Assembly: GCA_016931155.1 (NCBI GenBank) | Contig: JAFGFJ010000006.1 | Span: 385,419 to 449,418 of the forward strand | Length of the DNA: 64,000 bases | Direction of reading: 5' to 3' | From: Candidatus Dojkabacteria bacterium | GTDB taxonomy: Bacteria; Patescibacteriota; Dojkabacteria; B142; JAFGFJ01 | In this document: positions 1 through 64,000 of the stretch, in pieces | Position numbering within the stretch: position 1 is the stretch's first letter | How the letters are laid out: each line of letters opens with the position of its first letter | Translations under genes and position numbers: made by a program | The notes under the pieces: model-generated | What the model was told of the DNA's origin: nothing | Seen by the model: only the letters and a program-made list of their open reading frames with translations | Databases searched by the model: none

Positions 1-41
1 TTATATCAATAATCCTTAGGGAACGAAACTAACATCCATTT

Positions 42-118
42 TGGTCGGGATGCCCGGACTTGAACCGGGAACCTTACGCACCCGAAGCGTACATTCTATC
101 CAATTGAACTACATCCCG
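42..118 (-). tRNA. tRNA-Pro (anticodon CGG)
   Basis: Reverse complement folds as a cloverleaf: acceptor cgggatg/catcccg, anticodon stem tacgc/gcgta with loop ttCGGgt, T-arm cccgg-ttcaagt-ccggg, and an encoded CCA. Confidence 0.8.
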
Positions 119-228
119 TTTCCAAAGTGCAAGAATACTTGAACATTGTTCCCTGTTGAACTTCCACATCGATCAGAAGTCCCTGTTTTCCAGGAGATTA
201 TACTACTTTGAAGATGTTTTTTTCGATC

Positions 229-750
229 TTACTTGATATTTTTCTCCCTGAAGAGGAGATCTTTTGTGTGTTTCTCTACGTCAATGAAGTCGTCGGCTAT
301 CTCTATAAGCTCTTTATTGGCTGTACTTCTAAATGCGACCACTTCAACAAGACATCCGAGTGCTTGCTGAAGATAATTCACCACGGGTTTGAAGTCTCCA
401 TCTCCTGAGACAAGAACAATTGAGTCAGCCTTATGACCAAGCCTAATAGCGTCCATTGCAATGCCAAGATCCCAGTCTCCTTTCTTTGCTCCTCCGACAA
501 ATGTCTGAAGCTGTTTTTCCTTTATTTCGAATCCTGCGATATTTACGGCATCGAAAAATTCTTTCTCGCTTTTGTTAATTTCCGATTCGATTACGTAGGC
601 TATTGCTCTTGTGAGAATTCTTCCCTGAATAGCAATTTTTAGTAAATTTTTGAAACTGAGTCTTGCCTTGTATAAATTTTTGGCAGAGTAGTACATGTTT
701 TGTACATCGACTAAAACTGCTACTCTTTGTGCCGGATTTCTTACTATCAT
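229..750 (-). CDS. NYN/LabA-like (DUF88) domain protein
   Basis: Motifs VAVLVDVQN and LVSGDGDF are typical of NYN/PIN-like LabA proteins. Confidence 0.6.
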   Translation of the reverse strand: MIVRNPAQRVAVLVDVQNMYYSAKNLYKARLSFKNLLKIAIQGRILTRAIAYVIESEINKSEKEFFDAVNIAGFEIKEKQLQTFVGGAKKGDWDLGIAMDAIRLGHKADSIVLVSGDGDFKPVVNYLQQALGCLVEVVAFRSTANKELIEIADDFIDVEKHTKDLLFREKNIK

Positions 751-761
751 TATTTAAATAA

Positions 762-1460
762 TTAAATTAAATTTTTTCTTTTCTTTAGAACAATATGATC
801 AATGAGCATTGTAGCATCATTTTCAAGCATAAAGATAATAGCGGACGCAACTTCATCGGTATTCATCCATTGCTGATTATCTTTCTGGTTTCCTGCATTT
901 TCAAAAAGCTTTGTATTCATTCCGCCAGGGTAGAATCCTGCAACTTTTACGTCTGTCGTTTTGAGGTCTTCTTTTAAAGATTCAGTAAAACCTGTAACTG
1001 CATATTTGGATGCAACGTACACTACTTGATTTCCCTTACCAACGAGACCGGAAGTGGAAGAAATATTTATAATAAATCCGTCATTCTTCTTAATCATTAA
1101 CGGGAGGACTAACTTGGTAACATAAATGACTCCTTTAATGTTTACATCTATCACCTTTGAGATTTGATCTTGTTTGTTGCTCAATAGACTGCCCTCAAGC
1201 CATATTCCCGCATTGTTTATAAGGATGTCTATATCTCCAATTCTTTTTATTATTAGTTCAATACTCTCAAAGCTCGAGACATTTCCTTGATTTGTATGGA
1301 AGTTTGGATTGTTGAGTTTTTTTGAGGCTTCTTTCAGTTTTTTCTTGTCTCTTGCGATTGTGTGGACTATGCTTCCTTTCTCTAGTAGTAATTTTGCTAT
1401 AGAAAATCCTAATCCTTCCGATCCTCCTGTTATTAATACAATTTTATCTTTTAGTTTCAT
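762..1460 (-). CDS. short-chain dehydrogenase/reductase (SDR)
   Basis: N-terminal TGGSEGLG Rossmann motif, an NNAG motif and a YxxxK (YVASK) catalytic motif. Confidence 0.75.
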   Translation of the reverse strand: MKLKDKIVLITGGSEGLGFSIAKLLLEKGSIVHTIARDKKKLKEASKKLNNPNFHTNQGNVSSFESIELIIKRIGDIDILINNAGIWLEGSLLSNKQDQISKVIDVNIKGVIYVTKLVLPLMIKKNDGFIINISSTSGLVGKGNQVVYVASKYAVTGFTESLKEDLKTTDVKVAGFYPGGMNTKLFENAGNQKDNQQWMNTDEVASAIIFMLENDATMLIDHIVLKKRKNLI

Positions 1461-1782
1461 TTCTGGATTTCTTCTTCATACTATTAATAATAATTCCCAG
1501 ATAACTTGGCGAAAGATCCAATAATGTCTACCAAATTATCATATTCAATTACAACATTGGAGATACCTTTTACTGTTTATTTTACAATAGTCCTGACTTT
1601 ATGTTAAAAATATTTTTTTACAGTAGAGCATAATTGTTCAATTTCTTCTCAATTTCCTTTATTTTAATGGAGCTTCCCTAATATTTTCAGTTCAATAGTA
1701 CAGTAGCATTATAGATTAACAACAAACTAAGAGCTATGGATAATGGATAACAGAATGTATACAAACATCCCAATATTATTGT

Positions 1783-3636
1783 TTATAGTGACAAATCTCT
1801 AACTGTTCTTTTTATCATTCTTCTAACTTTTGCATCTTTCTCAAATCTAACCCTTTGGTTGAGTATTTGAATTGCACGATCTTTTAGATCAGGGACTTTT
1901 CCAAGCTTAGAAATACCTCTTACAATATCGCCGGTTTCACTGGCACTTCTTTCTAATTGAAAAAGCAAATTTAGTCCCTCTAAGCTTTTTGGATAAGTGA
2001 TGTAACTAAGTGATCGAGCTTGTTGATAAATTGGGGCTGAGCTTCCCAGTATCAGTGGTATGGCTTCTGGCATGTTTAGTATACCAATTGCTTCTATCCC
2101 GATTCGACAAGTTGTGTTACTTTCCAGTAACCTGCTGAGAAATTCCAGAGTCTCTTGATCCTGGTATGCCTCAGCTAATGAATAAGCAGCGTAGTCATGA
2201 ATAGGTTCGTTTGGGTTGGAATTTAAGACAACATTTCTAAGGATATCTCTACTCTCAGTATGTCCTCGTTTTGCTAATTGTACTGTAGCTATTACGGCTT
2301 TTCCCTTATCTTTTCCATTTTGGAGTTCAACTAAAACCTTCTCGGGTTCTTTATCAATTTCTGCAAAAGTCTCAATAGTATCAATAATATCCCGATTAGT
2401 GCTTCTGGCTTTTTTTATCTCGCCTATTATCCTTTGCCTTGATCTGTGGTCATTTTTTATTCGAAATAATTCAGAAGCGATAACTAAATTAACTGGATCT
2501 TTCCTCCATACTGAAAATGCTTTTTCTAATTGTTTTATTGATTGGTCGGTCCGCAAGAAAGATAGAATTCTAACACCAAATCTTGTTGGTATTCTGGTTA
2601 AATCAAATATTCCAACAATGTCAGCCCACATGTCTAAGTAGGGTTCGATAGACTCATCAGCAATGTGTCGGCTTAGGTTCGCAACAGCAGAATCTGTTCG
2701 ACTGCTTAATATGAAAGCTTCAACAGTTTTTTGTACTAGTCTTTGATACTCTAGCGTTCCATATCTATCATTGATATAAAGATCTTTTAATGGTGGCAAT
2801 TTTGATAAGATTAAATTTGCTTTTTCTGAATCAGCATACTCTATTAATTTTTCAATAATCTTCAAGTATAAATAATTTCCGTCATCAAGCGATTCATAGA
2901 GTATTTCAATAGATTCTCCTGAATTCATTTCAAGAAGCGCAAAAGCTGAATAGTAAAGTGCACGGTTCCTTTCTCGATAGATTTTTAGCTCTTTAAGTGC
3001 TTCAGGTATTGTTAGTCGACCCAATAGCTCAATTAGCGATTCACTTGCAAATTCACTACTGTTTTCGACATAGTGTCTGACAGAACGAAGAAACTCTACT
3101 TGGGAAGTTTCACTAATTTCATTTAATAGTACCTCCGTTATTGAATTCTTTATATCAAATAAGCCAAAACCTCCTTCCTCACCAATAAGTGCGATTAGCT
3201 TTGTGAGTCCAGCTTCTCCCATATTTCCAAGAGCTTGGACTGATGCGATACCGAGATCTTCTTGAAGTGCTGCATGGTAAAGATATTCGGTGATATTTAT
3301 GGTATCTTCATCTGTGGAGTGTATTTCTTCAGGATAGCCTATTTGGCCTATTCTAGTTATGGCTTCTTTTTTGATTTCTAAATTATTGTGGTGATTGACA
3401 GTATTGACTAATCCAATAAGTAATTTTTCTCTTTGTATAAAAAATTCATTATTTTCTAGTTGATATAAGCCCTCAATTGTAAAGCTTACTATGTCAGTGA
3501 ATTCATTCACATCCTTTAAGTTTGGTATTTCATTAATGCGATTTTTTAGTTTAGCCAATAAACCTAAGCCGGGTTCCATTCCATTCACTTTGTCTTGCTT
3601 TTGTATTCCACCTAGACCTGGAGTTTGATCGTACAT
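1783..3636 (-). CDS. hypothetical protein with HEAT/PBS-lyase-like repeats
   Basis: 617 aa ORF with repeated alpha-helical A-L-G-x-I/M-G motifs and no recognisable catalytic motif. Confidence 0.5.
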   Translation of the reverse strand: MYDQTPGLGGIQKQDKVNGMEPGLGLLAKLKNRINEIPNLKDVNEFTDIVSFTIEGLYQLENNEFFIQREKLLIGLVNTVNHHNNLEIKKEAITRIGQIGYPEEIHSTDEDTINITEYLYHAALQEDLGIASVQALGNMGEAGLTKLIALIGEEGGFGLFDIKNSITEVLLNEISETSQVEFLRSVRHYVENSSEFASESLIELLGRLTIPEALKELKIYRERNRALYYSAFALLEMNSGESIEILYESLDDGNYLYLKIIEKLIEYADSEKANLILSKLPPLKDLYINDRYGTLEYQRLVQKTVEAFILSSRTDSAVANLSRHIADESIEPYLDMWADIVGIFDLTRIPTRFGVRILSFLRTDQSIKQLEKAFSVWRKDPVNLVIASELFRIKNDHRSRQRIIGEIKKARSTNRDIIDTIETFAEIDKEPEKVLVELQNGKDKGKAVIATVQLAKRGHTESRDILRNVVLNSNPNEPIHDYAAYSLAEAYQDQETLEFLSRLLESNTTCRIGIEAIGILNMPEAIPLILGSSAPIYQQARSLSYITYPKSLEGLNLLFQLERSASETGDIVRGISKLGKVPDLKDRAIQILNQRVRFEKDAKVRRMIKRTVRDLSL

Positions 3637-3866
3637 TTTCTCTAATTAATATACACAAAATATTGCACAATTATATATATGTATATATATATAATCAACC
3701 AGGCTTCCGCATCTCTATTACGTTTTCTAGCGGATTCGTAGACCTTCGTTCCTATTAATAAATTTCCAGGGACAATGTTTGCATGCTTATTAATTTCGAT
3801 AATTGAGTGGTAAATAAAAATCCTATCGATACTTTTTGATTTATCATTTCCCGGTATAACTGGTCT

Positions 3867-3897
3867 GAGAACCTACGGGCGAAGCCCGTAGGTTCTC
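3867..3897. other. perfect 14 bp stem/3 nt loop hairpin (possible terminator of the minus-strand tRNA cluster)
   Basis: gagaacctacgggc-gaa-gcccgtaggttctc. It lies ~120 bp downstream of the 3' end of tRNA-Pro(TGG) on the minus strand. No adjacent U-tract. Confidence 0.4.
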
Positions 3898-4014
3898 AAA
3901 ATACAGAGACGTGTTAATTATCGAATGTATTTGGTATTGACCGAGTGAGTTATAGAGTAGCACCCTATTATTATTCTGCCTTAGACTTACTGAGAGTATT
4001 AATGTTTTACTATC

Positions 4015-4091
4015 TGGTCGGGACGGCCAGACTCGAACTGGCGACCTCTCGCTCCCAAAGCGAGCGTTCTAGCCAACTGAACTACGTCCCG
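4015..4091 (-). tRNA. tRNA-Pro (anticodon TGG)
   Basis: Reverse complement cgggacg...ctcgc-ttTGGga-gcgag...ccagttcgagtctgg...cgtcccg-a-cca. The CCA is encoded. Confidence 0.8.
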
Positions 4092-4130
4092 AAACGACCA
4101 ATTATAGCACGGAAAACTTAATTTTCTTTT

Positions 4131-4220
4131 TGGTGCCGGAGGCGGGGGTCGAACCCGCACGGGAGGATAAGTCCCAACGGATTTTAAGTCCGCCGCGTCT
4201 ACCAGTTCCGCCACCCCGGC
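4131..4220 (-). tRNA. tRNA-Leu (anticodon TAA), long variable arm
   Basis: Reverse complement gccgggg...ctTAAaa...gggttcgacccc...cctccggc-a-cca; about 90 nt with a long variable arm. Confidence 0.75.
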
Positions 4221-4527
4221 AATTCAATTAGCAGTTATTATATCAACTGATCTTGTTTTCTGCCATTAGTTGCTATTTTGTTAAGTCGTCCAGACAATCT
4301 TCGATAACGTGCCCAAGCTTTGTTTACTAATATTTTTTGTGTTTTTCCCTCAGGCAAATTGAAATATATTCTTTTTGAGTATGTTTGTCGGAAGGTTATT
4401 TTTGATAAATGCCGAAAAGTAAAGCTCTCTTGATTTTTACTATCACATTTAACAAACAGTATCTAAATGTATCTGAAAATGAAACGGTATCAATTTGGGA
4501 GATATTCGCTATCTTAATATCTGAAAT

Positions 4528-4604
4528 TGGAGGTCACGGCGGGATTCGAACCCGCGCATAAGGGTTTTGCAGACCCTTGCCTTAACCAGCTTGGCTACGT
4601 GACC
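4528..4604 (-). tRNA. tRNA-Cys (anticodon GCA)
   Basis: Reverse complement ggtcacg...ctGCAaa...cgggttcgaatcccg...cgtgacc-t-cca. The U73 discriminator is typical of tRNA-Cys. Confidence 0.75.
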
Positions 4605-4636
4605 TTGCGATTAATTAATTTGTCTTAGAGATTTTA

Positions 4637-6034
4637 TCACAAGAAGTCGGCGATATTCACAATTTCGAAGATATTCGGGAAATATGTATCGTTTTCAAGA
4701 GCTTTTGATGCATTTCCAATGACAAGTATCTTGTTATTCTTTTTTACTAGTCCCTTTTTAATTACTATTTCTACAATACCTGCCAGAGCATGATCCCGGT
4801 CTTTGTACTTCCTGGGAAGTTTGTAGCAGTATACGCCACTGCTTAAGTTTATCCTTCTTGTAAAATAGTCTTCACTTACAAAGGCAAATATTGGCTGTTT
4901 GATTCTAAACCTGCTCAATAATCTTGCTGCTCTCCCGGTTCTTGTAACTACAATTATGCTGTCAATGTCCAGATCCGAACATACCTGAAAAGCAGCTTTA
5001 GCAAGTGAGTCTGTTATTTCAGGGGCATCGGGTTTTCCAGGAATCATTTCAGGCTTGATAAATTTTTCTGTTTCGAGTGCAACTTTATTCATAACTTTGA
5101 TCGTATCCACAGGATGCTTTCCTGTGGAAGTTTCTGCAGAAAGCATTACTGCATCTGTTCCATCTAGTATCGCATTTGCTATATCGCTGATTTCTGCTCT
5201 TGTTGGATTTGGCTTTTCGATCATGGATTCAAGCATCTGAGTTGCAGTAATAACGGGTTTGCCCTTCGCATTTGCCTTCATTATTATTTCTTTCTGTATC
5301 AAGGGAAGTTTTTCGTAAGGAACCTCTATGCCCAGATCACCTCTTGCAACCATTACACCCTCTACTTCCTCGAGTATCTCATCGAAATTTTTGACTCCCT
5401 CTCCATCCTCGATTTTAGCAATTATTTTCATATGACTTTTACTGGTGTATTTTTTTACATATTTGACATCCTCAATATTTCGGATAAAGGAAGCGGAGAC
5501 GTAGTCCCAGCGATCATTTATGCAAAATTCTATTTGCTCTATATCCCTTTTGGTTAAAGATGGATTTGAAAGTTTTGTTCCTGGAGTGTTTATGCTTTTT
5601 CCTTTTTTAACAAAGTTCCCTGAAAGAACCTTTGTGTAAATTTTTTCATTTAATATTTTTGTTACTACTAGTTCAACCTCTCCATCATCAATTAGCAAGA
5701 TTGATCCAATTCTTAAATCCTTATAAAGCTCCGGGTAAGTAATGGGAAAAACATTATCCTCTGGTGAACTTCCAATAATGAACTGCTCTCCCTGTTTTAT
5801 GGGAATATCTTCTTCAAATTTATTTAGTCTTACTTCATGTCCTTTAATATCAAGTATAAGTGCAACCTCTGTTGAGGTTGATCGAACAAGCTCTGCAACT
5901 TTTTTAAGTTCTGCGGTATCTGCAAATGCCCCGTTAACTCTTGCGGCATTCATACCATTTTTTATCATTGCTCTCAAGACCGGTATTGGCCAACTTGAAG
6001 GGCCTATTGTTGCAACAATTTTTGTTTTTTTCAT
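4637..6034 (-). CDS. pyk: pyruvate kinase
   Basis: MKKTKIVATIGPSS N-terminus and the full PK barrel signature (MVARGDLGIE). 465 aa. Confidence 0.9.
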   Translation of the reverse strand: MKKTKIVATIGPSSWPIPVLRAMIKNGMNAARVNGAFADTAELKKVAELVRSTSTEVALILDIKGHEVRLNKFEEDIPIKQGEQFIIGSSPEDNVFPITYPELYKDLRIGSILLIDDGEVELVVTKILNEKIYTKVLSGNFVKKGKSINTPGTKLSNPSLTKRDIEQIEFCINDRWDYVSASFIRNIEDVKYVKKYTSKSHMKIIAKIEDGEGVKNFDEILEEVEGVMVARGDLGIEVPYEKLPLIQKEIIMKANAKGKPVITATQMLESMIEKPNPTRAEISDIANAILDGTDAVMLSAETSTGKHPVDTIKVMNKVALETEKFIKPEMIPGKPDAPEITDSLAKAAFQVCSDLDIDSIIVVTRTGRAARLLSRFRIKQPIFAFVSEDYFTRRINLSSGVYCYKLPRKYKDRDHALAGIVEIVIKKGLVKKNNKILVIGNASKALENDTYFPNIFEIVNIADFL

Positions 6035-6558
6035 TCTTTATTGCTGTTTAAAATATGATAGCAAAGTACAACGAGTGACATTGTTACATTAAGAGAAGCT
6101 CCTTTTCCGTACATGGGAAGGTATACGGATGAGTCAGCTTTTTCCAGTGTACCTTTTGTTATCCCGTAAGTTTCATTACCAATAACTATACATATTTTAT
6201 TCGGGTATTCTCTTTTTGCATAATGTGCTACCTTATCTGTTATTTCAAGGGCAAGGATCTCATAATTCTGCTTTTTGAGCTTATTTATTTCATTGCCGGG
6301 ATGTTCCTGGTATTCCCATGGAAGTGACAACTCCTTGTGTCTCGAGACTTTCTGAAGTTCTTTACCGAAAGGTGGTTTTTGAGAAATACCGCTAAGGATA
6401 AGTCTTTTTGCTTTTACGGCGTCAAGTATTCTAAACAGGCTGGCAACATTTCTGGCATACTGAATATTTTCAGCAATTACGACAATCTCTTTTGTTTCCA
6501 GTTCTTGCCTATTCTTTTTTAGAAATCTTTTTAGTTCGATGCCTCTGAGTTGTTTCAT
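6031..6558 (-). CDS. SpoU/TrmH-family RNA 2'-O-methyltransferase
   Basis: IVIGNETYGI and LNVTMSLVVL SpoU motifs. The gene overlaps pyk by 4 nt, indicating an operon. Confidence 0.7.
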   Translation of the reverse strand: MKQLRGIELKRFLKKNRQELETKEIVVIAENIQYARNVASLFRILDAVKAKRLILSGISQKPPFGKELQKVSRHKELSLPWEYQEHPGNEINKLKKQNYEILALEITDKVAHYAKREYPNKICIVIGNETYGITKGTLEKADSSVYLPMYGKGASLNVTMSLVVLCYHILNSNKE

Positions 6559-6735
6559 TTGAATATATTATCTTAATCCAGAAATAAATAGAATGTCGGA
6601 TAAGTTGGATTTTTTTATCAATTGTTGATAAAAAAATATGGAGAATGATGATGAGCTTTTCTGATATATGTTATTTGAGGTAAAATAGATTTATTTCTAT
6701 ATTTGCTGATTTGAGATAAAATAGTATTTAGTATT

Positions 6736-7386
6736 ATGAACAAATCTTTTACAAAACTAACAATCACTCTTCTGCTTATTATTATTTCTCTGGTTTTGCT
6801 TTTGGGGCTTGGAGGAAGTGTAGCAGCGGGTATATGGTTGCATACTTATAAAGTATTTACAAAAGAGGAATTGGTTGCGGAAATAATTGTCGGGGAACAG
6901 ATGAAGGATGAAAATGGTAATGAGTACTTTGAATTCGAATACAAACAGGTAAAGGAAAAGTCAGTACTGGAAGATATTTTTTCGAAAGACGAGGAAATAG
7001 AGCAAACCAGATTTGAAAAGGCAGAGGAATATATGGCTTATGGTGATCAAATAAAAGTGGGAGGTGAAGTTGTAAAATTTCATAATTGGTTGATTTTTCT
7101 CGGTTTTGAAACTATTTATAAAATATCAAGAATTGAAGGTGACTACGATAGTGTTGAGAAGGCTCGAAATGCACCGGAGAGATCAGTTTTTGAACTAAAT
7201 GGCGGTACCGATTCGTATTGGAAGGGATTGGAAAAAAATAAAGGAAAGTATAATTTTGCTGTTGATACTGTCTACGGTAGTTTCGCCTCAAAGTTTGTCC
7301 AGGATGAAGAGAGAATTTATGGACTTTATATTACAAAAGACGGTTTTTTGTTGGACGAACTGGATGAATTGAATTATACTAATTAG
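6736..7386 (+). CDS. hypothetical protein with an N-terminal membrane anchor
   Basis: 216 aa ORF with a hydrophobic N-terminal helix and no recognised domain. Confidence 0.5.
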   Translation: MNKSFTKLTITLLLIIISLVLLLGLGGSVAAGIWLHTYKVFTKEELVAEIIVGEQMKDENGNEYFEFEYKQVKEKSVLEDIFSKDEEIEQTRFEKAEEYMAYGDQIKVGGEVVKFHNWLIFLGFETIYKISRIEGDYDSVEKARNAPERSVFELNGGTDSYWKGLEKNKGKYNFAVDTVYGSFASKFVQDEERIYGLYITKDGFLLDELDELNYTN

Positions 7387-7401
7387 GCTTAATGACTGCC
7401 C

Positions 7402-8958
7402 ATGGGTAATTTTTTCAAAAGACCAAAACCTGTTATGCTCGTCATAATGGACGGTGTTGGGGTTGCACAGCCTGGTCCTGGTAATGCTGTTACATTAGCT
7501 CAGACCCCGAGTCTCAATAAGTATTGGCCGATATATCCGCACGGTTATCTTCATGCTTCAGGGTCGAACGTAGGGCTTCCTCACGGGACTGACGGAAATA
7601 GTGAAGTTGGTCATATAAATATTGGAGCTGGAAAAGTAGTATTTCAGGATCTTCCAAGGATAGATAATGCAATTACAAGTGGAAAGTTTTTTGAAGATCC
7701 TTTTTTAATAAAGGCAGTTAACCAGGTTAAAGAGATGAAAACACGACTGCACTTGATGGGTTGTTTGGGGGGTGGGCAGGTTCATTCTTCTTTGGATCAT
7801 ATCTTTGCACTTCTAAAATTTTGTGCGAATCATGGACTTGATGAAGAAAATGTAGTACTTCATTTGTTTACCGATGGGAGAGACTCTCCCCCGAAAAGTG
7901 CTGCAATATATTTGGAGCAAGTCGAATCAGAAATGCAAAGACTTAAGGTCGGAAAAATTGCATCACTGATAGGGCGTTATTATGCTATGGACAGGGACAA
8001 AAGGTGGGATCGTACACAAAAAGCCTACGATCTAATTGTGTCAGGAAAAGGGAAGAAAATAAGTAAATGGAAAGAAGCGGTTGATGATTCTTACAAGAAT
8101 GGAAAGACAGATGAATACTTTGAGCCATATGTAGTTTATGAGCACGATTTGCCTCTTGCTCATGTAGATGACAATGATGCTGTTATATTTTTTAATTTTA
8201 GACCGGATAGAGCACTTGAGCTCACACAGGCATTTGAGGAAGAGGATTTTTCGGCATGGGAAAAAGAAAAAAGCCCGGATGTGTATTTTGTTGGAATGAC
8301 TGAATATTCGATAGGATTTCCAAAAAATATTACTTTTCCTCCAGAGGATATTGATAATCCCATAGGAAGAGTTGTTTCAGATAATGGTCTTAGACAGCTG
8401 AGAATTGCTGAGTCCGAGAAATTTCCTCATGTAACATATTTTTTTAATGGTGGTAATCAAACTGTTTATCCTGGTGAGGACAGAGTCGAGATACCTTCAG
8501 TAAGGGATGTAGCTACATACGATCAAAAACCTGAGATGAGTATTGAAAAAGTGACAGAGGTGCTGGTTAAAAAAATTGATGAAGACTATTATGACTTTAT
8601 AGTGGTGAACTTTGCGAATGCAGATATGGTTGGGCATACTGGAGTACTTGATGCTGCAATAAAAGCGGTTGAGATCGTTGATCAAAAAACTGGCGTTTTA
8701 ATAGAAAAGGTATTGAGTAAAGATGGAGCTCTTGTTGTGATTGCAGATCATGGGAATGCAGAAGAAATGTTTAATCTCCAGACTGGAGATGTTGACACCA
8801 AACATTCAACCAATCCTGTGCCACTTATGATAATAAAAAATGGTCTTGACGGAAGAGAACTTCCTATAGGAATTTTGGCTGATGTTTCACCAACAATGCT
8901 TGCTCTCATGGGTATTCAAAAACCCGCGGAGATGACTGGAAGAAACCTGCTTGTATGA
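7402..8958 (+). CDS. gpmI: 2,3-bisphosphoglycerate-independent phosphoglycerate mutase
   Basis: VIMDGVG, DGRDSPP and ADHGNAE motifs; 518 aa. Confidence 0.9.
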   Translation: MGNFFKRPKPVMLVIMDGVGVAQPGPGNAVTLAQTPSLNKYWPIYPHGYLHASGSNVGLPHGTDGNSEVGHINIGAGKVVFQDLPRIDNAITSGKFFEDPFLIKAVNQVKEMKTRLHLMGCLGGGQVHSSLDHIFALLKFCANHGLDEENVVLHLFTDGRDSPPKSAAIYLEQVESEMQRLKVGKIASLIGRYYAMDRDKRWDRTQKAYDLIVSGKGKKISKWKEAVDDSYKNGKTDEYFEPYVVYEHDLPLAHVDDNDAVIFFNFRPDRALELTQAFEEEDFSAWEKEKSPDVYFVGMTEYSIGFPKNITFPPEDIDNPIGRVVSDNGLRQLRIAESEKFPHVTYFFNGGNQTVYPGEDRVEIPSVRDVATYDQKPEMSIEKVTEVLVKKIDEDYYDFIVVNFANADMVGHTGVLDAAIKAVEIVDQKTGVLIEKVLSKDGALVVIADHGNAEEMFNLQTGDVDTKHSTNPVPLMIIKNGLDGRELPIGILADVSPTMLALMGIQKPAEMTGRNLLV

Positions 8959-9014
8959 TTTCTTTACATTTGTCCGCTATTCCAATAATCTGTATCTAGT
9001 TAGATTATATTTTT

Positions 9015-9593
9015 GTGAAATCCGGAAAACTTTTTTCGACAATTGGAGAACTGGGATTGCTGGTGCTTCTGTTTCTAATAGTGTCGGCTTCGTTTATTTC
9101 TGTTGTGGGTCTTTCTCCTCTTACTTTTGAGGAGGTTGCAGGTGAAAAGAATATGGTTGGAGAGGTGGCGGGCGAGTATAATGATAGGGTTATTGAAGAA
9201 AACAGGATAAATATACTTCCGGCTTTTGCCCGTGAAGGTTTATTTTTTGGAAATCAGAGTATTGGGGAAAATTATTATTCTACTTCAGTTCAGTATGAGA
9301 AGATTCTGACGGGTGAAAATAAGGCAGAAATCTTGAAGCTTGTGAATCAAGCGGAACCTTCAAGTTTTGAGGTCAGAATAAGTGTGCCAAAAGATAATCT
9401 CAAAAATCTAAGTATTAGAATGCTTGCCAATGGAGAAAGTATTCGTCTTACGGATGGGCTGTTTCAAGGAAAAATTTTTCCTTACAGGTTTAAGGTTGAA
9501 AAAGGGGAACAGATTGACTTGATTTTAATACTGGATTCAAATATTCAGGTAAATTACCCTGTAATAGTTACTTTTGAATTGGAGAAGATTTAA
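9015..9593 (+). CDS. hypothetical membrane-anchored protein
   Basis: 192 aa ORF with an N-terminal TM helix. The GTG start is uncertain. Confidence 0.4.
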   Translation: MKSGKLFSTIGELGLLVLLFLIVSASFISVVGLSPLTFEEVAGEKNMVGEVAGEYNDRVIEENRINILPAFAREGLFFGNQSIGENYYSTSVQYEKILTGENKAEILKLVNQAEPSSFEVRISVPKDNLKNLSIRMLANGESIRLTDGLFQGKIFPYRFKVEKGEQIDLILILDSNIQVNYPVIVTFELEKI

Positions 9594-11476
9594 TCTTTCT
9601 TCAATGCTGCAAGAAAGGCTTCTTTTGGTATTTCAACATTCCCAAACATTTTCAGTCTCTTCTTTCCTTTTTTTTGTTTTTCTCTGAGTTTCATTTTTCT
9701 AGTAATATCACCTCCGTATAGTTTGGCAGTTACGTCTTTTTTATATGCCTGAATTGTTTCTCGTGCTATTACTCTTCCACTGATTGAGGCCTGAATAGGT
9801 ACTTTAAACTGGTGTCTGGGAATGATTGTTCTAAGCTTAGAGACCATTTCCTTACCTCTTCTTTCTGAATTAGTTTTGTGAGTCAGGAAAGATAGTGCTT
9901 CAACTTGTTCGTAATTTACAAGTATTGTTACTCTTGTTACGTCAGAACAGCGGTACTCAAGAAAATTATAATCCATTGATGCATAACCCTGAGTTACTGA
10001 TTTTAGTTTGTCAAAAAAATTTACAATAACTTCAGCTGTTGGTAGATTGGCTGTTATCATTACATGTTTTGAGCCTTTAATTGCGGTTTCAGTTAGATAG
10101 TTCATTGATACATATTCGCCTCTGTTTGATTGTATCAGTTCCATAATTTGTCCTATATATTGTTCAGGTGTAATAATTTCAGATTTTATCCATGGCTCTT
10201 TGATTTCCTTTATGTAAGTAGTATCAGGGAATTCATTTGCTGTTCGTACTCTTAAGATATCTCCTTCTACGTTTGCCAGATTTATTCCAGCTATTTTAGA
10301 CGGGTTATTAGTTGAGAGAGTAATAAGATATTCAACAGAAGGCGATGTTGCAATAAGATTAACATCAAATTCTCTCTCCAGTCTTTCCTGTGTTATTTCC
10401 ATGTGCAGAAGTCCTAAAAAGCCAACAACAAAACCTGATCCAAGAACTATTGATGTCTCTTTTTCGTATGTTAATGCGGCATCATTCAATGAGAGTTTCT
10501 CAAGGGCTTCCTGAAATTCCTTAAAATCATCAGCTTCAACCGGGAAAAGGCTCACAAATACCATAGGTTTTGGCTGTTTATAGCCAGGAAGTGCTTTAAT
10601 TGAGTTGTTGTTCTCGAATTCACTTTTCAGTACTACTGTATCCCCAACGTGAACCATTTTTATATCTTTTAGTCCGGTAGCAATATAGCCCACTTCTCCT
10701 GCCACAAGGCGTTGATTTTTCTCAAGACTGGGTTTTAGATAACCAATTTCAAGAGGCTCTATAGTTGTTTTTGTTCCCATAACATAGACTCTATCATTTG
10801 TTTTAAGTTCTCCGCTTATTACTCTTACTAAGGCAATAACACCTTTGTGTTCATGATAAAAAGAATCGTAGATGAGCATTTTTGTTTCATTTTCTTCTTT
10901 TTGTGCTCTAGTTTGAGGGGAAGGTACCCTTTCTATAATCGTATCTAAAATATTTTCAATTCCTATGCCCGTTTTCCCAGAAGCTCTCAGAATCTCTTCT
11001 CTTTTAAATCCAAAGGTTGAAATAATTTCTTCTTCAGTTTTTTCTATCTGGGCACTTGGAAGATCAACTTTGTTAATGACTGGAATTATTTCAAGATTGT
11101 TTTCAAGAGCTTTGTACATATTCGTAAGGGTTTGTGCTTGTATTCCCTGGGTTGCATCAACAAGAAGAAGAGCACCCTCGGAGGCCGCAAGTGATCTGGA
11201 AACTTCGTAGGAAAAGTCAACGTGTCCGGGAGTATCTATCAGGTTTAAGATGTAGTCTTCATTTTTGTGGTTATAATTCATTCGAACAGTTTGAAGTTTT
11301 ATTGTTATTCCTCTTTCCTGTTCAAGCTCAAGTGTGTCAAGCATCCTTTCTTTTATGTCTCTTTGTCTTACTGCGCCGGTTACCTCCATCAGTCTGTCTG
11401 CAAGTGTTGACTTGCCATGATCAATATGTGCAATTATTGAGAAGTTTCTTATTTTATTTATCTCTGTTTTGTCCAT
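9590..11476 (-). CDS. lepA: translation elongation factor 4 (LepA)
   Basis: GTPase motifs AHIDHGKST and DTPGHVDF, with a LepA-specific C-terminus. 628 aa. Confidence 0.92.
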   Translation of the reverse strand: MDKTEINKIRNFSIIAHIDHGKSTLADRLMEVTGAVRQRDIKERMLDTLELEQERGITIKLQTVRMNYNHKNEDYILNLIDTPGHVDFSYEVSRSLAASEGALLLVDATQGIQAQTLTNMYKALENNLEIIPVINKVDLPSAQIEKTEEEIISTFGFKREEILRASGKTGIGIENILDTIIERVPSPQTRAQKEENETKMLIYDSFYHEHKGVIALVRVISGELKTNDRVYVMGTKTTIEPLEIGYLKPSLEKNQRLVAGEVGYIATGLKDIKMVHVGDTVVLKSEFENNNSIKALPGYKQPKPMVFVSLFPVEADDFKEFQEALEKLSLNDAALTYEKETSIVLGSGFVVGFLGLLHMEITQERLEREFDVNLIATSPSVEYLITLSTNNPSKIAGINLANVEGDILRVRTANEFPDTTYIKEIKEPWIKSEIITPEQYIGQIMELIQSNRGEYVSMNYLTETAIKGSKHVMITANLPTAEVIVNFFDKLKSVTQGYASMDYNFLEYRCSDVTRVTILVNYEQVEALSFLTHKTNSERRGKEMVSKLRTIIPRHQFKVPIQASISGRVIARETIQAYKKDVTAKLYGGDITRKMKLREKQKKGKKRLKMFGNVEIPKEAFLAALKKD

Positions 11477-11533
11477 TTATCCAGGCATTATACCTTATTT
11501 TTGTTGTCTTTCTGGGGATAATTATAATATATT

Positions 11534-12352
11534 GTGTTATCCATGTTTAAGAAGTCTATTAGGAAATACGGAATTCCTACCCTAAAAATGTTCGGGATGG
11601 TAGTATTTGGTCTGGCAATTGTGCTCGGAAGTTTTTCTGCGGCATTTGGTTTTTCTGTTACCATTTCGGCTTTTTCAAAAGGGATTTTAAATTTAAATAG
11701 AGCAGGAGAAGTTCTTTCTCTGAGATCAGGAGGCTTGGAGACATCTAATCTTTCTGGAGCAATTTTGGGAAGCTCAGAAGCAAAATATGAGGATTTGGAT
11801 CTGAAAGATTTTCAGGTAAAACCTTTTAGAGTTGAGGTAAAAGAAGCCACTCCGTTACTTATTCCGACAAACGGTATTGCTGCTCACAAAGATTTCCTTT
11901 ACAACGAGGAAAGTCATCCAGGTGTTGATATCTGGACAAATACAAAAGGGACTGGACTTAACGGTACATCCAGAGGCTATCCGGTTTATAGTGCTTGCTC
12001 TGGCAAAGTTATCAGAATATTCCTGCCAAATCAGGAGATAGAAATACAATGCGATTCTTTACCAATTGAATATAGAGATATGGTGCCAAGCTTAAATATA
12101 AAAATTCTGTATTCCCATTTGGGGGATGGAGCTACGAAGGAGGTTTACCATGATTTGAAGCTGGGACAGAGGCTGGAGAGGGGAGAATTGGTTGGTTATC
12201 AGGGTGATATCAGCTCCTTTGTTCCGGAAAACAGAGTGGTTCATCTTCATTTCGGAGTTTACGATCTGAACATAAGAAGACCTCTAAACCCTGCTCCTTA
12301 CCTTGGATATGATGAGATCAGGTTGGGGCATACTTTTGAGGTCGGGTTCTAA
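11534..12352 (+). CDS. M23-family metallopeptidase (LytM-like)
   Basis: HPGVDI and HLHFGV zinc-binding motifs, with an N-terminal TM segment. Confidence 0.65.
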   Translation: MLSMFKKSIRKYGIPTLKMFGMVVFGLAIVLGSFSAAFGFSVTISAFSKGILNLNRAGEVLSLRSGGLETSNLSGAILGSSEAKYEDLDLKDFQVKPFRVEVKEATPLLIPTNGIAAHKDFLYNEESHPGVDIWTNTKGTGLNGTSRGYPVYSACSGKVIRIFLPNQEIEIQCDSLPIEYRDMVPSLNIKILYSHLGDGATKEVYHDLKLGQRLERGELVGYQGDISSFVPENRVVHLHFGVYDLNIRRPLNPAPYLGYDEIRLGHTFEVGF

Positions 12353-14763
12353 CTTCTGGAGAATTTTCTTACCAACAGTTTTGTTATCTCGATAAGGATT
12401 GTATCTACAATTGCTACTCCAATAATCACAAGAACTTCATTCATATCCAGTGGAACTGTATTTAAGACGATTTGGAGTGGAGGCCAATAAATCGTCAAAA
12501 TGAGCAAGAAGATTCCAACTAAAACGGAAATGTTTAGTACCTTATTTCCAAAAATTTTCTCTTTCCAGATGTTTGAATCAAGTGTTTTTGCAGAGAATAA
12601 GAACAATAGAGAGCTTAAAGCTATTCCTGCAAAAATAATTGTTTGTGCCCGGTTAAGGTTATATCCTGAGTCAATTAAATATTTAAAAAGCAGTAAATAA
12701 AGAACATCCGTAATTAGACTTATTATGACAATTGATGCGAGGACGTTTTTATCAAACACAGATTTACCCCTAATATCATGTTTCTTTTTCATCAAATCTT
12801 CTTCTGTTCTGTCAAAACTTAATGCCAGGCTGGGAAGACCATCCTCGATTATGTTTATCCATAAAAGCTGTAAGGCTGTAATAGGAAGGGGAAGGCCAAG
12901 AATAAGAGAAGACATTATTAGGAGCGTTTCAGAGAGGCTGTCGGAAAACAGAAAAACAAAAATTTTTCTTAAATTCTTAAAAATATTTCTTCCTTCTTCA
13001 ATTGCGTTTACAATTGTTTCAAAGTTTGAATCCAGGAGGATGAGGTCTGCACTCTCTTTTGAGACATCGGTTGCATTATTCACGGCTATCCCGATCTCTG
13101 CTCTTTTCAAGGCAGGGGAATCATTTACTCCATCTCCCATCATTGCAACTTTCTTTCCCTGCCTTTGCAGGCTTTTTACAATTGAGAGCTTTTGTTCTGG
13201 AGTTGTTCTGTAAAATAGTCGTACTTTGTGCACAATTTTATGGAATAGTGGAGTGTTTTGTGCCTTCGAGAGTTCAAAACCAGAAATTATTTCATCTTCC
13301 TTTACTGCGAAATTAATTTTCTCAAGTATACTAAGACTTGTTTCCATAAGGTCGCCTGTAATTACTTTAACTGATATCCCTGCTGATAGTACTTTTTGCA
13401 GGGAATCTACAACAGTTTTTCTCACTGGATCATTGATAAATATAAGACCCAGGAATTTCATATCAATAAAATCTGATCTTTCTATATGTCTCTTTGAGTA
13501 TTTTTTATAAGAAACAGCTATTACTCTGTTTCCGAGATTTGCCTGCTCAATGATTTCTTCTTGAAGTTTTTTCTTTTGAGGATCGGAAGTGAATTCCAGT
13601 ATTATCTCTGGAGCTCCGACAGCATATAAGTATTTTCCATCGGTTGCGCCTGTGTATTTATAAGTTGAAGAAAAGGGAAAAATCTGATTTCTTTGGTCTT
13701 GGGCTTTCTCATAATATGTCGTCCCTCTCTGAGAGATTATGTAGTCCTTGATAGATTTATCAATGAAATTGTTGTCGTTGTTGCAAAGAGAAAGAGCTTT
13801 CAGTGCCTGAATTTTGTCTGTGAAATCGGTTGCACTTACAAGCATTTTCCCTTCAGTAATTGTGCCCGTCTTGTCAATGCAGAGTATATCAATATTTCCC
13901 AGGGTTTCAGTTGCATGTAGGCTTTTTACTACGGACAATTTTTGGAGCAGTCTATTCATACCAAGAGCCAGTGTCACCGTATAGGCAATTATCAGCCCTT
14001 CGGGGATTGTACTAACTCCAAGGGCAACTGAGATGAGTAGTATCTCTCTTACTGGTATGCCTCTTGAAATTCCAAGGAGAAAGACTACAACACTGATTGT
14101 TACTGTTGAAACGGAAAGGATATTACCAATAGAAATAAGTCTTTTCTTTGTTGGAGTAACCGGATCGGAGCCGGAAGAAATAGAAGAGGCTATCTTGCCA
14201 AACTCAGTACTATTACCAGTGACCTCTATTTTTGCTATTGCCATGCCTTGAATAACCGAAGTTCCGCTGAATATCCTGTCTTTCTGATTTTTCTCAACTG
14301 GGAATGACTCGCCAGTAAGGACGGACTCATTAATCAGAAGCTCATTTGATTCGATCAAATATCCGTCAGCTGGAATATTCAGTCCTGGATCAAGGATGAT
14401 AAAATCGCCGGGGACAATTTCAGACGCAAGTACTTGCGTTGTATGTCCGTCTCTAATAACCTTGGCAATTTTTGATATTCTTTTTTTTAAAGCTGAAAGA
14501 GTGTTTTCGGCTTTATATTCTTGAAAAAAACCAAGAGAAGTGTTTACTACAACAACAACTAATATAAACATAGCATCAGTTTTTTCTCCAATAAAAAGAG
14601 AAATGCCTGAAGCAGCCAGGAGTATATAAATAAGTGGACTGGCAAGCTGCTTATAAAGAATTTTTATAGGATTGGATTTGTCGATAGATGATATTTCGTT
14701 TTTCCCGAATTTTTTGAGCCTTGCTTCTGTTTCCTTTGAACTTAGGCCTTTGTAATGCATCAT
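12349..14763 (-). CDS. P-type cation-transporting ATPase (P2-type, Ca/Mg-like)
   Basis: DKTGTIT phosphorylation motif, TGD, a GDGVND hinge and 10 predicted TM segments. 804 aa. Confidence 0.88.
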   Translation of the reverse strand: MMHYKGLSSKETEARLKKFGKNEISSIDKSNPIKILYKQLASPLIYILLAASGISLFIGEKTDAMFILVVVVVNTSLGFFQEYKAENTLSALKKRISKIAKVIRDGHTTQVLASEIVPGDFIILDPGLNIPADGYLIESNELLINESVLTGESFPVEKNQKDRIFSGTSVIQGMAIAKIEVTGNSTEFGKIASSISSGSDPVTPTKKRLISIGNILSVSTVTISVVVFLLGISRGIPVREILLISVALGVSTIPEGLIIAYTVTLALGMNRLLQKLSVVKSLHATETLGNIDILCIDKTGTITEGKMLVSATDFTDKIQALKALSLCNNDNNFIDKSIKDYIISQRGTTYYEKAQDQRNQIFPFSSTYKYTGATDGKYLYAVGAPEIILEFTSDPQKKKLQEEIIEQANLGNRVIAVSYKKYSKRHIERSDFIDMKFLGLIFINDPVRKTVVDSLQKVLSAGISVKVITGDLMETSLSILEKINFAVKEDEIISGFELSKAQNTPLFHKIVHKVRLFYRTTPEQKLSIVKSLQRQGKKVAMMGDGVNDSPALKRAEIGIAVNNATDVSKESADLILLDSNFETIVNAIEEGRNIFKNLRKIFVFLFSDSLSETLLIMSSLILGLPLPITALQLLWINIIEDGLPSLALSFDRTEEDLMKKKHDIRGKSVFDKNVLASIVIISLITDVLYLLLFKYLIDSGYNLNRAQTIIFAGIALSSLLFLFSAKTLDSNIWKEKIFGNKVLNISVLVGIFLLILTIYWPPLQIVLNTVPLDMNEVLVIIGVAIVDTILIEITKLLVRKFSRS

Positions 14764-14808
14764 ATATTTGATTTTTGTAAGAATAGCATATTTGATATAC
14801 TGAGAGCT

Positions 14809-16245
14809 ATGAATACCAAAGCCGTAACAAAAGTTTGTTTTTTTGCATTGGTGATTCTCTCAGGATTTTTTATTGCCGGATGTAAAAAAAAGGTGGCAGT
14901 AGAGGATCAGAATTATAATAAAGGTGTCTTGCATATGGAAAAGCAGGAATACTCTGCAGCTCTGCTTGCTTTCAAGAATTCGATAAATGAAAATCCGATA
15001 AATACTGATTCCTATATTAGATCTTCCGATATACTAAGGAAAAAACACAACTATGAAGAGGCTATATCGATTTTAGAAAATGGGAAAGATTTTGTTACAG
15101 AGCCTGATCTTGTTTATCAGAGTCTGGGAGAATTATTTCTGCTCAAAAATGATTATATTCATGCTGAAGAGAATTTTAGAAAGTCGATTGGGTTTGATTC
15201 AGGAAATGCGAAGGCTGTGGAGGGGCTTGCAAGCAGTCTGGTGCTTCAGCTTAAATTTGATGATGGTAAAAAAGTTCTAGCGAACTATAAAACTACTGAT
15301 AAAGATAGTCTTGTCAGGATCAAATATTTACTTGCAGTATTGCAGGCAAAAGATATCAGAGAGGCGAAGAAAACAGTCGATTCGATCAATGTTAATATGA
15401 AGGATTATGTACAGCTTGGAAAGTTGAAGTTGGCCATTGAAGAAGCGGAAGTATCTGAAGATAATAAAATAGAAGATCTTATGAATATTTCCTTTGTTGT
15501 TATTGATGGAGGAGATTATCCTTATGCACTTCCTCTCCTTGATGAAGTTGTTAAAGAAAATGAGTATTACTATGGGGGTCAGATGTATGCAGGTTACATT
15601 CATATGAAGCTTGGTCAGTATAGTGAAGCTAAAGAATTTTTGCAAAAGGCTTTGATTCTTGATTCGGAAAATAAAGATTCTCTAAAGTTCCTGGCTGAAT
15701 GCTATGTCGAACTCAATGACCAGAAAAGTGCTATTGATACGTACGTCATATTGCTTTCACTTTCTCCTTCAGATAGTGTAGTAAGAAGGTCATATATTGA
15801 GGGATTGCTAAGATTTGGAATTGAAGATATAGCGAAAGAACAGGCAGGTGAGCTGGTCAGAATTGAACCATCAATTGCCAATAGACTGTATTATTTCGAT
15901 ATTCTTATGCTTGATGAGGATTATGTTAATGGAGCTGAACAAATCAGGCTTGCCAGCGAAGGAGAAGAGTATAAAACAGCTGGGGATACTACTAAGGCAG
16001 ATCTACTTGCTCGTAAAGGATGGATTCAGTATAAAGCCGGTGAAAAAGCGGCAGGGTTGGAAACCTTGGAACAAAGTTTAAGAGAGGTTGAAACGAATCC
16101 ACTTTGTCATTTATACTTAGGTATGGTGCGTAAAGATATGAAAGAGCCTGTTAACGCAAAGATTCATTTGGAGAGAGCAGTGGATTTGGATTTTAAGGGT
16201 GAAGTATCAAAAATTGCAAGAGAAGAGTTAAATACATTAGAATAA
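14809..16245 (+). CDS. TPR-repeat lipoprotein
   Basis: The start is re-set to the internal Met, which gives a lipoprotein signal MNTKAV...FFIAGC followed by TPR-like repeats. The track start at 14755 would overlap the ATPase start codon head-on. Confidence 0.6.
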   Translation: MNTKAVTKVCFFALVILSGFFIAGCKKKVAVEDQNYNKGVLHMEKQEYSAALLAFKNSINENPINTDSYIRSSDILRKKHNYEEAISILENGKDFVTEPDLVYQSLGELFLLKNDYIHAEENFRKSIGFDSGNAKAVEGLASSLVLQLKFDDGKKVLANYKTTDKDSLVRIKYLLAVLQAKDIREAKKTVDSINVNMKDYVQLGKLKLAIEEAEVSEDNKIEDLMNISFVVIDGGDYPYALPLLDEVVKENEYYYGGQMYAGYIHMKLGQYSEAKEFLQKALILDSENKDSLKFLAECYVELNDQKSAIDTYVILLSLSPSDSVVRRSYIEGLLRFGIEDIAKEQAGELVRIEPSIANRLYYFDILMLDEDYVNGAEQIRLASEGEEYKTAGDTTKADLLARKGWIQYKAGEKAAGLETLEQSLREVETNPLCHLYLGMVRKDMKEPVNAKIHLERAVDLDFKGEVSKIAREELNTLE

Positions 16246-16249
16246 ATAT

Positions 16250-16918
16250 ATGTTTGCTGCCTTTACCAGGAAAAGCTTGTACTATCTGCTTTACATTTTA
16301 GCCGGAGTATCGGTTTCTCTTCTATCGTATTCCTTCATAGGAGGGGTCGAAGTATCAAATATCAATCTTAATACCGTGGTATTTGCTTCCTCAGAGAATG
16401 AGAATGTTGATCCCTTAGTTCTTGGTGCATTTGTTGAGGAAATTCCTGTCAGTAAGGCGCCATCGACTTTTTCTTCTCAGATATATAACTCAAACTACAG
16501 AGCTTACGTTTTTGATAAATATTTTGAAAAAAACAATTCTCCTTTGCAAGGTTATGGAAAAAACTTTGTGGAAGCCTGTATAAGATATGGAGCACCAGAT
16601 GATTGTCTTTTGATGGTTGCAATAGCAAAGGCTGAGACCAATTTGTGTAAAACAGATATATCTGATTTACAGAAAAACTGTTGGGGATTTGGTGGAGCAG
16701 GTTCGAACAGGATTGTATGGCCCAGCTATGAGGTTTCTATTGATGAAGTGACCAGAAGAGTAATGGAAGGTTATGGAACCCGGTTTTTTAATGATGCAAA
16801 TAACGGTAAGTTATATTATTGTGGGAGACACTGTACTAAATGGGGTAATGTTGTAAATTCATATAAGTATGAAATTAACGAATTTGGCATTAGTCTAGGA
16901 TTTCCCTCTATGCTTTAA
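16250..16918 (+). CDS. hypothetical secreted protein
   Basis: 222 aa, Cys-rich C-terminal half, with an N-terminal hydrophobic segment. Confidence 0.45.
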   Translation: MFAAFTRKSLYYLLYILAGVSVSLLSYSFIGGVEVSNINLNTVVFASSENENVDPLVLGAFVEEIPVSKAPSTFSSQIYNSNYRAYVFDKYFEKNNSPLQGYGKNFVEACIRYGAPDDCLLMVAIAKAETNLCKTDISDLQKNCWGFGGAGSNRIVWPSYEVSIDEVTRRVMEGYGTRFFNDANNGKLYYCGRHCTKWGNVVNSYKYEINEFGISLGFPSML

Positions 16919-17851
16919 TTTTTTATTCCAAAATCTGACTACAAATACGAAAAGTATAAGTACTACAAGGGTTATGTGATAAATTGGAATAACCCAGAAT
17001 GTGTCAGTTACCAAAAAAATATCCTTACCATCATCTATACCGAACGCTACAGTATGTTTTCCAAACTCAGGAATGATATATCTCCAAATATTTTTCCCTT
17101 CATGTTTTTTCCACGAGAGTTCTGATTCAAGATCCTGTCCGGGAAGTAAAATTTTGAGCTTTTGATTTACCGGTAGGTCTTTTAGTTTTAAGTTTGCAGG
17201 ACTAAGTATCGCAAGGTTTCCAAATGGTTTTGTATAGGTATTTCCTGTGTTCTCAATCTTTATACTAAACTCGTTGACAGGGAAGACCGTTAACTCCCTC
17301 TTAACGTTTACCTCGATTTTCATTTGTGCTCCTTTCCCTTGTTTGTCACCTGTGTCAGACTGGTAGCCCTCTTTTAGGTTGACATATAGGATGCTCCCAA
17401 GCTCTCCAACAGTTGAAAAGTTCGTTTCACTTTTTGGTTTTATCTTTATAAGAATGACAGGATAATAACTGTCACTTGTTGGCTTATCTGGCATAGTAAT
17501 ATCAGCAGGAAGGGTGAAATTACTATCAGGTTCTATGGAAAACTTTTTGGATGGGAAAGCAATTATACTATCTGTTTCAGTTGAAGACTTTCTCAACTCA
17601 TATTCCCCGTTATTCTCGTTTTGTTTTAACTCAGATATATTGACCTCACAGTCAATTTCTTCATCTTGTTTATTTGTGACTGTTAATTTTATCGTTTTCT
17701 TCTCGCCGGGAGCAAGCATTAACTCTATGATAGCAGGGGACAGAACAACTTTCTGTGTCTGTTGTGTTTCAGCACTAACGTGACCAGAAATTGCCAGCAA
17801 GATGGACAATATAGATAATATGGGTAAAGCTATCTGTAATATCCGTTTCAT
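16895..17851 (-). CDS. putative cell-surface protein (signal peptide plus C-terminal TM anchor)
   Basis: Signal peptide, a beta-rich body with the motif IENTGNTYTKPFG, and a C-terminal hydrophobic helix followed by a basic tail. It is paralogous in architecture to the next gene. Confidence 0.5.
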   Translation of the reverse strand: MKRILQIALPILSILSILLAISGHVSAETQQTQKVVLSPAIIELMLAPGEKKTIKLTVTNKQDEEIDCEVNISELKQNENNGEYELRKSSTETDSIIAFPSKKFSIEPDSNFTLPADITMPDKPTSDSYYPVILIKIKPKSETNFSTVGELGSILYVNLKEGYQSDTGDKQGKGAQMKIEVNVKRELTVFPVNEFSIKIENTGNTYTKPFGNLAILSPANLKLKDLPVNQKLKILLPGQDLESELSWKKHEGKNIWRYIIPEFGKHTVAFGIDDGKDIFLVTDTFWVIPIYHITLVVLILFVFVVRFWNKKLKHRGKS

Positions 17852-18924
17852 TTTAGATTATTTTCTTTCTTCTTCCCTTTCATCTTTCTGTAAACCATAA
17901 AGCTAACTATGATTATTGTTACAAGAAGAATGATCAATATTTGCCATGGGATAACCCAAAATGATGCATTAGCTTCTCCTGTTGTAAACTGCTGGGTTCC
18001 GTCTTTTGAATAGAGCAATTTGATTTTATATTTACCTATCCTAAAATGGCTCAACTTGTCCCAGTTGAGCTTTAAGAATGTCTTCTCAGTCCCATCTGTC
18101 TGTTTTTCCTTGATTTTAGTGATAAAACCATCTTCCCATGTAGTTGAAAAGAGTCTTGTGGTTTCAGGAAGAATGCTTCCATTTTCAGTATTTAGTTCAG
18201 CTTTGTACAAGTAATCTTGAAAGTTGTCTCCCTGGTATACATAGAATATGCCATTTGGTGAGGAGTGAGTATTACCTTTGTTTTTGATTATTGCATTGAT
18301 GTTAACTGGAAGAACAGAGAATAGTATGGTCTTTTTATTGTCTATGTTTGTTGTGAATAACTCCTGCAGGTCTAATTCTTCAGTGAGTTCTCCATCTACT
18401 GTTAGAAAGACGAGAGGTCCAAGTTCTTTATTTAATGAGAACTGTGTTATTTCGTCCTGAATATCAAGGTCTTCAGGGCGTGGTTGCTCAGTAAGTAATA
18501 TTGCCATTTGCTTTCCTCCCGGATTTGCTTCTGTAGGAACACTAATCTGGAAATTTATTGTTTCAACCTGACCATGTCTCGTGAGCTCAATCTTTTCCCT
18601 TTCGAAACTTGTCCACTCAGCAAGGTTCGACTTAATATCTACGTCTGAATTTTTAATAAAAACGGGTACTCCTGTCCTTCCATCGGAAGTAAAATTCATG
18701 GCCTTTACATGAAGTGTAGTTTGTTTGTTTTCATCCTCAAAGTCATGCGTAACAGTAAATGACCCATTCACTGTAGTTCCTCTTTCAACTTTGTTGTAAT
18801 AGAACTTAAACTGATTGATTATTATTCCTCTATAGGCTTGCGCAGAAGCTTTTTCGGGAGTGATGATAGCAGAAGTGAATACTAAAACGACACAAAGCAA
18901 AAAGGTAAAATAATTTCTCATCAT
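17848..18924 (-). CDS. putative cell-surface protein (signal peptide plus C-terminal TM anchor)
   Basis: Signal peptide, the motif IKNKGNTHSSPNG, a C-terminal TM and KKK tail. It overlaps the downstream gene by 4 nt. Confidence 0.5.
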   Translation of the reverse strand: MMRNYFTFLLCVVLVFTSAIITPEKASAQAYRGIIINQFKFYYNKVERGTTVNGSFTVTHDFEDENKQTTLHVKAMNFTSDGRTGVPVFIKNSDVDIKSNLAEWTSFEREKIELTRHGQVETINFQISVPTEANPGGKQMAILLTEQPRPEDLDIQDEITQFSLNKELGPLVFLTVDGELTEELDLQELFTTNIDNKKTILFSVLPVNINAIIKNKGNTHSSPNGIFYVYQGDNFQDYLYKAELNTENGSILPETTRLFSTTWEDGFITKIKEKQTDGTEKTFLKLNWDKLSHFRIGKYKIKLLYSKDGTQQFTTGEANASFWVIPWQILIILLVTIIIVSFMVYRKMKGKKKENNLK

Positions 18925-18930
18925 TTTATT

Positions 18931-18966
18931 AAAAGAACCTATTATTCTAAAATAATAGGTTCTTTT
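18931..18966 (-). terminator. intrinsic terminator-like hairpin after the surface-protein gene 18983-20035
   Basis: aaaagaacctattat-tctaaa-ataataggttctttt: a 15 bp perfect stem ending in a T/A run on both strands. Confidence 0.5.
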
Positions 18967-18982
18967 GTCTAAAAAAACAAGT

Positions 18983-20035
18983 CTAGAAAGTTGGTGTAAC
19001 AGTATAAGTTACCAACTGATCATAACTTCCAATAGCAGTACCGGATCCAACAGTAAGACCATGAATTACAAGGGTTAGGTCATCTGCTCCGCTTCCAGCA
19101 ATGTACTGAATTCCTGAAGCATAAGACACAAAGTTCTGTGCAGTTGTGGGTACAGGAGTACTACCAGTATTGAAAGTATAGCCTACCGGTGAGTCTACAG
19201 TTATCGGCTGATCATAAGTGCCTCCAATACTTCTTCCTGTTAGTGCACCTCTTACATTATCAAGCCCATAAGTTTCAGTTCCTGATACGAATGTACCATT
19301 GTCAGCTATGTCTGTTATTGCTGCTGAAGCGTTATTTAGCGGTCCATCTGCTATTATCTGAGCCTGGAAGCCGCCTTCAGCATTTGTTCCGATCGCTAGT
19401 CCATAGCCGCACTCTCCAGGGCCATCAACCGCTGCATCTCCATTTGGAGCTGTAGTAAGAGTTGATACATTTCCAAGATTACATACATTTGTATCAGCAG
19501 TGTCATCAACTGTTCTTATGTTGAATGATAAACTACTGCCTACCGATGCTGTAACTGTAACCTGGTTATCTCCTCCAACGTATAGAAGAACTGCACCATA
19601 ATCATTGTTTGCTGAGGATGAACCTACAGTTACCGAATATGAAGCAGCTGTTGCTATTGAAGGTACCCTAAGACACAAAGACCTACCTGTTGTGGTAGTA
19701 GCACTGGTCGTTGTGAAAGTCGCGTTAGTAGTGGAGAAAGAACCAAAAGAACCACTACCACCCGATACAGTGTCTGCCTGTGTGTCAGGCGTAGAACAAT
19801 CTGCAAATGCACTTGGCAGAGCTGGTGAGGCTGAAAAAGTAAATGTTGTCCCTGCAGCCTCTACAGCTGCTGAAGCCGTCCAGGTGAAGGTGACATCGGT
19901 CGCAGTGCTCAAATCTACTGCGCTTGGAGTTGCGGTTACAGCTACTCCTGCAGCTTCCGCTTTCTCACTATATGTGAAGAAAGAGGAGGCCAGCACCAAG
20001 GCAAATGCTAGAGAAATTGCTAAAAATTTCTTCAT
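18983..20035 (-). CDS. Thr/Ser/Ala-rich low-complexity secreted protein
   Basis: Signal peptide, then long T/S/A/G-rich tracts. Local GC is elevated because of codon bias. Antisense ORFs within it are spurious. Confidence 0.55.
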   Translation of the reverse strand: MKKFLAISLAFALVLASSFFTYSEKAEAAGVAVTATPSAVDLSTATDVTFTWTASAAVEAAGTTFTFSASPALPSAFADCSTPDTQADTVSGGSGSFGSFSTTNATFTTTSATTTTGRSLCLRVPSIATAASYSVTVGSSSANNDYGAVLLYVGGDNQVTVTASVGSSLSFNIRTVDDTADTNVCNLGNVSTLTTAPNGDAAVDGPGECGYGLAIGTNAEGGFQAQIIADGPLNNASAAITDIADNGTFVSGTETYGLDNVRGALTGRSIGGTYDQPITVDSPVGYTFNTGSTPVPTTAQNFVSYASGIQYIAGSGADDLTLVIHGLTVGSGTAIGSYDQLVTYTVTPTF

Positions 20036-20066
20036 AGTATTTTAAATAAAATAAATTAGAAGTACA

Positions 20067-20115
20067 AAAAGAAGAACCAAAGAAAACTATGCAGCTTTCC
20101 CTTGGTTCTTCTTTT
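20067..20115 (-). terminator. terminator-like hairpin after gene 20255-21481
   Basis: aaaagaagaaccaa...(21 nt loop)...ttggttcttctttt: a 14 bp perfect inverted repeat. Confidence 0.45.
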
Positions 20116-20254
20116 CTTCGGGCAGCGCAACAGTTCTCTAAGTGCTTCTACTTTCAAGAGTATTACAAATTCTATACAAAGTCAATATTAACTTAGGAGG
20201 TGTAATTGGTGGTTTTCAATCAAGAGTGTTGGTATTGTGTTGAAGCTTATGTAT

Positions 20255-21481
20255 TTAGAAATTGGAAATTACTGTAAATACAAGATTGTCTGAATAGTCG
20301 TCAGCGGGAGGAGTTGCGAAAGATGCGGTTGCTTTTACTTCAATTTGTGCCCTTCCAGCATAAATACCTGAAGAGGTGGTCAATATTGTATCTGTACCCG
20401 TTGACCTTAATCTTCCAACCTGGTCTTGTATACTTGCATTGTAGTAGTTACTATTTCTTACAAGTGATGAAGGGGTAGTACTGTTGATGTTTGAAATTTT
20501 TATCCCAAACCCTTCGCTTACAGTAGAAAGATCAACTGTGGTGGGATTTCCGACAGAAGGTGAGGGGATAGTATTGGAGGCGGAATTGCTTAGTAATCCG
20601 TCGTTTAGGTCACTAATGTAAGTGGAAATGCCACTAATGATGTTACTCCCAAGATCCAGGTATATTCTGTTTGGAGCAGTAATTACTTCCCCAGGCGTAA
20701 GTGTTCCCAGTGCTATGCTATAAGGAGCAGCACTTTCGTCGGGATTTGGCCAAGTATCTCCTGATATATCAATATCAAAAGCAATACTTGGGATCTGTGT
20801 TGTAGCATTAACAGAAGGGCTTGGTGGAGATTCTGTAAGATCGCCATGTAGAGCAGTCAATCTAACCTGGTATTCTGTATTAGGACTTAATCCGATGATA
20901 TTTGCACTGTCCCATGGGAAAGATTCCCATTGGTCTTTTGTAAGAAAATTCGCAATACTTTTTGCGGTTCCTGCCTGTCTTGTTACTCCGTCAATATATT
21001 GTATGGTCGTAAAATTATCGGTTGAAATTTGAATACCGTACAAGGCATCAGTAGGGTTATTTTGTGTGTCAATTACTATCTTGGCTCTGTCGTAAAAACC
21101 ACCCTCACCAGCTTCTCCCTTTGTACCATTTTGATTGGGGTATGAGGTGTTACATTGAGAATTTGCACTATCAGTATTTGTTTCAAAGCATGTAATTAAT
21201 GGGACATTTGCTATATAAGTGCTTGGTGTCCCAGCACCTATAGAATAAGAAGAACTCATTAGCTTCGGATCGGAAATTTCTCCTAAAGCTGAATAAAAAT
21301 AGTAGTTCGTTGATGATGATACTAATGTACCAGAGTTTATTGTTGGTGTCACGATTCTAAAGCTGGGAGAGGTGATCTCTTCTTGAGCATAGACTTTACC
21401 AAGAAAGAATATCTGCAATGCAGAAGCTAATACAACTACCAATTTAAGACTATTAAAAATTGCTTTTTTCATTAATATCAT
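20255..21481 (-). CDS. secreted Ser/Thr/Asn-rich protein
   Basis: 408 aa with an N-terminal signal peptide and no catalytic motif. Confidence 0.5.
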   Translation of the reverse strand: MILMKKAIFNSLKLVVVLASALQIFFLGKVYAQEEITSPSFRIVTPTINSGTLVSSSTNYYFYSALGEISDPKLMSSSYSIGAGTPSTYIANVPLITCFETNTDSANSQCNTSYPNQNGTKGEAGEGGFYDRAKIVIDTQNNPTDALYGIQISTDNFTTIQYIDGVTRQAGTAKSIANFLTKDQWESFPWDSANIIGLSPNTEYQVRLTALHGDLTESPPSPSVNATTQIPSIAFDIDISGDTWPNPDESAAPYSIALGTLTPGEVITAPNRIYLDLGSNIISGISTYISDLNDGLLSNSASNTIPSPSVGNPTTVDLSTVSEGFGIKISNINSTTPSSLVRNSNYYNASIQDQVGRLRSTGTDTILTTSSGIYAGRAQIEVKATASFATPPADDYSDNLVFTVISNF

Positions 21482-23108
21482 TTAATTCTTTAATATTTCT
21501 CAACCAGTATAATATTTTTTTGTCTTTTTCTCCAAAGATTTGCATTACTTTGTGTACAATGGCAACAGCGGCTTCAAATTCCGGCTGGACTGTTTCATCG
21601 ACACCCAGTCTGGCTAATACTTCTCTGTCTTTCCCATTATGAATTCTTGCTAGTACCTTTACCTTGGGATTAATCTCTTTTGATATCTTGCTTATTATAT
21701 TAACATCCTGTTCTTTGGGTAGAGCCAGCACTATTGCCTTAGCTCTTTCAACATCAGCTTTATCCAGTATTTCTCTATGTGAAGGGTCTCCATATATTAT
21801 TTTTAATCCCTCACTCTGGAGTCTTTCAACCTTTTCGGAGTCAAAATCGATGGCAATAAAAGGCAGTTTGAGTTTTGTTAGTGCTTCTCCAACATAAGCC
21901 CCAACTCTTCCATATCCGCATATAACTGTATGGTCATAAAGATCCGGCTGGTCTATTTCGAATTTATTTGTGTTTCTTACGAAGAGGAGCCTGTGAAGTT
22001 TAGGGTTTCTTTGCTGAGTAAGAACCTTTGCTTTATTATACAATTTGTCGGCACTATCGAAGAGAGCAGGAGCCAGCATCAAGCTTAAGATTGTTACTGA
22101 TATTACTATGGAACTAAGATCCTGATTTATCAGTCCTTTTGCGGTAAGTATTGTTGTAACTAGAAAAGCAAACTCTCCCACATGAGGAAGACCCAGGGCG
22201 ACCCTGAAAGCGATTTTCGGATGTTGTTTACCAATCCAGATCGTTAGGAATAATACAATTACTATTTTCAATCCCATTATAATAGTACCGATAAGCACTA
22301 TTTTGAATAGATTTGCGAAGAAGAAATCAAATGAAAATAGAGTACCTATTGATATGAAGAATATAAGGGAGAAAACATCCCGCAAGGGTTTTACCTCAGT
22401 AAAGATTTCATTATTCAGGAAGCTTTCTGAGATCATTACCCCCCCAAGAAAGGCTCCAAGTGTGAATGAAAGACCAATCTTTTCGCTGATGTAGGCTAGG
22501 ATCATCGGGAATATAAGAGATACAAGTAATAGTAATTCATTTGATTTTAATTTTGCTATCTGACGGAGAACTGCAGGAATTAAATTTCTTCCAATGAGAA
22601 TTGCTGATGCTATCAAAACGAAGCTTTTTAATATTGCATTTGAAATTGTTCCAATGTTAAAACTTACTTTCGCCCCAACATTTAGGAGAAGAATTACCAG
22701 AAAAACTACTGCAATATCTTGTAAGATCAACCACCCAATCATTATTTCTCCTGATTTTGTGTCTAGTTCATGTCTCTTTTCAAGAATTTTTATTGCTATC
22801 GCTGTTGAGCTTAATGAAAAAACTGAAGAAAGAGCTAAGGCCTCAAAAGAAGAAAGGTTGAAAATTCTGAAAATGAACCAGCCAAGAAGAATAGTTAGTA
22901 TGATTTGAAGTGTTCCTCCCAAAAATACAATTTTTTTAACTCTTAGTAACTTGTCAAGAGAAAACTCAATGCCAATTGCAAAAAGGAGTAGGGCGGCTCC
23001 AATTTCAGCGAGACGAATGGAGTTCTCAATTCTTACAAATTTTGCTGCGAAAGGGAGGGTGAGGATTGCTCCGACAAGAATATATCCGATTATGACTGGT
23101 TGTTTCAA
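21453..23108 (-). CDS. CPA2-family cation:proton antiporter with a C-terminal TrkA-N (NAD-binding) domain (Kef-like)
   Basis: Multi-TM N-terminal exchanger domain, then ICGYGRVGAYVG Rossmann motif. Confidence 0.75.
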   Translation of the reverse strand: MKQPVIIGYILVGAILTLPFAAKFVRIENSIRLAEIGAALLLFAIGIEFSLDKLLRVKKIVFLGGTLQIILTILLGWFIFRIFNLSSFEALALSSVFSLSSTAIAIKILEKRHELDTKSGEIMIGWLILQDIAVVFLVILLLNVGAKVSFNIGTISNAILKSFVLIASAILIGRNLIPAVLRQIAKLKSNELLLLVSLIFPMILAYISEKIGLSFTLGAFLGGVMISESFLNNEIFTEVKPLRDVFSLIFFISIGTLFSFDFFFANLFKIVLIGTIIMGLKIVIVLFLTIWIGKQHPKIAFRVALGLPHVGEFAFLVTTILTAKGLINQDLSSIVISVTILSLMLAPALFDSADKLYNKAKVLTQQRNPKLHRLLFVRNTNKFEIDQPDLYDHTVICGYGRVGAYVGEALTKLKLPFIAIDFDSEKVERLQSEGLKIIYGDPSHREILDKADVERAKAIVLALPKEQDVNIISKISKEINPKVKVLARIHNGKDREVLARLGVDETVQPEFEAAVAIVHKVMQIFGEKDKKILYWLRNIKELNDINEKSNF

Positions 23109-23443
23109 CTTAATGGCAATATATCCGCCGACAAAACCGGCAAAAAGAAGAATCGTAGCCTCTTTGATTAGTTCTATTCCTTCCAGAGCAGTAAATATCA
23201 GAAATAAAGAATAAAAATAATATAGACTAATAGGATTATGTTATCAAATTGAGAATTGCCTTGAAGGTTAGATCGCATTCTAAATCAGGTTTATATGCAT
23301 GCTTATAAGTATAGTAATTTGATTATTCGATTCTAAGCAATACGCTTTTCTGGTATGTACATCCGACTATTGCAAATCGTTATTTCGGGTGATATAATCA
23401 GCCCGCTAAATTGGCTGTAAGGAAATTTTAACCAAGAAGGTAA

Positions 23444-23641
23444 ATGAGAAAATTAAATCTAACTCTTACAATTTCTCTGGCAACATTATTGCTCACTCTT
23501 TTGCTGAAACCTGTAGCAGCCCAGGCAGGAGAAATGATTGTTCATACTGATGGAGATGCTGTCTCTGCGTTTTTTGCAATTACCCTGACCCCTCTTTGGG
23601 TGTTTGTTGGGAAGTTACTGAGAAGGGAACTCGGAGATTAA
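23444..23641 (+). CDS. possible small secreted protein (65 aa)
   Basis: AGAAGG ribosome-binding site 7 nt upstream and a signal-peptide-like N-terminus. It overlaps the 3' end of the convergent M20 gene. Confidence 0.25.
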   Translation: MRKLNLTLTISLATLLLTLLLKPVAAQAGEMIVHTDGDAVSAFFAITLTPLWVFVGKLLRRELGD

Positions 23642-24763
23642 CTTCTCAATAAATTTTCTTGAAAAGTCGATTGATTTCTGAATTGAGTTTATATATAGAA
23701 ATTCTTTGGCAGTGTGATCATTGTCTCCTTGGCATCCCATTCCATCCAGCACTATCATATTATATTGGGATAAGTGATTAGCATCTGACGCTCCTCCTCT
23801 TTTTTCTTCATTTACCTCAATGTGCAAATTTTTACCAATTTCTTTTGCAATCATTAACAATTTATTTGTCTGTGCTGTCGGGGTCATTGGTAGGATATCA
23901 TAAAGCCATTTAAGCTTGGTTGATGTTCCCCTGATAAAGTCTTTTTGTGCGATCTTTTCGTATTCTCTTCTAACTCTTGTTCTTTCTTCTTCTGTTGAAA
24001 TTCTGTAGTCTGCAGTGATTTCTGCACTTGATGCGATTGAGTTTAGTACTGTTCCGCCTTTGATTACCCCACAGTTTGTGGTAGTTTCCTTCTGATAGTC
24101 GGCCAGTTTTTCAATTTCCAGTATTTTATGTGCGGCCTCCTGTATGGCACTGATTCTTTCATTTCTTTTCGTTAGTACTCCGGAATGACCGCCAGGAGCT
24201 GAAATCGTGAAAACTGCTCCGCCAAATCCTTTTCTCGCTGTTACAACACTGCGTTTTAGGGGAGTAAAATTATGCAGTTTAGTATTTGGGCATCCGGAAG
24301 CCTCATAAACAAGACCAATGTCATGTTCTTTGTAAATATATTCCAGCTTCTTTTTATGTGCATTACTTCCCATTTCTTCATCGGGAATTAAGATAAAAGA
24401 AATATTTCTAAGTTTGTTTTCAGAATATAGATTCTTTAATACCTCGATAATAACTAGTAATCCGCCTTTCATGTCATTTGTTCCGGGTCCGTAGAGTTTA
24501 TTCCCTTTCTGAACAGTTGGGAATCTCAATCCCGGTCTATGTACTGTATCGGAGTGCCCAGCAAGAAGGACTTTTTTGGATTCATTAGTGAAGATTTTCG
24601 AACGAAAAAGTATTAAATCTCCGAATCTTTTGCTCGAAAACACTTTTTTGTTCATAAAAGGTAGTTCTTTTTGTACTATTAAACCGACTTTATCAACACC
24701 TGCTTTGTTTCTGGTGAATGAATTCTGATTTAACAGTTTTTTTAGTAATTCGAGTTTCTCCAT
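23615..24763 (-). CDS. M20-family peptidase (ArgE/DapE/CPG2-like)
   Basis: HSDTVH, GTNDMKGG and ISAPGGHSG motifs. Confidence 0.7.
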   Translation of the reverse strand: MEKLELLKKLLNQNSFTRNKAGVDKVGLIVQKELPFMNKKVFSSKRFGDLILFRSKIFTNESKKVLLAGHSDTVHRPGLRFPTVQKGNKLYGPGTNDMKGGLLVIIEVLKNLYSENKLRNISFILIPDEEMGSNAHKKKLEYIYKEHDIGLVYEASGCPNTKLHNFTPLKRSVVTARKGFGGAVFTISAPGGHSGVLTKRNERISAIQEAAHKILEIEKLADYQKETTTNCGVIKGGTVLNSIASSAEITADYRISTEEERTRVRREYEKIAQKDFIRGTSTKLKWLYDILPMTPTAQTNKLLMIAKEIGKNLHIEVNEEKRGGASDANHLSQYNMIVLDGMGCQGDNDHTAKEFLYINSIQKSIDFSRKFIEKLISEFPSQ

Positions 24764-26007
24764 TAGATCTCTCCTCTGAGTTGAGCAAAAAAGAAGTGAT
24801 GGTTTAGCAACAATGTTAATTCGTCTAAACTCAAAGTCTCTCCAATATTAGCATTAAAATAAGTTTTTAATATTCTTTCTATATCATCCCTGGTAAATGA
24901 ATTTGTTAACTCACCCCAGTTCATTGGTCTCAGGGCAATACTATCTACTGTTTTTTCGTGAACGTATCTATAAAATCTTTCGTATGCGTCGAGATCCATA
25001 TATTCCTTTCTGCTTACTTTTAGAGAGGAAATGCCTGCACGTGCTCTTGCCAATGTATTAATAATTGTTGGTTTTAATTGTTTTTGAGAATCATTTGTAG
25101 TTGTAAGGAGCTTCGTTTCGACCAGCTTGGTTATCTCGAGTAGTTCGGAAAGATCCTTAAAGTCAAAGTTTCCTTGCAGAGAGTCTAATGCCTTTTGCAG
25201 ACTCAAGGCTGTTCTTCCTTTCCGCTGAGAATCTGCGTTTGTGTATATCTGTTGATCTGCAAGCCATTTAAATACGTCATCATAACCATCTTTTACTGAC
25301 AGTACTCCTGCAAGGGTTAGTACCTCCTGAATTGCAACAGATTGTGCATATTTCTCCAGATCAGGAGTTGATCCTCTCCCTGTATACTCAATTCTTCTTG
25401 AATTTCCAATTAATCCAGGATTCGAGTTGATCATTGCTTCTTCGAACTGAGGCAGGCACACAGTTGATCTCACTCTAACTTGAGAATGGAGTCCTGAAAA
25501 CTCCTCTCCATTGTGAAGGACAATTATTGCTCCTCTATCAGGAGTGTTTGATCTTCCTTTTGCTACCTGTAGTGCCTGCAATTCAGCAAGATTTGTTGTG
25601 GGATCTATTATTTCATCAGCATCATTTGAGGTAGGCATTATTCTTTTTAGCAGTTCTCTTGAATCAGATACCAGTTGTCCTCCAATCTCTATTCTTGTAC
25701 CGTATGTCATTGCTCCGCTGTAGCAAAGACCATCCATTATATTGCTGTATGCGATGTATAGATTTGATATGGCCCTTGCAGATCTTTCTGACATAAAACC
25801 GTTTTCTCCCGTCGGAGCTTTTTTTGAAACATGTCCGGCATTTAGAAGCCAAAACCTCATATCCTTATAAGTAGAAATTAATGACTCTAATCCTTCAAAT
25901 CCGAGATTTGATGCTACCTGATTCCAAGCTTTTTTAACAGGTTCAGCCAGTTCACTTAGGTAAGGTTGAATTAGTTTTGTCTGTAGTATCCTGACCATTG
26001 AAGCCAC
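24763..26007 (-). CDS. hypothetical protein (414 aa)
   Basis: Its stop codon overlaps the start of the M20 gene, and no motif is recognised. Confidence 0.5.
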   Translation of the reverse strand: MASMVRILQTKLIQPYLSELAEPVKKAWNQVASNLGFEGLESLISTYKDMRFWLLNAGHVSKKAPTGENGFMSERSARAISNLYIAYSNIMDGLCYSGAMTYGTRIEIGGQLVSDSRELLKRIMPTSNDADEIIDPTTNLAELQALQVAKGRSNTPDRGAIIVLHNGEEFSGLHSQVRVRSTVCLPQFEEAMINSNPGLIGNSRRIEYTGRGSTPDLEKYAQSVAIQEVLTLAGVLSVKDGYDDVFKWLADQQIYTNADSQRKGRTALSLQKALDSLQGNFDFKDLSELLEITKLVETKLLTTTNDSQKQLKPTIINTLARARAGISSLKVSRKEYMDLDAYERFYRYVHEKTVDSIALRPMNWGELTNSFTRDDIERILKTYFNANIGETLSLDELTLLLNHHFFFAQLRGEI

Positions 26008-26156
26008 ATAGGGTCCGTACTCGCTTTGATCAGGTTGAAGTGACTCCCAGGAGTCAAGATTAATTTTTGCTGGATGTGAACCAGCATGGTTGAAAAGTAA
26101 AAATGAATGGAGCTGGCTTGAATTCTCGGGTAGTATTTTCTTAGCCAGATACGCTT

Positions 26157-26690
26157 TTACCTGCTAAGGAAATCTCCTCCAGAATAGGGAGAAGGTTCTT
26201 GTAGCTCAATTTGATATCGACCCAGCTCTTGTTTCCCTTCGGGAAGGACAGACAAATCATCCAAATCAGTGAAAAATGGTTGAAACGTAAGTTCGATTTC
26301 CGGACCTGCATAGGCACCACCATTAAATAAATATGAATTCAAGTAATCGATAGCTATTTGTTTATCTTCATCTCTTTTAAAGCTCTGGATAGCAATTACT
26401 CCGACTTCTGATTTGATTACCCTGCCTGGATTTCCAGGTCTTGCTTCAGTTATTTTCCCATTATCACCAAAATAGATTTTTCTTCTCCAGCTTTGAGACG
26501 GGACAACTGCAATTACTCCTGTTTCATTCCTATATATCTGTGCTTCATCATTATAATTACCTTCTATCTGTATAAATCCCAGCTGTTCAAGTTCAGTGGT
26601 CACTTCTTGCAATGCTAAGTCTTTTGTTGTCTTTTTGAATGTTACCTCGTTGTTTGGGATTAAATTTTCGGTTGTTGCTGTTGTTCCCAT
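26157..26690 (-). CDS. hypothetical protein (177 aa)
   Basis: Same strand as, and 150 bp upstream of, the 414 aa gene; no motif recognised. Confidence 0.45.
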   Translation of the reverse strand: MGTTATTENLIPNNEVTFKKTTKDLALQEVTTELEQLGFIQIEGNYNDEAQIYRNETGVIAVVPSQSWRRKIYFGDNGKITEARPGNPGRVIKSEVGVIAIQSFKRDEDKQIAIDYLNSYLFNGGAYAGPEIELTFQPFFTDLDDLSVLPEGKQELGRYQIELQEPSPYSGGDFLSR

Positions 26691-26904
26691 CGCTTTTATA
26701 AATAAAAATACCTCTCTTTCGAGAGGTCTGAATTTGTTGATTGTTAGTTTATTTACGACTTAGCCTCCCGATAGTTAATTAGCTCTTCAATGAGAGCTAT
26801 AGCGAGGAGAATAATAATTGCAAACAAACTGTTTATGTACATGATCTGTTTGCGGAATTTATCATAAGGACAGTATCAAGTCAATAGCGTACGTACTTTG
26901 TGTC

Positions 26905-27696
26905 ATGCACTTTTTGAACAGAAGTAGCCGATATTGTTATGATATAATTACAAACAATAAGCAGAAATTGGAAGCTCGTAATAAAATGGAAAAACCCAGT
27001 GGTATTCAAACTGCCAGAAAAACCAGTGATAATATGTTCCCTGAGATCCTTTGGATTAGTAATTTTGATATAAATACACCTACTAATGTAGGACTTCTTT
27101 GTGAGGGTGCTGGATACTTGGCTTTAATTAACCCAGAGATTAGGGAAGGTATACAAAGTGAGCTGGTTTTATTTAGTGAACTTCGGACTGATATAACACA
27201 GCTTCTGAGGTACGGAGGCATAATAACTCCAAGAGGAATTATAAAACTAAATTGTGAAAAAGTTGACGAAATTGATGAAATTGGCTTTTTGCAAAATTTG
27301 GGTATAGATGTAAAAAAAATAGCAATTGATACTGAGTTAATTCTGCAAAAGATTATGTTTAATCAAAGATACAATAGATATGGGGAAGTTACCCTGGTGC
27401 GTCCAGGTTTGATTTCAAGTTTAGAATGTAAAAAAAATAAATCTGGGGCGATAAATGTTTTTATAAAAGGTGAATTAGAGAGATTAGAGTTGAAAGGAAA
27501 GTTAAGACTGAGAAGAGGAGATGTTCGGGGTTATAAGTTAATAGCATGCCTGGTAGAGTATTCAAAATCAGCAAAAAAAGGAGCAGGCTTGATGGAAAGT
27601 CACATTTCAACTCAAAGTATGGTGGAAGCAATAATTTGTGATTTATTGTTGATGGATAAGCCACTTGGACAAAGTGAAATCCTTTCAACTTTTTGA
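26905..27696 (+). CDS. hypothetical protein (263 aa)
   Basis: Long ORF with no recognised domain. The true start may be the internal Met (MEKPSG). Confidence 0.45.
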   Translation: MHFLNRSSRYCYDIITNNKQKLEARNKMEKPSGIQTARKTSDNMFPEILWISNFDINTPTNVGLLCEGAGYLALINPEIREGIQSELVLFSELRTDITQLLRYGGIITPRGIIKLNCEKVDEIDEIGFLQNLGIDVKKIAIDTELILQKIMFNQRYNRYGEVTLVRPGLISSLECKKNKSGAINVFIKGELERLELKGKLRLRRGDVRGYKLIACLVEYSKSAKKGAGLMESHISTQSMVEAIICDLLLMDKPLGQSEILSTF

Positions 27697-27716
27697 GCCA
27701 CCACCAAATTTTAGAT

Positions 27717-28328
27717 TTATTTCGAAACCATCAGAAATGTTGTTCTATTCTCATGATCATCCTGAAGATTATCCATAATCACTTCAAGCCCATAAATATT
27801 TGCAATTACTTTTGACCCGACGGTGGCTATAGTATTATCAATCTTACCTTTTGACAGAGCCCATGCAATTTTTGCGGTATCAATCATATCTCCTTTTCCG
27901 ACCTTTTGAGTCAAACCCGGAAAGTATTTTGCTAAATTCTTTCTGCATTGAAAGAGTGCTTGCGGGTGAGCCATTACGGTTTCTATTTCTGCGTTATTTA
28001 CATCTTTCCTCCTCATCAAGTTGTGTGCAATTGAAATAGTGAATTTCTCTCTGATTTTGAATATGTGTTTTGCCATTGCATCTATCGACTCATCTACTAT
28101 ACCTCCGCTGGAATTCTGAATAGCAAATAAGCCAAAATCAATTTTTTTGTTACTGAGAGATTGAAGGACTTTTGGGGTTGTATATAAATATTTTATTTTA
28201 TAACTTTTAATGTTGTATTTCTTAGTATAGGTCATTAGCGCTTCCTCATTGAAGCTTCCCTTGCCACCTTGAATTCCAAAAGTGGTGGTATACTTTTCTA
28301 CTTTTCTGAATCTTTTTGTGTTTGACAT
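27717..28328 (-). CDS. prephenate dehydratase catalytic (PDT) domain protein without an ACT domain
   Basis: GxxGSF motif (GGKGSFNEEA), AHPQALFQC and a C-terminal ENRTTFL (TRF) motif. At 203 aa it is too short for a regulatory ACT domain. Confidence 0.7.
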   Translation of the reverse strand: MSNTKRFRKVEKYTTTFGIQGGKGSFNEEALMTYTKKYNIKSYKIKYLYTTPKVLQSLSNKKIDFGLFAIQNSSGGIVDESIDAMAKHIFKIREKFTISIAHNLMRRKDVNNAEIETVMAHPQALFQCRKNLAKYFPGLTQKVGKGDMIDTAKIAWALSKGKIDNTIATVGSKVIANIYGLEVIMDNLQDDHENRTTFLMVSK

Positions 28329-28349
28329 CGTTGTTACTGAAAAAAGGGA

Positions 28350-29243
28350 TTAATGTACTAATTCTCTAAATTTTCTTAGTTCCTTGGTCAAGAATTTCAG
28401 CTCATCAATTGTGATGTGCTGGTCTGTATCTGTTTTTGATGTTCCAACTTCAATCAAAATCCCGTCATAAAGGAATGCACCATTCTCCTCTTTTATCTTC
28501 ATTGCATCGATTGTTCCCTCAACGATCTGATCTCTTTTTTTGGAACCAAAAATATGACTGGGATCGAAAAATAGTTTTGTTCTTGTGCTTTGTTTAACTC
28601 TTTTGGAAATATTGTGGACTGGATAGTTTCTATAACTCCCTTTTTCAGCTATGTCTACTCCCCGGTGAATTAAAACTATATCATTGTCTCTGCCTCCATA
28701 TTCAGTAAGTCCTGCCCAGGTTTTTTCCAGTGAAGTTTGCTTATCGTATTCAGTTGAATCTGCTTTTGAAATATCTTCGCCGACCCATTTCCCATTTTTG
28801 ATTCCAATTGTCCATCTGTTTTTTCTTGCGTAACTTCCTATCTCAATTATTTGCCATCCGAGCTGGTTTACAGCAGGATTCCATGCCATCAACTTACCTT
28901 TTCCGATTCTTCCCTCGAAGAGCGGAAGTTGTATTGAAGGGAGCATTATTTCTGTTGCTACAATAAGTCCGGTATCTTTGTGAAATTTTTCTGCTATTTC
29001 AACGCTTGGTGGTATGAGAAGATCGTTTAGATTTCCGCCTCTCCATAGAATTTCCAGATTCTTCATTATGGGTTCAAAATCAATTCCCATTCCTTCACCT
29101 TTCGGATCAAGTGCTGTTCTTGATTTCAAACCCACGATGCGGGTGCCGGCAACGGGAAGTTTTGAGATTTCATAGATTTCGGGGACATTGGTCTCATCAA
29201 TAGAGCAGGGCCCTGCAATAATTGTTAGTTTTTTGTTTTTCAT
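28350..29243 (-). CDS. DAHP synthase / KDO8P synthase family protein
   Basis: IIAGPCSIDE N-terminal motif, KSRT (KPRTS-like) and DPSH metal-binding motif. Confidence 0.6.
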   Translation of the reverse strand: MKNKKLTIIAGPCSIDETNVPEIYEISKLPVAGTRIVGLKSRTALDPKGEGMGIDFEPIMKNLEILWRGGNLNDLLIPPSVEIAEKFHKDTGLIVATEIMLPSIQLPLFEGRIGKGKLMAWNPAVNQLGWQIIEIGSYARKNRWTIGIKNGKWVGEDISKADSTEYDKQTSLEKTWAGLTEYGGRDNDIVLIHRGVDIAEKGSYRNYPVHNISKRVKQSTRTKLFFDPSHIFGSKKRDQIVEGTIDAMKIKEENGAFLYDGILIEVGTSKTDTDQHITIDELKFLTKELRKFRELVH

Positions 29244-30086
29244 TTACTCATTGTTAAAATTTTTTATTTTTGTTTTTACAACTTGTTTTAATTCGTCCTT
29301 AACACCCTTCAACAATCTGTAGGGAGCGTACTCGTCAGGATTACTAAAAATATTTCCCTTGAGTTTTTCAGCGTACTTTATCCTGAGCTCGGAGTTAATG
29401 TTTATCTTGGTTATGCCTTCGTCTATCAAAGATCTGATCAGGTTCTTCTCAAGGAAGGAACCTCCATGTAGAACAAGGGGGACATCAGGGAGTAATCTGT
29501 TTATTTTCTTTAGGATATCTATTCGTATATTTGATAATGATTTAAATTTTCCGCTTTGAGTACCAATCGAAACTACTAAACTATCACATTTCGAATCTAT
29601 AACAAACCTTTTTGCTATCTCAGGATCGGTAATGGTCATATCTTTTAGCATCTCATTGTTGTAATAGACTAGAGGTACTACTTCAAGAACCCCTTCCAAT
29701 TGTGCTTTATATTTTTTTGTCAAATCTCTAGCCTTTAAAGTTAATTCCAGATTTTTGGTATAGTCTTTTTCATTGAACTCAGCACTTATTGAGTTATAGC
29801 CAGCGTCAAGGCATCTCTTCATCCAGGAAAGATCATCACTTCTATCCAGGTGCAAAATGTAATTAACACCATATAAATTGGATAATTCTTCAGTAATCGA
29901 AAAAAGGACTTTTGGCATAAAGTGCTCGGATTCGCCTCTGGAGGTTTCAATTATTACCTCAGAACTTTTTTCCGAGGCAGACTCAAAGATTGCCTGCAGT
30001 GTTTCAAGAGAGGATACATTAAAAGCTCCGACCGCTTTTTTCTGTGTTTTTTTCTTTTTTAGAAGAGTGATTGCGTTTACCAGCAT
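29244..30086 (-). CDS. class II aldolase-family protein (FbaA/KbaY-like), divergent
   Basis: GAFNV and VLHGGS motifs place it in the class II FBA family. The aligned zinc-ligand positions read HLDRS (canonical HxDH) and GTQSG (canonical GxVHG), so two His ligands appear to be replaced. Confidence 0.6.
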   Translation of the reverse strand: MLVNAITLLKKKKTQKKAVGAFNVSSLETLQAIFESASEKSSEVIIETSRGESEHFMPKVLFSITEELSNLYGVNYILHLDRSDDLSWMKRCLDAGYNSISAEFNEKDYTKNLELTLKARDLTKKYKAQLEGVLEVVPLVYYNNEMLKDMTITDPEIAKRFVIDSKCDSLVVSIGTQSGKFKSLSNIRIDILKKINRLLPDVPLVLHGGSFLEKNLIRSLIDEGITKININSELRIKYAEKLKGNIFSNPDEYAPYRLLKGVKDELKQVVKTKIKNFNNE

Positions 30087-30094
30087 ATTTGTGC

Positions 30095-31009
30095 TTAATC
30101 AAAATTTAAGTTGTATTCTATAAGTTTACTGACGGCTGTCGCTCTAAATTTTTCGATCTCCCTCTTTGTGGGAATTGCTTCATAATTACCTAGTTTTGTA
30201 CACTGTAATGCTGAGACCAAATTTGCATATTCAACGCTTTCCTGTATGCTCCACTTTTGCAATACTCCGTAGCCAAAAGCACCTCTGAAGATGTCTCCTG
30301 CTCCGAGTGTATCAATAGCAGGTACTTGTAGTGCAGGTACGTGAGTAGTTTTCTTTCCATCAAAAATGAGGCTACCTTTCTCTCCAAGAGTAATGACCAC
30401 TGTTTTTTTTGTAATTCTATAGACATCATTGAGGTTTGCGTCAAAGCCTTCGTGGATCCGAAATTTAGACAGGCTCTCATAAGGTATTATTGGAAAATCA
30501 GTTTTAGCCAGCATCTTGAAAATTTTTGTAGATACTTCTGTTGATGGGTCGATTATTATTTTTGTATCTGATCGTTTTTTGTTTAATATTTCTTCAAAGG
30601 CTTTTGGTTCGTGTCTGTCGAAGAGGATAATGTCAGAGGATTTTATTATTCTCTCGGAGATGCCCGATATCGGTAAGTGTCTTACTCCATCTCTTATTAT
30701 GGTTCGTGACCCATTTTTGGAGTTAATTAGAACCGTGTTTACTTTTGTTGAGCGAGCCGTTCTTGGAATAAATTGAATGTTTTCTCTTTTCAGCTTTGAT
30801 TTAATTTTTTCATATGCATCATCCTCTCCCACGGTCGATATGAGCGTGCATTTAACTCCCAGTCGTGAGAGAAGTATAAGCGCAGATGGCACAGGCCCTC
30901 CAACGGAGTATTCTACCTTCTGCGGTTGAACTTTTTCCCCTTCTTCAGGAAAGCGATTTAGTAGATTGACCTTATCAAGTACTATCTCGCCAATTCCCAA
31001 TACGTGCAT
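30095..31009 (-). CDS. PfkB-family carbohydrate/nucleoside kinase (ribokinase-like)
   Basis: GGPVPSA N-terminal motif and DTLGAGDIFRGAF anion-hole motif. Confidence 0.75.
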   Translation of the reverse strand: MHVLGIGEIVLDKVNLLNRFPEEGEKVQPQKVEYSVGGPVPSALILLSRLGVKCTLISTVGEDDAYEKIKSKLKRENIQFIPRTARSTKVNTVLINSKNGSRTIIRDGVRHLPISGISERIIKSSDIILFDRHEPKAFEEILNKKRSDTKIIIDPSTEVSTKIFKMLAKTDFPIIPYESLSKFRIHEGFDANLNDVYRITKKTVVITLGEKGSLIFDGKKTTHVPALQVPAIDTLGAGDIFRGAFGYGVLQKWSIQESVEYANLVSALQCTKLGNYEAIPTKREIEKFRATAVSKLIEYNLNFD

Positions 31010-31017
31010 TTTATGGT

Positions 31018-31049
31018 CTAAAAAATAAAAAAACCGCTTTTATGCGGTT
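31018..31049 (-). terminator. rho-independent terminator (minus strand) immediately upstream of the PfkB start
   Basis: On the minus strand: aaccgc-ataaaa-gcggtt followed by tttttatttttt. Confidence 0.55.
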
Positions 31050-31400
31050 ATGTTTTGTATGTTAATTAAACGACCAACAACTAACCGCGTTTAGCGATTC
31101 CAAAAAAAGTAAAAGCTAAAGTATTTTCTGGTTAGTTGTTTTCTCATATCTCAAGGATTGTATGTGCCTGGAGAAAATATGTCAATAAAAATACTGAAAA
31201 AAATCCTTACATGAAAAATACCGATCCAGGCTAATTCTGGTAGTTTCTCATAAATTCTGATAAGTCCAAATAAATCCTGATAATATTGGTAATAATCTAA
31301 GCCGTTGGACTTCCACATCTGTATGGTCTCGAACTTCATTCGAAAACTTTACGAATTTGAAGGCAGTCCATGAATAATTCAGGAATTTACGAAAAACAGC

Positions 31401-31430
31401 TTGATACCCAGGTCTGTATTGTTATATAAT
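31401..31430 (+). promoter_or_regulatory. sigma70-like promoter (TTGATA, 18 bp spacer, TATAAT)
   Basis: Exact -10 consensus and 5/6 match to the -35 consensus with 18 bp spacing. It sits ~160 nt upstream of the ParB-like gene at 31591. Confidence 0.5.
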
Positions 31431-31544
31431 GGCACACTTATGGAATCAAGTAACTTTACACATATTATTGTCAGCCTTGTACTTCTCCTCACGAATGGGG
31501 GGTTTTCGCTGGCGTAAGGGTAAAAGTTACTAACATAAATATGA

Positions 31545-31573
31545 AGCCTGCGAAAGCAGGTTGTTTTTATTTA
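31545..31573 (+). terminator. intrinsic terminator/attenuator hairpin in the 5' leader
   Basis: agcctgc-gaaa-gcaggtt followed by gtttttattt; it ends ~18 nt before the GTG start at 31591. Confidence 0.5.
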
Positions 31574-31590
31574 TTAAGAAGAATTAAGTT

Positions 31591-32130
31591 GTGGGAACAG
31601 TTAACTTAGAAAGTCTTTTTAGAGAGGGAGATAATCAGGAGGGGGCGTTCCTTACAATTGAAAATTTCAAGGGCTTGGATTCTCATGATATGGCCTATAT
31701 AAAGGAGGCTCTTCTGGAGGGGAATGTGTTTTTGACTTATGTTGAAAGAAGCGACTACAACAACAAGCTACTGGGAACAACTCAAGATTTTATTAAAGAG
31801 CAGGGTATCAAGCGCATTACAAGTGGAACCGGTGATGATAAAGAACCCTTGCCTTTATGTTACCTTCAAGTAAGAGAAGATAAACATGGCAGGCAAAAAA
31901 ATGAACTTATATTCTGTGAGGGTAATAACAGAGTGGCACTAGCTATTATTCATGGTACCTCGATTGAGGTAGGGATTATTGGAGTTATTGACAGGAAAGA
32001 AAGCACATTTACCTATTGGAAAGGGAATGAAATATCTGTGCCGACACCTATTCTAGGATTCAATGCAGTTTTTAGTAAAGCTCGTTCTGCTGTGACCAGT
32101 TGCTCGAGTGCTGGACAGAGTTTGGTATAG
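31591..32130 (+). CDS. ParB/Srx-fold (ParB-like nuclease domain) protein
   Basis: Motif HGRQKNELIFCEGNNRVALAII resembles the ParB/sulfiredoxin GxxR/DGxHR core. It is paralogous to the convergent neighbour. Confidence 0.5.
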   Translation: MGTVNLESLFREGDNQEGAFLTIENFKGLDSHDMAYIKEALLEGNVFLTYVERSDYNNKLLGTTQDFIKEQGIKRITSGTGDDKEPLPLCYLQVREDKHGRQKNELIFCEGNNRVALAIIHGTSIEVGIIGVIDRKESTFTYWKGNEISVPTPILGFNAVFSKARSAVTSCSSAGQSLV

Positions 32131-32136
32131 TGTTTA

Positions 32137-32628
32137 TTACTCGAGCAGTTGAAGATTGCCGAGGTAAAGTGTAACCTCGTTTCGCATTTTTTGAAATCCG
32201 TGCATGTTTTGTATGTGTTCATCTATGCACTCTCCATATACCCGAGCCACTACTTCTTGTCTATTCAGACATGCTATGGCAATCCTGTGGTTACCACATT
32301 CAACGCATACTATTCTTTTCTGTCTACCTTTACTATTTGTCACGTCTCTCAGAGAAACTACTATTGGTTCACATTGCTTATCTCCATCTCCTTCTATTGC
32401 TGCTAAAAGCTTTTCGTCTTCTACATGGTTCTGTCGTGTTAGAAGGATACCTTTATTTAAAAGTTTTTGCGGATTAAAAAGAATATATTTGCCGGTCAAA
32501 TCTTTTATGGAGATTTGTTCATAATTTGTAATAAACCCACTATCCACATCGTGGGTTCCAATTAATCTGACTGTACCGTCTTGTCCTGAATAATTGTGTA
32601 AATCATTTCCCCGAGTGGTTTCCGTCAT
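32137..32628 (-). CDS. ParB/Srx-fold protein, paralog of 31591-32130
   Basis: Shares KGRQKRIVCVECGNHRIAIACL, plus PxxxLxVRD and DGDK motifs, with the neighbour. The two are arranged tail-to-tail with 6 nt between their stops. Confidence 0.5.
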   Translation of the reverse strand: MTETTRGNDLHNYSGQDGTVRLIGTHDVDSGFITNYEQISIKDLTGKYILFNPQKLLNKGILLTRQNHVEDEKLLAAIEGDGDKQCEPIVVSLRDVTNSKGRQKRIVCVECGNHRIAIACLNRQEVVARVYGECIDEHIQNMHGFQKMRNEVTLYLGNLQLLE

Positions 32629-32853
32629 GAATATATTATACTATCTTCTCACAAGCTTGTGTTTTTGAAAAATTATTAATTCCTTGTTTTCTGGCAATGT
32701 CTTTTCCAATTCTTAAGGTGATATTGAAACAGTCGAAAACTGTAATAAATTTTGGCACTTGACCACTATGACTGCCAATTTGTATAATCGTATGAAGATT
32801 AATTTCTTCATATTCAAATTAATCTTCAAAAAATACAAAAGGAGGTAATTGTT

Positions 32854-33267
32854 ATGGCAATCATAAAATGGGAACCCTTCAGAGAAATGGAGAGATTTTT
32901 TGATGATGATTTCGGAATGTTTAAAATGCCTGCCTTGGGCTGGGATATGGCGGTAGATGTTTTTGAAAAAGATGGAAAAGTTGTTGCTGAAATGAGTCTT
33001 CCCGGAGTTGATCCGGACAATGTAAATATCGAGGTGGAGGATGGACATCTAAGAATTAGTGGTTCCAGGGAAGAGGAGAAGGAAACGAAGGATAAGAATT
33101 ATTACAGCAAAGAAATTAAGAGGGGATCATTCGAAAGAATAGTAAGGCTTCCCTCAGCTGTTCAGGCAGATAAAGCGGAAGCGGAGTATGAGAAGGGAGT
33201 TTTGCGTGTTTCTCTTCCAAAGAAGGAGAAAGAGGAGACAGGGAAGATAAAAGTAAGGGTAAAATAA
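32854..33267 (+). CDS. Hsp20/alpha-crystallin small heat-shock protein
   Basis: MAIIKWEPFREM N-terminus and an alpha-crystallin domain (GVLRVSLPK). Confidence 0.85.
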   Translation: MAIIKWEPFREMERFFDDDFGMFKMPALGWDMAVDVFEKDGKVVAEMSLPGVDPDNVNIEVEDGHLRISGSREEEKETKDKNYYSKEIKRGSFERIVRLPSAVQADKAEAEYEKGVLRVSLPKKEKEETGKIKVRVK

Positions 33268-33294
33268 GATTTGGAACAGGAATTGTTCAACGAA

Positions 33295-33320
33295 GGAGCG
33301 CATTGGACGCTCCTTTTTTT
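33295..33320 (+). terminator. rho-independent terminator after the hsp20 gene
   Basis: ggagcg-cattgga-cgctcc followed by ttttttt. Confidence 0.6.
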
Positions 33321-33364
33321 AATGTGGATGGAAATTCCTATCCAATGACCATTTTTTTATTGTA

Positions 33365-33808
33365 ATGTTTTGTGGGTTCGATGCAAATTGTTTATTATTG
33401 AGGATGGAATTAAAGGTATTAAAACAAAAAATTATATTTAGATTATCTCCTCAAGAAATTTACGAGTCTATTATGGATTCTGAGAGCCACTCAGTAATTA
33501 CAGGTTCCTGGGCTGATATTACCGAAAAAACAGGGGAGCCATTCAGTATCTGGAGTGGAGACATAGATGGAGAAAATCTGGAATTGATACCTGGTAAAAA
33601 AATCGTCCAATCGTGGAGATACAAAAGTGAAGGCTGGCCGGAAGAACATTTTTCAATAGTAACCTTTGAATTTGAGGAGGATGAGCGTGGAGGGACGATA
33701 TTAAATTTTACTCACGAGGGAATTCCGGAAAAAGAGTTTGACGGTGTGAAAGATGGATGGAGAGATTTCTATTGGGACAACATGGGTGGTGTGGTTAAAA
33801 AACTTTAA
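33365..33808 (+). CDS. SRPBCC/AHSA1-family protein
   Basis: Beta-strand-rich ~140 aa domain with W-rich motifs typical of Aha1-like/START-fold proteins. The start may instead be the internal Met at 33404. Confidence 0.5.
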   Translation: MFCGFDANCLLLRMELKVLKQKIIFRLSPQEIYESIMDSESHSVITGSWADITEKTGEPFSIWSGDIDGENLELIPGKKIVQSWRYKSEGWPEEHFSIVTFEFEEDERGGTILNFTHEGIPEKEFDGVKDGWRDFYWDNMGGVVKKL

Positions 33809-33964
33809 CAAGGTAGCTGAACCTCAGGTTAGTCTTCTTGTGCTTTCAAATCACCCAAGGAGATCGAGAAATGCAGTCCGTTCAGTTGTAGTTAAAAAAT
33901 AATACCAAGCTGTCATCGAAAAACAAATTTCATATTATTTTATTGAGAAGATACACAATACACG

Positions 33965-35287
33965 TTAGTTTTTCTCAACTTTGTGAGCTTGTGTTTCGTG
34001 TGCATTGAAAAACTCTATTGCCCTGGCAAGCTCGGGGTAATTTTTGGAGTATTCTTCAATTGAAATATCTTGCTTCCATGCAGTACATGCCTGAACAACG
34101 GCTGCTGCTCCTGCTTTTGTTCCATCCGGGTGGCTATGCACTCCTGCTCCCATTGTGATAATGAAATCAGTATGGCCTATAGCCTCAATAAACGGACGGA
34201 GTAGAACGGGATTCATACCCCCTGAAATAATCGGATTTGTTTTTTTTAGATCTCCCCAATCCTGTTCAAAAAAGTGCCCCTTTGTGATTTTTCCAAGAGC
34301 CGAATTGGCTGAGGTCACATCTTCACCTTGTGAACCGGACATTTTTCCGATCCCCGAGGTGCCTGTGTGAATACCTGATGCGCCAGCAAGGCGGGCTAAT
34401 TTTGTAAGCACCAGAACTGAAAAGCCAATGGGGTTTTCTTCACGAGTGAATGCTCCATGTCCTGCTCTATGGAAGTGAAGATAGACATCCGGATAACGTC
34501 TTCTGATTGTTTGAACGGCTGTCCAGCCTGCAGTAATACCGTCTACGAGAAAAGCGTAACTATCCGGTTTCATAATCTTTTGTACATAGTCCGCCCGTTC
34601 AATCATTGTGTCAAAATCTGCGGCAGAAACATTGAAGGAATGAACCTTTGTTTGTCCGGTTTCAGTTTCTGCCTTATCCATGGCTTCCTTTACAAGGTCA
34701 ACTGTTTCAGTGAATGGTGCAAAATCCTGATCTGCCTGAGGTTCATCGTTTTTGACAAAGTCTCCACCGCCAGCCCAGAAGTTGTAGCAGACGTCTGCAT
34801 ATTCGGCGGATTTAAGGCCGATTTTGGGCTTGACGATAGTGCCCAAAATCGGCCTATCATAAGCGTTCAAATACTTCCTCATCTCATCGATCGTATAACT
34901 CGATCCGTCATAGTTTTCTAACATGTCAGGCGGGAACGAAATATCAAGAAGTTTTAGTCCTGCAAGTGAGCTCATTCCAAAGACGTTCCCGGCCAGGAAT
35001 GTAACAATATTTTGGACATTACCTGCGCGATCAAACATCCTCCATGGATATGCTATATATACAAGCCCTTTATCTTCTTCCACTTTATAGACAACTCCTC
35101 CCATTGAATCAGAAAATTCTGTCGCAGTATTTACCTCAATATTTGAGCCGTTTGAAGATTCTGCTGCAATTTCTGAGGCCGCATCAAGAAGGTCTGTTTT
35201 TCCATAGGGTATTACTTTGAAAACTGCAAGCAGGTGGGTTCCTTTTAGTACTTCTTCATTCCCGAGTTGTATGTATTTTTTCTGCAT
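33965..35287 (-). CDS. rbcL: ribulose-1,5-bisphosphate carboxylase large subunit, form III-like
   Basis: GGDFVKNDEPQ active-site motif, KPKIGLK (with the lysine that is carbamylated) and the GGMNP C-terminal loop. At 440 aa with no small-subunit gene nearby it is archaeal/CPR form III-like. Confidence 0.85.
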   Translation of the reverse strand: MQKKYIQLGNEEVLKGTHLLAVFKVIPYGKTDLLDAASEIAAESSNGSNIEVNTATEFSDSMGGVVYKVEEDKGLVYIAYPWRMFDRAGNVQNIVTFLAGNVFGMSSLAGLKLLDISFPPDMLENYDGSSYTIDEMRKYLNAYDRPILGTIVKPKIGLKSAEYADVCYNFWAGGGDFVKNDEPQADQDFAPFTETVDLVKEAMDKAETETGQTKVHSFNVSAADFDTMIERADYVQKIMKPDSYAFLVDGITAGWTAVQTIRRRYPDVYLHFHRAGHGAFTREENPIGFSVLVLTKLARLAGASGIHTGTSGIGKMSGSQGEDVTSANSALGKITKGHFFEQDWGDLKKTNPIISGGMNPVLLRPFIEAIGHTDFIITMGAGVHSHPDGTKAGAAAVVQACTAWKQDISIEEYSKNYPELARAIEFFNAHETQAHKVEKN

Positions 35288-35413
35288 GACGATGAATGTG
35301 ATATTGTTGTTGGCTAAAAAATAGTTAAATTATTTGCAAAGAAGAAAGAATCAATTATTTCTGTCCTTTCTTTTCTGTAAAATTTGGTTTAATTACATAA
35401 TTCTAGTTAAAAA

Positions 35414-36286
35414 TTATTCCCTTTGATTAACCGGTTGAATATAACTGAATTCCGGTTCATCCTCCTCTGGTGGAGTCTTACTGTCAAATTTTCTTGCGAG
35501 TTTTTCAAGTTGTCCTTTTAGAAGACCAGGCAAGTACCTGGAAAGAAAGGCATAGTTCTTGGCTAACTGTGGTATTATCACTTTTTCTTTGTCGGTAAAT
35601 ATTGCATTATAAGTTGCTTCCGCCACTTCTTCGGCTGTAATTGCATCTTTTTCCAACCCCAAATCCTTCAAGTCGATGTTTGCATTTTCTTTAGAGAAGA
35701 ATTCAGTATGAACTGCACCAGGATGGATTGTTGTTACTTTGACATTATGTTGTTTTAACTCCAGTCTGATGGTATCAGCAAAAGCGGTAATACCCCATTT
35801 TGTTGCCGAGTATACTGACCATTGAGGTAATACGATAAGACCGGCAAGAGAAGAGGTAAGAATCAGATGACCGAATTTCTGTCGAATCATTATCTCGGAT
35901 GCAAGTTTTATCGTCGTTATGGAACCAATTAAATTGACTCCGACAATGGCTTTTATTTCATCAATAGTAAGTTCATGTATGTTCCTAACAAAACCTATAC
36001 CTGCGTTTGCCACTACAACGTCCAATACTCTGCCGTTCTCTGTTGCTTTCAGAAATAAGTTTCTTAAATCATTTGCGTTAGTTACATCTGTTACAACTAT
36101 GATTGGTTTGCCTCCTAGTTTTGTAACGTTTTCTGCTACCTCAGCAAGCTCATCTGACCTTCTTGCGGCAAGAACTATTGTTGCACCATCTTTGGCACAT
36201 TTTAAAGCAATAGCCTTACCTATTCCACTTGAAGCTCCTGTGATTAAAATTGTTTTGCCTTTTAGTTTCATTTTGTGTAATAACAA
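35414..36286 (-). CDS. short-chain dehydrogenase/reductase (SDR)
   Basis: ITGASSGIGKAIA, NAG and YSATK motifs. Confidence 0.75.
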   Translation of the reverse strand: MLLHKMKLKGKTILITGASSGIGKAIALKCAKDGATIVLAARRSDELAEVAENVTKLGGKPIIVVTDVTNANDLRNLFLKATENGRVLDVVVANAGIGFVRNIHELTIDEIKAIVGVNLIGSITTIKLASEIMIRQKFGHLILTSSLAGLIVLPQWSVYSATKWGITAFADTIRLELKQHNVKVTTIHPGAVHTEFFSKENANIDLKDLGLEKDAITAEEVAEATYNAIFTDKEKVIIPQLAKNYAFLSRYLPGLLKGQLEKLARKFDSKTPPEEDEPEFSYIQPVNQRE

Positions 36287-36545
36287 CTTAAATTTGAGTA
36301 CAGTATAGGGAATTTTAATAGAAAGGTAAAAGGTACGATATCTATCAGATCAAATACGACAAACTGCTGTCTCATTTGGAATCTTCATATTAATCCCTAA
36401 ATGAGACCTTTCATTATTGTAAAAGTTCACATGGAAATGATGCGTAAAATTCAATTGCGGTTCTCGTCTGTTTCGGTATCATCTTAGAATTGGAAAAGAC
36501 TACAAACGGTGGTGTGTCCGTCAGTGCGAGGAAGTCAATACGGTG

Positions 36546-36911
36546 TTAGGCGAAGAAGCTCATCGACAAGATTATTGTTCCAATGCCAGAAATAATATTT
36601 AGGTAGATCAGTATGTTTGAACATATGGAACTAAAATGTTCTTTTCGTCTTACAATTACTTTATGAACAATAAATGGAATTATTCCTCCAATTCCCATTA
36701 TTATCCCGATAATCGCTCCAATCAATGTAGTTTTTTCAATTTCCAGTAATCCAATTAGGATTACAAGAATTATCGGAATATGAATCAACAAAAAACCAGT
36801 AATCTTTCCGGGAAGTTTTAGTAATTCCCATTCTCTTTCATAAGCTGATTCAATTTCATGTAAGAGTAGTAATGTTGCATTTATTATATAGAAGATAGTA
36901 ATTAATTTCAT
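36546..36911 (-). CDS. small integral membrane protein (121 aa)
   Basis: Four hydrophobic helices. Confidence 0.45.
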   Translation of the reverse strand: MKLITIFYIINATLLLLHEIESAYEREWELLKLPGKITGFLLIHIPIILVILIGLLEIEKTTLIGAIIGIIMGIGGIIPFIVHKVIVRRKEHFSSICSNILIYLNIISGIGTIILSMSFFA

Positions 36912-37065
36912 ATTTCAATCAACTCCAAATTGAACCGTCCGCTTTTTCGCCTACCGTTTCTTAATAGCTGAAGTTCTGACGGCGGAATTGGCTCGTTCTT
37001 TTTATTAAATCACAAACACTTTTTAAAATACAAGATATCGATTATCACCGTTCGAGTCGGGATTT

Positions 37066-37105
37066 GGACGGAAGAATTTCACATTCCTTTAAAAAATATT
37101 TGAGT
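37066..37105. repeat. intergenic repeat family copy A (…GGACGGAAG…ACATTCCTTTAAAAAATATTTGAGT)
   Basis: The 25-mer ACATTCCTTTAAAAAATATTTGAGT is identical at 37081-37105 and 39568-39592, and degenerate at 40524-40568. Each copy lies ~165-175 bp upstream of a minus-strand start codon. Confidence 0.7.
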
Positions 37106-37153
37106 GAAATTCTGGAGTCGGCTATTAAGTGTTAGACGATGTAAAAAGAAAAT

Positions 37154-37609
37154 TTACCTCTGAAGCTCGTTATAAAAGTTCTCTAATTCTTCAACCCTTT
37201 TGTTAGTAATCCTTTCGATACAACTCCACTCTATAAGTGGTTGCATACTACCTTCTTCGTATTGTTTGCTTTCAAGTTTACATGTTTGATCGCGATATTG
37301 CTTCCAAGAATCTTGGGATGAGATAATCAGATTGTCATTATTAACTTTCTTTAGGTCTGTTAAGATTTTTTCTAATCTTGTAATTTCTTCTTCTGCTTTG
37401 TTTTTAGCACAAATATTCATTTCAGATTGGGACTTTTGTTCTTTGCAATCGATTGCATTATTATCAGTGTCTACTTTATTGAGTAAGTGTATAGGTCGTT
37501 GTTGTGTATCTTTAGCTTTGTTTTCACTATCGTTTTTATTTTTATCTTTAGTGCACCCAAACAATAAAACAGATGCCAACAGAAGAATGATTAGAAAAAA
37601 TCTTTTCAT
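37154..37609 (-). CDS. DUF1311/LprI-like lipoprotein
   Basis: Lipoprotein signal ending ...LLFGC, and a C-terminal W-x-x-Y-R-D-x-x-C motif typical of DUF1311. Confidence 0.5.
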   Translation of the reverse strand: MKRFFLIILLLASVLLFGCTKDKNKNDSENKAKDTQQRPIHLLNKVDTDNNAIDCKEQKSQSEMNICAKNKAEEEITRLEKILTDLKKVNNDNLIISSQDSWKQYRDQTCKLESKQYEEGSMQPLIEWSCIERITNKRVEELENFYNELQR

Positions 37610-37777
37610 GGTATTTCGTATTAATGTTTTCTTTTTATTTCGCCTATGTTCAAGAGTATGCGAAGTTATTTCTGTAGCGATAGCGGAACAAAAAACTTGG
37701 GTGAAGGAATTTTTTACTCCTTATTAATATTACAAACGAAAAATTACTGAACTGCATACTCTTTGTTATGTGATGTG

Positions 37778-38359
37778 CTAATTTTGCGACCTGTAATACT
37801 CCTTCGCTTTTTTAGTAACAGACAAAATGAAGCCGCTTTTTTCTTCCGTATATTTGACTCTATCATTTGCATGTTTATCTGAAAGTTTTCTCTTCAGATT
37901 ATCATACTGTTTAGCGACGTCAGGAAATTGCCGAAGATATTCTCTAAAATAGAGCCTGTCCCATAATTCAGAATCTGCCTCAACCATATGAATATGATGT
38001 GTACGTTTACCTTCTGAATTGCGCTTGATAAACCAGGCGTAGTAGGGCGGATCATCGTCACCAAATACAGGACGCCAAAAGTACTCATATCCTTCGGCTT
38101 CTAAAATAGGCACAATTTGCTTTTTAGTTTCTTCAAGACTTGAAACTTCCACTAAAATATCAATGATAGGTTTAGCAGAAAGTCCTGGAACCGCCGTACT
38201 ACCAAAATGCTCAATTCTTTTAACGATATTCTGAGGCAATTTCTTGAGTAAAAAAGCGGCTTCATCTTCAAACATTTTAGGCCACACTAAATCATAAGGA
38301 ATGATTGATATTTCCTCTTTCACTAACTCTTGTATTCGTTTTTTCATTTTATCTTCCAT
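37778..38359 (-). CDS. GrpB/UPF0157-family protein
   Basis: HIGSTAVPGL-AKPIIDI motif. Confidence 0.6.
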   Translation of the reverse strand: MEDKMKKRIQELVKEEISIIPYDLVWPKMFEDEAAFLLKKLPQNIVKRIEHFGSTAVPGLSAKPIIDILVEVSSLEETKKQIVPILEAEGYEYFWRPVFGDDDPPYYAWFIKRNSEGKRTHHIHMVEADSELWDRLYFREYLRQFPDVAKQYDNLKRKLSDKHANDRVKYTEEKSGFILSVTKKAKEYYRSQN

Positions 38360-38369
38360 AAAAGTAAAA

Positions 38370-38798
38370 TTATTCCTTGATTTTATTAATTATTGATAAA
38401 AAAAATTCTTTATCTTTATGGTGTGTGAGCAACTCAGCTACTTCGTTTTTACTAACCCATCTGGCTTCGGGATTTTCCGGGTCTATCGGACTAAGTAAGG
38501 ATTGGTTCGTCTTGAATAGAAACATAAAGATTGTTTTTTGCTCAGAAGTGTCATCGCCGCCATCAAGGGCAATCTTGGGCCTCTGATAATTGCCCAAATC
38601 TGCCAATAGTTCGAGCTGATTAATACCGGATTCTTCGTATATTTCTCTTTTTGCGGCATCAAGTGTGCTCTCTCCTTCATCAATATGACCTTTGGGCAAC
38701 GACCAAGATTGCCCTTTTTGATTTACCACAAGAACCAATTCGGCTTTATTGATCACCACACCACCTGCTGATTTAGTTTGTTTAATGTTGTTTTCCAT
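38370..38798 (-). CDS. NUDIX hydrolase
   Basis: Nudix box GHIDEGESTLDAAKREIYEESGI. Confidence 0.8.
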   Translation of the reverse strand: MENNIKQTKSAGGVVINKAELVLVVNQKGQSWSLPKGHIDEGESTLDAAKREIYEESGINQLELLADLGNYQRPKIALDGGDDTSEQKTIFMFLFKTNQSLLSPIDPENPEARWVSKNEVAELLTHHKDKEFFLSIINKIKE

Positions 38799-39004
38799 AT
38801 TGCAGAGTAAAGATAAAGAGTTTTTTATAATTTTGCCTGAATTTCATATAACGTCTTGCGAGTTCAAGAAGTTGACCGCAAGTTTTATCAACAAGTAACT
38901 ATTCTCAAAAATATATTTCAAGTCCTAAAATAAATCAAACATGATTATAAATATCGCGGTCAATTTGGGTGAAGCGAGTACTCGAGCGAAACCTTGAACT
39001 CGCT

Positions 39005-39029
39005 GTTGTGCGATGTAATCCAAAATCCA
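39005..39029. repeat. second repeat family, inverted copy (GTTGTGCGATGTAATCCAAAATCCA)
   Basis: This is the reverse complement, with 3 mismatches, of TGGATTTTGGATTATGTCGTACAAC at 39415-39439. The 14 bp core TAATCCAAAATCCA is exact. Confidence 0.65.
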
Positions 39030-39034
39030 TATAT

Positions 39035-39397
39035 TCAATTTTCAATTCTTTTTTTAGTAAATCCTATAAATATATAGAGAACACCTATTAAAAATGGAAT
39101 AACCATATGCAATGTTAAATCTCTCTCAACTATAAAACCTATAATGAATCCAATTAAAATAGGTATTGATGTTAAAAAACCACCAATCTTTTCGAATTTC
39201 CAACCTAACCCCAAACCAATAAACATCAGTAGAAAAACCGTTAACCAAACATTATCCCAAATAGAATATTCTGATTTAATGAACGGTAATGGATTTCCAT
39301 ATCCAAAATAAAAGGGAAGTCCAAAGATAATTACTGCAGTTGCTAAAATCCTTGTTACCCATTTTATTATTTTGTAGTCTCTTTTTTTTAATTTCAT
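39035..39397 (-). CDS. small integral membrane protein (120 aa)
   Basis: Three to four TM helices. The gene is flanked by a 14 bp perfect (about 26 bp imperfect) inverted repeat. Confidence 0.45.
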   Translation of the reverse strand: MKLKKRDYKIIKWVTRILATAVIIFGLPFYFGYGNPLPFIKSEYSIWDNVWLTVFLLMFIGLGLGWKFEKIGGFLTSIPILIGFIIGFIVERDLTLHMVIPFLIGVLYIFIGFTKKRIEN

Positions 39398-39414
39398 TAG
39401 GTATCCTCTATGCT

Positions 39415-39441
39415 GGATTTTGGATTATGTCGTACAACGTT
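39415..39441. repeat. second repeat family, direct copy (TGGATTTTGGATTATGTCGTACAACGTT)
   Basis: It shares an exact 16-mer TATGTCGTACAACGTT with 40388-40403 and forms an inverted repeat with 39005-39029. Confidence 0.65.
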
Positions 39442-39550
39442 TCGGCATATCTGATGTTTTCGCCGAATTTGTTAATCAATACTTGAATATTAGCAGGTTC
39501 TTCTTTATTTCGAAAGACCATTGATTGACCGCCGAGCAGAGGCGAAAATA

Positions 39551-39592
39551 TGGGCGGAACAAAAAGGACATTCCTTTAAAAAATATTTGAGT
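39551..39592. repeat. intergenic repeat family copy B
   Basis: GGGCGGAACAAAAAGG followed by ACATTCCTTTAAAAAATATTTGAGT, identical to copy A. A related GCGGAACAAAAAA fragment is at ~37673. Confidence 0.7.
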
Positions 39593-39640
39593 CCTTTTTG
39601 TGTAGCCAGATATGCGTTGTTATACGCTGTAAATCAAATT

Positions 39641-40375
39641 TTACCCCTCTTTTATGCACTTAATAATTAAGAAAGGAGGAAATTCTTGTTTATATTTCTT
39701 CATCTTAGGATCAGTGATTACTTTTCCATCTCTATGTTTCGTGTATATTTCATGAAACCCAGAAAGTAAAAAACCTGCTGAAAATAAATTTGCTAAATAA
39801 AATCCGATTGAACGATGATAATGTGGATTGATATCATTAAACGTTATCACGCTTTCCGTCCTATAGCTTTTCATTTTATTGTAAATTTGCTCTTCAGCCT
39901 CTTCCCGAATTACATCATCTGTAATAGGATTTAAGATCGAAAAAATCAAATTTCCGCCTTTTTTAATAACACGACTACATTCATTGATTGTATCTTTAAT
40001 CGTTCTTATATCATGAAATGCCATATTTGAGACAATAAAATGAAATTTGCGGTCTTTAATATGTTCAAGAGCAGATGAATCTCGAATGAAATATTTAATA
40101 CCTAAAGGTTTTTTACTTTCGTGATCTTGGGCAATTTTAATTAGTTTATCAGCAATATCTATACCAGTTACTATAGCTCCTTGCTGAGCCAACCACCTTG
40201 AAAAATATCCCTGTCCACAAGCAAGATCCAAAATTTCCTTCTTTCTTATATTGCCGAGTAATTCTTTTATAATCGGATTAAGATATGTCTTATGGTATAA
40301 ATCACCAGTTTCTCCGACGCTTCGATTGTATTCATCGGCAATATTATTCCATGTTTTTTTATCATTAGATTTCAT
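39641..40375 (-). CDS. class I SAM-dependent methyltransferase
   Basis: Motif I ILDLACGQGYFS with post-I acidic residues. Confidence 0.7.
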   Translation of the reverse strand: MKSNDKKTWNNIADEYNRSVGETGDLYHKTYLNPIIKELLGNIRKKEILDLACGQGYFSRWLAQQGAIVTGIDIADKLIKIAQDHESKKPLGIKYFIRDSSALEHIKDRKFHFIVSNMAFHDIRTIKDTINECSRVIKKGGNLIFSILNPITDDVIREEAEEQIYNKMKSYRTESVITFNDINPHYHRSIGFYLANLFSAGFLLSGFHEIYTKHRDGKVITDPKMKKYKQEFPPFLIIKCIKEG

Positions 40376-40383
40376 AATGTCTT

Positions 40384-40403
40384 CGTAAAATTTGATTTAT
40401 GTC
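40384..40403. repeat. second repeat family, partial direct copy (GATTTATGTCGTACAACGTT)
   Basis: Exact 16-mer shared with 39426-39441. It lies 9-28 nt upstream of the methyltransferase start codon. Confidence 0.6.
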
Positions 40404-40523
40404 GTACAACGTTCATTTGTATGCGAGGTTTTGTGCCGTTTCATCGCATCTTTTCAGTATATTATCACATTCGTTCAGAAATGGAAGTTGCTTTGTATTA
40501 GCACTTTCGGAGGCACAAAATCT

Positions 40524-40568
40524 GGGTGGAATGAAAAAGACATTTCCTTAAATTTTTACAAAAGAGTC
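40524..40568. repeat. intergenic repeat family copy C (degenerate)
   Basis: GGGTGGAATGAAAAAGACATTTCCTTAAATTTTTACAAAAGAGTC. Confidence 0.55.
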
Positions 40569-40633
40569 TTTTTCATGGAACCGCATACAAATTGTTATAG
40601 GATGTAAATTTTATTCGTCGTTGTATTACCACC

Positions 40634-41269
40634 TTACATTATTATCTCGTCGCCACTACCGATAAGCTGAATTTTTTCGTCCCTTATTATCATAGCTTGA
40701 TCATCGTTCAAAATACGTATAGGTAAATCCAAATCCTTCGACTTTTCCTCCAATAGTTCTTTCATCTCAGAAACATAGTGAGCTTTCATTAAAAAAGGTG
40801 TTAGCTCCATGCCTTTAAAATCTGTTATTCCACAACGATCAAAACCTCGTTTAGACCAAGTAGCCATGATAATTGAAGGACATGCGATGTATGAACCAGC
40901 ACTTGTCCCAATGTAAACAAGCCCTTTAGGTAGTAATTCTTTGACTACTTCTTCAAAACCGCTTTCTCTAACAGATTTTAAAAGATAGAAAGTATTACCT
41001 CCTTCGACATATACAACATCATAATCAGAAAGCACCTTTTTTAATTCCTCTTTGGATTTGCCGGTTATATCGTACTCCGCGTAAGAAAAATTCAGCTTAT
41101 CCATCGATTGCTTTTGCCGTTCTATGTAATCAGTACTAGGAACCTTTTTAGATGCTGTTGTTACATAAAGAATCTTCGATTTAGAAAGAGGCTTAGGCAA
41201 AAAATCATCTAACTTATTGGCGGCGATTAACTTTCCGCTTGATGTAAGTATTATCGTTTTCATCTGCAC
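40634..41269 (-). CDS. peptidase S51 (PepE-like) family protein
   Basis: GTSAGS nucleophile-elbow motif in a class-I glutamine-amidotransferase-like fold. Confidence 0.55.
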   Translation of the reverse strand: MQMKTIILTSSGKLIAANKLDDFLPKPLSKSKILYVTTASKKVPSTDYIERQKQSMDKLNFSYAEYDITGKSKEELKKVLSDYDVVYVEGGNTFYLLKSVRESGFEEVVKELLPKGLVYIGTSAGSYIACPSIIMATWSKRGFDRCGITDFKGMELTPFLMKAHYVSEMKELLEEKSKDLDLPIRILNDDQAMIIRDEKIQLIGSGDEIIM

Positions 41270-41409
41270 TAAGAATAAAATTTATTTCCTATAACTGGTT
41301 ACTATGCGAACTATTTTCGTAATTAATACACCAATCTGTATGTTTTGCGAACTAATCTGGTATAATAACCTTAATCTAATTATCAGCATAATATCAAGAT
41401 CATATTGCT

Positions 41410-42224
41410 ATGAACAGCGAATTGCATAAAACCACTCGTGAGCTTAAAATTCGTGACTACAGTCCCAAAACCATCAATAGTTATATGAATGGTCTCAAGA
41501 ATATTTTTCTTTTAGAATAGTGAACTTAAATCAACTGGATACTGATAATATCAAGGACTTCCTGCTCTACTGCAAAGATAAAAATATTTCAGCCAAAACG
41601 AGAAACCAGTATCTTAATGCAATCAAATTCTACTACTACAAGGTTATTAATGTCAGAGATAGAATAGAAATCAGATCTGCCAAACGAACTAAAAGTCTTC
41701 CTATTGTATTAAATCGATCCGAGATTAAAGAGTTAATAAATGCTACAAATAATCAAAAACACAAATTGTTGCTCTCAGTTGCATATGGAGCTGGTTTAAG
41801 GGTCAGCGAAGTTGTAAGTTTGAAAGTTAAAGATATAAATTTTCAAAACTTGACACTTCATATCAAGCAGTCAAAAGGAGATAAAGACAGAATAACTATT
41901 TTCCCCAATAGCATTATAGATAGTTTAATTGCAATCACTGGTAGTAAAAGTAGAAATGAATACGTTTTCTCAAGCGAAAAAGGTGGGAAACTGACTACAC
42001 GTACTGCACAGAAGGTATTCTCTAATGCACTAAAAAGGTCAGATATTAAAAAAGATGCCTCATTCCATACTCTCAGGCACAGCTTTGCTATACATTTACT
42101 TGAGAATGGAACGGACGTACGTTATGTACAGGAGTTACTTGGGCATCAAAATATAAGGACAACCCAGAGATATACCCACGTTACCAATCCTCAGCTTAGA
42201 AACATTAAGAGTCCTTTAGTTTAG
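41410..42224 (+). pseudogene. tyrosine recombinase/integrase (XerC/D-like) interrupted by a frameshift
   Basis: A 36-codon ORF (ATG at 41410; ...IRDYSPKTINSYMNGLKNIFLLE*) encodes the start of the N-terminal SAM-like domain. The remaining 234 codons (41520-42224; C-terminal R...HxxR...Y catalytic region ending HTLRHSFA...RYTHV) are in another frame. The frames overlap at 41481-41520 across a TTTTTCTTTT run. Confidence 0.65.
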
Positions 42225-42593
42225 AAAATATAAATTTAAAGTTACTGTAATTTCGAGGATTTCTGAAATTTTATTCTTATGTCTTTCTAATATACCACCA
42301 CTAATTACAACAGCATTCGTATGAAGTTGATATGAATGCTAATAGTAATAAATTTGTTTTTTTGTTTTGGATTTTAGGCAGAGTGGTTTAGGGGCGAATG
42401 CCCAAAATTTGATACTCCTTATTCTTTATTCTTTTGCATAAACACTTTCAATGCTTATGTCAGCTAAAAAAACAGGTAGGAAATCATAACCATTAGAAAT
42501 ACTGTCTTGGTTTGCTGCTTCATTATTTCCCCTCATTTAAATTAAGAAAATTTTTCACACGTTCCTTATTTTTAAAAAGACCCTTTTCCTAAC

Positions 42594-42683
42594 TGGCGGA
42601 GAGGGCGGGGTTCGAACCCGCGTGGCGCTTTCGCACCGCGTCGCTTTCCAGGCGAGCCCTTTAGACCGCTCAGGCACCTCTCC
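42594..42683 (-). tRNA. tRNA-Ser (anticodon GGA), long variable arm
   Basis: Reverse complement ggagagg...ctGGAaa...gcgggttcgaaccccgc...cctctcc-g-cca. G73 is the discriminator base. The 3' end faces the integrase gene. Confidence 0.75.
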
Positions 42684-42779
42684 GCTTCGGCTTTATTACA
42701 TCAGCCTTACCGCTCCATGATTTTATCACAAAAACTGTCTCCATCTGGATCGTTTTGGGCTCGTTGTTTTTGGATCGGT

Positions 42780-44384
42780 TTATTGATCCGGTGTTGAGGT
42801 GGGAGTAGGAGTAGGCTCTGCAGGTCCAACTACGATTTTTATATTTTCTTTGTATGGACTTAAGCTTATGCCAAGGGAATCAGGATCTGTATAAACCTTA
42901 TCAGTTTCGAAGTATTCTTTAAGAAAATCAATAGTTTCAGGATTTTTCCCGTTAGTGAAATCATATATTCTTATACCGGTCTTTTCTGCTTTCTTCTCAG
43001 TCAGATAGGTGATAATTCCAAGCGGGGCCTCATGGTTTTTGAGAGCGGTAGCCTTGTCATCGGCAGGATAGCTTGCCCCCGTTCTATTTGAAATAACCAG
43101 ATGTGCCTGCTCATTGTAGAGAGCGCCCCACTTCCACAAACCTTCAAGCTCTTCCTGTATGGCTTTATATGTTTTATCTCTCGCTTCTATGACATAACCT
43201 CTATTTTGATCAGTTGGCGGGTGATAAATATATTTACCTGAGCCTCCGAAGTTTGGATCAAGTACAATACTTATTGGATCCTTGTCTATCTTGTTAATAA
43301 GATCGAGTCCAGCAAGCATATCTTCAGATGTGATGTTGACTTCAACATTTTTGCTGATTGTTTGTAGAATGTCCCAGTACTTTGTTGCCCTGTCTTTAAG
43401 TGAAATTTCCTCGGCAAATGCTTTTTCTTTCAGGGCAGTGATAATTTCCTGTTGTCTTTCTCCTCTACTGAAGTCGCTGGAAAGCGAGGAATCTCCAGAA
43501 TAAAGATATCTAAATCTTGAATAAACCAGTGCCTTTTCTCCGTCAAGGTGATTTTCTCCTTTCTGAAACTCATATCTTAGCCAGTGATTTGGATTTTGTG
43601 CAGTCGGATTGTCGTTGGGGTATTTTGCAACAAAACCATCCTCAAGGTAAATATTTACTCCACCAAAAGTATCGACTACATCTTCTACTGCTTTAAGTTT
43701 TACTACGGACGTATAATGTATCGGCTGTCCGATAATATCTTCTACCACTTGTTGAAGAAGTACTATGCCATTATCCACGTCGTTTCTGATCTCACCTGTC
43801 ATATACACAGAATTGATTTTCATAGAAAATGGCCCTGCTATGACCTGTCCCGTTTCGTCTTTTATCTTGAATGTAACCCAAAAATCCCTGGGAATTGATA
43901 TAAGCATTGTCTGCCCTGTCTCATGATTAAGTCTGGCAACCATTATCGTATCAGTATTTTGAAGATCGCTGCCTCTCCCGGATTCTCTGGTATCGAGACC
44001 CACAATCAGTGCGTTGGTATATCCATTATGTTGCATAAGTTGGGGTCTGAATGCTGCCGTCCAGCAGGATGGGTCAAGAATATTTGAGCAAGTGTTGTTT
44101 ACTCCTGCTTTTCCATCATTCCCGGAAATTCTTTTCTGGAGCTCACTCCATCTGTATGCTGCGAATCCAAAAGTGCAAAAAACAATAATTATTAAAAGAA
44201 AAAGTAAAACTCTTTTCTTAGTAAAGAAAATTTTTCGTGTGCCTTGATGTCTGTAAGACGGAGTCTCCTGGGATAGTTGGTGGGGTTTTGTATTCCTGTT
44301 CAATTCTTTCCTTGGAGTATTTACTGCTTGCAATTGTGTCAGCTCTCCTTCTTTGTTGTATGTTCCTATTCTTACTGTCTTCAT
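42780..44384 (-). CDS. LytR-CpsA-Psr (LCP) family cell-envelope phosphotransferase
   Basis: N-terminal TM, then the LCP core ALIVGLDTRE...SDTIMVARLN...LISIPRDFWV. Confidence 0.75.
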   Translation of the reverse strand: MKTVRIGTYNKEGELTQLQAVNTPRKELNRNTKPHQLSQETPSYRHQGTRKIFFTKKRVLLFLLIIIVFCTFGFAAYRWSELQKRISGNDGKAGVNNTCSNILDPSCWTAAFRPQLMQHNGYTNALIVGLDTRESGRGSDLQNTDTIMVARLNHETGQTMLISIPRDFWVTFKIKDETGQVIAGPFSMKINSVYMTGEIRNDVDNGIVLLQQVVEDIIGQPIHYTSVVKLKAVEDVVDTFGGVNIYLEDGFVAKYPNDNPTAQNPNHWLRYEFQKGENHLDGEKALVYSRFRYLYSGDSSLSSDFSRGERQQEIITALKEKAFAEEISLKDRATKYWDILQTISKNVEVNITSEDMLAGLDLINKIDKDPISIVLDPNFGGSGKYIYHPPTDQNRGYVIEARDKTYKAIQEELEGLWKWGALYNEQAHLVISNRTGASYPADDKATALKNHEAPLGIITYLTEKKAEKTGIRIYDFTNGKNPETIDFLKEYFETDKVYTDPDSLGISLSPYKENIKIVVGPAEPTPTPTSTPDQ

Positions 44385-44386
44385 TT

Positions 44387-44821
44387 TTACTTCCCTGCCG
44401 AATCAAGTATTAGATTTACTAAAGAGTCTGCAAATTTATTTTTTTCTCTAGGTATATGAATAAACCTGATGGATTTGAAACTTCCCGAAACGGCATCAAC
44501 TTTCTTCTTTAAAATCTTCATCTTGTCGTCTTTAACTCTGTACTCACCATTCAGCTGCTTAACAATAAGCTCACTGTCCAGAAAGCATTCAATATTTTCT
44601 CCAGCCAGCCTTTCGGCTATTTTCAGTCCAAGGATAAGTGCCTCGTACTCAGCCTGATTGTTTGTTGAGTTACCAAGGTAATCAGCGTCAAACTTCAGTA
44701 GATCATTATTTTCTGCATTAAACACAAAGGCAGCAGCAGAAGCCGGTCCTGGGTTCCCTCTTGCTCCACCATCTGAATATATTTTTAAATCCATATTATA
44801 TTTGTCGTTTATGGAGTACAA
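44387..44821 (-). CDS. rnhA: ribonuclease HI
   Basis: KIYSDGGARGNPGPASAAAFV with the DEDD catalytic arrangement. 144 aa. Confidence 0.8.
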   Translation of the reverse strand: MYSINDKYNMDLKIYSDGGARGNPGPASAAAFVFNAENNDLLKFDADYLGNSTNNQAEYEALILGLKIAERLAGENIECFLDSELIVKQLNGEYRVKDDKMKILKKKVDAVSGSFKSIRFIHIPREKNKFADSLVNLILDSAGK

Positions 44822-44905
44822 AGACCATTTTTAATGGCTTGTATAGATTATAACAAGATGCGACAAATTAAAAGAAAAATTGCTATAATTGCCCACTCAA
44901 ATAAT

Positions 44906-44976
44906 TGCGGGATCGTCTAATGGTAGGACAAGTGCCTCTGAAGCACTCGATCCAGGTTCGAATCCTGGTCCCGCAA
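44906..44976 (+). tRNA. tRNA-Gln (anticodon CTG)
   Basis: tgcggga...ctCTGaa...ccaggttcgaatcctgg-tcccgca-a. No CCA is encoded. A TATAAT box lies at 44884-44889 upstream. Confidence 0.75.
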
Positions 44977-45037
44977 TTCGACTCCTTCCGCTTTGCGGAA
45001 CTCGCTCATTGCAGGCAATATTTGAAAAGTCGAATTT

Positions 45038-45047
45038 GGTTCGAGCC
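45038..45047 (+). repeat. T-loop-like near-palindromic decamer GGTTCGAGCC (copy 1)
   Basis: TTTGGTTCGAGCCAA lies 60 nt after the tRNA-Gln 3' end, and the flanking TTGG/CCAA can extend the hairpin. Confidence 0.6.
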
Positions 45048-45079
45048 AATGATACTAAATATTAGTTCAGCCTAAAAAG

Positions 45080-45649
45080 ATGACCGAAATTTCTAAAAAT
45101 CACCCTACAATTGCTTCCTGCGGTATAGATTGTGGTTTGTGTCCAAGATTTTATACAAAAGGCCGCTCAAGATGCCCAGGCTGTGGTGGTTCAAAATTCT
45201 CGAGCAAACATCCTTCATGTTCAATTCTAACTTGCTGCGTAAAGAAGAACAATTTCGAAGTATGCTCAGAATGCAACCAATTTCCTTGCTCAAAAATGAG
45301 AGATTGGGATAAAGGTGATTCTTTTGTTACTCATAAAGTATCATTGTCAAATTTGAAGTTAATAAAAAACCAGGGTATAGATAAATTTCTAAAACAGCAA
45401 AGAAGACGAATTGAGTTTCTAAAAATGTTTATGAAAAACTTTGATGAAGGACGATCAAAAAGTTTTTATTGTATTTCATGCACTCTTTTACCTATCAATT
45501 CTTTAGAAGAGTCAATAGAATTTAGTAACCAGAAAATAAAAGAAGGGAAAATAAGACACAATGATTTAAAAGCAAGATCAAAAATATTGAGAGAACAGCT
45601 TAAAAAGTTTGCTATAAAAGAGGGTATCGAATTAAAATTAAGAAAATAG
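45080..45649 (+). CDS. Cys-rich DUF3795-like putative metal-binding protein
   Basis: CGIDCGLCPRFY...RCPGCGG...CSILTCC...CSECNQFPC cysteine ladder. Confidence 0.5.
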   Translation: MTEISKNHPTIASCGIDCGLCPRFYTKGRSRCPGCGGSKFSSKHPSCSILTCCVKKNNFEVCSECNQFPCSKMRDWDKGDSFVTHKVSLSNLKLIKNQGIDKFLKQQRRRIEFLKMFMKNFDEGRSKSFYCISCTLLPINSLEESIEFSNQKIKEGKIRHNDLKARSKILREQLKKFAIKEGIELKLRK

Positions 45650-45731
45650 TTTTAATCAGAAGGATCAATCAACCTATCCCAAACGAAACCTTTGGCATAA
45701 TAATCTCAGCGGTGGGATGGACATAGAAAAA

Positions 45732-46004
45732 GGTTCGAACCTTGTCCAATTCCCGCAAGTGTATTTTAAGAAATTTCCACCGCGTGAAAGCATCGATAAT
45801 AAAGGCTAAACAACACTTAGTTTGGTTCGAGCGACAATTTGCCCTATCCCTGTAAATTGACAATATATGATTATACAACAGCAATAAATAAGGTTCGAAT
45901 CCAGATTGCTATCCAGCTTGCACAGAATATATGATTGACCATATAAATATCGGTTCGAGCCGAGTTAATTCAACATATATTTGAGATGACTTTTGGTTCG
46001 AGCC
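45732..46004 (+). repeat. cluster of five GGTTCGA(G/A)C(C/G) decamer copies
   Basis: Copies at 45732 (AAGGTTCGAACCTT, a perfect 14 bp palindrome), 45824 (GGTTCGAGCG), 45892 (GGTTCGAATCC), 45952 (GGTTCGAGCC) and 45995 (TTTTGGTTCGAGCCAAAA hairpin). All are in the same orientation in a 680 bp noncoding stretch. Confidence 0.65.
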
Positions 46005-46013
46005 AAAAATTGC

Positions 46014-46268
46014 TTATCTGTCACTACTTTCTGATGATTCAATAAAATCTTCTAACCATAAATCATACTTATCTCCATATTGTTCTTTCTTTTTACTGTA
46101 GAAATTTTGAATTACTCTACCGAAATTTAATAATCGATAGGCAATTGTCTTTGCTTCTGTTTCAGTTAATTTTCTTTTGTAACGTTTCTCGAAGATTCCG
46201 CAGATCAGGGACAAATATTTTTGTGAAAGGTTTGACATAATATATAAAAAATAAATTATTATTTCCAA
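46014..46268 (-). CDS. small hypothetical protein (84 aa), divergent from the two-gene locus
   Basis: Its start is 63 bp from, and divergent to, the 574 aa gene start. No motif is recognised, so it could be spurious. Confidence 0.3.
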   Translation of the reverse strand: MEIIIYFLYIMSNLSQKYLSLICGIFEKRYKRKLTETEAKTIAYRLLNFGRVIQNFYSKKKEQYGDKYDLWLEDFIESSESSDR

Positions 46269-46331
46269 TATGAATACAAAAGAATATAATTACAAAAGGA
46301 GTAGATAGCTAATAAAATAGATAAAACTAAT

Positions 46332-48056
46332 ATGAACACAATTGAGGATTTAGGTAAAAACAGATCAACACAACATACTATAGGAGAGCTGGCTGTTAAT
46401 ATATTTAGGAGCATTTTAACTACTAATGAGAAAGAAGTAATTTTCACAGAAACTCCTAATCAACACGATTATGGTATCGATGGTCAATTACAAATATTCA
46501 ATGCAACTATTAAAGGGAAGCAACATTCAGGAATTTATTATCATGTTCAGATAAAAGGGGAAGAAGTACTTAAACTTAATAAAGATAAAAGTTACATAAA
46601 GTATCCCTTAAGCCTCAGAGATGCTAGAAGTCTTTTAGAAATTACAAAAATGCCAACTGCATTTATTTTAGTAGATACAACTAGTAGAGAATGTTATTGG
46701 TTTGATCTACAAACAAATGATATGTTTAAACAGAATTACCAGAAAAGCATATCAAAGTATCTTAAAGCTAAGAAGAAAGTAGAAGATCCGTCAATAACTA
46801 TTTCAATTCCCACTGCAAATAAACTTCCTTCAACGTGGGATGAATTACTTAGCTATTTTAAAAATGCCGCAACAAGTCTTAGCAAAAGAGAAAATATTAG
46901 CAGTTTAAAATCTATGTCTTTAGATAAGGCATTACTTGAAATTGATGATTTTGAAGGCACATTGGATTTACCTGGGATGGATAAGATGTATAGAAATGAG
47001 CAAGCACTTCCATATCCGGGAACCATACTTTCTGTTAGCAATTGCAAAGGTAAGGTAATAGACTATGTTCCGGGTAAAAACTGTGATCCCTCGAATATCC
47101 CTAGTGTTAACTTTAAAGTGAAGTTTAAGAAAGACGATCAAAAGATTGATATTTTTCAAGAAGTTATTAAAAAAGGTAACGGCTCAATAACCTTAGAACC
47201 TGAAAATATTGAAGAACTTGTTTCCAAAACAGGTGATAGAGAACTTTTTCAAATATTTGAAAAGTCAAATGTATCCCTCACGATCTCACCCGTGAGATCA
47301 AATATCAGGCAGAATATTATACATATTGGGATACCTGGGAAAAGTGATTCATTAACCCTCAATGTAAATACCTGGAGGGAACGAAATGAGATAGTAATTA
47401 AGAGTAATTCAAATATTCCTCAGCTCGTATCGATAGATGCTAGGTTTGATATCGTAACTAAGCAAGGGAAAATGAATTTTCAAGTGAATACAAGCGAAAT
47501 AACTAGTATAAAAGAAGAAGTTGAGATAACAAATTTCTATAAACAAGTTACAGATTGCTTAGACTTCTATATCGATTATAAAGGAATCAGGAAGAAAGCT
47601 TTCAATATATCGGTTCCAAAACATTTAGGTATAAGTGAAAAATTCATAGAAGTAATAGAAGCACTTAGTTTAATAGAAGAAATTACAAAAGCCTTCATTC
47701 CTTACCCTCTTCCAGATAGAATTACAGTAGCAGACTCATATAATATTATTTGGATACGTGATTTGATTTCTAAAGGTAAAGCAAACAAATCGTTAACTAT
47801 TGATTTTACTCTTGAGTCTGATCCCCCTACTGAAGTCACTGAAGGGAATTATGTCTCATTCAGAGCAAGCCCAGCAGAATTTAATATCTTTGGGAAACCT
47901 TATGTTTTATCCAACTATTTACTCGAAATTCAGGGGAAGATTATTAAATTAGAAAAGAATAAAGGAAAGAAAAATTCCTATAAGATTACAATCGAGAATG
48001 CTGAGCATATATTAAAACTTAGTGAAGAAGAATCAAATGATACAGGGAACAATTAA
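46332..48056 (+). CDS. large hypothetical protein with an N-terminal PD-(D/E)xK nuclease-like (DUF4365/Mrr-like) motif
   Basis: 574 aa. The first ~80 aa contain GELAVNIF...NQHDYGIDGQLQIF...YYHVQIKG, a D...D...(V)QxK restriction-endonuclease-fold signature. The rest has no recognised motif and no P-loop. Confidence 0.6.
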   Translation: MNTIEDLGKNRSTQHTIGELAVNIFRSILTTNEKEVIFTETPNQHDYGIDGQLQIFNATIKGKQHSGIYYHVQIKGEEVLKLNKDKSYIKYPLSLRDARSLLEITKMPTAFILVDTTSRECYWFDLQTNDMFKQNYQKSISKYLKAKKKVEDPSITISIPTANKLPSTWDELLSYFKNAATSLSKRENISSLKSMSLDKALLEIDDFEGTLDLPGMDKMYRNEQALPYPGTILSVSNCKGKVIDYVPGKNCDPSNIPSVNFKVKFKKDDQKIDIFQEVIKKGNGSITLEPENIEELVSKTGDRELFQIFEKSNVSLTISPVRSNIRQNIIHIGIPGKSDSLTLNVNTWRERNEIVIKSNSNIPQLVSIDARFDIVTKQGKMNFQVNTSEITSIKEEVEITNFYKQVTDCLDFYIDYKGIRKKAFNISVPKHLGISEKFIEVIEALSLIEEITKAFIPYPLPDRITVADSYNIIWIRDLISKGKANKSLTIDFTLESDPPTEVTEGNYVSFRASPAEFNIFGKPYVLSNYLLEIQGKIIKLEKNKGKKNSYKITIENAEHILKLSEEESNDTGNN

Positions 48057-50448
48057 TATAAAATCCAGACCAATTAAACTGGCTTTTCTAATAAAGGCTA
48101 ATAGTCAAAGTTCTCTCAGAAAGGCTATCCAAATTAATTCTGTTCTTTGGGGAGGGATGTTTAATCCTATTATTCCAGTATACAAAAATCTAAGAAAACA
48201 TCTTAAGGAGCCGTACTTTAATAAGCCAAGTGCGCGCGAATTTGTTGAAGGGTGTATAGATAATTTTGATCCCGACTTTATTGTAGTTGTTGATAAGTGT
48301 GATGTTAGCAATATAAAGTTAGGAAACAGAAAAGTTATCTCAGATCTAGAGCTAATTAAAGAATTGGATCAAGGTGAATTTGAATGGGGGGTAGGTATTT
48401 ATGATATTTTGCATCATTTATTAAAAACTGAGTTAAAGTACAAAAGACGTAAACCTCTAGAAATATTGTTCCCACAACTAAATGGAATAGGCTATACAAA
48501 GTTATTCTTAGAATCAGTTTTTGGTAAATTGCCAAAGCCAGTTGAAGATAGTATCCGAAATGACTGGAGTGAAGCACTAGAAGCAAAATTCCCTAAATAT
48601 AACTTGTCTGATTACGTTAAGTATCGATCTGACGCTCTGTTCACAAGACGGCTAACTAACTTGTATTTTGAGACAGACAACCCAGGTAGGAGATTTCGAG
48701 AAAACATTATCTTTCTGATGGATATAGGTAAGTTTATTGATATTGTCGATTATTGGAATCTTAGAGCTCTTGGACTAAATGTGCTTCCTGTCCCAATCCA
48801 ATTAAATAAGGATAAATCCACAATAACTCTTGCAGAGGAATTCATTAAGGATAATTACAATAAATATAAAAACCATTATGGCGAAATGTATACGCATGTG
48901 ACTATACAGATAAGTAGAAGCTTGCAACCCGAACAAAGTAAGAATTTTGCCAGTCAGCTCACGTATGTCAAAGGTACTGGGAATGGCATTACTGTAAGTA
49001 ATGCATTCCCAAGAATTTGGGATGCTTGGGCTAGAGATAAGGATGGAGCCGAATCATGCACTTTAGAGGCTGAAGAAGAAGAATACGATATATCCGAAAG
49101 TTCTGAGAGCTTAAATCTAAAAGGTACTTTCCCGATATTCTTAGATAAGAAGAAATATGGTCAGGGCTTTAGAGTAGCTAATGATTTAAACTTTAGAATC
49201 TACAGCAACAAGGAGCTTTATGCTGAGGTTATTCCAGAAACCGATGTAAAACTTGCAAGAGCAATCGGGCATATAGGAGAGGATGACAATATAAGATTCT
49301 CGCGCAGTGGTATTAAATATTATCCAGATTCAATTGGCAGAAGGTTATATTTTGACTTACCAAAAGGAGAAGATGTATTTAAGGAATGGCTAGAAATTCA
49401 AGGGTATACTAATATTGAAGTTTCTACCCCAGGTAAGATAGCAAAACAAATCTATAAGCATCTTGGTGGTATGAGATATCTTGGACTATTGAGTACACTC
49501 GGAATCATAGGGTTTCTCAATGAGATGTCTGAAATAAGAAAAGAATCAAAAGACGGTAAAGAAGCCTATAGAGATAGCAAATGTATGAACATTGAGGAGG
49601 TGAATGAAAAACTCAGCAAGATTGGTGCAAAATTAAAATTTCCATTGTCTGCCCAAAATCTTTTATACAATTTGGTTCAATCAAAGATCATTGAGCTTGG
49701 AGTGGAGATTCAATGTGATATTTGTAGTAAGAATTCTTGGTATGAACTTAAAACATTGGGTCAAAAAATAAAATGTTCTAAATGTTTTGGTGAATTTGAA
49801 ATCCCAGCATACAATCCTACAAAACTACTTAGTTGGGCTTATAAGACTATTGGACCTTTTAGCCTTCCACAACAAGCGGATGGAGCGTATACGGTTTTGT
49901 TAACATATAGATTCTTTTCTCAGCTTTTGGATGGGCTAACTACACCGCTTATGAGCTTTGCTGGAGAAAAAGACGGTAAGCCATTTGAAGCAGATTTAGG
50001 CTTATTTTTTAGAAGTTCTAAATACAGGATAGAAAGTAATGATGTTGTATTCGCAGAGTGTAAGACTGGAAATGACTTTAAACAAAGGGATATTGATAAA
50101 ATGGTTTCGCTAGGGAAAGATTTTTCAAAAGGTATATTAGTTTTCGCAACACTTAAAGAATCTTTATCTGATGAGGAAATAAAAATGCTTAAGGTCGTAG
50201 TAGAGAGAAATAGAAAGAGGTGGCGGACAAAGAAAACATATAATTACATTGTAATCCTAACTGCAACAGAACTACTTTCTGACTGGCATCCAGAACAAGT
50301 ATGGAAAGATAAGGGAGGTTTTCGCCAAAAATTTGCTCATCATTATAGTGAGAATGAGGAATTATGGGATGCTACTGTCCAAATTTATCTTGGAGTTGAT
50401 TCTAGAGATGAGTGGTTACATCAATACCTCTCTAAAAAAAGTAAATAA
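48022..50448 (+). CDS. large hypothetical protein with a C-terminal zinc ribbon plus PD-(D/E)xK-like motif
   Basis: 808 aa. A GTG start at 48022 (or ATG at 48037) overlaps the upstream stop by 35 or 20 nt. CDICSKN...CSKC is a four-Cys zinc ribbon, followed by EADLGLFF...VVFAECK (D...ExK). Confidence 0.6.
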   Translation: MKKNQMIQGTINIKSRPIKLAFLIKANSQSSLRKAIQINSVLWGGMFNPIIPVYKNLRKHLKEPYFNKPSAREFVEGCIDNFDPDFIVVVDKCDVSNIKLGNRKVISDLELIKELDQGEFEWGVGIYDILHHLLKTELKYKRRKPLEILFPQLNGIGYTKLFLESVFGKLPKPVEDSIRNDWSEALEAKFPKYNLSDYVKYRSDALFTRRLTNLYFETDNPGRRFRENIIFLMDIGKFIDIVDYWNLRALGLNVLPVPIQLNKDKSTITLAEEFIKDNYNKYKNHYGEMYTHVTIQISRSLQPEQSKNFASQLTYVKGTGNGITVSNAFPRIWDAWARDKDGAESCTLEAEEEEYDISESSESLNLKGTFPIFLDKKKYGQGFRVANDLNFRIYSNKELYAEVIPETDVKLARAIGHIGEDDNIRFSRSGIKYYPDSIGRRLYFDLPKGEDVFKEWLEIQGYTNIEVSTPGKIAKQIYKHLGGMRYLGLLSTLGIIGFLNEMSEIRKESKDGKEAYRDSKCMNIEEVNEKLSKIGAKLKFPLSAQNLLYNLVQSKIIELGVEIQCDICSKNSWYELKTLGQKIKCSKCFGEFEIPAYNPTKLLSWAYKTIGPFSLPQQADGAYTVLLTYRFFSQLLDGLTTPLMSFAGEKDGKPFEADLGLFFRSSKYRIESNDVVFAECKTGNDFKQRDIDKMVSLGKDFSKGILVFATLKESLSDEEIKMLKVVVERNRKRWRTKKTYNYIVILTATELLSDWHPEQVWKDKGGFRQKFAHHYSENEELWDATVQIYLGVDSRDEWLHQYLSKKSK

Positions 50449-50496
50449 AAATATTCAGACTATTAATTAATATTTAACGATTGATAGTATCTTCCT

Positions 50497-50506
50497 GGTT
50501 CGAGCG
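50497..50506 (+). repeat. GGTTCGAGCG decamer copy downstream of the two-gene locus
   Basis: CCTGGTTCGAGCGATGCC lies 49 nt after the stop of the 808 aa gene. Confidence 0.55.
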
Positions 50507-50919
50507 ATGCCAACTCCACTTAAAATGAAATTAAACGGAAATTCTATTTTTTAAAATATTTTTTACGCAAATATCAATACTTTTCAGTATTATTATCATG
50601 CCGTATGGATGTAAAACATTATTAAATAAGAGTTTCTTCATAATCTATGTTGGAATAATGAAATTTGTTTTAACTGAAAATAATTTCTGATCAAAATACT
50701 CTGCCCAATTGAAAGAAAGCCTTGGTATTCGTATAATAGTGAAGGGATTGAGGTGGAAAAAGTTAACCATTTTGTTCAGCTCCCCCAACCACGAAAAGAA
50801 AGGGTAGTGATTCAAAATTGTCAGTTGCACAAAATTCTAAGTAAATGGGAGTGATTCAAAATTGGCATATGGCAAAGATCTAAATATATAAGTGTTATTA
50901 TAAATAATCGCTTCCTATA

Positions 50920-52197
50920 ATGATTAGATGTATTACAAATACCCTGAGAACAATATTTGTTGGTAAAGAACAAAATTTTACTTTCAGGAAGGTTGATCCA
51001 TCTAGCTTTACAATTCCAATGGTTTCGAAAACAAATTTATATATTCACATACCATTTTGCAAGAGCATGTGTCCTTATTGTCCCTATAATCGAGTCAGTT
51101 ACAACAAAGAGCAAATTACTTCATATATAAAATCGTTGTTGAGAGAAATTGAAAAATATTCAGATAAATTGGGCAAAATAGAAATTGGGTCGGTTTACAT
51201 TGGGGGTGGGACACCAACTAATGCGATTGATGAACTTGGAATTATTATTAAAACAATAAAAGAGAAGTTCATTATCATTGGTGATATTGCAATTGAGACG
51301 ACAATTGCTGATATAAAGCCTGATATTATAAGGAAAATGGAATCATATGGCATAAATATGATTAGTGTTGGTGTTCAAAGTTTTGATAATAAATATTTAG
51401 AATTTCTTGGCAGAAATTATCGTTCTGAAGCAATCAAACCAGCAATTACTTTATTAAAAAAATCGAGCATAAAAAACATTAATATTGATTTAATGTTTGC
51501 ACTACCAGAACAAACACAAGCGGAATTATCTAGTGATCTAAAAAATTTTATTAGCCTGCAAGTTGACCAAGTAACAACTTATCCATTATTCACTTTCCCA
51601 TATTCAGACGTTGCTGATTATATAAAGGTTTCAAAATTAAAAACTCCAAATATTTTTATAAGAAGAAAGTATTATAAATTTATTCATGACTATCTATCAA
51701 AAAGGGGTTATCAGATGTCTTCTGTATGGAGTTTTAATAAAACTGACAGTCAGTATAATAAGCGGTATTCTTCAGTTACCCGAGAGAACTATATGGGTCT
51801 GGGTGCTGGTTCAGCTTCAAGGTTTGAAAACACTTTTTATTTTAACACCTTTTCTATTCCTGAATATGAGAGTAGACTTTCACAAAATCGTCTTCCAATT
51901 GCAATTAATATGAACATTACTCCTTCTTTATCAAAGTATTATTGGTTCTATTGGAGACTTTACGATACAGAATTTAATCAACAGGACATTAAGAAGTTGA
52001 AAGATTATAAAATAAACACATTAATAAAACTATTTCATTTGTTGGGATTTTCCAAAAGAAGTGGAGAAATAGTGAGCCTAACTGAGAGGGGTTCCTTTTG
52101 GATTCATTTGGCACAAAACTATTTTATGCTTGATTACATTAATAAGGTTTGGAGCGTCATGAAAAATGAGCCATTTCCTGAAAAAATAACAATCTAG
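50920..52197 (+). CDS. radical SAM protein, HemN/HemW-like (coproporphyrinogen III oxidase family)
   Basis: CKSMCPYCPY (CxxxCxxC) motif and the GGGTP motif. 425 aa. Confidence 0.7.
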   Translation: MIRCITNTLRTIFVGKEQNFTFRKVDPSSFTIPMVSKTNLYIHIPFCKSMCPYCPYNRVSYNKEQITSYIKSLLREIEKYSDKLGKIEIGSVYIGGGTPTNAIDELGIIIKTIKEKFIIIGDIAIETTIADIKPDIIRKMESYGINMISVGVQSFDNKYLEFLGRNYRSEAIKPAITLLKKSSIKNINIDLMFALPEQTQAELSSDLKNFISLQVDQVTTYPLFTFPYSDVADYIKVSKLKTPNIFIRRKYYKFIHDYLSKRGYQMSSVWSFNKTDSQYNKRYSSVTRENYMGLGAGSASRFENTFYFNTFSIPEYESRLSQNRLPIAINMNITPSLSKYYWFYWRLYDTEFNQQDIKKLKDYKINTLIKLFHLLGFSKRSGEIVSLTERGSFWIHLAQNYFMLDYINKVWSVMKNEPFPEKITI

Positions 52198-52481
52198 TAT
52201 CGAAATATATTTGATCATGTTTGCAGATACTCCCTCGAGTCTCCAAAAGTCAATTTCCTGTTGAAAGAAGGTTTTGGTATGCGTATACTTGTAGATGGAT
52301 ATAGAGAGGAGGTGTTTTTTTATTGTGTTTAGTGTCAGCAGCTTTAGAAAATAAGAAAGCGAGAGAGTCTCTATCCAGAATTGGTGAGAATGTCGATGCC
52401 GGTTTAGAATTGGAAGAAGAATTCAGCTTTTTCCGAAATCTTTTACCAAGTTTAAGTAATTGTTATTTTATCTACACGAGC

Positions 52482-53663
52482 ATGGAATCGTTTAATAAAT
52501 ACAAAACATTAATACTTCTTTTTCTTTGTGCATGGCTTGTTCTGGTAATTACCATATATACAGGCAGTGAAAGTTTCTACAAGAATCTTCCCAAAGAAAA
52601 TCCTGACACGGAATTTGTTGAGGGAGATCCAGAGTATACTGGAGAGTTCTATCTGGGAAAAGTTGTTGAGGTAATTGAGGAGGGTGTTGATGAAGAGATT
52701 AATCAAGGGTATCAGCTGCTAAGAATAGAGCTGTTGTCCGGTGATAGAGCAGGAGAAGAAATTGAAATACCAAATGAAGCATTATTGGATGTAAAAGATG
52801 GGAGGATGGTTGAGGTAGGAGAGAAGGTTATTGTTAACAGGAATGCTTCACAACTGGAGTCAAACTATGTAATAACAGAGAAGTATAGGCTTGATGCTCT
52901 CATTTTGATTGGTCTTCTTTTTGTCTTGTTTGTCATTGCTACTTCCGGTTATAAAGGTCTTGGTTCTGTTTTTGGTCTTATCTTCACGGTGGTGGTTCTT
53001 GTTAAATTTGTTGTTCCCCAGATACTTGAAGGAAAGAATCCATTGATTATCTGTATTGCTGGAGCTCTTATTATAACTACCGTATCAATTTATCTGGCTC
53101 ATGGTTTTTCAAGAAAGACATCTTTGGCGGTTTTGAGTACTTTGATAACAGTAACTGTTTCAGCAGTGCTGGCTTTTCTATTTGTTGATGCGACAAAGCT
53201 TTTCGGATTGGGGAGCGAGGAATCATATTTTCTAAAATTTGCTCAGGGGGAATCCATTGATCTTCGTGGTCTTTTACTTGGAGGAATAGTTTTCGGTGCA
53301 CTAGGTGTTCTTGATGATGTGACAACAGCTCAGACTGCATCTATATATGAAATAAAAATAGCCAATCCGATGCTTGAGTTTGGAGAACTATACAGAAGAG
53401 GTTTGTCTATAGGTAGAGAGCATATCGCTTCTCTAATAAATACTCTTGCTCTTGCATATATTGGTTCATCATTCCCGGTTTTACTCCTTTTTACTTTGAA
53501 TAAATTTGAGCCAATTTGGACGAGTTTGAATGATGAATTTATTGCAGAGGAAATAGTAAGGACTTTAATAGGAAGTTCTGCTCTCGTCTTTGCGGTTCCA
53601 ATTTCAACATATATTGCTGCTAAGTTCTTAAAAGTTAAAAACGAAATACCCCGCTCACACTAG
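52482..53663 (+). CDS. YibE/F-like multi-pass membrane protein
   Basis: Start re-set to MESFNKYK. N-terminal TM, an ~110 aa extracytoplasmic domain, then 6-7 TM helices. Confidence 0.4.
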   Translation: MESFNKYKTLILLFLCAWLVLVITIYTGSESFYKNLPKENPDTEFVEGDPEYTGEFYLGKVVEVIEEGVDEEINQGYQLLRIELLSGDRAGEEIEIPNEALLDVKDGRMVEVGEKVIVNRNASQLESNYVITEKYRLDALILIGLLFVLFVIATSGYKGLGSVFGLIFTVVVLVKFVVPQILEGKNPLIICIAGALIITTVSIYLAHGFSRKTSLAVLSTLITVTVSAVLAFLFVDATKLFGLGSEESYFLKFAQGESIDLRGLLLGGIVFGALGVLDDVTTAQTASIYEIKIANPMLEFGELYRRGLSIGREHIASLINTLALAYIGSSFPVLLLFTLNKFEPIWTSLNDEFIAEEIVRTLIGSSALVFAVPISTYIAAKFLKVKNEIPRSH

Positions 53664-54009
53664 AGTAATATACTATTCAGAGGTATTGTTAAGAACCAAT
53701 CGGCTGTGTGTATCTTCTGTAGGTAATAACTACCTGTACTTGCAGTATATTTAGTGTTCTACCTTTTGTCTTCTGGCAAGTATAGGTTCAGGCATTGTCC
53801 TTTGTTTTGAATATTTTCTGCTTTGTGTATATAATGTTTGAACGGAAATAATACTCTATCATTGTAAAAATAATTGCTCAGTTGGAGTACAGGTTTGATG
53901 TCAAACTAATAAATTGGAATTAATAAACATAGGGGTTGCGTTGTACATTTTTGGTGATTATTCTCTTGGATTTGAAAGATAAATTTTATCTATTTTTTAA
54001 TTATTATTT

Positions 54010-54828
54010 ATGGCTACTCACAGAACGACAGGAAGGACTGAGGGATCGGTGACAACAATCGACCTTCAAAATTTTCTTGTACCAATTTCAATTTTTTTAT
54101 CTTCTATCATTATTGCACTCTCCATCTTTTTAGCTGGCAGAACGATTGCGATCTCTATTGATCCTGATTCGGTTAAATCTTCAAAAGATGATAATAGTGT
54201 AATAGGAAATGTCGAGGGAGAAGTTGCCCCGGTCGAACCTGAAGAGCCAATAATTACTACTATCTCAATTGATGATGATGCTATTCTGGGTGATCCAAAT
54301 GCAAAAGTTGCGATTGTAGAATTCAGTGATTATGAGTGTCCTTTCTGTAAAAGACACTGGGAGGAAACTTATTCAGAAATTGTGAAGAACTATGTAGATA
54401 CGGGAGAGGTCATTATTGTATTCAGAGATTTTCCTCTTTCATTTCATGATCCTGCTGCGACAAGAGAAGCATATGCCGCCGAGTGTGCAAGAGAACAGGG
54501 GAATGATAAAACCTACTATAAAATGCATGACAAAATATTTGAGACAAGTATTGGGAATGGAGCAGGTATTTCCGATGATACTATGAGGTCTTTGGCGGAA
54601 GGGATAGGAATAGATGGAAACAAGCTTATAGATTGTATGAACAGTGGGAAATATGCAGATGAGGTACAGAAAGATCTCTCAGAAGGATCTGTTGCCGGCA
54701 TCAATGGTACACCTGGATTTGTAATTGGGAAACTTGGTAGTGATGGAATGGTCACAGGCACTATAGTATCAGGAGCACAGCCTTATACATCTTTTGAGAG
54801 TATTATAAAAGAATATCTCGGCAAATAA
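54010..54828 (+). CDS. DsbA-like thioredoxin-fold oxidoreductase, membrane-anchored
   Basis: N-terminal TM and a CPFC active-site motif in a thioredoxin fold. Confidence 0.7.
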   Translation: MATHRTTGRTEGSVTTIDLQNFLVPISIFLSSIIIALSIFLAGRTIAISIDPDSVKSSKDDNSVIGNVEGEVAPVEPEEPIITTISIDDDAILGDPNAKVAIVEFSDYECPFCKRHWEETYSEIVKNYVDTGEVIIVFRDFPLSFHDPAATREAYAAECAREQGNDKTYYKMHDKIFETSIGNGAGISDDTMRSLAEGIGIDGNKLIDCMNSGKYADEVQKDLSEGSVAGINGTPGFVIGKLGSDGMVTGTIVSGAQPYTSFESIIKEYLGK

Positions 54829-54959
54829 AGAAGGAAGGAAATAGCCCTAATTTCAGCTTGTGGAATATGTCACAGTTGTGTTTTTCCTGCGGATTCTTGA
54901 CGTTTTTTGCTCTGTCTATTACTATATTGTGTTAGTTGTTTATTTTCGGGATCTGACTA

Positions 54960-55337
54960 ATGGGGAATAACAAGAGAATTCTGGTTGTTGAAGATGAGAT
55001 TGATGTTCTGGCTCTTTATAAGGATGCGCTCGTGTCGAGCGGGTTCGAAGTTGAAAGTGTGAGCAACGGTCAAGAGGCTTTGGATATTCTGAGTACTGAT
55101 AAATTTGACATAATTCTTCTGGATATTGTTATGCCTGTTCTTGATGGGGTAGAGACTCTAAGACAGATCAAATCTGATACGAATAAGTATGGAACGATGC
55201 CTGTTGTAATGTTGAGCAATATTGGAGGAGATGTTGCAATAGATAAAGCATTGGAATATGGAGCAGATGGATATCTTCTAAAATCGGAAACCGACGTAAC
55301 TGAGCTTGCGGATATTGTAAACAAATATCTCGCTTAA
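54960..55337 (+). CDS. stand-alone response-regulator receiver (CheY-like) domain protein
   Basis: ILVVEDE...IILLDIVMPVLDG...LLKS receiver motifs. At 125 aa it has no output domain. Confidence 0.75.
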   Translation: MGNNKRILVVEDEIDVLALYKDALVSSGFEVESVSNGQEALDILSTDKFDIILLDIVMPVLDGVETLRQIKSDTNKYGTMPVVMLSNIGGDVAIDKALEYGADGYLLKSETDVTELADIVNKYLA

Positions 55338-55457
55338 TAATTCCTGTGAGCTTTTTTTGAATACTTTCTTTCTATCAATTTACAATTCAACAACAACACT
55401 ACACAAGGGTTTTTCTAAATGCTAAGATGGTTTTTGTTATTCTTTTAATCCGGTCTT

Positions 55458-56744
55458 ATGAAAATTAGAAAAGTTGCGGCAAGGCAAATATTTGATTCAA
55501 GGGGAACACCAACAGTTGAGGCAGAAGTGTTTCTTGAAGGTGGAGTTTTTGGTCGTGCCAGTGTTCCAAGTGGAGCCTCGACTGGAGAGCATGAGGCAAT
55601 TGAATTGCGTGATAATGATGAAGATAAATTTTTCGGTCAGGGTGTGCTGAACGCAGTCCAAAATGTAAATGACTTGATTGGCAGGCAAATTCTCGGAATG
55701 GATGCTGGAGACCAGGAGGGGATTGATGAAAAGATGATTGAAATTGACGGGACTCAGAATAAGTCAAAACTAGGTGCAAATGCTATTCTTGCGGTCTCTA
55801 TGGCTGTTGCTGTAGCTGAAGCAAAAGCAGAACAAAAATGGCTTTTTGATTATCTCTCCAAATATAATATCTGGGACAAAAGATCGATTCTTCCATGTCC
55901 GATGTTTAATGTGATCAATGGAGGGAAACACGCAGTCGGAGGTGTAGATTTCCAGGAATTTATGATTATGCCTCTAGGTGCTGAGAGTTTTCACGAAGCA
56001 TTTGAAATGGGAGTAAAAACTTTTTCGGTCTTGAAACAGATTTTCAGAGACAAGGGTCTTCCTACTCTTGTCGGGGATGAAGGAGGTTTTGCACCCAGGA
56101 CTGAAAAAAATGAGGACGCACTAAAGTTGATTATGCAGGCAATAGAAACTGCAGGATATAAACCGGGGAAGGATATTTATATTGCACTCGATCCTGCGGT
56201 TTCAGAAATATATGAGCAGGGTTATTACAATTTAATTTTGGAAAATGAAAAACTTGATAGGGAAGGTATGATCAGTTATTGGGAAGAAGTAGTTGAGAAA
56301 TATCCGATAATATCTCTTGAAGATCCGCTAGATGAAAATGACTGGGAAGGATGGCATGAAATTATGAAAAAACTCGGAGACAAAGTACAAATAGTTGGAG
56401 ATGATCTCTTCGTGACAAACGTTGAAAGAATAAAAAAGGGGATTGAGCAAGGAGTAGCGAATTGTTCGCTCATAAAATTAAATCAGATAGGAACGGTTAC
56501 CGAGACAATCAGAGCAATCAGACTGGGTGTTGAAAATAGTTTTACAAATGTTATTTCACACAGATCCGGGGAAACTGAAGATACTTTTATTGCTGATCTC
56601 TCGGTTGCTATGGCAACAGGGCAGATAAAGACGGGATCATTCACAAGAAGTGAGAGAGTAGCAAAATACAATCAGCTTTTAAGAATAGAGGAGTATCTCG
56701 GTGACAAAGCAGTGTTCCTCGGAAAAAACGCATTAAATCTGTAA
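55458..56744 (+). CDS. eno: enolase
   Basis: Full enolase signature (SHRSGETED, IKLNQIGT). 428 aa. Confidence 0.92.
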   Translation: MKIRKVAARQIFDSRGTPTVEAEVFLEGGVFGRASVPSGASTGEHEAIELRDNDEDKFFGQGVLNAVQNVNDLIGRQILGMDAGDQEGIDEKMIEIDGTQNKSKLGANAILAVSMAVAVAEAKAEQKWLFDYLSKYNIWDKRSILPCPMFNVINGGKHAVGGVDFQEFMIMPLGAESFHEAFEMGVKTFSVLKQIFRDKGLPTLVGDEGGFAPRTEKNEDALKLIMQAIETAGYKPGKDIYIALDPAVSEIYEQGYYNLILENEKLDREGMISYWEEVVEKYPIISLEDPLDENDWEGWHEIMKKLGDKVQIVGDDLFVTNVERIKKGIEQGVANCSLIKLNQIGTVTETIRAIRLGVENSFTNVISHRSGETEDTFIADLSVAMATGQIKTGSFTRSERVAKYNQLLRIEEYLGDKAVFLGKNALNL

Positions 56745-56753
56745 ATAAATTTT

Positions 56754-57698
56754 ATGAAAACTGCTTTTGTAAATGAATTGAAGATTGGGCAAAAGCTTGA
56801 AGCCGAACATTTTTTGTTAAGTGATTTCAGGAGCGCGAAGACAAAGAAGGGAGACACGTACTACAGGCTGGAGCTTGCCGATAAAACTGGAAGAATTCCA
56901 GCAGTAATGTGGCCGGATAACATTCAAAATGCAGAAAGAAATATCTTCAATGTCGGGGATGTACTATCAATTGATGCCTCAGTAGAAGACCTCAGGGGTA
57001 TGCTTCAGTTGGATATCGTGAGGGCGGCTAAGGCGAAGGAATATGATGATGGCGATTTTCAGGAGACAACAGGTAAGGATATAAAGGATTTGTGGAGAAA
57101 GGTTGAGGATACTATTGATACTATTGAAAATAAGTGGATAAAAGAATTACTACAAGATATTTTTTCGGATAAGGATATTGTAGAAAAATTCAAAAAATAT
57201 CCTGCGGCGAAAACAATTCACCATCAATTTATTGGAGGTCTTCTTGAGCATGTAAGTGAGATGCTTTCTATCTCTGAGATACTATGTCAGTACTATCCGG
57301 AAGCGGACTCTGATATAGTAAAAGCCGCTGTTCTGCTTCATGATATCGGTAAACTTCAGGAGTATACACAAGCCGGCATTGGTTATGACAGAACAGTAGA
57401 GGGTAGGCTAATTGGCCATGTAGTTCTTGGTGTAGAATTTGTAAATTCCAGGCTTAGGGATGGTTTCCCGAAAGACCTGAAGATGAAAATTAACCATATA
57501 ATACTTTCACATCACGGACAGCTTGAATTTGGAAGTCCTGTTGTTCCGAAAACAATAGAAGCTGCAATTGTGAGATCAGCTGATGATGCTTCTTCAAAGG
57601 TACGCCAGTACCAGAAATATCTCAAAGCTCACGAAGGATCTGACGAGGAGTTTTCAAACTACGATCAGTTTATAGAGACTGAAGTGTATTTGAAATGA
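56754..57698 (+). CDS. OB-fold plus HD-domain protein (YhaM-like 3'-5' exoribonuclease family)
   Basis: N-terminal OB fold, then H...HD motifs (HHQFIGGLLEH, LLHDIGK). Confidence 0.6.
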   Translation: MKTAFVNELKIGQKLEAEHFLLSDFRSAKTKKGDTYYRLELADKTGRIPAVMWPDNIQNAERNIFNVGDVLSIDASVEDLRGMLQLDIVRAAKAKEYDDGDFQETTGKDIKDLWRKVEDTIDTIENKWIKELLQDIFSDKDIVEKFKKYPAAKTIHHQFIGGLLEHVSEMLSISEILCQYYPEADSDIVKAAVLLHDIGKLQEYTQAGIGYDRTVEGRLIGHVVLGVEFVNSRLRDGFPKDLKMKINHIILSHHGQLEFGSPVVPKTIEAAIVRSADDASSKVRQYQKYLKAHEGSDEEFSNYDQFIETEVYLK

Positions 57699-57809
57699 CA
57701 AGGAAGGTAAAGACAGGGAAAGTCTCTGGCGGCTCGGATTGTATCTGGATTCGGCTAGGATTGCATGTGGATTACTGCTAAACTTGATCTGAAATATATA
57801 TTGTCGGTT

Positions 57810-59252
57810 ATGCTTACACCTCAGCAGAAATCAATTATTTCCGATACCAATGCTCTCTACCTTGGAGTGAGCGTGTCGACTTTGACTGAAAATGCAGGTA
57901 AGGGTATAGCAAAAAAAATAGTTGAAAAATACGGAAAGGATAAGGATATTGGAATTCTTTGCGGGCTTGGGGGAAACGGTGCGGATGGTCTCTGTTCTGC
58001 AAGACACATGGTTGAAAATGGGGTAAAAAACGTAACCGTTTATCTTTTCGGCAGGAGTACTGACATTAAAAGTAAATCTACCCTACAGCAATGGGAAAAA
58101 TTGAAATCTCTCGAAAAGCTTCAGAAAGATGTGAGAGCATTGGTAGTCAAGCAGGATTGCTTTGCAGACTCCGTTGAAAACCACGATGTTTTCCTTGAGT
58201 GCCTTGTGGGTATGGGAATCAAGTCTAAAGATGGAAATAAGCCCAGGCTTACCAAAAGATTTGCAGATGTAATTAAAAAGATAGTTAGAATGGACGGGAA
58301 AAAGGTTGCAGTCGATTTCCCTGTGCCGGGCTACAACTGGGATTATTCAATTTCAATGGCATATCCAAAAACTTCAGGTGCGGTAGTAGTCGATATCGGC
58401 TTACCAAAAGAGGCTGATCTTTACACTGGCCCGGGCGAGGTCAAAGTTCTTGAAAACCCAAAAAAAGAGACACACAAAACTCAGAATGGCAAAGTTTTGA
58501 TTATTGGCGGGTCGGATACATATCACGGTGCGCCGATTATGGCATCAATGTCTGCTTCCAAGCTTGTCGGAATGGTCTATTTTTATTCAACCCTGGAGAA
58601 TCGGGAACTTGTCTCCAATCTGAAAAAGGGACTTCTAGAGGTTATTTCTGTATCTGATAGTGAGCTTGAAAAGTATGCTGATTATGCGGATGTGTTTGTG
58701 ATCGGACCCGGTCTTGAAGATAATCTTGTAAACAGGGCTCTTGTCCGTTTTCTTCTCGAAAAATATCCTGAAAAGAAGAAAGTAATTGATGCAGGAGCGA
58801 TTGCGATGTCTCCGAAGTCACTTTTGAGAAATGCAATTCTTACTCCTCATAGAGGAGAATTAAGATATTTGTTTCCCGACGAGAACAGCTTTCTGAGGAA
58901 TGCAAAGACTGGCGGAGAAGCAGTTGAAGGAAAAATTAGAAGATTCACAAAGGAAAGTGGTTCTTGTGTTGTTTTGAAAGGCCATGTAAGTCTGCTTTTC
59001 GGCCCGAATGGAGAATTTAAAATGAACAAAACTGGAAATCCTGGAATGGCTAAAGGTGGAAGTGGTGATGTACTTTCCGGCCTGATTGGTGCACTGGCTA
59101 CAAAAAATGAGCCATGGCTTTCAATGTGTGCAGGGGCTTTCATAAACGGAATGGCCGGTGATCTTTGTTATAAAGAGTTCGGTTATAATTTCAGTGCTAC
59201 CGATTTAATTCCGAAAATCCAGCAGGTGATAAAGTGGGCAAAGGAAATGTAG
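57810..59252 (+). CDS. nnr: bifunctional NAD(P)H-hydrate repair enzyme Nnr (YjeF-N epimerase plus YjeF-C dehydratase)
   Basis: GLGGNGADGL (YjeF-N) and GSGDVLSGLIGAL (YjeF-C). The track start at 57765 is probably an upstream extension. Confidence 0.75.
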   Translation: MLTPQQKSIISDTNALYLGVSVSTLTENAGKGIAKKIVEKYGKDKDIGILCGLGGNGADGLCSARHMVENGVKNVTVYLFGRSTDIKSKSTLQQWEKLKSLEKLQKDVRALVVKQDCFADSVENHDVFLECLVGMGIKSKDGNKPRLTKRFADVIKKIVRMDGKKVAVDFPVPGYNWDYSISMAYPKTSGAVVVDIGLPKEADLYTGPGEVKVLENPKKETHKTQNGKVLIIGGSDTYHGAPIMASMSASKLVGMVYFYSTLENRELVSNLKKGLLEVISVSDSELEKYADYADVFVIGPGLEDNLVNRALVRFLLEKYPEKKKVIDAGAIAMSPKSLLRNAILTPHRGELRYLFPDENSFLRNAKTGGEAVEGKIRRFTKESGSCVVLKGHVSLLFGPNGEFKMNKTGNPGMAKGGSGDVLSGLIGALATKNEPWLSMCAGAFINGMAGDLCYKEFGYNFSATDLIPKIQQVIKWAKEM

Positions 59253-59334
59253 GACTTTTACTTAATTTGTGTTATCCTTTTTTAGTCAATTCAGCACTAA
59301 TATTGCCTCAATCTTATTTTTTATCCTTTGTTCA

Positions 59335-59817
59335 ATGTTTGGCGACCTAAATAGAGTAGAAATAATTGGAAATGTCACACAAGATCTGGAGGTCAGATAC
59401 ACGGCGAATGGGGCGGCGGTAACGAGCTTTGGAGTTGCAACAAATCGAAGATGGAAAAAACAGGATGGAGATGAATGGCAGGAGCAGGTTGAATTTCATA
59501 ATGTAGTAGTATGGGGTCAACTTGCAGAAGGTCTTGCACAAAGAGCGAAAAAAGGGACACGAATATATATTGCCGGACGTCTTGGAACCCGAAGCTGGGA
59601 AGACAAGGAAGGAAAGAAAAATTACAAAACGGAAATAACAGCTACCGAAGTCATTCTTCTTGATAGATATGAAAAAGGTCCAAGTGCAAACCTTCCTGAG
59701 GCAACTGTGAACGACAGTTCACCCAATGAGATTCCTGAAGACGAGCTGGAAAAGGGAGCAAAGGGTAAGAAAGGAAAGAAAAGTGAGGAAATAGATCCTG
59801 ATGATTTGCCTTTTTAA
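59335..59817 (+). CDS. ssb: single-stranded DNA-binding protein
   Basis: OB fold (VEIIGNVTQDLEVRYT...W) and a C-terminal acidic tail ending DDLPF. Start re-set to MFGDLNRVE. Confidence 0.85.
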   Translation: MFGDLNRVEIIGNVTQDLEVRYTANGAAVTSFGVATNRRWKKQDGDEWQEQVEFHNVVVWGQLAEGLAQRAKKGTRIYIAGRLGTRSWEDKEGKKNYKTEITATEVILLDRYEKGPSANLPEATVNDSSPNEIPEDELEKGAKGKKGKKSEEIDPDDLPF

Positions 59818-59886
59818 TTCCAAGAATCCTTAAGTAATCAATTCTTGAGTTTTGCTTGGAAGTATTTTCTCATGTTAATGAGAGAA

Positions 59887-60810
59887 TCAGAATAATTGAC
59901 ACTTTAGAGGCTTTTCATCACAGGCAATCCCATCATGATCAGCGTCTCTAGCTTTACATCCGCAAGTATTCAACTGATACTGAGCTTCAGCACAGGAGGA
60001 TATTTGTGAACAGGTCTTCGAACAATCACAAGCCCATGTTTCTACAGGCTTTGGAGTGGATATTTTGTAAACCAGACATCCGATAGTACAACTCGCATCT
60101 TGAGCATTTCCAGTAAAAGTTGAACAATCCCAGTTTCTGTAGGTCACTTTTGCTTGATTACAAGCAATACATATTCTTGAAACCTCTTCATTTCTCTTGC
60201 ATTTACAAGCACTTCCCCACATTCCTTTCTCTTTTGATTTCGCTTCTGTCTCTATTGTTTGAAACTCTTCTAAATAATCCGAATCTATCTTTGTGTAAGC
60301 TCGTGCAAATCCCTCTCTTACCATGTATTCATTTACAAATATTTCAGTTCCATTATTATCCTTTACCCAAAGGTAAAGTAACGTTCGACCATATCTATCC
60401 TCTTTCCCTTGCTTGCTATCTTCTTCAATATAAACATTTTTTCCAAGAAGTAGACGTGATAATTCTGATGAAGCTTCTTCAGAATAACACTCAACAGGCT
60501 TGGCTGGATCGTTTTTTTCAGGTGAGTCGATGCCAACCAGTCTGACAGTAATGTCACTACCACTATAGTTGAGATGTACTGTATCACCGTCAATAACGCT
60601 AAGGATCTGATATGAGTATTCTCTGACAGGCTCATCCAGTTTTTCCGTATTCACTCCTGAGATCTCCTGTTTCTCTGGCTGAACGGGATTCTCCGAAAGA
60701 ACCAACAAAGCAATAATAATGAAGAGTAAACAGCAAAATAGTAAAGGAATAATGATACCAGCACTGAGTACTATCAGGACTTTTTTCTTTTTCACAGATT
60801 GCTCCTCCAA
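59887..60810 (-). CDS. secreted/membrane-anchored thermonuclease (SNase) with a Cys-rich tail and C-terminal Excalibur domain
   Basis: N-terminal TM, SNase motif GDTVHL...RLVGIDSPE, and a C-terminal DADHDGIACD Excalibur motif. Confidence 0.7.
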   Translation of the reverse strand: MEEQSVKKKKVLIVLSAGIIIPLLFCCLLFIIIALLVLSENPVQPEKQEISGVNTEKLDEPVREYSYQILSVIDGDTVHLNYSGSDITVRLVGIDSPEKNDPAKPVECYSEEASSELSRLLLGKNVYIEEDSKQGKEDRYGRTLLYLWVKDNNGTEIFVNEYMVREGFARAYTKIDSDYLEEFQTIETEAKSKEKGMWGSACKCKRNEEVSRICIACNQAKVTYRNWDCSTFTGNAQDASCTIGCLVYKISTPKPVETWACDCSKTCSQISSCAEAQYQLNTCGCKARDADHDGIACDEKPLKCQLF

Positions 60811-61021
60811 ATCTTAACAAAGGGGGGGTTGATAATCGGAAGTAACTATTACTATTATATTGTAGCATTTTTTATTTTTAAAAAGACACAGAATTGATGG
60901 CTGTCCTGTTCAAAGTTTGTTTTGCATAGGGATTTGTTAGATAATGGAGATAATTTCCCAAGAAGAAAAAACAAGGGAAAACTTTTATATATGATCTGGT
61001 TTGCAAATTATACCTGAAAAA

Positions 61022-62737
61022 ATGAGGTATTCGAGGCTTTTTGGAAAAACTTTGAAGACAATATCAAGAGATATTGTTATGAAGTCTCACAAGCTTCTGA
61101 CTCGAGCAGGTTTTATTTCGGAAAGTACTGCCGGGAGATATTTCTTCCTGCCTCTCGGTATGAGAGTTCATGACAAAATTATGAAAGTGATTGAGGAAGA
61201 GATGGATAGGGCAGGAGCTCAGAAGATGATTACACCGGTTCTTCACCCACTTGAGCTTTGGAAGGAAACAAATAGAACAAAGACTACAGGGTTTGAACTA
61301 ATGAAAGTAAAAGATAGAAGAGGGGCAGACTTTGCTCTTGGGGGTACAGCTGAGGAGATGTTCGTTGATGTTGTCCGAAAAAATGGGGTTTCATACAAAG
61401 ATCTTCCAATGAACCTTTATCAATTTTCTACAAAATTTAGAGATGAGCTTCGTGCTCGTGGCGGTCTTTTAAGGGTTCGAGAATTTACTATGAAAGATGC
61501 CTACTCTTTTCATGTTGATGAGGAAGATTTCAAGAAGGAGTACAAAAACATGTGGGATACTTATTCAAGAATTTTTAAAAGGCTTGGACTGGATACTGTT
61601 GTTGTGGAATCTGATAACGGTTACATTGGAGGAGAATACTGCCATGAGTTTGTTGTAATTTCTGATGCTGGGGAGTCGAGATTTTTGATGACGGAAGATG
61701 GAAGTTATGCTGCACATGAGGATGTGGCAAAATTTAAGAAAGTAGGAATGAATATTGATGAAAAGGAAGAAGAAATGGTCGAGGTTGAAGCAAAAAGAGG
61801 TCCGAAAATGGAGGACGGGGTAGAACTTCACAAAAAACCTCTCTGGCAGCAGATAAAGGATGTTTTGTTTGTGGATGAGCATGGAAGGTTTATTCTAGCA
61901 ATAATCAGAGGCGATCTCGATGTAAATGAAACCAAGCTTAAGCACGTTGTTGATGTGGTTGACCTACGACACGCTTCTGACGACGAAATACGAGATGTTG
62001 TTCATTCAGAGCCAGGATTTATTTCGCCTGTTGGAATAAAGGATCTGATTTGCAAAGATAAAAAGATTGTCGTTATTGCAGATGACTCAATGAGGACAGT
62101 GAAAAATTTCTATGGAGGTGCAAACAAGAAAAATAAAGATTTATTTAATGTGAATATTGACAGGGATTTCAAGCCTGATCTGGAAGGGGATATTGCGATG
62201 GCTGAGAAGGGATATTTGTCTCCTGAAGGAAAGAAATTGGTCGACAAGAAGGGGATTGAAGTTGGAAATATCTTCCAGCTTGGTCTTCACTATTCCTCGA
62301 GAATGAAAGATGCCGTTTTCACGGATAAGGATGGAAAGGAAAAGCAGTTTTATATGGGTTGCTATGGAATTGGGCTTGGAAGGACAATGGCGACTATTGT
62401 TGAGATGATGAGCGATGAAAAAGGTATTATCTGGCCTGAGATTGTAGCTCCTTATAAAGTGCATCTTGTAAGGCTTGGGGACTCGGGTGATCTAAAAACG
62501 AAGGCGGAGGAGGTATATGAAAAACTAAAAAGCTGTAATGTTGAGGTGCTGTATGATGATAGAGAAGATGTTTCTGCCGGTGAAAAATTTGCTGACGCTG
62601 ATCTTATTGGCGTTCCAATTCGAATAGTAGTAAGTAAGAAATCTTTACTTGCAGGCGGAGCGGAGGTGAAAAAGAGGGGAGAGGAAAAGATAGGAATAGT
62701 TGAAATCTCAAGGATTGAGAAAGTATTGGGTTTGTGA
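61022..62737 (+). CDS. proS: prolyl-tRNA synthetase
   Basis: Class II aaRS motifs and a ProRS anticodon-binding domain. Start re-set to MRYSRLFGKTLK. Confidence 0.88.
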   Translation: MRYSRLFGKTLKTISRDIVMKSHKLLTRAGFISESTAGRYFFLPLGMRVHDKIMKVIEEEMDRAGAQKMITPVLHPLELWKETNRTKTTGFELMKVKDRRGADFALGGTAEEMFVDVVRKNGVSYKDLPMNLYQFSTKFRDELRARGGLLRVREFTMKDAYSFHVDEEDFKKEYKNMWDTYSRIFKRLGLDTVVVESDNGYIGGEYCHEFVVISDAGESRFLMTEDGSYAAHEDVAKFKKVGMNIDEKEEEMVEVEAKRGPKMEDGVELHKKPLWQQIKDVLFVDEHGRFILAIIRGDLDVNETKLKHVVDVVDLRHASDDEIRDVVHSEPGFISPVGIKDLICKDKKIVVIADDSMRTVKNFYGGANKKNKDLFNVNIDRDFKPDLEGDIAMAEKGYLSPEGKKLVDKKGIEVGNIFQLGLHYSSRMKDAVFTDKDGKEKQFYMGCYGIGLGRTMATIVEMMSDEKGIIWPEIVAPYKVHLVRLGDSGDLKTKAEEVYEKLKSCNVEVLYDDREDVSAGEKFADADLIGVPIRIVVSKKSLLAGGAEVKKRGEEKIGIVEISRIEKVLGL

Positions 62738-62749
62738 GCTTAGCAAAGA

Positions 62750-63211
62750 TCAGTCAACTTGCGACGGTGATTGCTCGAATAGACCAAAGCTCTTTTTTCC
62801 CTGTTTAATATCTTCTATAGCTTTTTGGATATTTGACTCATTTTCCTCTATTTGTTTTAGCTCTTCATTTGACACTCCAAGTGCTACCCCAGGGAGATTA
62901 AATAAAGTGCAGTTTTCTATATCTTCTGAGTTTTTACACAATTCTTGAAGATCGGCATAAATCTTGATGAGCGAATCTGCCGAGAAGTTCTCGTTCGGTG
63001 TTACAATGTACCTATCTTCAGATCTATCATACTGAATATTATATTCACTATTTTCACGAATTGTTCTGGTGTTTTGAGTAAACAAGAGAATAAAACCAAA
63101 TATTAATGCGATAACCAGGATTCCCCCTATTATAAGTATTAATTTTTTATGCCTTTTGTAGAGAGATTTTAATCTTTCTGCTGTGTTTTGCTTTATATTA
63201 TTTTTTGGCAT
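62750..63211 (-). CDS. hypothetical membrane-anchored protein (153 aa)
   Basis: Basic N-terminus, one TM helix and an acidic C-terminal domain. Confidence 0.4.
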   Translation of the reverse strand: MPKNNIKQNTAERLKSLYKRHKKLILIIGGILVIALIFGFILLFTQNTRTIRENSEYNIQYDRSEDRYIVTPNENFSADSLIKIYADLQELCKNSEDIENCTLFNLPGVALGVSNEELKQIEENESNIQKAIEDIKQGKKSFGLFEQSPSQVD

Positions 63212-63243
63212 GTTATTTGTATAATTATTCCTCTAAATAATTA

Positions 63244-64000
63244 TTAATTGGATGGGCATGACTTTGACCCAATATAAAAAGGTACTGGTCTGTAACTCCC
63301 GATGTTTCGGGTAAATATATTAACTGTTGAATTCGGCTCTCCGTCTGATGATACAATTCCTCCTCCACTCGCAAATAATTGTTGGGAGCTTCCACCGTCA
63401 AGTAGAATTGCATTCTGAATTCCGTCAGTAATCATTTTCTGTGCAAGAGCCTCTGACGTGTATTTTGAGCTATAGGCAAAGAGCCTTCCATTGCTATCCC
63501 ATCCGATCGCAGAGTAGGGAGCTACGACTGTCTGGAAATTTGCCAGCTGACCATTATTTATCAGTAGAATACCGGAAACACCGTTTCTGAGACCTCGGGT
63601 TGTCGACTTTACTGAATTAAAATTCGAAGTCTGATTATAAAATGGTTCGAGGTTAATTAGACCCAGTTTCCCTTTTTGAGCAAGCATTGATAAACTTCCA
63701 AAATTGTCTGCAACTGCTATTGCCGCCTTTACAGCGTGAGCGACGGGGCAGCCTATGCATGGATTGTACTGATCTCCATACAAGCCAATCGCAATATTTC
63801 CGCTTCCGTAAAAATTCGAATTAATTGCAACTTTGGCTCCAGTCTCTTGGGCGAATTCAGTAATGCTGTGGGAACCTCTGGTTAGGGAATTTGTTACCAG
63901 GTTATCAGGATCAAGCTCGACTTTATAGTGACCTGGTTCTATTCTTGTGGCTGTACAACTACCTTCTGGTTGCGGATTTTCACTATCTGAGTCATTCTCG
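63244..64000 (-). CDS. DUF2233/phosphodiester-glycosidase-like protein, 5'-truncated by the window edge
   Basis: The reading frame stays open on the minus strand from 63783 to the window end. An LLDGGSSQQL motif is present. Confidence 0.45.
   Translation of the reverse strand, partial: ENDSDSENPQPEGSCTATRIEPGHYKVELDPDNLVTNSLTRGSHSITEFAQETGAKVAINSNFYGSGNIAIGLYGDQYNPCIGCPVAHAVKAAIAVADNFGSLSMLAQKGKLGLINLEPFYNQTSNFNSVKSTTRGLRNGVSGILLINNGQLANFQTVVAPYSAIGWDSNGRLFAYSSKYTSEALAQKMITDGIQNAILLDGGSSQQLFASGGGIVSSDGEPNSTVNIFTRNIGSYRPVPFYIGSKSCPSN

What the first reader, a model, noticed from the sequence alone, without database searches (positions are those of the whole stretch)
31401..32628. Convergent pair of paralogous ParB/Srx-like proteins preceded by a promoter, a ~130 nt leader and a terminator hairpin
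ORFs 31591-32130 (+) and 32137-32628 (-) share the motif block ...P(L/I)..L.(V/L)R(E/D)...(H/K)GRQK..(L/I).(F/C)(C/V)EG(N/G)(N/H)R(V/I)A(L/I)A..., which resembles the ParB/sulfiredoxin-fold GxxR nuclease/NTPase core. They are arranged tail-to-tail, 6 nt apart. ParB-like nuclease domain proteins outside partition operons are frequent in defence and mobile-element contexts.

Upstream of the plus-strand copy there is a near-consensus promoter (TTGATA-18-TATAAT, 31401-31430), then a ~130 nt untranslated leader ending in an intrinsic terminator (31545-31573) only 18 nt before the GTG start. That layout is typical of a riboswitch/attenuator or a short sRNA.
Basis: partly seen in the sequence, partly recalled or inferred. 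Interest (0 to 1): 0.55.

Follow-up and report, generated by a model that had tools for sequence, protein, structure and literature searches.

The report
Leader-peptide attenuator before ParB/Srx-fold paralogues
Two diverged copies of a rare small protein with a ParB/sulfiredoxin-type fold, known only from tiny-genome candidate-phyla bacteria, sit tail to tail, and the "untranslated leader" before one of them is most likely a translated mini-gene that switches a transcription terminator on or off according to how well ribosomes read it.

Summary

The promoter and terminator are real, but the leader is not untranslated. An ATG lies 9 nt after the -10 box and opens a 25-codon ORF (MESSNFTHIIVSLVLLLTNGGFSLA). 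The same unit (strong promoter, 20-26-codon ORF, enclosing hairpin, terminator, then a family gene) recurs in 9 other lineages. In 7 of 9 units tested, a segment at the ORF's end pairs with the terminator's 5' arm better than shuffles do. This fits a leader-peptide transcription attenuator, probably leaderless and possibly sensing Ile/Leu codons, rather than a riboswitch or sRNA. The window's own antiterminator is weak. Nothing points to defence or a mobile element. The biochemical function is unknown; NTP binding is inferred.

The parts
31401..31430 (+). Sigma-70-type promoter TTGATA-18-TATAAT (-35 at 31401-31406, -10 at 31425-31430)
   Evidence: 11 of 12 consensus matches. Promoters of 10-12/12 stand at the equivalent place in 9 other lineages.
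31440..31517 (+). Leader ORF of 25 codons plus TAA, encoding MESSNFTHIIVSLVLLLTNGGFSLA. The ATG lies 9 nt after the -10 box, so the mRNA is probably leaderless.
   Evidence: An ORF of 18-27 codons starting within 14 nt of the -10 box arises in 2.7% of dinucleotide shuffles of this leader. It is present in 8 of the 9 units tested that way, and by direct reading in a tenth unit, L020.
31449..31531 (+). Long imperfect hairpin enclosing most of the leader ORF (the anti-antiterminator, '1:2'). It includes the inner CUCCUC/GGGGGG hairpin at 31485-31502.
   Evidence: MFE and centroid structures, z = -3.96. An equivalent enclosing hairpin appears in the other units.
31504..31513 (+). Candidate antiterminator strand UUUCGCUGGC, at the 3' end of the leader ORF
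   Evidence: It pairs with 31546-31555 when a ribosome is modelled at codons 9-10 and the 3' terminator arm is not yet made. The duplex is not better than shuffles for this unit (p=0.51).
31545..31573 (+). Intrinsic terminator: stem AGCCUGC / GAAA loop / GCAGGUU, then a T-run. The 5' arm plus loop (31546-31555) is the partner of the antiterminator strand.
31591..32130 (+). ORF1, 179 aa, long subtype of the family. ParB/Srx-like fold. Its GxxR motif reads GNNR (31921-31932), so the near-invariant His of the family is Asn here.
32137..32628 (-). ORF2, 163 aa, short subtype of the family. ParB/Srx-like fold with the canonical GNHR motif (32284-32295).
32635..32640 (-). TATAAT 6 nt upstream of the ORF2 ATG. 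This is a possible -10 box of a leaderless ORF2 mRNA. There is no leader ORF or terminator before ORF2.
   Evidence: Read from the sequence. The window-wide scan for promoter-sORF-terminator units found none here. Inference only.

Best explanation
The locus holds two diverged paralogues of a rare, Patescibacteria-restricted family of small single-domain proteins. They have a ParB/sulfiredoxin (ParB-CTPase) fold and keep the GxxR phosphate-binding motif (family consensus DGNHR). They most likely bind a nucleotide and act as a pair. This is inferred from recurrent paralogue pairs and from one natural tandem fusion.

ORF1 is controlled by a ribosome-mediated (leader-peptide) transcription attenuator. 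Transcription starts at or just before the ATG at 31440. The proposed logic has three states:
1. The 25-codon leader ORF is read through to its stop. The ribosome then covers the antiterminator strand, the terminator at 31545-31573 forms, and ORF1 stays off.
2. The leader is not translated. The long hairpin 31449-31531 locks up the same strand, and the terminator forms again.
3. A ribosome stalls in the Ile/Leu-rich middle of the leader ORF (H8-I9-I10 in the window). The antiterminator strand is then free to pair with the terminator's 5' arm, and RNA polymerase reads into ORF1.

Shown: the ORFs, the family, the fold-level similarity, the promoter, leader ORF and terminator, and the recurrence of this architecture next to family genes.

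Inferred: translation of the leader ORF, the switching mechanism, the signal (Ile/Leu-tRNA supply or general translation stress), nucleotide binding, and pairing of the two proteins.
For: Family:
- The exhaustive HMMER search finds only 24 representatives at E<=1e-3.
- Shared motifs are LNKxRL(Y/F)TTQ.W(I/V)D, DGNHR and GFN.
- Named sources are Dojkabacteria, Pacebacteria and 'Patescibacteria group'.

Fold:
- The AF2 models are confident.
- Foldseek's top hits are sulfiredoxin.
- hhalign aligns GNHR on Srx GCHR.

Pairs:
- Tandem paralogues occur in L016 and L017/L018.
- P0014 is a fused double domain with two GDGNHR motifs.

Attenuator:
- The same promoter, sORF, hairpin, A-rich linker and terminator unit lies upstream of family genes in L001, L003, L004, L005, L012, L016, L018 and L020, and in atypical form in L002.
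- Such an sORF arises in 1.4-6% of shuffles per unit. A binomial test of 9 of 10 units at a 6% chance gives p about 1e-10.
- The antiterminator duplex beats shuffles in 7 of 9 units. The Fisher-combined p is 1e-9.
- In ribosome-masked folding, P(terminator) is above 0.9 with no ribosome or with a ribosome at the stop codon. It falls below 0.3 for stalls in a mid-ORF window in 7 of 9 units, the window included.
- Ile/Leu make up 45% of residues inside those stall windows against 22% outside (p=0.003).
- There is no room for another promoter between the terminator and ORF1, so ORF1 needs read-through.
- A textbook attenuator of identical design lies 250 nt away on the other strand: ATG 9 nt after the -10 box, peptide MRKQLTRKYFSFYFFWNR, upstream of DAHP-synthase-like and prephenate dehydratase genes. 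This suggests the organism uses the mechanism.
- The L016 unit scores 37.2 bits on Rfam Trp_leader, just under the gathering score of 41.
Against: - The window's own antiterminator is weak. It is not better than shuffles (p=0.51), and the terminator stays in the MFE when the T-run is included.
- L016b and L001 show no clear switch in the masking model.
- L010, L011 and the first L016 paralogue have no such unit.
- The leader peptides do not carry a clean run of one amino acid, so the signal is uncertain.
- The regulated gene is not an amino-acid biosynthesis or transport gene, which is unusual for a codon-sensing attenuator.
- There are no expression data of any kind.
- Ile/Leu enrichment could be a by-product of the pyrimidine-rich 5' arm of the hairpin (CUN codons).
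Confidence: 0.55

Rival explanations
1. Same leader-peptide attenuator, but the signal is not Ile/Leu supply. It would sense general translation stress or a ribosome-targeting compound through nascent-peptide-dependent stalling, as in erm/yxjB-type or toiL-type leaders. The ParB/Srx-like protein would then be a stress or resistance factor.
For: The leader peptides share a loose sequence pattern (aromatic residue at position 4-6, then H/T/N-(I/L)-(I/L/N)) rather than a run of a single codon. The regulated gene is not an amino-acid gene. Published precedents exist for stalling leaders that control non-biosynthetic genes (PMC6851288, PMC12121999).
Against: The shared peptide pattern may reflect RNA pairing: the UUU/UAU codons pair with the A-rich linker. 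Ile/Leu are enriched in the predicted stall windows. No resistance-like domain is present.
Confidence: 0.25
2. The promoter-to-terminator unit is an independent gene for a small hydrophobic protein or a small RNA that merely neighbours the family gene. ORF1 would be expressed by constitutive leak-through or from elsewhere.
For: It is a complete transcription unit with a strong promoter and terminator. In L012 and L004 the unit lies 220-420 nt from the family gene, with other small ORFs between. Attenuator-derived RNAs can act in trans (PMC6614838).
Against: The terminator abuts the family gene's start codon in L016, L018, L020 and L002, and lies within 48 nt of it in the window, L001, L003 and L005. 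The antiterminator pairing and the position of the stop codon relative to it are conserved. No other promoter lies before ORF1. The linkage persists although the proteins share only about 20-35% identity, and it persists in the window, where the aaRS/RecJ synteny is absent.
Confidence: 0.12
3. The leader is a riboswitch or another ligand- or protein-binding RNA, and the small ORF is incidental.
For: The leader is structured (z = -3.96 in the window, -4.52 in L005) and ends in a terminator directly before the gene.
Against: No Rfam family reaches its gathering score. Across five units (the window and four others) almost no nucleotides are conserved apart from the A-rich linker and the T-run: mean column identity is 56% and the invariant columns are mostly A or T. 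The ORF, its start position and its length are conserved far beyond chance.
Confidence: 0.06
4. The pair is a ParB-like nuclease module of a defence system or mobile element.
Against: There is no PADLOC or PHROG match. The neighbours are metabolic and chaperone genes. In four other lineages the gene sits at one conserved chromosomal position, between a class IIb aminoacyl-tRNA synthetase gene and recJ. No integrase, transposase or partner defence genes are present.
Confidence: 0.04

Closest known systems
Sulfiredoxin (Srx), a single-domain ParB/Srx-fold ATP-dependent enzyme
   Different: Asn (or another residue) replaces the catalytic Cys of FGGCHR, so the protein cannot be a sulfiredoxin. The family also has its own motifs, LNKxRLxTTQ and GFN. 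No peroxiredoxin link was seen.
SerK / SbnI free-serine kinases and Atu1540 (ParB/Srx-fold small-molecule enzymes or unknowns)
   Different: These proteins are about 200-250 aa with extra C-terminal parts. No sequence-level similarity was detected. The substrate residues were not compared.
Canonical ParB (CTP-dependent DNA clamp)
   Same: The fold is shared, as is the Box II / P-motif GxxR. Dimerisation of two N-domains is a possible parallel to the paralogue pairs.
   Different: There is no HTH domain, no C-terminal dimerisation domain and no parA or parS. The Pfam ParBc model does not match.
Leaderless leader-peptide attenuators of Actinobacteria (for example the C. glutamicum ilvBNC / IlvL three-hairpin attenuator)
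   Same: A promoter-proximal leader ORF is translated from a leaderless mRNA, an anti-antiterminator hairpin covers the ORF, and an antiterminator and a terminator exclude each other (PMC11857589, PMC3890552).
   Different: The phylum differs (CPR). The regulated gene is a ParB/Srx-like protein of unknown function, not a biosynthetic operon. The regulatory codons are a loose Ile/Leu-rich stretch rather than a clean run.
E. coli trp / phe / leu leaders (Rfam Trp_leader, Phe_leader)
   Same: The architecture is the same. The L016 unit scores 37.2 bits on Trp_leader and the window unit 25 bits on Phe_leader.
   Different: All scores are below the gathering thresholds. The mRNA has no Shine-Dalgarno-led leader ORF, and the cargo is different.

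Membership tests
ParB/Srx (ParB-CTPase) fold superfamily | Three-dimensional fold shared with ParB N-domain, sulfiredoxin, SerK and SbnI | tested here: met
ParB/Srx (ParB-CTPase) fold superfamily | Box II / P-motif GxxR at the start of the helix after the central strand | tested here: met
   G and R are invariant in 23 family sequences. The family consensus is DGNHR; ORF2 has GNHR and ORF1 has GNNR. The motif aligns to Srx GCHR by hhalign.
ParB/Srx (ParB-CTPase) fold superfamily | Match to the Pfam ParBc (PF02195) or related clan models | tested here: not met
   ORF1 and ORF2 have no ParB-related hit at E<=10. Among 23 members scanned at E<=1 there is no ParBc match, only chance-level hits.
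ParB/Srx (ParB-CTPase) fold superfamily | Nucleotide triphosphate binding that depends on the GxxR arginine | not testable with these tools
   This needs DRaCALA or ITC with wild type and the R-to-A mutant, as done in PMC12704722.
Sulfiredoxin | Catalytic Cys in the FGGCHR motif | tested here: not met
   The aligned position is Asn in ORF1, ORF2 and most members.
Canonical ParB partition protein | HTH DNA-binding domain, C-terminal dimerisation domain and an adjacent parA | tested here: not met
   The proteins are 116-193 aa with a single domain. No parA is among the neighbours.
Ribosome-mediated (leader-peptide) transcription attenuator | Short ORF directly after the promoter, ending upstream of an intrinsic terminator | tested here: met
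   In the window the ORF is 31440-31517 and the terminator 31545-31573. The same holds in 8 other units. The chance of such an ORF is 1.4-6% per unit.
Ribosome-mediated (leader-peptide) transcription attenuator | Mutually exclusive antiterminator that is freed by a stalled ribosome and masked by a ribosome at the stop codon | tested here: inconclusive
   For the family this is met: 7 of 9 units beat shuffles, combined p 1e-9. For the window's unit a 9-bp candidate exists and P(terminator) falls to 0.13-0.30. However, the duplex is not better than shuffles (p=0.51) and is not the MFE once the T-run is included.
Ribosome-mediated (leader-peptide) transcription attenuator | Run of codons for the amino acid that the downstream genes make or import | tested here: not met
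   The stretch is Ile/Leu-rich (IIVSLVLLL), and Ile/Leu are enriched in the stall windows. The downstream gene, however, has no recognisable amino-acid function.
Ribosome-mediated (leader-peptide) transcription attenuator | The leader ORF is actually translated and read-through responds to stalling | not testable with these tools
   This needs ribosome profiling, toeprinting or reporter assays.
Any Rfam family (riboswitch, leader, sRNA) | Score at or above the gathering threshold | tested here: not met
   The window unit's best hit is Phe_leader at 25 bits, against a gathering score of 55. The whole window gives only tRNAs. In the other loci the best hit is Trp_leader at 37.2 bits, against 41.
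Known anti-phage defence systems (PADLOC) | Match to a defence protein model | tested here: not met
   No match at E<=10.

The most novel reading that the evidence does not exclude
A CPR-specific regulatory module in which ribosome stalling on a conserved, leaderless 20-26-codon leader ORF (at Ile/Leu codons or under translation stress) switches on a previously undescribed family of minimal ParB/Srx-fold, probably NTP-dependent proteins that work as hetero-pairs. This would be the first described attenuation-controlled response in Patescibacteria, and it would give the ParB-CTPase fold a new physiological role tied to translation or amino-acid supply.
Probability: 0.3. Interest if true: 0.7.

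Novelty: new variant of a known kind. Interest (0 to 1): 0.55.

Why it matters
Candidate-phyla (Patescibacteria) bacteria are mostly uncultured, and almost nothing is known about how they regulate genes. I found no paper in the searched library that combines these phyla with transcription attenuation or leader peptides.

This locus, together with the textbook aromatic leader next to it, gives sequence-level evidence that classical ribosome-coupled attenuation operates there, with leaderless leader ORFs. It also defines a very rare, lineage-restricted family of minimal ParB/Srx-fold proteins that Pfam-based surveys of this fold cannot see (PMC12704722 searched with PF02195). Their tight coupling to a translation-sensing switch gives a concrete, testable lead to their function.

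Tried and rejected
- Pfam, NCBIfam, PADLOC and PHROG scans of both proteins and of 23 family members gave only chance-level hits.
- PDB sequence searches with the 2-sequence and the 23-sequence profiles gave nothing relevant.
- Word-indexed homologue searches returned only the queries themselves, and 4 proteins with the profile.
I therefore did not scan genome or metagenome contigs.
- The afdb50 fold library was unavailable.
- Near-identical contigs (L005-L009, L012-L015, L017-L019) have identical leaders, so they gave no substitution or covariation information.
- The MAFFT alignment of five leaders was too diverged for a meaningful covariation test or covariance model. I did not build one.
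- A window-wide scan for further promoter-sORF-terminator units found only the two divergent ones at 31010-31590, plus one false positive inside a gene.
- I looked for a second family copy next to every homologue. It is present in L016 and L017/18 and absent in the other loci, many of which are short contigs.
- I considered SRP RNA, 6S RNA and T-box identities for the roughly 135-nt transcript and rejected them. Rfam gives no signal, and the conserved feature is an ORF.
Full report
**1. What is there**

The window comes from a 559,650-bp contig of a Candidatus Dojkabacteria (candidate division WS6, CPR) bacterium. The two ORFs are NCBI hypothetical proteins JW796_03560 and JW796_03565.

- ORF1 (31591-32130, +, GTG start, 179 aa) and ORF2 (32137-32628, -, 163 aa) are convergent, with 6 nt between their stop codons.
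- The promoter TTGATA-18-TATAAT (31401-31430) matches 11 of 12 positions. The terminator (stem 31545-31562 plus T-run) is real.
- The 144-nt RNA from 31437 folds better than all 200 shuffles (z = -3.96).

**2. The proteins**

No curated library recognises either protein:
- Pfam, NCBIfam, PADLOC and PHROGs give nothing.
- PDB sequence searches are also negative.
- The word-indexed search of 5.8 billion clusters returned only the queries.

An exhaustive HMMER search of 1.84 billion cluster representatives with the two-sequence profile found just 24 proteins at E<=1e-3. These are 90-193 aa, plus one of 332 aa. They share three motifs: LN(K/R)xRL(Y/F)TTQxW(I/V)DxxK, (D/E)GNHR(I/T)(A/G)(I/L)A and GFN.

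Two subtypes are visible.
- The long subtype has an N-terminal extension. ORF1, P0005, P0010, P0012, P0016, P0019, P0020 and P0022 belong to it.
- The short subtype includes ORF2 and most of the others.

The only names that sources attach to members are Dojkabacteria, Pacebacteria and 'Patescibacteria group bacterium'.

**3. Fold**

With the 23-sequence alignments, AlphaFold2 gave confident models: ORF1 pLDDT 87.1 with pTM 0.83, and ORF2 pLDDT 83.9.

- For ORF2 the first seven places are ParB/Srx-fold proteins.
- Foldseek ranks sulfiredoxin first (prob 0.85, E 0.03).
- hhalign of the family profile against human sulfiredoxin aligns the family's PP-strand, its K(L)..A helix and GNHR onto Srx PPIDVLWI, KVQSLVDTI and GCHR. 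The P value is 0.0023, but the hhalign probability is only 12.7%.

GNHR is therefore the Box II / P-motif GxxR of the ParB-CTPase fold, as described in PMC12704722. Each score is weak, but they agree. I take the fold assignment as likely (about 0.8).

Family-level membership is a different matter. The proteins are not sulfiredoxins, because Asn stands at the catalytic Cys position. They are not canonical ParB either: there is no HTH, no C-terminal domain and no parA. ORF1 carries GNNR, so it lacks the near-invariant His, while ORF2 is canonical.

**4. Pairs and context**

Paralogue pairs recur.
- In L016 a long-type gene is followed in tandem by a second one (E 4e-28).
- In L017/L018 the partner is divergent and its motif has decayed to GHHA (E 1e-8).
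- P0014 is a natural fusion of two domains, each with GDGNHR.

The proteins probably act as dimers or hetero-pairs. This is an inference. It would parallel NTP-dependent engagement of ParB N-domains, which is established knowledge of that family.

Other loci carry a single copy, but many of them are short contigs.

The context is not defence and not mobile.
- In the window the neighbours are a PfkB kinase, a class II aldolase, DAHP-synthase-like and prephenate dehydratase genes, Hsp20, an AHSA1-like protein and a RuBisCO-like large subunit.
- In four deeply diverged lineages (P0004, P0017, P0019, P0020) the gene lies between a divergent class IIb aminoacyl-tRNA synthetase gene and a convergent recJ. 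P0025 (L020) shows the recJ side; its upstream neighbour was not identified.

**5. The leader is a translated attenuator, not an untranslated RNA**

In the window an ATG at 31440 lies exactly 9 nt after the -10 box. It opens a 25-codon ORF, MESSNFTHIIVSLVLLLTNGGFSLA, ending at TAA 31515-31517.

The decisive evidence is comparative. Immediately upstream of family genes in nine other lineages I found a near-consensus promoter (10-12 of 12) followed 88-153 nt later by a strong terminator. This is usually within 5-48 nt of the family gene's start codon.

In eight of these nine units, an ATG 7-15 nt after the -10 box opens an ORF of 20-26 codons:
- L005: MFNQFIHLNLKLNLVLIRIK
- L012: MNQWYCLSIQGIFVPHTGGGLVE
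- L018: MHTNYQPTNLIVATILFGDMVGRL
- L016: MQVPNFKKSSLLIHCHFNKERWGL
- L001: MKIKLFKNNLINMFILRLYAWNRII
- L003: MLHKFQHIILSGLLIRRCACVGRLK
- L004: MNNNVALSAVLLDLIIDNREEGLL
- L020: MKNTYHQTLIIARIKVLFGLMAVISA

Such an ORF appears in only 1.4-6% of dinucleotide shuffles of each leader. A binomial test of 9 of 10 units at a 6% chance gives p about 1e-10.

Nucleotide sequence is barely conserved apart from an A-rich linker and the T-run. No Rfam family reaches threshold, although the L016 unit scores 37.2 bits on Trp_leader, whose gathering score is 41. This pattern, with the ORF and architecture conserved but the sequence not, argues against a riboswitch.

**6. Switching logic**

In every unit a long hairpin encloses the ORF. 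A G-rich segment at nt 54-93 from the ATG, at or just after the end of the ORF, can pair with the 5' arm of the terminator. In L012 this is a perfect GGAGGTTTGG/CCAAACCTCC.

Against 1000 dinucleotide shuffles, the duplex p values are:

| Unit | p |
|---|---|
| L005 | 0.023 |
| L012 | <0.001 |
| L016b | 0.004 |
| L001 | 0.023 |
| L003 | 0.001 |
| L004 | 0.001 |
| L020 | 0.024 |
| L018 | 0.2 |
| window | 0.51 |

The Fisher-combined p is 1e-9.

I also folded each leader with a 30-nt ribosome footprint masked at successive codons.
- The terminator has probability above 0.9 with no ribosome or with the ribosome at the stop codon.
- It falls below 0.3 for stalls in a defined mid-ORF stretch:
  - window: H8-I10
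  - L005: H7-L14
  - L012: Y5-V14
  - L018: L10
  - L003: K4-L13
  - L004: L7-L12
  - L020: T8-V16
- L016b and L001 do not switch in this model.
- Ile and Leu make up 21 of 47 residues inside these stretches against 26 of 120 outside (Fisher p=0.003).

For the window itself, the candidate antiterminator is UUUCGCUGGC (31504-31513) pairing with GCCUGCGAAA (31546-31555). That is 9 bp around one mismatch. It is the MFE in a co-transcriptional snapshot with a ribosome at codons 9-10. It is weak, however. The terminator stays in the MFE once the T-run is included, and the duplex is no better than shuffles. The case for the window's unit therefore rests mainly on shared architecture with the other lineages.

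There is no space for another promoter between the terminator and the GTG of ORF1, so ORF1 must be expressed by read-through.

**7. An internal positive control**

The same 580-nt intergenic region carries a second unit of identical design on the other strand.
- The promoter is TTGACA-17-TACAAT (31185-31157), and an ATG follows exactly 9 nt after the -10 box.
- The leader peptide is MRKQLTRKYFSFYFFWNR, with seven aromatic residues among eight.
- An 11-bp hairpin AACAACUAACC/GGUUAGUUGUU overlaps an antiterminator GCGGUU, which matches the terminator arm (p=0.008).
- The terminator (31049-31032) lies 12 nt before an operon that includes a DAHP-synthase-like gene and prephenate dehydratase.

This is a textbook aromatic-amino-acid attenuator. 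It makes it credible that this organism uses ribosome-mediated attenuation with leaderless leader ORFs. The closest described analogues are the leaderless leader-peptide attenuators of Corynebacterium (PMC11857589, PMC3890552). I found no paper linking attenuation or leader peptides with CPR/Patescibacteria in the searched library.

**8. Most likely mechanism and confidence**

I commit to the following reading.
- ORF1 and ORF2 are ParB/Srx-fold, probably nucleotide-binding proteins that work as a pair.
- ORF1 is switched on when ribosomes stall in the Ile/Leu-rich middle of the leader ORF, and it is terminated otherwise.

My confidence in each step:

| Step | Confidence |
|---|---|
| Fold assignment | about 0.8 |
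| Leader-peptide attenuation as the regulatory principle | about 0.7 |
| Ile/Leu supply as the signal | about 0.35 |
| Translation stress or drug-induced stalling as the signal (main alternative) | about 0.25 |
| Nucleotide binding and pairing | plausible but untested |

ORF2 has no such leader. A TATAAT 6 nt before its ATG suggests a leaderless mRNA. No terminator separates the convergent genes, so read-through from ORF1 would be antisense to ORF2. This is a speculative point that I did not test.

**9. Novelty and score**

The parts belong to known kinds: the ParB/Srx fold and leader-peptide attenuation. The new elements are these:
- The protein family is undescribed and invisible to Pfam-based surveys.
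- The attenuator class is undescribed, and it sits in a phylum where this regulation has not been reported.
- It controls a non-biosynthetic gene.

I rate it a new variant of a known kind, with interest 0.55.

Noticed in passing
window 31010-31185, minus strand: A textbook aromatic-amino-acid attenuator. Its promoter is TTGACA-17-TACAAT (31185-31157), and an ATG at 31147 lies 9 nt after the -10 box. The leader peptide is MRKQLTRKYFSFYFFWNR. An 11-bp hairpin AACAACUAACC/GGUUAGUUGUU overlaps the antiterminator GCGGUU. The terminator (31049-31032) lies 12 nt before the ATG (31009) of a PfkB / class II aldolase / DAHP-synthase-like / prephenate dehydratase operon. Its Rfam Phe_leader score is only 21 bits.
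   Followed up: partly
window 32629-32640, minus strand: A TATAAT lies 6 nt upstream of the ORF2 ATG. Together with the two leader ORFs that start 9 nt after their -10 boxes, this suggests leaderless mRNAs are common in this organism.
   Followed up: no
window 32759-32853: The hsp20 gene (32854-33267) has a near-consensus promoter, TTGACC-18-TATAAT (32759-32788). A perfect 13-nt inverted repeat, TGAAGATTAATTT-N10-AAATTAATCTTCA (32793-32828), lies between the -10 box and the Shine-Dalgarno sequence. It could be a heat-shock operator or an RNA thermometer.
   Followed up: no
L005, L012-L015, L016, L017-L019, L020: In several deeply diverged Patescibacteria lineages the family gene keeps one chromosomal position. 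It lies downstream of a divergent class IIb aminoacyl-tRNA synthetase gene (tRNA-synt_2, preceded by a Peptidase_S11 gene) and convergent with recJ. The window does not share this synteny.
   Followed up: partly
P0014 (332 aa, ENA contig of 1150 bp): A natural fusion of two family domains in one polypeptide, each with GDGNHR. In L017/L018 the tandem partner has a decayed motif (YGHHA, Arg lost), and in the window ORF1 has GNNR (His lost). In these two of the three two-gene pairs one copy deviates; both L016 copies keep His-Arg.
   Followed up: partly
window 33965-35287 (-) and 30095-31009 (-): A RuBisCO-like large subunit (Pfam RuBisCO_large, 330 bits) lies about 3 kb from a PfkB kinase. Among that kinase's sub-threshold NCBIfam matches are ribose-1-phosphate kinases (best match ribokinase). 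This recalls the nucleoside-salvage RuBisCO pathway of archaea and CPR.
   Followed up: no
L012 5585-5969 and L004 607-792: In two lineages the attenuator unit is separated from the family gene by additional small ORFs (50 and 51 aa in L012, 61 aa in L004). They have no recognisable family and may be co-regulated cargo.
   Followed up: no

Follow-up and report, generated by a model that had tools for sequence, protein, structure and literature searches.

What defines an integron, and what searches for integrons look for, is an integrase (IntI) with an extra domain that is thought to be indispensable for recognition of the folded attC site. This insertion defines IntI and is required by IntegronFinder (PMC4889954, PMC9668308). 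It is reportedly essential for attC recombination (Messier and Roy, 2001, as cited in PMC9668308). Archaeal XerA and the 'Cand' subgroup of Xer-related tyrosine recombinases (Smyshlyaev et al., 2021, PMC8138268) resemble the recombinase described here in size, domain layout and level of similarity. XerA/Xer enzymes, however, act at a single dif site and resolve chromosome dimers, whereas structured-site arrays and variable cassettes, without a terminus signal, were found here. IMEX of the CTX type and Acinetobacter pdif modules (PMC7399989) are also small gene modules bounded by inverted recombinase-site repeats. In contrast to these, each site here has four boxes and covarying L stems, long arrays lie beside the recombinase gene, and the two-recombinase XerC/XerD arrangement is absent.

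The present locus shares with integrons a tyrosine recombinase beside an attI-like junction, co-directional, functionally unrelated and mostly single-gene cassettes, the R''-L''-variable-L'-R' layout with conserved AAC/GTT and structure conserved over sequence, and the resemblance of sites within one genome. A duplicated attI-proximal cassette and a probable crossover at G/TT are further likenesses, as would be the predicted folding of the bottom strand. It differs in its recombinase of about 270 aa without the IntI-specific insertion, in an R stem whose cassette-specific pairing extends to about 15–25 bp and always includes a mismatch at arm position 11, and in a conserved hairpin and CCCA(W)ATT box inside the variable region. 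Canonical attC sites have a symmetric unpaired spacer of about 5 nt and extrahelical L-box bases, whereas the spacers here are asymmetric and the unpaired feature lies at arm positions 10–11 of the extended R stem.

Array layout and repeated motifs

The window (the whole stretch of 64 000 nucleotides analysed) belongs to a Candidatus Dojkabacteria genome. In it, five attC-like sites (S1–S5) separate six gene cassettes of unrelated function, and the array is placed upstream of, and divergent from, a frameshifted tyrosine recombinase gene (41410–42224). Each putative mobile unit begins with the TT of a GTT core, contains one or two genes and closes with a structured site, 60–220 nt long, that ends in RAAC-G. 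The features are as follows.

41410–42224, plus strand: tyrosine recombinase gene, about 271 aa (reading frames, Pfam/NCBIfam, alignment and fold match)
41296–41409, minus strand: attI-like region from the recombinase start to the first cassette, conserved with relatives
40410–41294, minus strand: cassette 1, peptidase S51 gene (40634–41269) and S5; I1 arms 40594–40621 and 41268–41295
40394–40610, minus strand: S5, AAC..GTT 40596–40408; covariance-model match 62.3 bits, E 2e-11, outside the training set
39438–40409, minus strand: cassette 2, SAM methyltransferase gene (39641–40375) and S4; I3 arms 39619–39644 and 40385–40410
39422–39635, minus strand: S4, AAC..GTT 39621–39436; covariance-model match 55.2 bits, E 9e-10, outside the training set; fold predicted
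38852–39437, minus strand: cassette 3, DUF7670 membrane protein gene (39035–39397) and S3; I4 arms 39005–39029 and 39414–39438
38836–39021, minus strand: S3, AAC..GTT 39007–38850; covariance-model match 75 bits
37647–38851, minus strand: cassette 4, NUDIX (38370–38798) and GrpB (37778–38359) genes and S2
37632–37781, minus strand: S2, covariance-model match 78.1 bits; R' degenerate (ATAGGCG)
36955–37646, minus strand: cassette 5, LprI-domain lipoprotein gene (37154–37609) and S1
36939–37147, minus strand: S1, AAC..GGT 37133–36953; R' GGTAGGCG; covariance-model match 41.9 bits, E 8e-7, outside the training set
36545–36954, minus strand: cassette 6, DUF6713 gene (36546–36911); arms GGTAGGCGAA and TTCGCCTAAC

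Cassette 6 is not followed by a recognisable site and thus marks the array end. According to the domain assignments the cassette genes have unrelated functions, and cassette content varies among relatives.

Two repeated modules had been described by an initial annotation, the first of them in three spacers. The first was retrieved as described: the 25-mer ACATTCCTTTAAAAAATATTTGAGT is exact at 37081–37105 and 39568–39592 (0 matches expected from shuffles), its degenerate third copy lies at about 40541–40565, and the GGxxGGAA heads were located at 37066, 39552 and 40524. The next minus-strand start codon is 170, 171 and 166 nt away, respectively, within the 165–175 bp proposed. The second module, a 28-mer, is exact at 39414–39441 only, one position before the start given earlier (39415), and its inverted copy at 39005–39029 is 88% complementary. 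A partial direct copy is present, as an exact 17-mer at 40397–40413 and not at 40384–40403. The GCGGAACAAAAAA fragment exists too, at 37683–37695 within S2 instead of about 37673. Two further spacers of the same family (37610–37777 and 38799–39034) had been missed, as had the inverted repeats that each gene has of its own, the divergent tyrosine recombinase gene and the unrelated functions of the downstream genes. Since these functions are unrelated, the genes are not tandem duplicates. The general idea was borne out: the family is repeated and structured, is related to mobile elements, goes with 'cassettes' and recurs in related genomes.

Both modules are parts of larger units. The first is the hairpin 1 loop and CCCA box within the attC-like site. 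The 25-mer is the loop of hairpin 1 in S4 (39559–39601, exact), in S1 (37074–37112, exact, on a different, compensated stem) and in S5 (40531–40576, the degenerate copy). Hairpin 1 of S3 has a short loop, with the box TTCACCCAAATT. The second module is the R' core and the cassette-specific arm of the DUF7670 cassette: the 28-mer at 39414–39441 comprises the S4 R' core and the arm of the next cassette, and the inverted copy is the other arm of that cassette. The spacers are, with good confidence, attC-like recombination sites, and they belong to an integron-like array of gene cassettes.

Site structure and cassette ends

Read on the gene strand, a site consists of a cassette-specific arm ending in YAAC, the L'' box, hairpin 1 with the CCCA(W)ATT box, hairpin 2, the L' box, RAAC and the GTT of the next cassette. 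The spacing between R and L is asymmetric (1–2 nt on the 5' side, 4–6 nt on the 3' side). In 14 sites the L stem was 93.9% paired; nine of its 11 pairs had changed on both sides and none on one side only. Its covariation score was 0.42, against 0.15 for shuffles (0/500 reached 0.42) and at most 0.13 for slid controls. When 46 sites were considered, 91.6% pairing was obtained and both sides had changed in 10 of 11 pairs. Wobble pairs are nearly absent from this stem. Searched with the covariance model, the 64 kb yielded exactly five sites, all on the gene strand, three of them from outside the training set. The ssDNA fold of S5 had a z of –4.95. For S1 the L stem and hairpin 1 were recovered by fold prediction; as a whole this site folded no better than shuffles (overall z +0.3). 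S2 is 83.6% identical to a site of another locus (L005, 5994–5876) that has different neighbouring genes.

Every gene is bracketed by its own inverted repeat of 22–28 nt, ending GTT...AAC, of which the outer 12 bp are conserved. The two arms of a cassette pair over about 22–25 nt; arm position 11 is invariably mismatched, and in CPR so is position 10. Over arm positions 13–26, 10.8 of 14 positions match between the own arms of a cassette and 4.9 of 14 between non-own arms. Across phyla, an arm identity of at least 10/13 was reached by 10/37 own pairs and by 0/1332 non-own pairs. On the gene strand the conserved arm mismatch is an A.C, which on the bottom strand reads G.T. For 24 of 25 sites the bottom strand was predicted to be the more stable one (mean –5.1 kcal/mol, p = 3e-5). 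Judged by these predicted energies and mismatch types, the folding strand is most likely the bottom (non-coding) one.

The attI-like region ends with ...TTCGCATAGTAACCA/GTTATAGG (the slash marks the junction, 41295/41296), and the junction ...TTCGCATAGTAACCA/GTT lies about 115 nt upstream of the divergent recombinase. Similarity to three related loci (L002, L005 and L009) is kept up to window positions 41283–41290 and then lost. In most CPR loci the same junction motif was found about 110–156 nt upstream of the recombinase. Duplicated units mark the boundaries. In locus L036 a 244-nt unit bounded by /GTT...GAC/GTT is present in 100% identical copies at the attI junction and internally; L005 has an ORF-less unit twice, and the first base of R' goes with the upstream site in L088. 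The crossover is placed at G/TT by the duplicated cassettes, the identical copy at the attI-like junction among them. From these sequence comparisons, cassettes would move as a gene with its site and would be inserted at the attI-like junction, with this crossover.

Recombinase, proposed mechanism and alternatives

A –1 frameshift within a T-run at about 41505–41520 interrupts the recombinase gene, with the N-terminal 35 codons at 41410–41514 and the rest extending to 42224. The same split was found in a second assembly. The best Pfam/NCBIfam match was XerA_Arch (191 bits, below the cutoff of 220); the integron integrase model TIGR02249 gave 187 bits (cutoff 265), in two stretches. In sequence and fold the protein is closest to VchIntIA and XerA: sequence similarity was 130 bits to XerA and 130 bits to IntI4, and the best fold match was 2a3v, followed by XerA. 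The alignment to VchIntIA falls into two blocks, in which IntI4 residues 170–246 are skipped against query residues 166–199, and the match to 2a3v needs about 35 gap columns. The IntI-specific additional domain, an insertion of about 35–45 aa near patch III, was absent in the VchIntIA alignment, the TIGR02249 match and the fold match. As the local recombinase is frameshifted and two distal sites have a degenerate R', the array may be frozen or may depend on a recombinase supplied in trans.

In the proposed mechanism the attC-like site would fold as single-stranded DNA, most likely from the bottom strand. The fold would comprise the R stem (R''/R'), extended to about 22–25 bp in the circular cassette, and the L stem (L''/L'), followed by a three-way junction bearing hairpin 1 (with the 25-mer as its loop), hairpin 2 and, between them, the conserved CCCA(W)ATT as a single strand. 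Cleavage by the adjacent IntI/XerA-like recombinase would fall between G and TT. Recombination of site with site would excise cassettes as circles, and these would be re-inserted preferentially at the attI-like junction. The missing IntI insertion, the frameshift in the local recombinase gene, the poor overall fold of S1 and the R–L spacing unlike that of canonical attC count against this reading.

The unlikely but strongest competitor is that the recombinase is a housekeeping Xer and the 'attI' a dif site, the units being dif-exploiting elements like IMEX or pdif modules that recombine as double strands at dif-like cores (L'–spacer–R'). The protein has the size of an Xer and no IntI insertion, and it is a member of a very large, well-conserved CPR family that is presumed to be an Xer substitute (PMC8138268), so that a housekeeping role is conceivable. 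Inverted TCGYATA-type half-sites occur in the junction region, and both L'–spacer–R' and the attI junction look like dif cores. A folded ssDNA hairpin can serve as a substrate for Xer enzymes that lack the IntI domain, as the CTX phage and CTX-type IMEX show. However, the covarying L''/L' stem and the pairing of own arms come in addition to the dif-like core and are not explained by a double-strand mechanism. Arrays of about ten unrelated single-gene units are atypical of IMEX, and the frameshift would be unexpected in an essential Xer. GC skew had a positive sign on either far flank and did not switch polarity at 41.3 kb, although skew can be weak in small genomes.

The other explanations concern the spacers themselves. 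Regulatory or RNA elements between the genes of an operon, whether common promoters or operators, terminators, or structures that stabilise or process mRNA, would account for the regular placement 166–171 nt upstream of the next start codon. TGnTAAT (extended –10-like) recurs in the long sites, S3 has a TTCACC-18-TATAAT match, and an AAGGAG-like motif was seen in hairpin 1 loops. Promoter and terminator predictions in the sites did not, however, exceed shuffles (a weak handle on promoter absence), and no Rfam family matched. The near lack of wobble pairs in the L stem, and a conserved mismatch and predicted stability that favour the non-transcribed strand, also speak against such elements, which leave own-arm pairing across genes and duplicated units with exact GTT boundaries unexplained. 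This explanation is very unlikely, and a regulatory architecture copied with duplicated cassettes, as suggested initially, is contradicted by genes that are unrelated and by base pairing, not sequence, that is conserved. The other initial suggestion, REP/MITE-like non-autonomous transposable repeats spread into intergenic spacers, fits elements that are repeated, structured, intergenic, about 150–240 bp long and found in related genomes. It is nevertheless highly improbable: all five matches in the 64 kb lie in one array, on one strand and beside the recombinase, without dispersal. The strongest inverted repeats enclose genes and not spacers, no target-site duplications were seen at the junctions, and the sites are always beside one recombinase family (46/46 matches in 17 CPR sources). 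Equally hard to credit is a set of invertible switches, in which a tyrosine recombinase would flip genes at flanking inverted repeats. Inverted repeats of 22–28 bp with conserved outer 12 bp do surround every gene beside such a recombinase, but in the window, L005 and L056 every cassette ORF examined points the same way as its site, with no opposite orientation, and inversion explains neither the L stems nor the duplicated units at attI.

Occurrence beyond the window

On our reading of the sequences, the integron-like array and its recombinase may represent a new variant of the integron. In the literature, no description was found of an integron-like cassette array beside a short, Xer-sized recombinase. 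The 46 covariance-model matches from the 17 CPR sources were all upstream of, and divergent from, homologous recombinases, and of the 12 CPR loci whose upstream sequence spans 1.3 kb or more, 11 had at least one site. Arrays were also detected by the model in Flavobacterium, Spirochaetia and Paenibacillaceae; the combination of array and recombinase recurs across several phyla. The hosts and the layout are a further difference from integrons: the hosts here are CPR bacteria, and in the Flavobacterium and Spirochaetia relatives recombinase and array share a strand, with the array downstream.

The chances are about even that these are widespread, unrecognised gene-capture platforms with Xer-sized IntI/XerA-like recombinases lacking the IntI insertion and attC-like sites with an extended, mismatch-marked R stem, occurring in CPR, probably DPANN archaea, Flavobacteriia, Spirochaetia and Paenibacillaceae. 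The platforms could be an ancestral or a parallel form of the integron, and could explain some attC arrays without detectable IntI (CALINs, most archaeal arrays). Complete integron-like platforms with a recombinase without the IntI domain were found in ultra-small CPR bacteria. If they are functional, the requirement for this domain is not general, and a large share of cassette platforms escapes current tools. The transition from Xer to IntI would then be directly testable, and so would the origin of cassettes, since the cassettes carry long self-complementary ends. CPR genomes, whose mechanisms of horizontal gene transfer are poorly known, would have a dedicated route of gene acquisition. The platforms recur in cultured Flavobacterium and Algoriphagus strains. 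Three contigs terminate 4–8 nt beyond the attI-like junction.

Anatomy of the spacers

The spacers between the small minus-strand genes had been described in the initial annotation as carrying two repeated modules. Module 1 (GGxxGGAA followed by a 25-mer) was recovered as proposed: the 25-mer occurs exactly at 37081-37105 and 39568-39592, where none is expected by chance, and in a degenerate third copy at ~40541-40565. The three GGxxGGAA heads were placed at 37066, 39552 and 40524; from the modules it is 170, 171 and 166 nt to the next start codon on the minus strand. The 28-mer of module 2 has one exact copy only (39414-39441), and its inverted copy at 39005-39029 matches at 88%. The partial direct copy is present, but ~10 nt from the position first assigned to it (exact 17-mer, 40397-40413), and the position of the GCGGAACAAAAAA fragment was corrected to 37683-37695. 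These motifs are real and are better explained as attC-like sites of an integron-like platform. One plan, given below with the boxes named as in integrons, is common to the five spacers that carry these sites (S1-S5), the genes being on the minus strand.

Elements of the sites, in order
Element 1, gene strand: cassette-specific arm ending ...ACATCnYAYAAC (R'')
Element 2, gene strand: 1-2 nt, then the 9-11-nt L'' box
Element 3, gene strand: GGTTC, hairpin 1, then TYCRCCCAWATT
Element 4, gene strand: hairpin 2
Element 5, gene strand: (A)ACAT, then L', the exact complement of L''
Element 6, gene strand: RAAC, then GTTRTAYGAMAT... (R'), the start of the arm of the next gene

Module 1 is the hairpin-1 loop plus the CCCA box. 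Module 2 combines the R' core with the 5' arm of the DUF7670 cassette, and its inverted copy is the 3' arm of that cassette. Each gene is enclosed by its own 22-28-nt inverted repeat, with ends that are exactly GTT...AAC (pairs I1, I3 and I4). The genes between the spacers encode a peptidase S51, a SAM methyltransferase, DUF7670, NUDIX and GrpB proteins, an LprI-domain lipoprotein and DUF6713. They are of unrelated function and therefore are not tandem duplicates with co-duplicated upstream regions, as had initially been considered.

In a set of 14 sites taken from four genomes, the L stem has 93.9% of its positions paired; changes on both sides were found in 9 of 11 pairs and one-side-only changes in none. 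Its covariation score was 0.42, versus 0.15 in shuffles (0 of 500 reached 0.42) and at most 0.13 in slid controls. Among 46 model-aligned sites, for which the alignment is itself fitted to the model, the L stem is 91.6% paired and 10 of 11 pairs are compensatory. Beyond the conserved core, own arms agree at 10.8 of 14 positions and non-own arms at 4.9 of 14. Across phyla, an arm identity of at least 10/13 was reached by 10 of 37 own pairs and by 0 of 1332 non-own pairs. In 28 of 37 cassettes, arm position 11 is an A.C mismatch (A in the 5' arm, C in the 3' arm), and position 10 is also unpaired in CPR; on the bottom strand positions 11 and 10 become G.T and T.T. The predicted ssDNA fold comprises an R stem, an L stem and a three-way junction. 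S4 (z -3.3) and S5 (z -5.0) folded better than shuffles and S1 no better. The bottom strand was predicted to be the more stable one in 24 of 25 reconstructed sites, with a mean margin of 5.1 kcal/mol (p = 3e-5). For the circular form, in which a site is rebuilt with a single cassette's own arms, a gain in stability of 7-8 kcal/mol over the array form was predicted.

Hairpin 1 of S1 and S4 has identical 21-nt loops on wholly different, compensated stems (GAATTTCAC and ACAAAAAGGAC). As a terminator it is not credible, the stem being short and AT-rich and the loop 21-24 nt long. A Shine-Dalgarno-like TTTAA(W)AAGGAR recurs at the gene-strand end of long hairpin-1 loops in several CPR lineages (window 37090-37103 and 39577-39590, plus strand; L005, L017, L030, L042 and L088, loci of related recombinases in other genomes). 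No conserved ORF follows this motif, and a small ORF starting at an ATG in the loop was rejected (S1 reads ATG-TGA and L005 has no ATG). S2 (37648-37769) is 83.6% identical to the site at L005 5876-5994, where the upstream gene differs (GrpB versus peptidase S51). Site types appear to be specific to a lineage, which reuses them with different genes, as Vibrio does in its chromosomal integrons. A GC-richer insert of ~44 nt (e.g. CGCTAAAGCCTCGTTGCACTCTCGTTCCGTTTCACTCCACTCGGG), present in none of the window's own sites, divides the 3' arm at a precise point, just behind position 10, the conserved bubble (L005 ~7115-7160 and ~330-380; two to three cassettes of L036; L009 ~9010-9050; L010 ~1-100). 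This insert could itself be a very small element with site-specific insertion, comparable to IS1111-attC or group IIC-attC introns.

Recombinase, junction and cassette mobility

A tyrosine recombinase gene (41410-42224) lies divergent from the array in this Candidatus Dojkabacteria (CPR/Patescibacteria) MAG; no second one was found by tblastn in the window. A T-run (AATATTTTTCTTTTAGAATAG, 41505-41520) carries a -1 frameshift that splits the gene, and one added T restores a 271-aa recombinase. The split (36 aa + 234 aa) is also present in an independent Logan assembly. The best PDB sequence matches were VchIntIA (130.3 bits, aligned as two blocks with IntI4 residues 170-246 left out) and XerA (130.2 and 127.4 bits); XerD scored far lower (76.5 bits). 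In NCBIfam the recombinase falls just under the XerA_Arch and integron-integrase cutoffs. The AlphaFold model of an intact 83% homologue (pLDDT 82.9) matched 2a3v best, then XerA. From these sequence, NCBIfam and fold matches the recombinase is therefore IntI/XerA-like, without the IntI-specific insertion. This insertion defines IntI in IntegronFinder (PMC4889954) and likewise in the archaeal integron study (PMC9668308), and CPR enzymes were assigned to a 'Cand' subgroup of presumed Xer substitutes by Smyshlyaev et al. (PMC8138268). The platform differs from an integron in the strict sense in its integrase domain, and also in site details.

Between the recombinase and the first cassette the sequence is conserved in L002, L005 and L009 as far as 41283-41290, the first GTT, where the homology ends. 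Most CPR loci have a similar attI-like junction (...CGYATA...A|GTTR), ~110-156 nt upstream of the start of the recombinase gene. Three contigs, L012, L027 and L029, run on for only 4-8 nt beyond attI|GTT, as a variable first cassette in the sampled population would predict. Many more CPR contigs break off 100-600 bp upstream of the recombinase; the start of the cassettes seems to be where assemblies break. At L008, part of the recombinase-proximal region (TTTGGAAATATTAAAATTAGAGTAG...TTTTATACGAATA...) is present three times (9242-10000 and 6970-7223), and a 161-aa ORF lies between the recombinase and the attI-like junction.

Three loci bear on cassette movement. L036 holds two 100% identical copies of a 244-nt unit (boundaries |GTTAGCACG...GCGGAC|GTT), one at the attI junction and one internal, after another site, with differing downstream neighbours. 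L005 holds an ORF-less unit (arms and core) twice, with different flanks. L088 has one cassette behind two different sites, with A or G as its first base according to which site precedes it. The three cases jointly put the exchange between R' positions 1 and 2 (G|TT) and show that the arms travel with the core, as they do in integron cassettes.

Distribution of the sites and alternative readings

A regex scanner (AAC-box...box'-AC-GTT) gave ~19 matches per shuffled window. Because of this high background, a covariance model was adopted and trained on 14 sites, of which only S2 and S3 come from the window. It gave exactly five matches in the 64-kb window, all on the gene strand; S1, S4 and S5 were matched though outside the training set (E 8e-7 to 2e-11). 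The recombinase family comprises more than 7,500 proteins of ~270 aa, and in relatives with 83% and 78% identical recombinases the arrays are divergently placed and hold different genes. Model matches in 17 CPR sources number 46, and every one lies upstream of and opposite to the recombinase; at least one site was found in 11 of the 12 CPR loci having enough upstream sequence. The model also matches arrays associated with 36-45% identical recombinases in Flavobacterium, Spirochaetia, Paenibacillaceae and Cytophagales, which lie downstream of the recombinase on the same strand. Three of them, opposite in layout to CPR, have very homogeneous sites with own-arm pairing after a short homologous recombinase:

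L056 10820-19200, same strand as the recombinase: Flavobacterium difficile, sites of 152 nt
L063 4544-10100, same strand as the recombinase: Spirochaetia MAG
L062 11285-11906, same strand as the recombinase: Saccharibacillus kuerlensis

In F. difficile an attI-like junction follows the recombinase, and after it come ~ten co-directional cassettes whose own arms pair. Arrays of this kind beside a short recombinase were not found described in the full-text literature searched, a coverage that leaves out most subscription-journal papers.

The main alternative is a dif/IMEX system. GC skew does not switch at the junction and gives no terminus signal, which speaks against dif, and a double-strand mechanism leaves the covarying L stem and the arm pairing unexplained. 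Regulatory or RNA elements, including the cis-regulatory architecture of the initial annotation, are disfavoured. Scans for sigma-70 promoters and intrinsic terminators were not above shuffles, no Rfam family matches the sites (tRNAs alone reached the gathering threshold, with two chance matches at E <= 1 in the array region), wobble pairs are almost absent and the strand asymmetry favours the non-transcribed strand. Within hairpin 2 of the long sites there is a conserved GAA-NN-TGCTAAT / TGATAAT motif (extended -10-like, TGnTAAT; gene strand, 39487-39496, 40495-40504 and 37039-37049; also L005 1521-1734). It precedes the next start codon by ~100 nt and may be a cassette promoter. The REP/MITE repeats proposed initially and an inversion switch each fail their defining tests.

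State of the array and its surroundings

The R' cores of S2 (ATAGGCG) and S1 (GGTAGGCG) are degenerate, and the array ends in a site-less spacer (S0, in which no attC-like site was found) with a short transposase remnant. Given these features and the recombinase frameshift, the local array may be in decay, or may need an enzyme that acts in trans. The remnant encoded in S0 (36350-36440, minus strand) resembles the C-terminus of a transposase of the rve type (...NFYNNERSHLGINMKIPNETAVCRI*), suggestive of an IS having inserted long ago at the array's distal end. Two further genes flank the platform:

42597-42683, minus strand: tRNA gene of 87 nt, ~370 bp downstream of the recombinase
33965-35287, minus strand: form II/III-type RuBisCO large-subunit gene, just past the array and an SDR gene

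Follow-up and report, generated by a model that had tools for sequence, protein, structure and literature searches.

The hallmark of integron integrases (IntI) is an extra domain, with which they recognise the extrahelical bases of a folded attC site; inactivated integrases are common in sedentary integrons. XerCD, when acting on CTX phage and IMEX, is a Xer recombinase without this I2 domain that joins a folded single-stranded hairpin to a double-stranded dif-like site, with one strand exchanged and replication resolving the junction. The sites of single-recombinase Xer modules (XerS/difSL, XerH/difH and archaeal XerA/dif) resolve chromosome dimers and, to our knowledge, carry no cassette arrays, and the pdif modules of Acinetobacter are discrete gene modules that lie between inversely oriented Xer-type sites and are found in different contexts. 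IntI is reported to need its additional domain in order to act (Messier & Roy 2001, as cited in PMC9668308 and PMC4792948), the chicken-and-egg problem that this domain poses was stated explicitly by Escudero et al. 2016 (PMC4792948), and archaeal IntIs are reported to keep it (Ghaly et al. 2022, PMC9668308).

The stretch of Candidatus Dojkabacteria DNA analysed here (64,000 nucleotides, the window) contains a frameshifted recombinase gene at 41410..42224 on the plus strand. We consider it likely that this split gene encodes the integrase of an integron-like cassette platform that is sedentary and chromosomal, and that the local copy was freshly broken, having been knocked out by a 1-nt deletion at 41500/41501. 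The platform has the geometry of an integron, with the integrase on one strand, an attI site upstream of its ATG and then co-oriented cassettes on the other strand, where each cassette consists of one or more small accessory ORFs and an attC-like imperfect hairpin. If it acts as IntI does, and as XerCD does on CTX phage, the integrase would bind the double-stranded attI and the folded single-stranded attC, one strand would be exchanged at the G|TT border, and replication would resolve the junction. Several properties are shared with the canonical integrons (class 1 IntI1/attI1 and V. cholerae VchIntIA/VCR): the integrase is divergent from attI and a co-oriented array, a promoterless small ORF is followed by an imperfect palindrome with ends of the RYYYAAC/GTTRRRY type, the crossover is at G|TT, and the sites vary in length and keep their structure more than their sequence.

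The original prediction of two integrase ORFs in different frames was borne out by an ORF check. The 5' piece is the plus-strand ORF 41410-41520 (36 aa, ending ...NGLKNIFLLE*) and the 3' piece is the plus-strand ORF 41520-42224 (234 aa, in the -1 frame and annotated from the GTG at 41520), and the two frames do overlap, the downstream one being open from 41481, directly after the TAG at 41478-41480. Joined across a single-base frameshift they make a single XerC/D-like tyrosine recombinase that is about 270 aa long, as had been proposed, and both Pfam and homolog alignments span the junction. We describe it as an IntI/XerA-like simple tyrosine recombinase, with 271 aa once repaired. The joined protein matches Phage_integrase at 3.8e-44, and Phage_int_SAM_4 gives 43.5 bits over its residues 7-81 versus 26.1 bits, under the cut-off, for the 234-aa ORF alone. 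Given this gain on joining, the 36-codon ORF is the start of the core-binding domain and not a reading frame without integrase similarity. As it stands, the gene would give an integrase truncated after 36 codons, or at best a 234-aa fragment that lacks the first two core-binding helices, and by this truncation the cassette array in the window is probably frozen.

The position of the lesion is different from the one first suggested, which was a T-homopolymer. A tblastn search with the closest intact homolog placed the frame switch between 41496 and 41508, where the segments overlap, and a DNA alignment with the closest intact relative (L001, 84% amino acid identity) placed a single-base gap at 41500/41501, outside the T-run, with CTCAAGA-ATATTTTTC in the window versus CTCAAGAGGTATTTCTC in the relative. 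The deletion site (41497..41503, plus strand, AAGA^ATA) falls in the Lys/Arg codon before the TAT of Tyr32, and the sequence carrying it within 41480-41520 is AAGAATAT. The T-run itself (41504-41508) is read in the downstream frame as TAT TTT TCT TTT, or Y-F-S-F, in agreement with the family consensus KYFSFK, and a repair in the T-run instead would put Ile at the position of Tyr32, which is invariant in 53 homologs. The same comparison speaks to the idea that programmed -1 frameshifting or slippage makes a full-length integrase. A P-site slip is conceivable in the T-rich stretch ATATTTTTCTTTTAG, over which the frames overlap. However, all of the 120 homologs among the matches listed are encoded in a single frame, the nearest relative reads TATTTCTCT at the place of the T-run so that no slippery run is conserved, and a slip there would again give Ile at Tyr32. 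Because of the single frame of the listed homologs in particular, slippage-dependent expression is unsupported, and we regard it as extremely improbable.

Upstream of the integrase, attI occupies 41284..41354 on the minus strand. Its conserved core, TTCGCATAG-TAACCAG|TTATAGGAAAT at 41310-41284, lies 115 nt upstream of the integrase ATG with the crossover between G41295 and T41294, and a second TTCGCA repeat is found about 40 nt towards the integrase, at 41352-41347. At the level of the platform the site can be written as TTCGCATAG-TAACCAG|TTATAGG. The core is conserved approximately 100-118 nt upstream of the ATG in at least 31 loci and occurs essentially once per locus. At least seven contigs terminate exactly at attI (...GTTA), in 33 of the 82 related loci the contig stops within 700 nt of the integrase on its upstream side, and the DNA similarity between the window and L001 is limited to attI and the integrase (41290-42227). 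Natural populations show heterogeneity at precisely the attI crossover. The E. coli dif site is GGTGCGCATAA-TGTATA-TTATGTTAAAT, and when attI is set against it as AGTTCGCATAG-TAACCAG-TTATAGGAAAT, by eye and with the dif sequence taken from general knowledge, 8/11 positions agree in each arm around a 7-bp centre. Since the attI core is dif-like, the enzyme could primarily be the host Xer.

The protein is a member of a large family of simple tyrosine recombinases of about 270 aa that is found across the Patescibacteria. Its catalytic residues (R131, K156, H220, R223, H246 and Y255) are invariant in alignments of 12 and 53 sequences that include the window protein or are homologous to it. The best solved-structure match by sequence is VchIntIA (2a3v, 3.4e-38) with XerA next, and Foldseek gives the same order for the fold (2a3v with E 8e-16 and TM 0.77, XerA second). 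The alignment to 2a3v falls into two parts, q8-166/t8-170 and q199-270/t246-317, where query residues 167-198 (32 aa) stand for IntI4 residues 171-245 (75 aa). The AF2 model (pLDDT 90) has short strands only between H167-177 and H197-211, and the Foldseek alignment uses 317 columns for 271 residues. By alignment, AF2 and Foldseek, the IntI-specific insertion of about 43 aa (the I2 helix, around patch III) is absent. The integron models score below their thresholds, with TIGR02249 at 203.7 bits versus the curated integron-integrase cut-off of 265 and NF011946 at 133 bits versus 435. The best NCBIfam match is XerA_Arch at 212.1 bits versus a cut-off of 220, and the other Xer models are missed as well (XerD 181.8 vs 329.6, XerC 181.7 vs 335 and XerS 68 vs 267 bits). 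In Pfam and in the AF2 model the only domains are the SAM-like core-binding and catalytic ones, and an arm-binding N-terminal domain of the phage/ICE integrase type is absent.

These properties can also be read in terms of Xer/dif recombination. The recombinase could be the only enzyme that resolves chromosome dimers in these CPR genomes, its dif lying beside the gene, and the cassettes could be integrase-less elements that exploit the resolvase in the manner of IMEX, CTX phage and the Acinetobacter pdif modules. The resemblance of attI to dif, the XerA_Arch match and the simple Xer architecture without I2 fit with this, as does the single integrase copy in each genome represented among the 80 best loci, with an identity that roughly follows taxonomy. 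Xer-related recombinases of Candidate phyla have in addition been proposed to substitute for Xer (Smyshlyaev 2021, PMC8138268). However, the gene has been broken here while the genome shows no other sign of damage. In two complete chromosomes the locus sits about 12% and 98% of the way along the record, at most a hint that it lies away from the terminus, which would be mid-record if position 1 were the origin. Each inserted unit is a single ORF with a hairpin, in the same orientation as its neighbors, and not a self-contained mobile element between 28-bp dif repeats, and the central regions differ among sites, which argues against classical two-strand Xer recombination. We think that both parts of this alternative, taken together, are unlikely. 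It overlaps with the integron-like platform that we prefer, which would still work in an integron-like manner if the enzyme were a Xer.

The recombination sites of the platform were compared across 82 related Patescibacteria loci (20 kb each) and the window. The consensus of 44 sites is RYYYAAC-A-[10-nt L'']...[L']-RAAC-GTTRKRY (GCCTAAC...GTTAGGC, for example), the length of the sites ranges from 84 to 197 nt, and some R' boxes read GTTRTAY. A stringent scan of the 82 loci and the window found 53 sites upstream of the integrase on the minus (cassette) strand versus 0, 0 and 1 in the other categories of strand and side, and detection by the motif only gave 62 matches, every one of them on the minus strand. 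The hairpin (L) stems covary: the five free stem positions are all complementary in 38/48 sites, which use 28 distinct 5-mers, and a mean of 4.67 positions is complementary versus 2.27 with shuffled partners. There is also pairing between neighboring sites, as the 17 nt that come after the GTT of one site are complementary to the 17 nt preceding the AAC of the following site at 9.7/17 positions, compared with 5.8/17 for the flanks of the same site and 6.06 for random sites (p = 1e-5). The covariation of the stems and the non-identical central regions suggest, by analogy, that a folded single-stranded attC would be the substrate of recombination. Because the integrase falls below the integron HMM cut-offs and is without the domain that IntI reportedly needs, this activity on folded attC is something that we infer.

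Cassettes in this family are discrete units bounded at G|TT, and one cassette occupies different positions in different genomes. This becomes apparent for a Peptidase_S66 cassette shared by two arrays (79.8% identity over 1264 nt), which is the first at attI in L001 and the second in L015, and whose identity begins at GTTATATTC and stops at the L'-R' junction of the downstream attC. Two other readings of the sites were considered and set aside. A cassette boundary at R'', hinted at by the inverted polarity of the bulges, does not agree with the attC downstream of a shared ORF travelling along while the upstream one does not. The other, that the sites are REP- or terminator-like intergenic palindromes, has against it their exclusive association with one side and strand of the integrase and the evidence on cassette boundaries. 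When hairpins were scanned for permissively (8-bp stem, 1 mismatch), about 27 matches per strand turned up across the window, which is the chance level and uninformative, and a search of Rfam with a conserved leader element of one related locus (L036) returned nothing.

The original prediction described the region at 36-41 kb as a repeat-rich element body that extends leftwards from the integrase. The element does extend there and the repeats are real, but the region is a cassette array that starts from attI and not an island, and the repeats are its attC-like recombination sites, of the integron type. Between 36.5 and 41.3 kb every ORF runs on the minus strand, opposite to the integrase, and encodes a small accessory function; we count six or seven cassettes, with attC-like hairpins of 87-197 nt. 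The inverted repeats of the window are cassette ends of 25-28 nt that are mutually complementary, and the spacers between the ORFs fold as long imperfect hairpins. Cassette 1 (41294..40410, minus strand) carries a Peptidase_S51 ORF at 40634..41269, and its start and end are 28-nt inverted repeats with 86% complementarity (I1). It is followed by the 197-nt attC-like site s1 (40404..40600, minus strand), CTATAAC-A-ATTTGTATGC...GCATACAAAT-GAAC-GTTGTAC. Cassette 2, with inverted repeat I3, has an ORF for a SAM-dependent methyltransferase (39641..40375, minus strand) and the 194-nt site s2 (39432..39625, minus strand; R'' GTATAAC, R' GTTGTAC), and cassette 3, with I4, has a DUF7670 ORF (39035..39397, minus strand) and the 166-nt site s3 (38846..39011, minus strand; R'' GCACAAC, R' GTTATAT).

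From cassette 4 on, the sites are damaged. This cassette (37778..38798, minus strand) holds two ORFs, NUDIX at 38370-38798 and GrpB at 37778-38359, and in its 131-nt site s4 (37641..37771, minus strand) the crossover triplet is lost, with R' reading ATAGGCG and not GTTAGGC. Cassette 5 encodes an LprI-like lipoprotein (37154..37609, minus strand) and ends in the 189-nt site s5 (36949..37137, minus strand) with a damaged R', GGTAGGC. After the DUF6713 ORF of cassette 6 (36546..36911, minus strand) we tentatively place a degenerate attC remnant, s6 (36463..36551, minus strand), which was read off the sequence and which the scans did not detect; its R'' GCCTAAC is intact, its L boxes agree at 6/10 positions and its R' AGACGAG has no GTT. 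A short-chain dehydrogenase (SDR) gene at 35414..36286 on the minus strand may be a terminal seventh cassette; no attC comes after it, and the next gene is RuBisCO-like. In L007 an SDR homolog is the first cassette upstream of the integrase, on the minus strand, and in L001 one is found upstream on the plus strand. These SDR relatives were the only counterparts of the window's cassette proteins in the sampled arrays (tblastn, all loci); no cassette of the window recurs in those arrays.

The state of the array also bears on whether the frameshift could be an error of sequencing or assembly, or could belong to a minority variant, with the integrase intact in the organism. Such an explanation would suit a lone single-base deletion beside a short A-run (AAGA^A), a remainder of 234 codons that is intact with every catalytic residue present, and an attI that is intact together with the three integrase-proximal sites, s1-s3. 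However, the three distal attC sites are without GTT, and the window protein is changed at two residues that are invariant in the family (R191K and T228I, against 53 intact homologs), where a leave-one-out test found two or more such changes in only 4/53 homologs. None of ten further adjacent-ORF candidates in the window resembles a split gene. A separate k-mer assembly (the Logan assembly of SRR13394437) is 100% identical over the 5346 bp of 39586-44931, frameshift included, although it and the deposited assembly may share the same source reads. Given these observations an artefact seems improbable to us, and we keep the reading in which the gene itself is broken. In the protein database no relative of the integrase exceeds 84% identity, so we found no sister genome in which the gene is intact or the site empty.

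The other element of the original prediction was a classic island integrated at the 3' end of a tRNA gene, with 36-41 kb as its body. The tRNA-Ser(GGA) does lie where it was described, at 42594..42683 on the minus strand, with its 3' end at 42594 facing the integrase in a convergent arrangement 369 nt past the stop codon. This adjacency is a real trait of the family, since a minus-strand tRNA occurs 6-1130 nt downstream of the integrase stop in 17/60 related loci, by our estimate far above chance. An island could also account for the similarity between the window and L001 stopping at the integrase stop codon. The att repeat expected of such an island was not found: the body of the tRNA has no match of at least 11 nt left of the integrase in the window, its matches elsewhere being 11 nt at 58908 (downstream), an inverted 11 nt at 43487 and T-loop matches such as that in tRNA-Cys at 4545, and in eight related loci (within 7.6-10 kb) there were no tRNA-derived repeats beyond chance-level matches of 11-12 nt. 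No second attI-like site was found near the tRNA, the protein lacks an arm-binding domain of the phage/ICE type, and the left region consists of individually bounded cassettes that start at attI and not of a single island. An island in the tRNA-Ser is thus very unlikely in our view. The tRNAs that recur downstream include Ser, Pro, Ala, Trp, Gln and Val, and the integron model does not account for this recurrent convergent tRNA.

Taking the locus as an integron-like platform, there are clear differences to each of the described systems. With the canonical integrons it shares an integrase whose best match in sequence and fold is VchIntIA, but this integrase is without the I2 insertion of about 43 aa and stays under the integron-integrase HMM cut-offs. 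The R stem of an excised cassette would here reach about 17-25 bp, and the spacers are 1 nt versus 4 nt, compared with 5-6 nt in both arms of canonical sites. The unpaired bases (the RAAC spacer and a W-T bulge) sit on the L'-R' arm, whereas in canonical attC the extrahelical bases are on the R''-L'' arm, facing the AAC triplet of the recombined bottom strand (Nivina 2016, PMC5027507). The host also differs, being a member of the Patescibacteria, as does the tRNA that recurs in a convergent position downstream. The archaeal integrons are likewise MAG-derived, lie beyond the classical bacterial phyla and have short co-oriented ORFs between attC sites (Ghaly et al. 2022, PMC9668308), but the IntI-specific domain that is kept there is absent from this family.

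The Xer systems differ in other ways. The dif-like attI and the recombinase without I2 are also properties of the CTX phage and IMEX systems, whereas here single-gene cassettes without replication or mobility genes of their own are stacked one way beside the recombinase gene. The single-recombinase Xer modules have a simple recombinase as well (about 270-350 aa) and a core site beside its gene, and XerA is the second-best relative of the window integrase in structure and in HMM type; however, the window protein is under all Xer HMM cut-offs. Like the cassettes here, the pdif modules are discrete, bounded by sites and found in varied contexts, but their 28-bp double-stranded sites are used by the host XerC/XerD without a dedicated integrase, attI or hairpin covariation. 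Finally, given an integrase that is broken and invisible to the IntI model, a search would probably label the window array a CALIN, provided that its attC sites were recognised at all; it differs from a CALIN in that a cognate integrase gene and attI adjoin the array. Standard tools will probably miss the platform or call it a CALIN because the IntI-specific HMM cannot fire.

A literature search on integrons in CPR/Patescibacteria found no published description of such a system. That Patescibacteria carry an ancient and still active integron lineage, with an integrase without I2 and with attI and attC recognisably dif-like, is a proposition on which we lean neither way. If it is true, the platform would stand, as a living intermediate, between Xer/dif recombination and the capture of cassettes by IntI/attC, and hairpin cassette sites would be usable, and hence evolvable, without the domain thought necessary for them. 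A natural system here answers part of the chicken-and-egg problem, as it has G|TT boundaries, covarying attC-like hairpins and a dif-like attI, yet an integrase of Xer size without I2. This question of I2 can be tested directly with intact relatives such as P0002. The platform would also reveal a mechanism of gene capture in the reduced genomes of the CPR. For the window itself the message is more ordinary, a copy of the integrase that was freshly broken and an array that is probably frozen.

Two further searches covered the locus as a whole. Rfam returned the tRNA only on 35-43 kb, and a sigma-70 promoter and terminator scan of 36.2-42.8 kb gave 24 promoter-like sites versus 27 expected by chance. 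One promoter-like site, CTGACA-18-TAGAAT, lies inside the integrase gene at 41656-41627 and faces the cassettes, which we note as a hint at most.

The split tyrosine recombinase gene belongs to an integron-like cassette platform whose IntI/Xer-like integrase lacks the I2 domain, the extra helix or insertion specific to integron integrases. This platform is widespread in Patescibacteria and apparently active there, and in the genome of the window it has probably been freshly disabled. The original prediction of a frameshifted integrase beside a tRNA is ordinary as stated and its details are right only in part; the platform itself, unlike a bare frameshifted integrase near a tRNA, is out of the ordinary.

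As predicted, two ORFs are found in different frames, 41410-41520 (36 aa) and 41520-42224 (234 aa), the downstream frame being open from 41481. Joining them restores the proposed recombinase of about 270 aa, which is 271 aa long and carries the complete Phage_integrase domain (3.8e-44). The SAM-like core-binding domain occupies residues 7-81 of the joined protein and scores 43.5 bits, compared to 26.1 bits (under the cut-off) for the 234-aa ORF alone, so the protein's real N-terminus is encoded by the upstream mini-ORF. In the alignment, full-length homologs (about 270 aa) span the ORF junction gap-free, and the 234-aa ORF is a 100% match to an NCBI protein of Candidatus Dojkabacteria. The lesion had been attributed to an indel in a T-homopolymer. 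However, DNA alignment to L001, the locus of the nearest intact relative (integrase P0002, 84% amino acid identity), reveals one base missing at 41500/41501, where the window reads CTCAAGA-ATATTTTTC and L001 reads CTCAAGAGGTATTTCTC; the tblastn segments on either side of the frame switch overlap at residues 30-33. Since the T-run reads Y-F-S-F in the downstream frame as in all homologs, Tyr32 is unchanged across 53 homologs and no T-run occurs at the corresponding place in the relative, the deletion lies in the codon preceding Tyr32. Slippage-dependent expression likewise has no basis.

Judging from the assemblies, we favor a genuine and recent inactivation of the integrase as the likely reading. 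The Logan assembly of SRR13394437 has the same frameshift in a 5,346-bp contig with 100% identity to window 39586-44931, and ten further adjacent-ORF candidates of the window gave no split domain. Additionally, two positions that never vary among the 53 intact homologs are substituted in the window copy (R191K and T228I); in a leave-one-out test, only 4 of the 53 have two or more changes at otherwise invariant positions. What counts against inactivation is that the gene is otherwise intact beyond the frameshift and these two changes.

The genes to the left of the integrase, at 36.5-41.3 kb, share the minus strand and are divergent from it (Peptidase_S51, methyltransferase, DUF7670, NUDIX and GrpB, LprI, DUF6713). 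The spacers between them fold as long imperfect hairpins with the coding-strand plan ..TTACATC-[RYYYAAC]-A-[10-nt L'']-GGTTCG...AAACWTC-[L']-RAAC-[GTTRKRY]-GAAAT, and their RYYYAAC and GTTRKRY ends correspond to the inverse-core and core sequences of attC, the cassette hairpin site of integrons. Canonical attC sites differ in the spacers between the R and L boxes, here 1 nt on one arm and 4 nt on the other, and in having the bulged bases on the opposite arm, which are here on the L'-R' arm. The first and last 25-28 nt of a cassette are complementary to each other (inverted-repeat pairs I1, I3 and I4), as expected if crossover occurs at G|TT and the unit circularises. Among the six attC-like sites, the integrase-proximal s1-s3 are intact. 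The crossover boxes of the distal sites, on the minus strand, read ATAGGCG (s4, 37641-37647), GGTAGGC (s5, 36949-36955) and AGACGAG (s6, a tentative remnant, about 36463-36469) where GTTAGGC or GTTAGAC is expected; the neighbouring AGGCG or AGAC is kept, so the lesions fall in the crossover triplet GTT. They could come from random decay after integrase loss, or from selection locking the cassettes in place. An exact 25-nt repeat, ACATTCCTTTAAAAAATATTTGAGT, which folds into a small internal hairpin, is present within the attC variable loops of s2 (39568-39592) and s5 (37081-37105), with a related copy in s1 (about 40540-40565); it accounts for the Logan contig end at 39586. Directly beyond the array end is a RuBisCO large-subunit-like gene (33965-35287, minus strand, both Pfam domains, 1.6e-98, GC 0.45), with which the core genes probably begin on this flank.

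The attI core, the insertion site beside the integrase, is TTCGCATAG-TAACCAG|TTATAGGAAAT at 41310-41284 on the cassette strand, 115 nt upstream of the integrase ATG, with a second TTCGCA repeat about 40 nt nearer the integrase. The core TCGYATARWAACSAG|TTA is also seen in at least 31 related loci about 100-118 nt upstream of the integrase, and essentially nowhere else there. The window and L001 resemble each other at the DNA level only over 41290-42227, a span that starts at the crossover point and ends with the integrase stop. Of 82 loci, 33 are on contigs that break off under 700 nt upstream of the integrase, and at least 7 independent metagenome contigs end exactly at the attI ...GTTA (first bases of L010, L014, L039, L045, L059, L070 and L082). 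Such breaks at or near attI are a signature of populations with differing first cassettes. Ends exactly at GTTA could offer a way to spot active platforms and to retrieve other first cassettes from assembly graphs.

A genome scan for integrase relatives gave the best 80 loci, from different and mostly Patescibacteria genomes. Upstream of the integrase, a stringent site scan gave 53 sites on the cassette strand and 0 on the other; in the larger amount of downstream sequence scanned, it gave 0 on the cassette strand and 1 on the other. Motif detection blind to five variable stem positions gave 62 matches, against none on the other strand. Complementarity extends to all five positions in 38 of 48 sites (mean 4.67 vs 2.27 for shuffled partners), and because it holds across 28 different 5-mers, the stem is conserved as structure. 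Between the 17 nt that follow GTT and the 17 nt preceding the next site's AAC, 9.7 of 17 positions pair (p = 1e-5), with no such pairing to the same site (5.8) or to a random one (6.06). Additionally, L001 and the related locus L015 share a Peptidase_S66 cassette with 79.8% identity over 1,264 nt, which adjoins attI in the former and comes after an attC in the latter. The identity starts exactly at GTTATATTC, runs through the ORF and downstream hairpin and ends at the hairpin's L'-R' junction, so a cassette is an ORF with its downstream attC, G|TT-bounded and moving between arrays. These observations establish the geometry, crossover position, modularity and mobility of the cassettes and the covariation of the hairpins.

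The best solved relative of the integrase is the integron integrase VchIntIA (2a3v), both by sequence (3.4e-38) and by fold (Foldseek E 8e-16, TM 0.77, AF2 model of P0002 with pLDDT 90), with XerA a close second. The VchIntIA alignment is in two blocks, and 32 query residues take the place of 75 in IntI4, thus the IntI-specific insertion is absent. This insertion is regarded as a defining and necessary feature of IntI (PMC9668308; PMC4792948), and the protein is below threshold in every curated model of integron-integrase, XerA, XerC, XerD and XerS. In Smyshlyaev et al. (PMC8138268), Xer-related recombinases of Candidate phyla are listed as presumed to stand in for Xer. In the literature on integrons in CPR/Patescibacteria we found no description of cassette arrays with an integrase lacking the IntI insertion. 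The main rival, and also a nuance, is that the enzyme is a single-recombinase Xer whose dif lies next to it, or a descendant of one, as suggested by attI arms that match E. coli dif at 8/11 and 8/11 positions around a 7-bp centre. We consider this unlikely.

In the integron-like platform, the enzyme would bind double-stranded attI and folded single-stranded attC and exchange one strand where the central region meets the TTA... arm; replication would then resolve the resulting junction. IntI acts in this manner, as does XerCD on CTX phage, with a folded single strand, one exchange and replicative resolution. Single-strand exchange is supported by the central parts of the attC-like sites, which vary from site to site and covary within a site.

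The classic model of an island integrated into the tRNA-Ser 3' end is unsupported, because no tRNA-derived repeat was found left of the integrase in the window or in eight related loci, and no attI-like site near the tRNA. The adjacency itself stands, even though no att repeat derived from the tRNA goes with it: as in the window (42594-42683), a convergent minus-strand tRNA is found 6-1130 nt past the integrase stop in 17 of 60 related loci (for example L007 8454-8529, L078 10818-10907, L060 1216-1291). Ser is the most common type, with Pro, Ala, Trp, Gln and Val among others. The association is real, far beyond chance frequency.

Several other features were observed. On the minus strand upstream of the integrase, a non-coding stretch of about 200 nt is conserved; it starts exactly at the attC R' GTTATACGCAATTCAAAAAATATTTTTCT and precedes unrelated ORFs in different genomes (L016 about 5700-5900, L023 about 5650-5840, L036 8066-8297, L064 about 1-256; also L022 and L047). 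It contains TTGATT...GATAAT-like hexamers, an Rfam search of it found nothing, and cassettes may carry it as a promoter or leader module. A promoter-like CTGACA-18-TAGAAT (10/12) at 41656-41627, minus strand, faces the cassettes from inside the integrase gene, a position similar to Pc within intI1 of class 1 integrons, though the whole promoter scan was at chance level. Integrases 49-63% identical to the query are on contigs binned outside CPR, including one archaeon (L038 Micrarchaeota; L010, L016, L058, L062 and L070 Gammaproteobacteria/Pseudomonadales; L042 and L053 Bdellovibrionales; L017 Actinomycetota), which are either mis-binned CPR contigs or platform transfer outside Patescibacteria. 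Finally, just past tRNA-Gln, a plus-strand region of very low GC (0.29-0.34) at 46332-50448 encodes a 574-aa DUF4365 protein and then an overlapping 808-aa ORF that matches nothing in Pfam; this region could be an island of defence or restriction-like genes.
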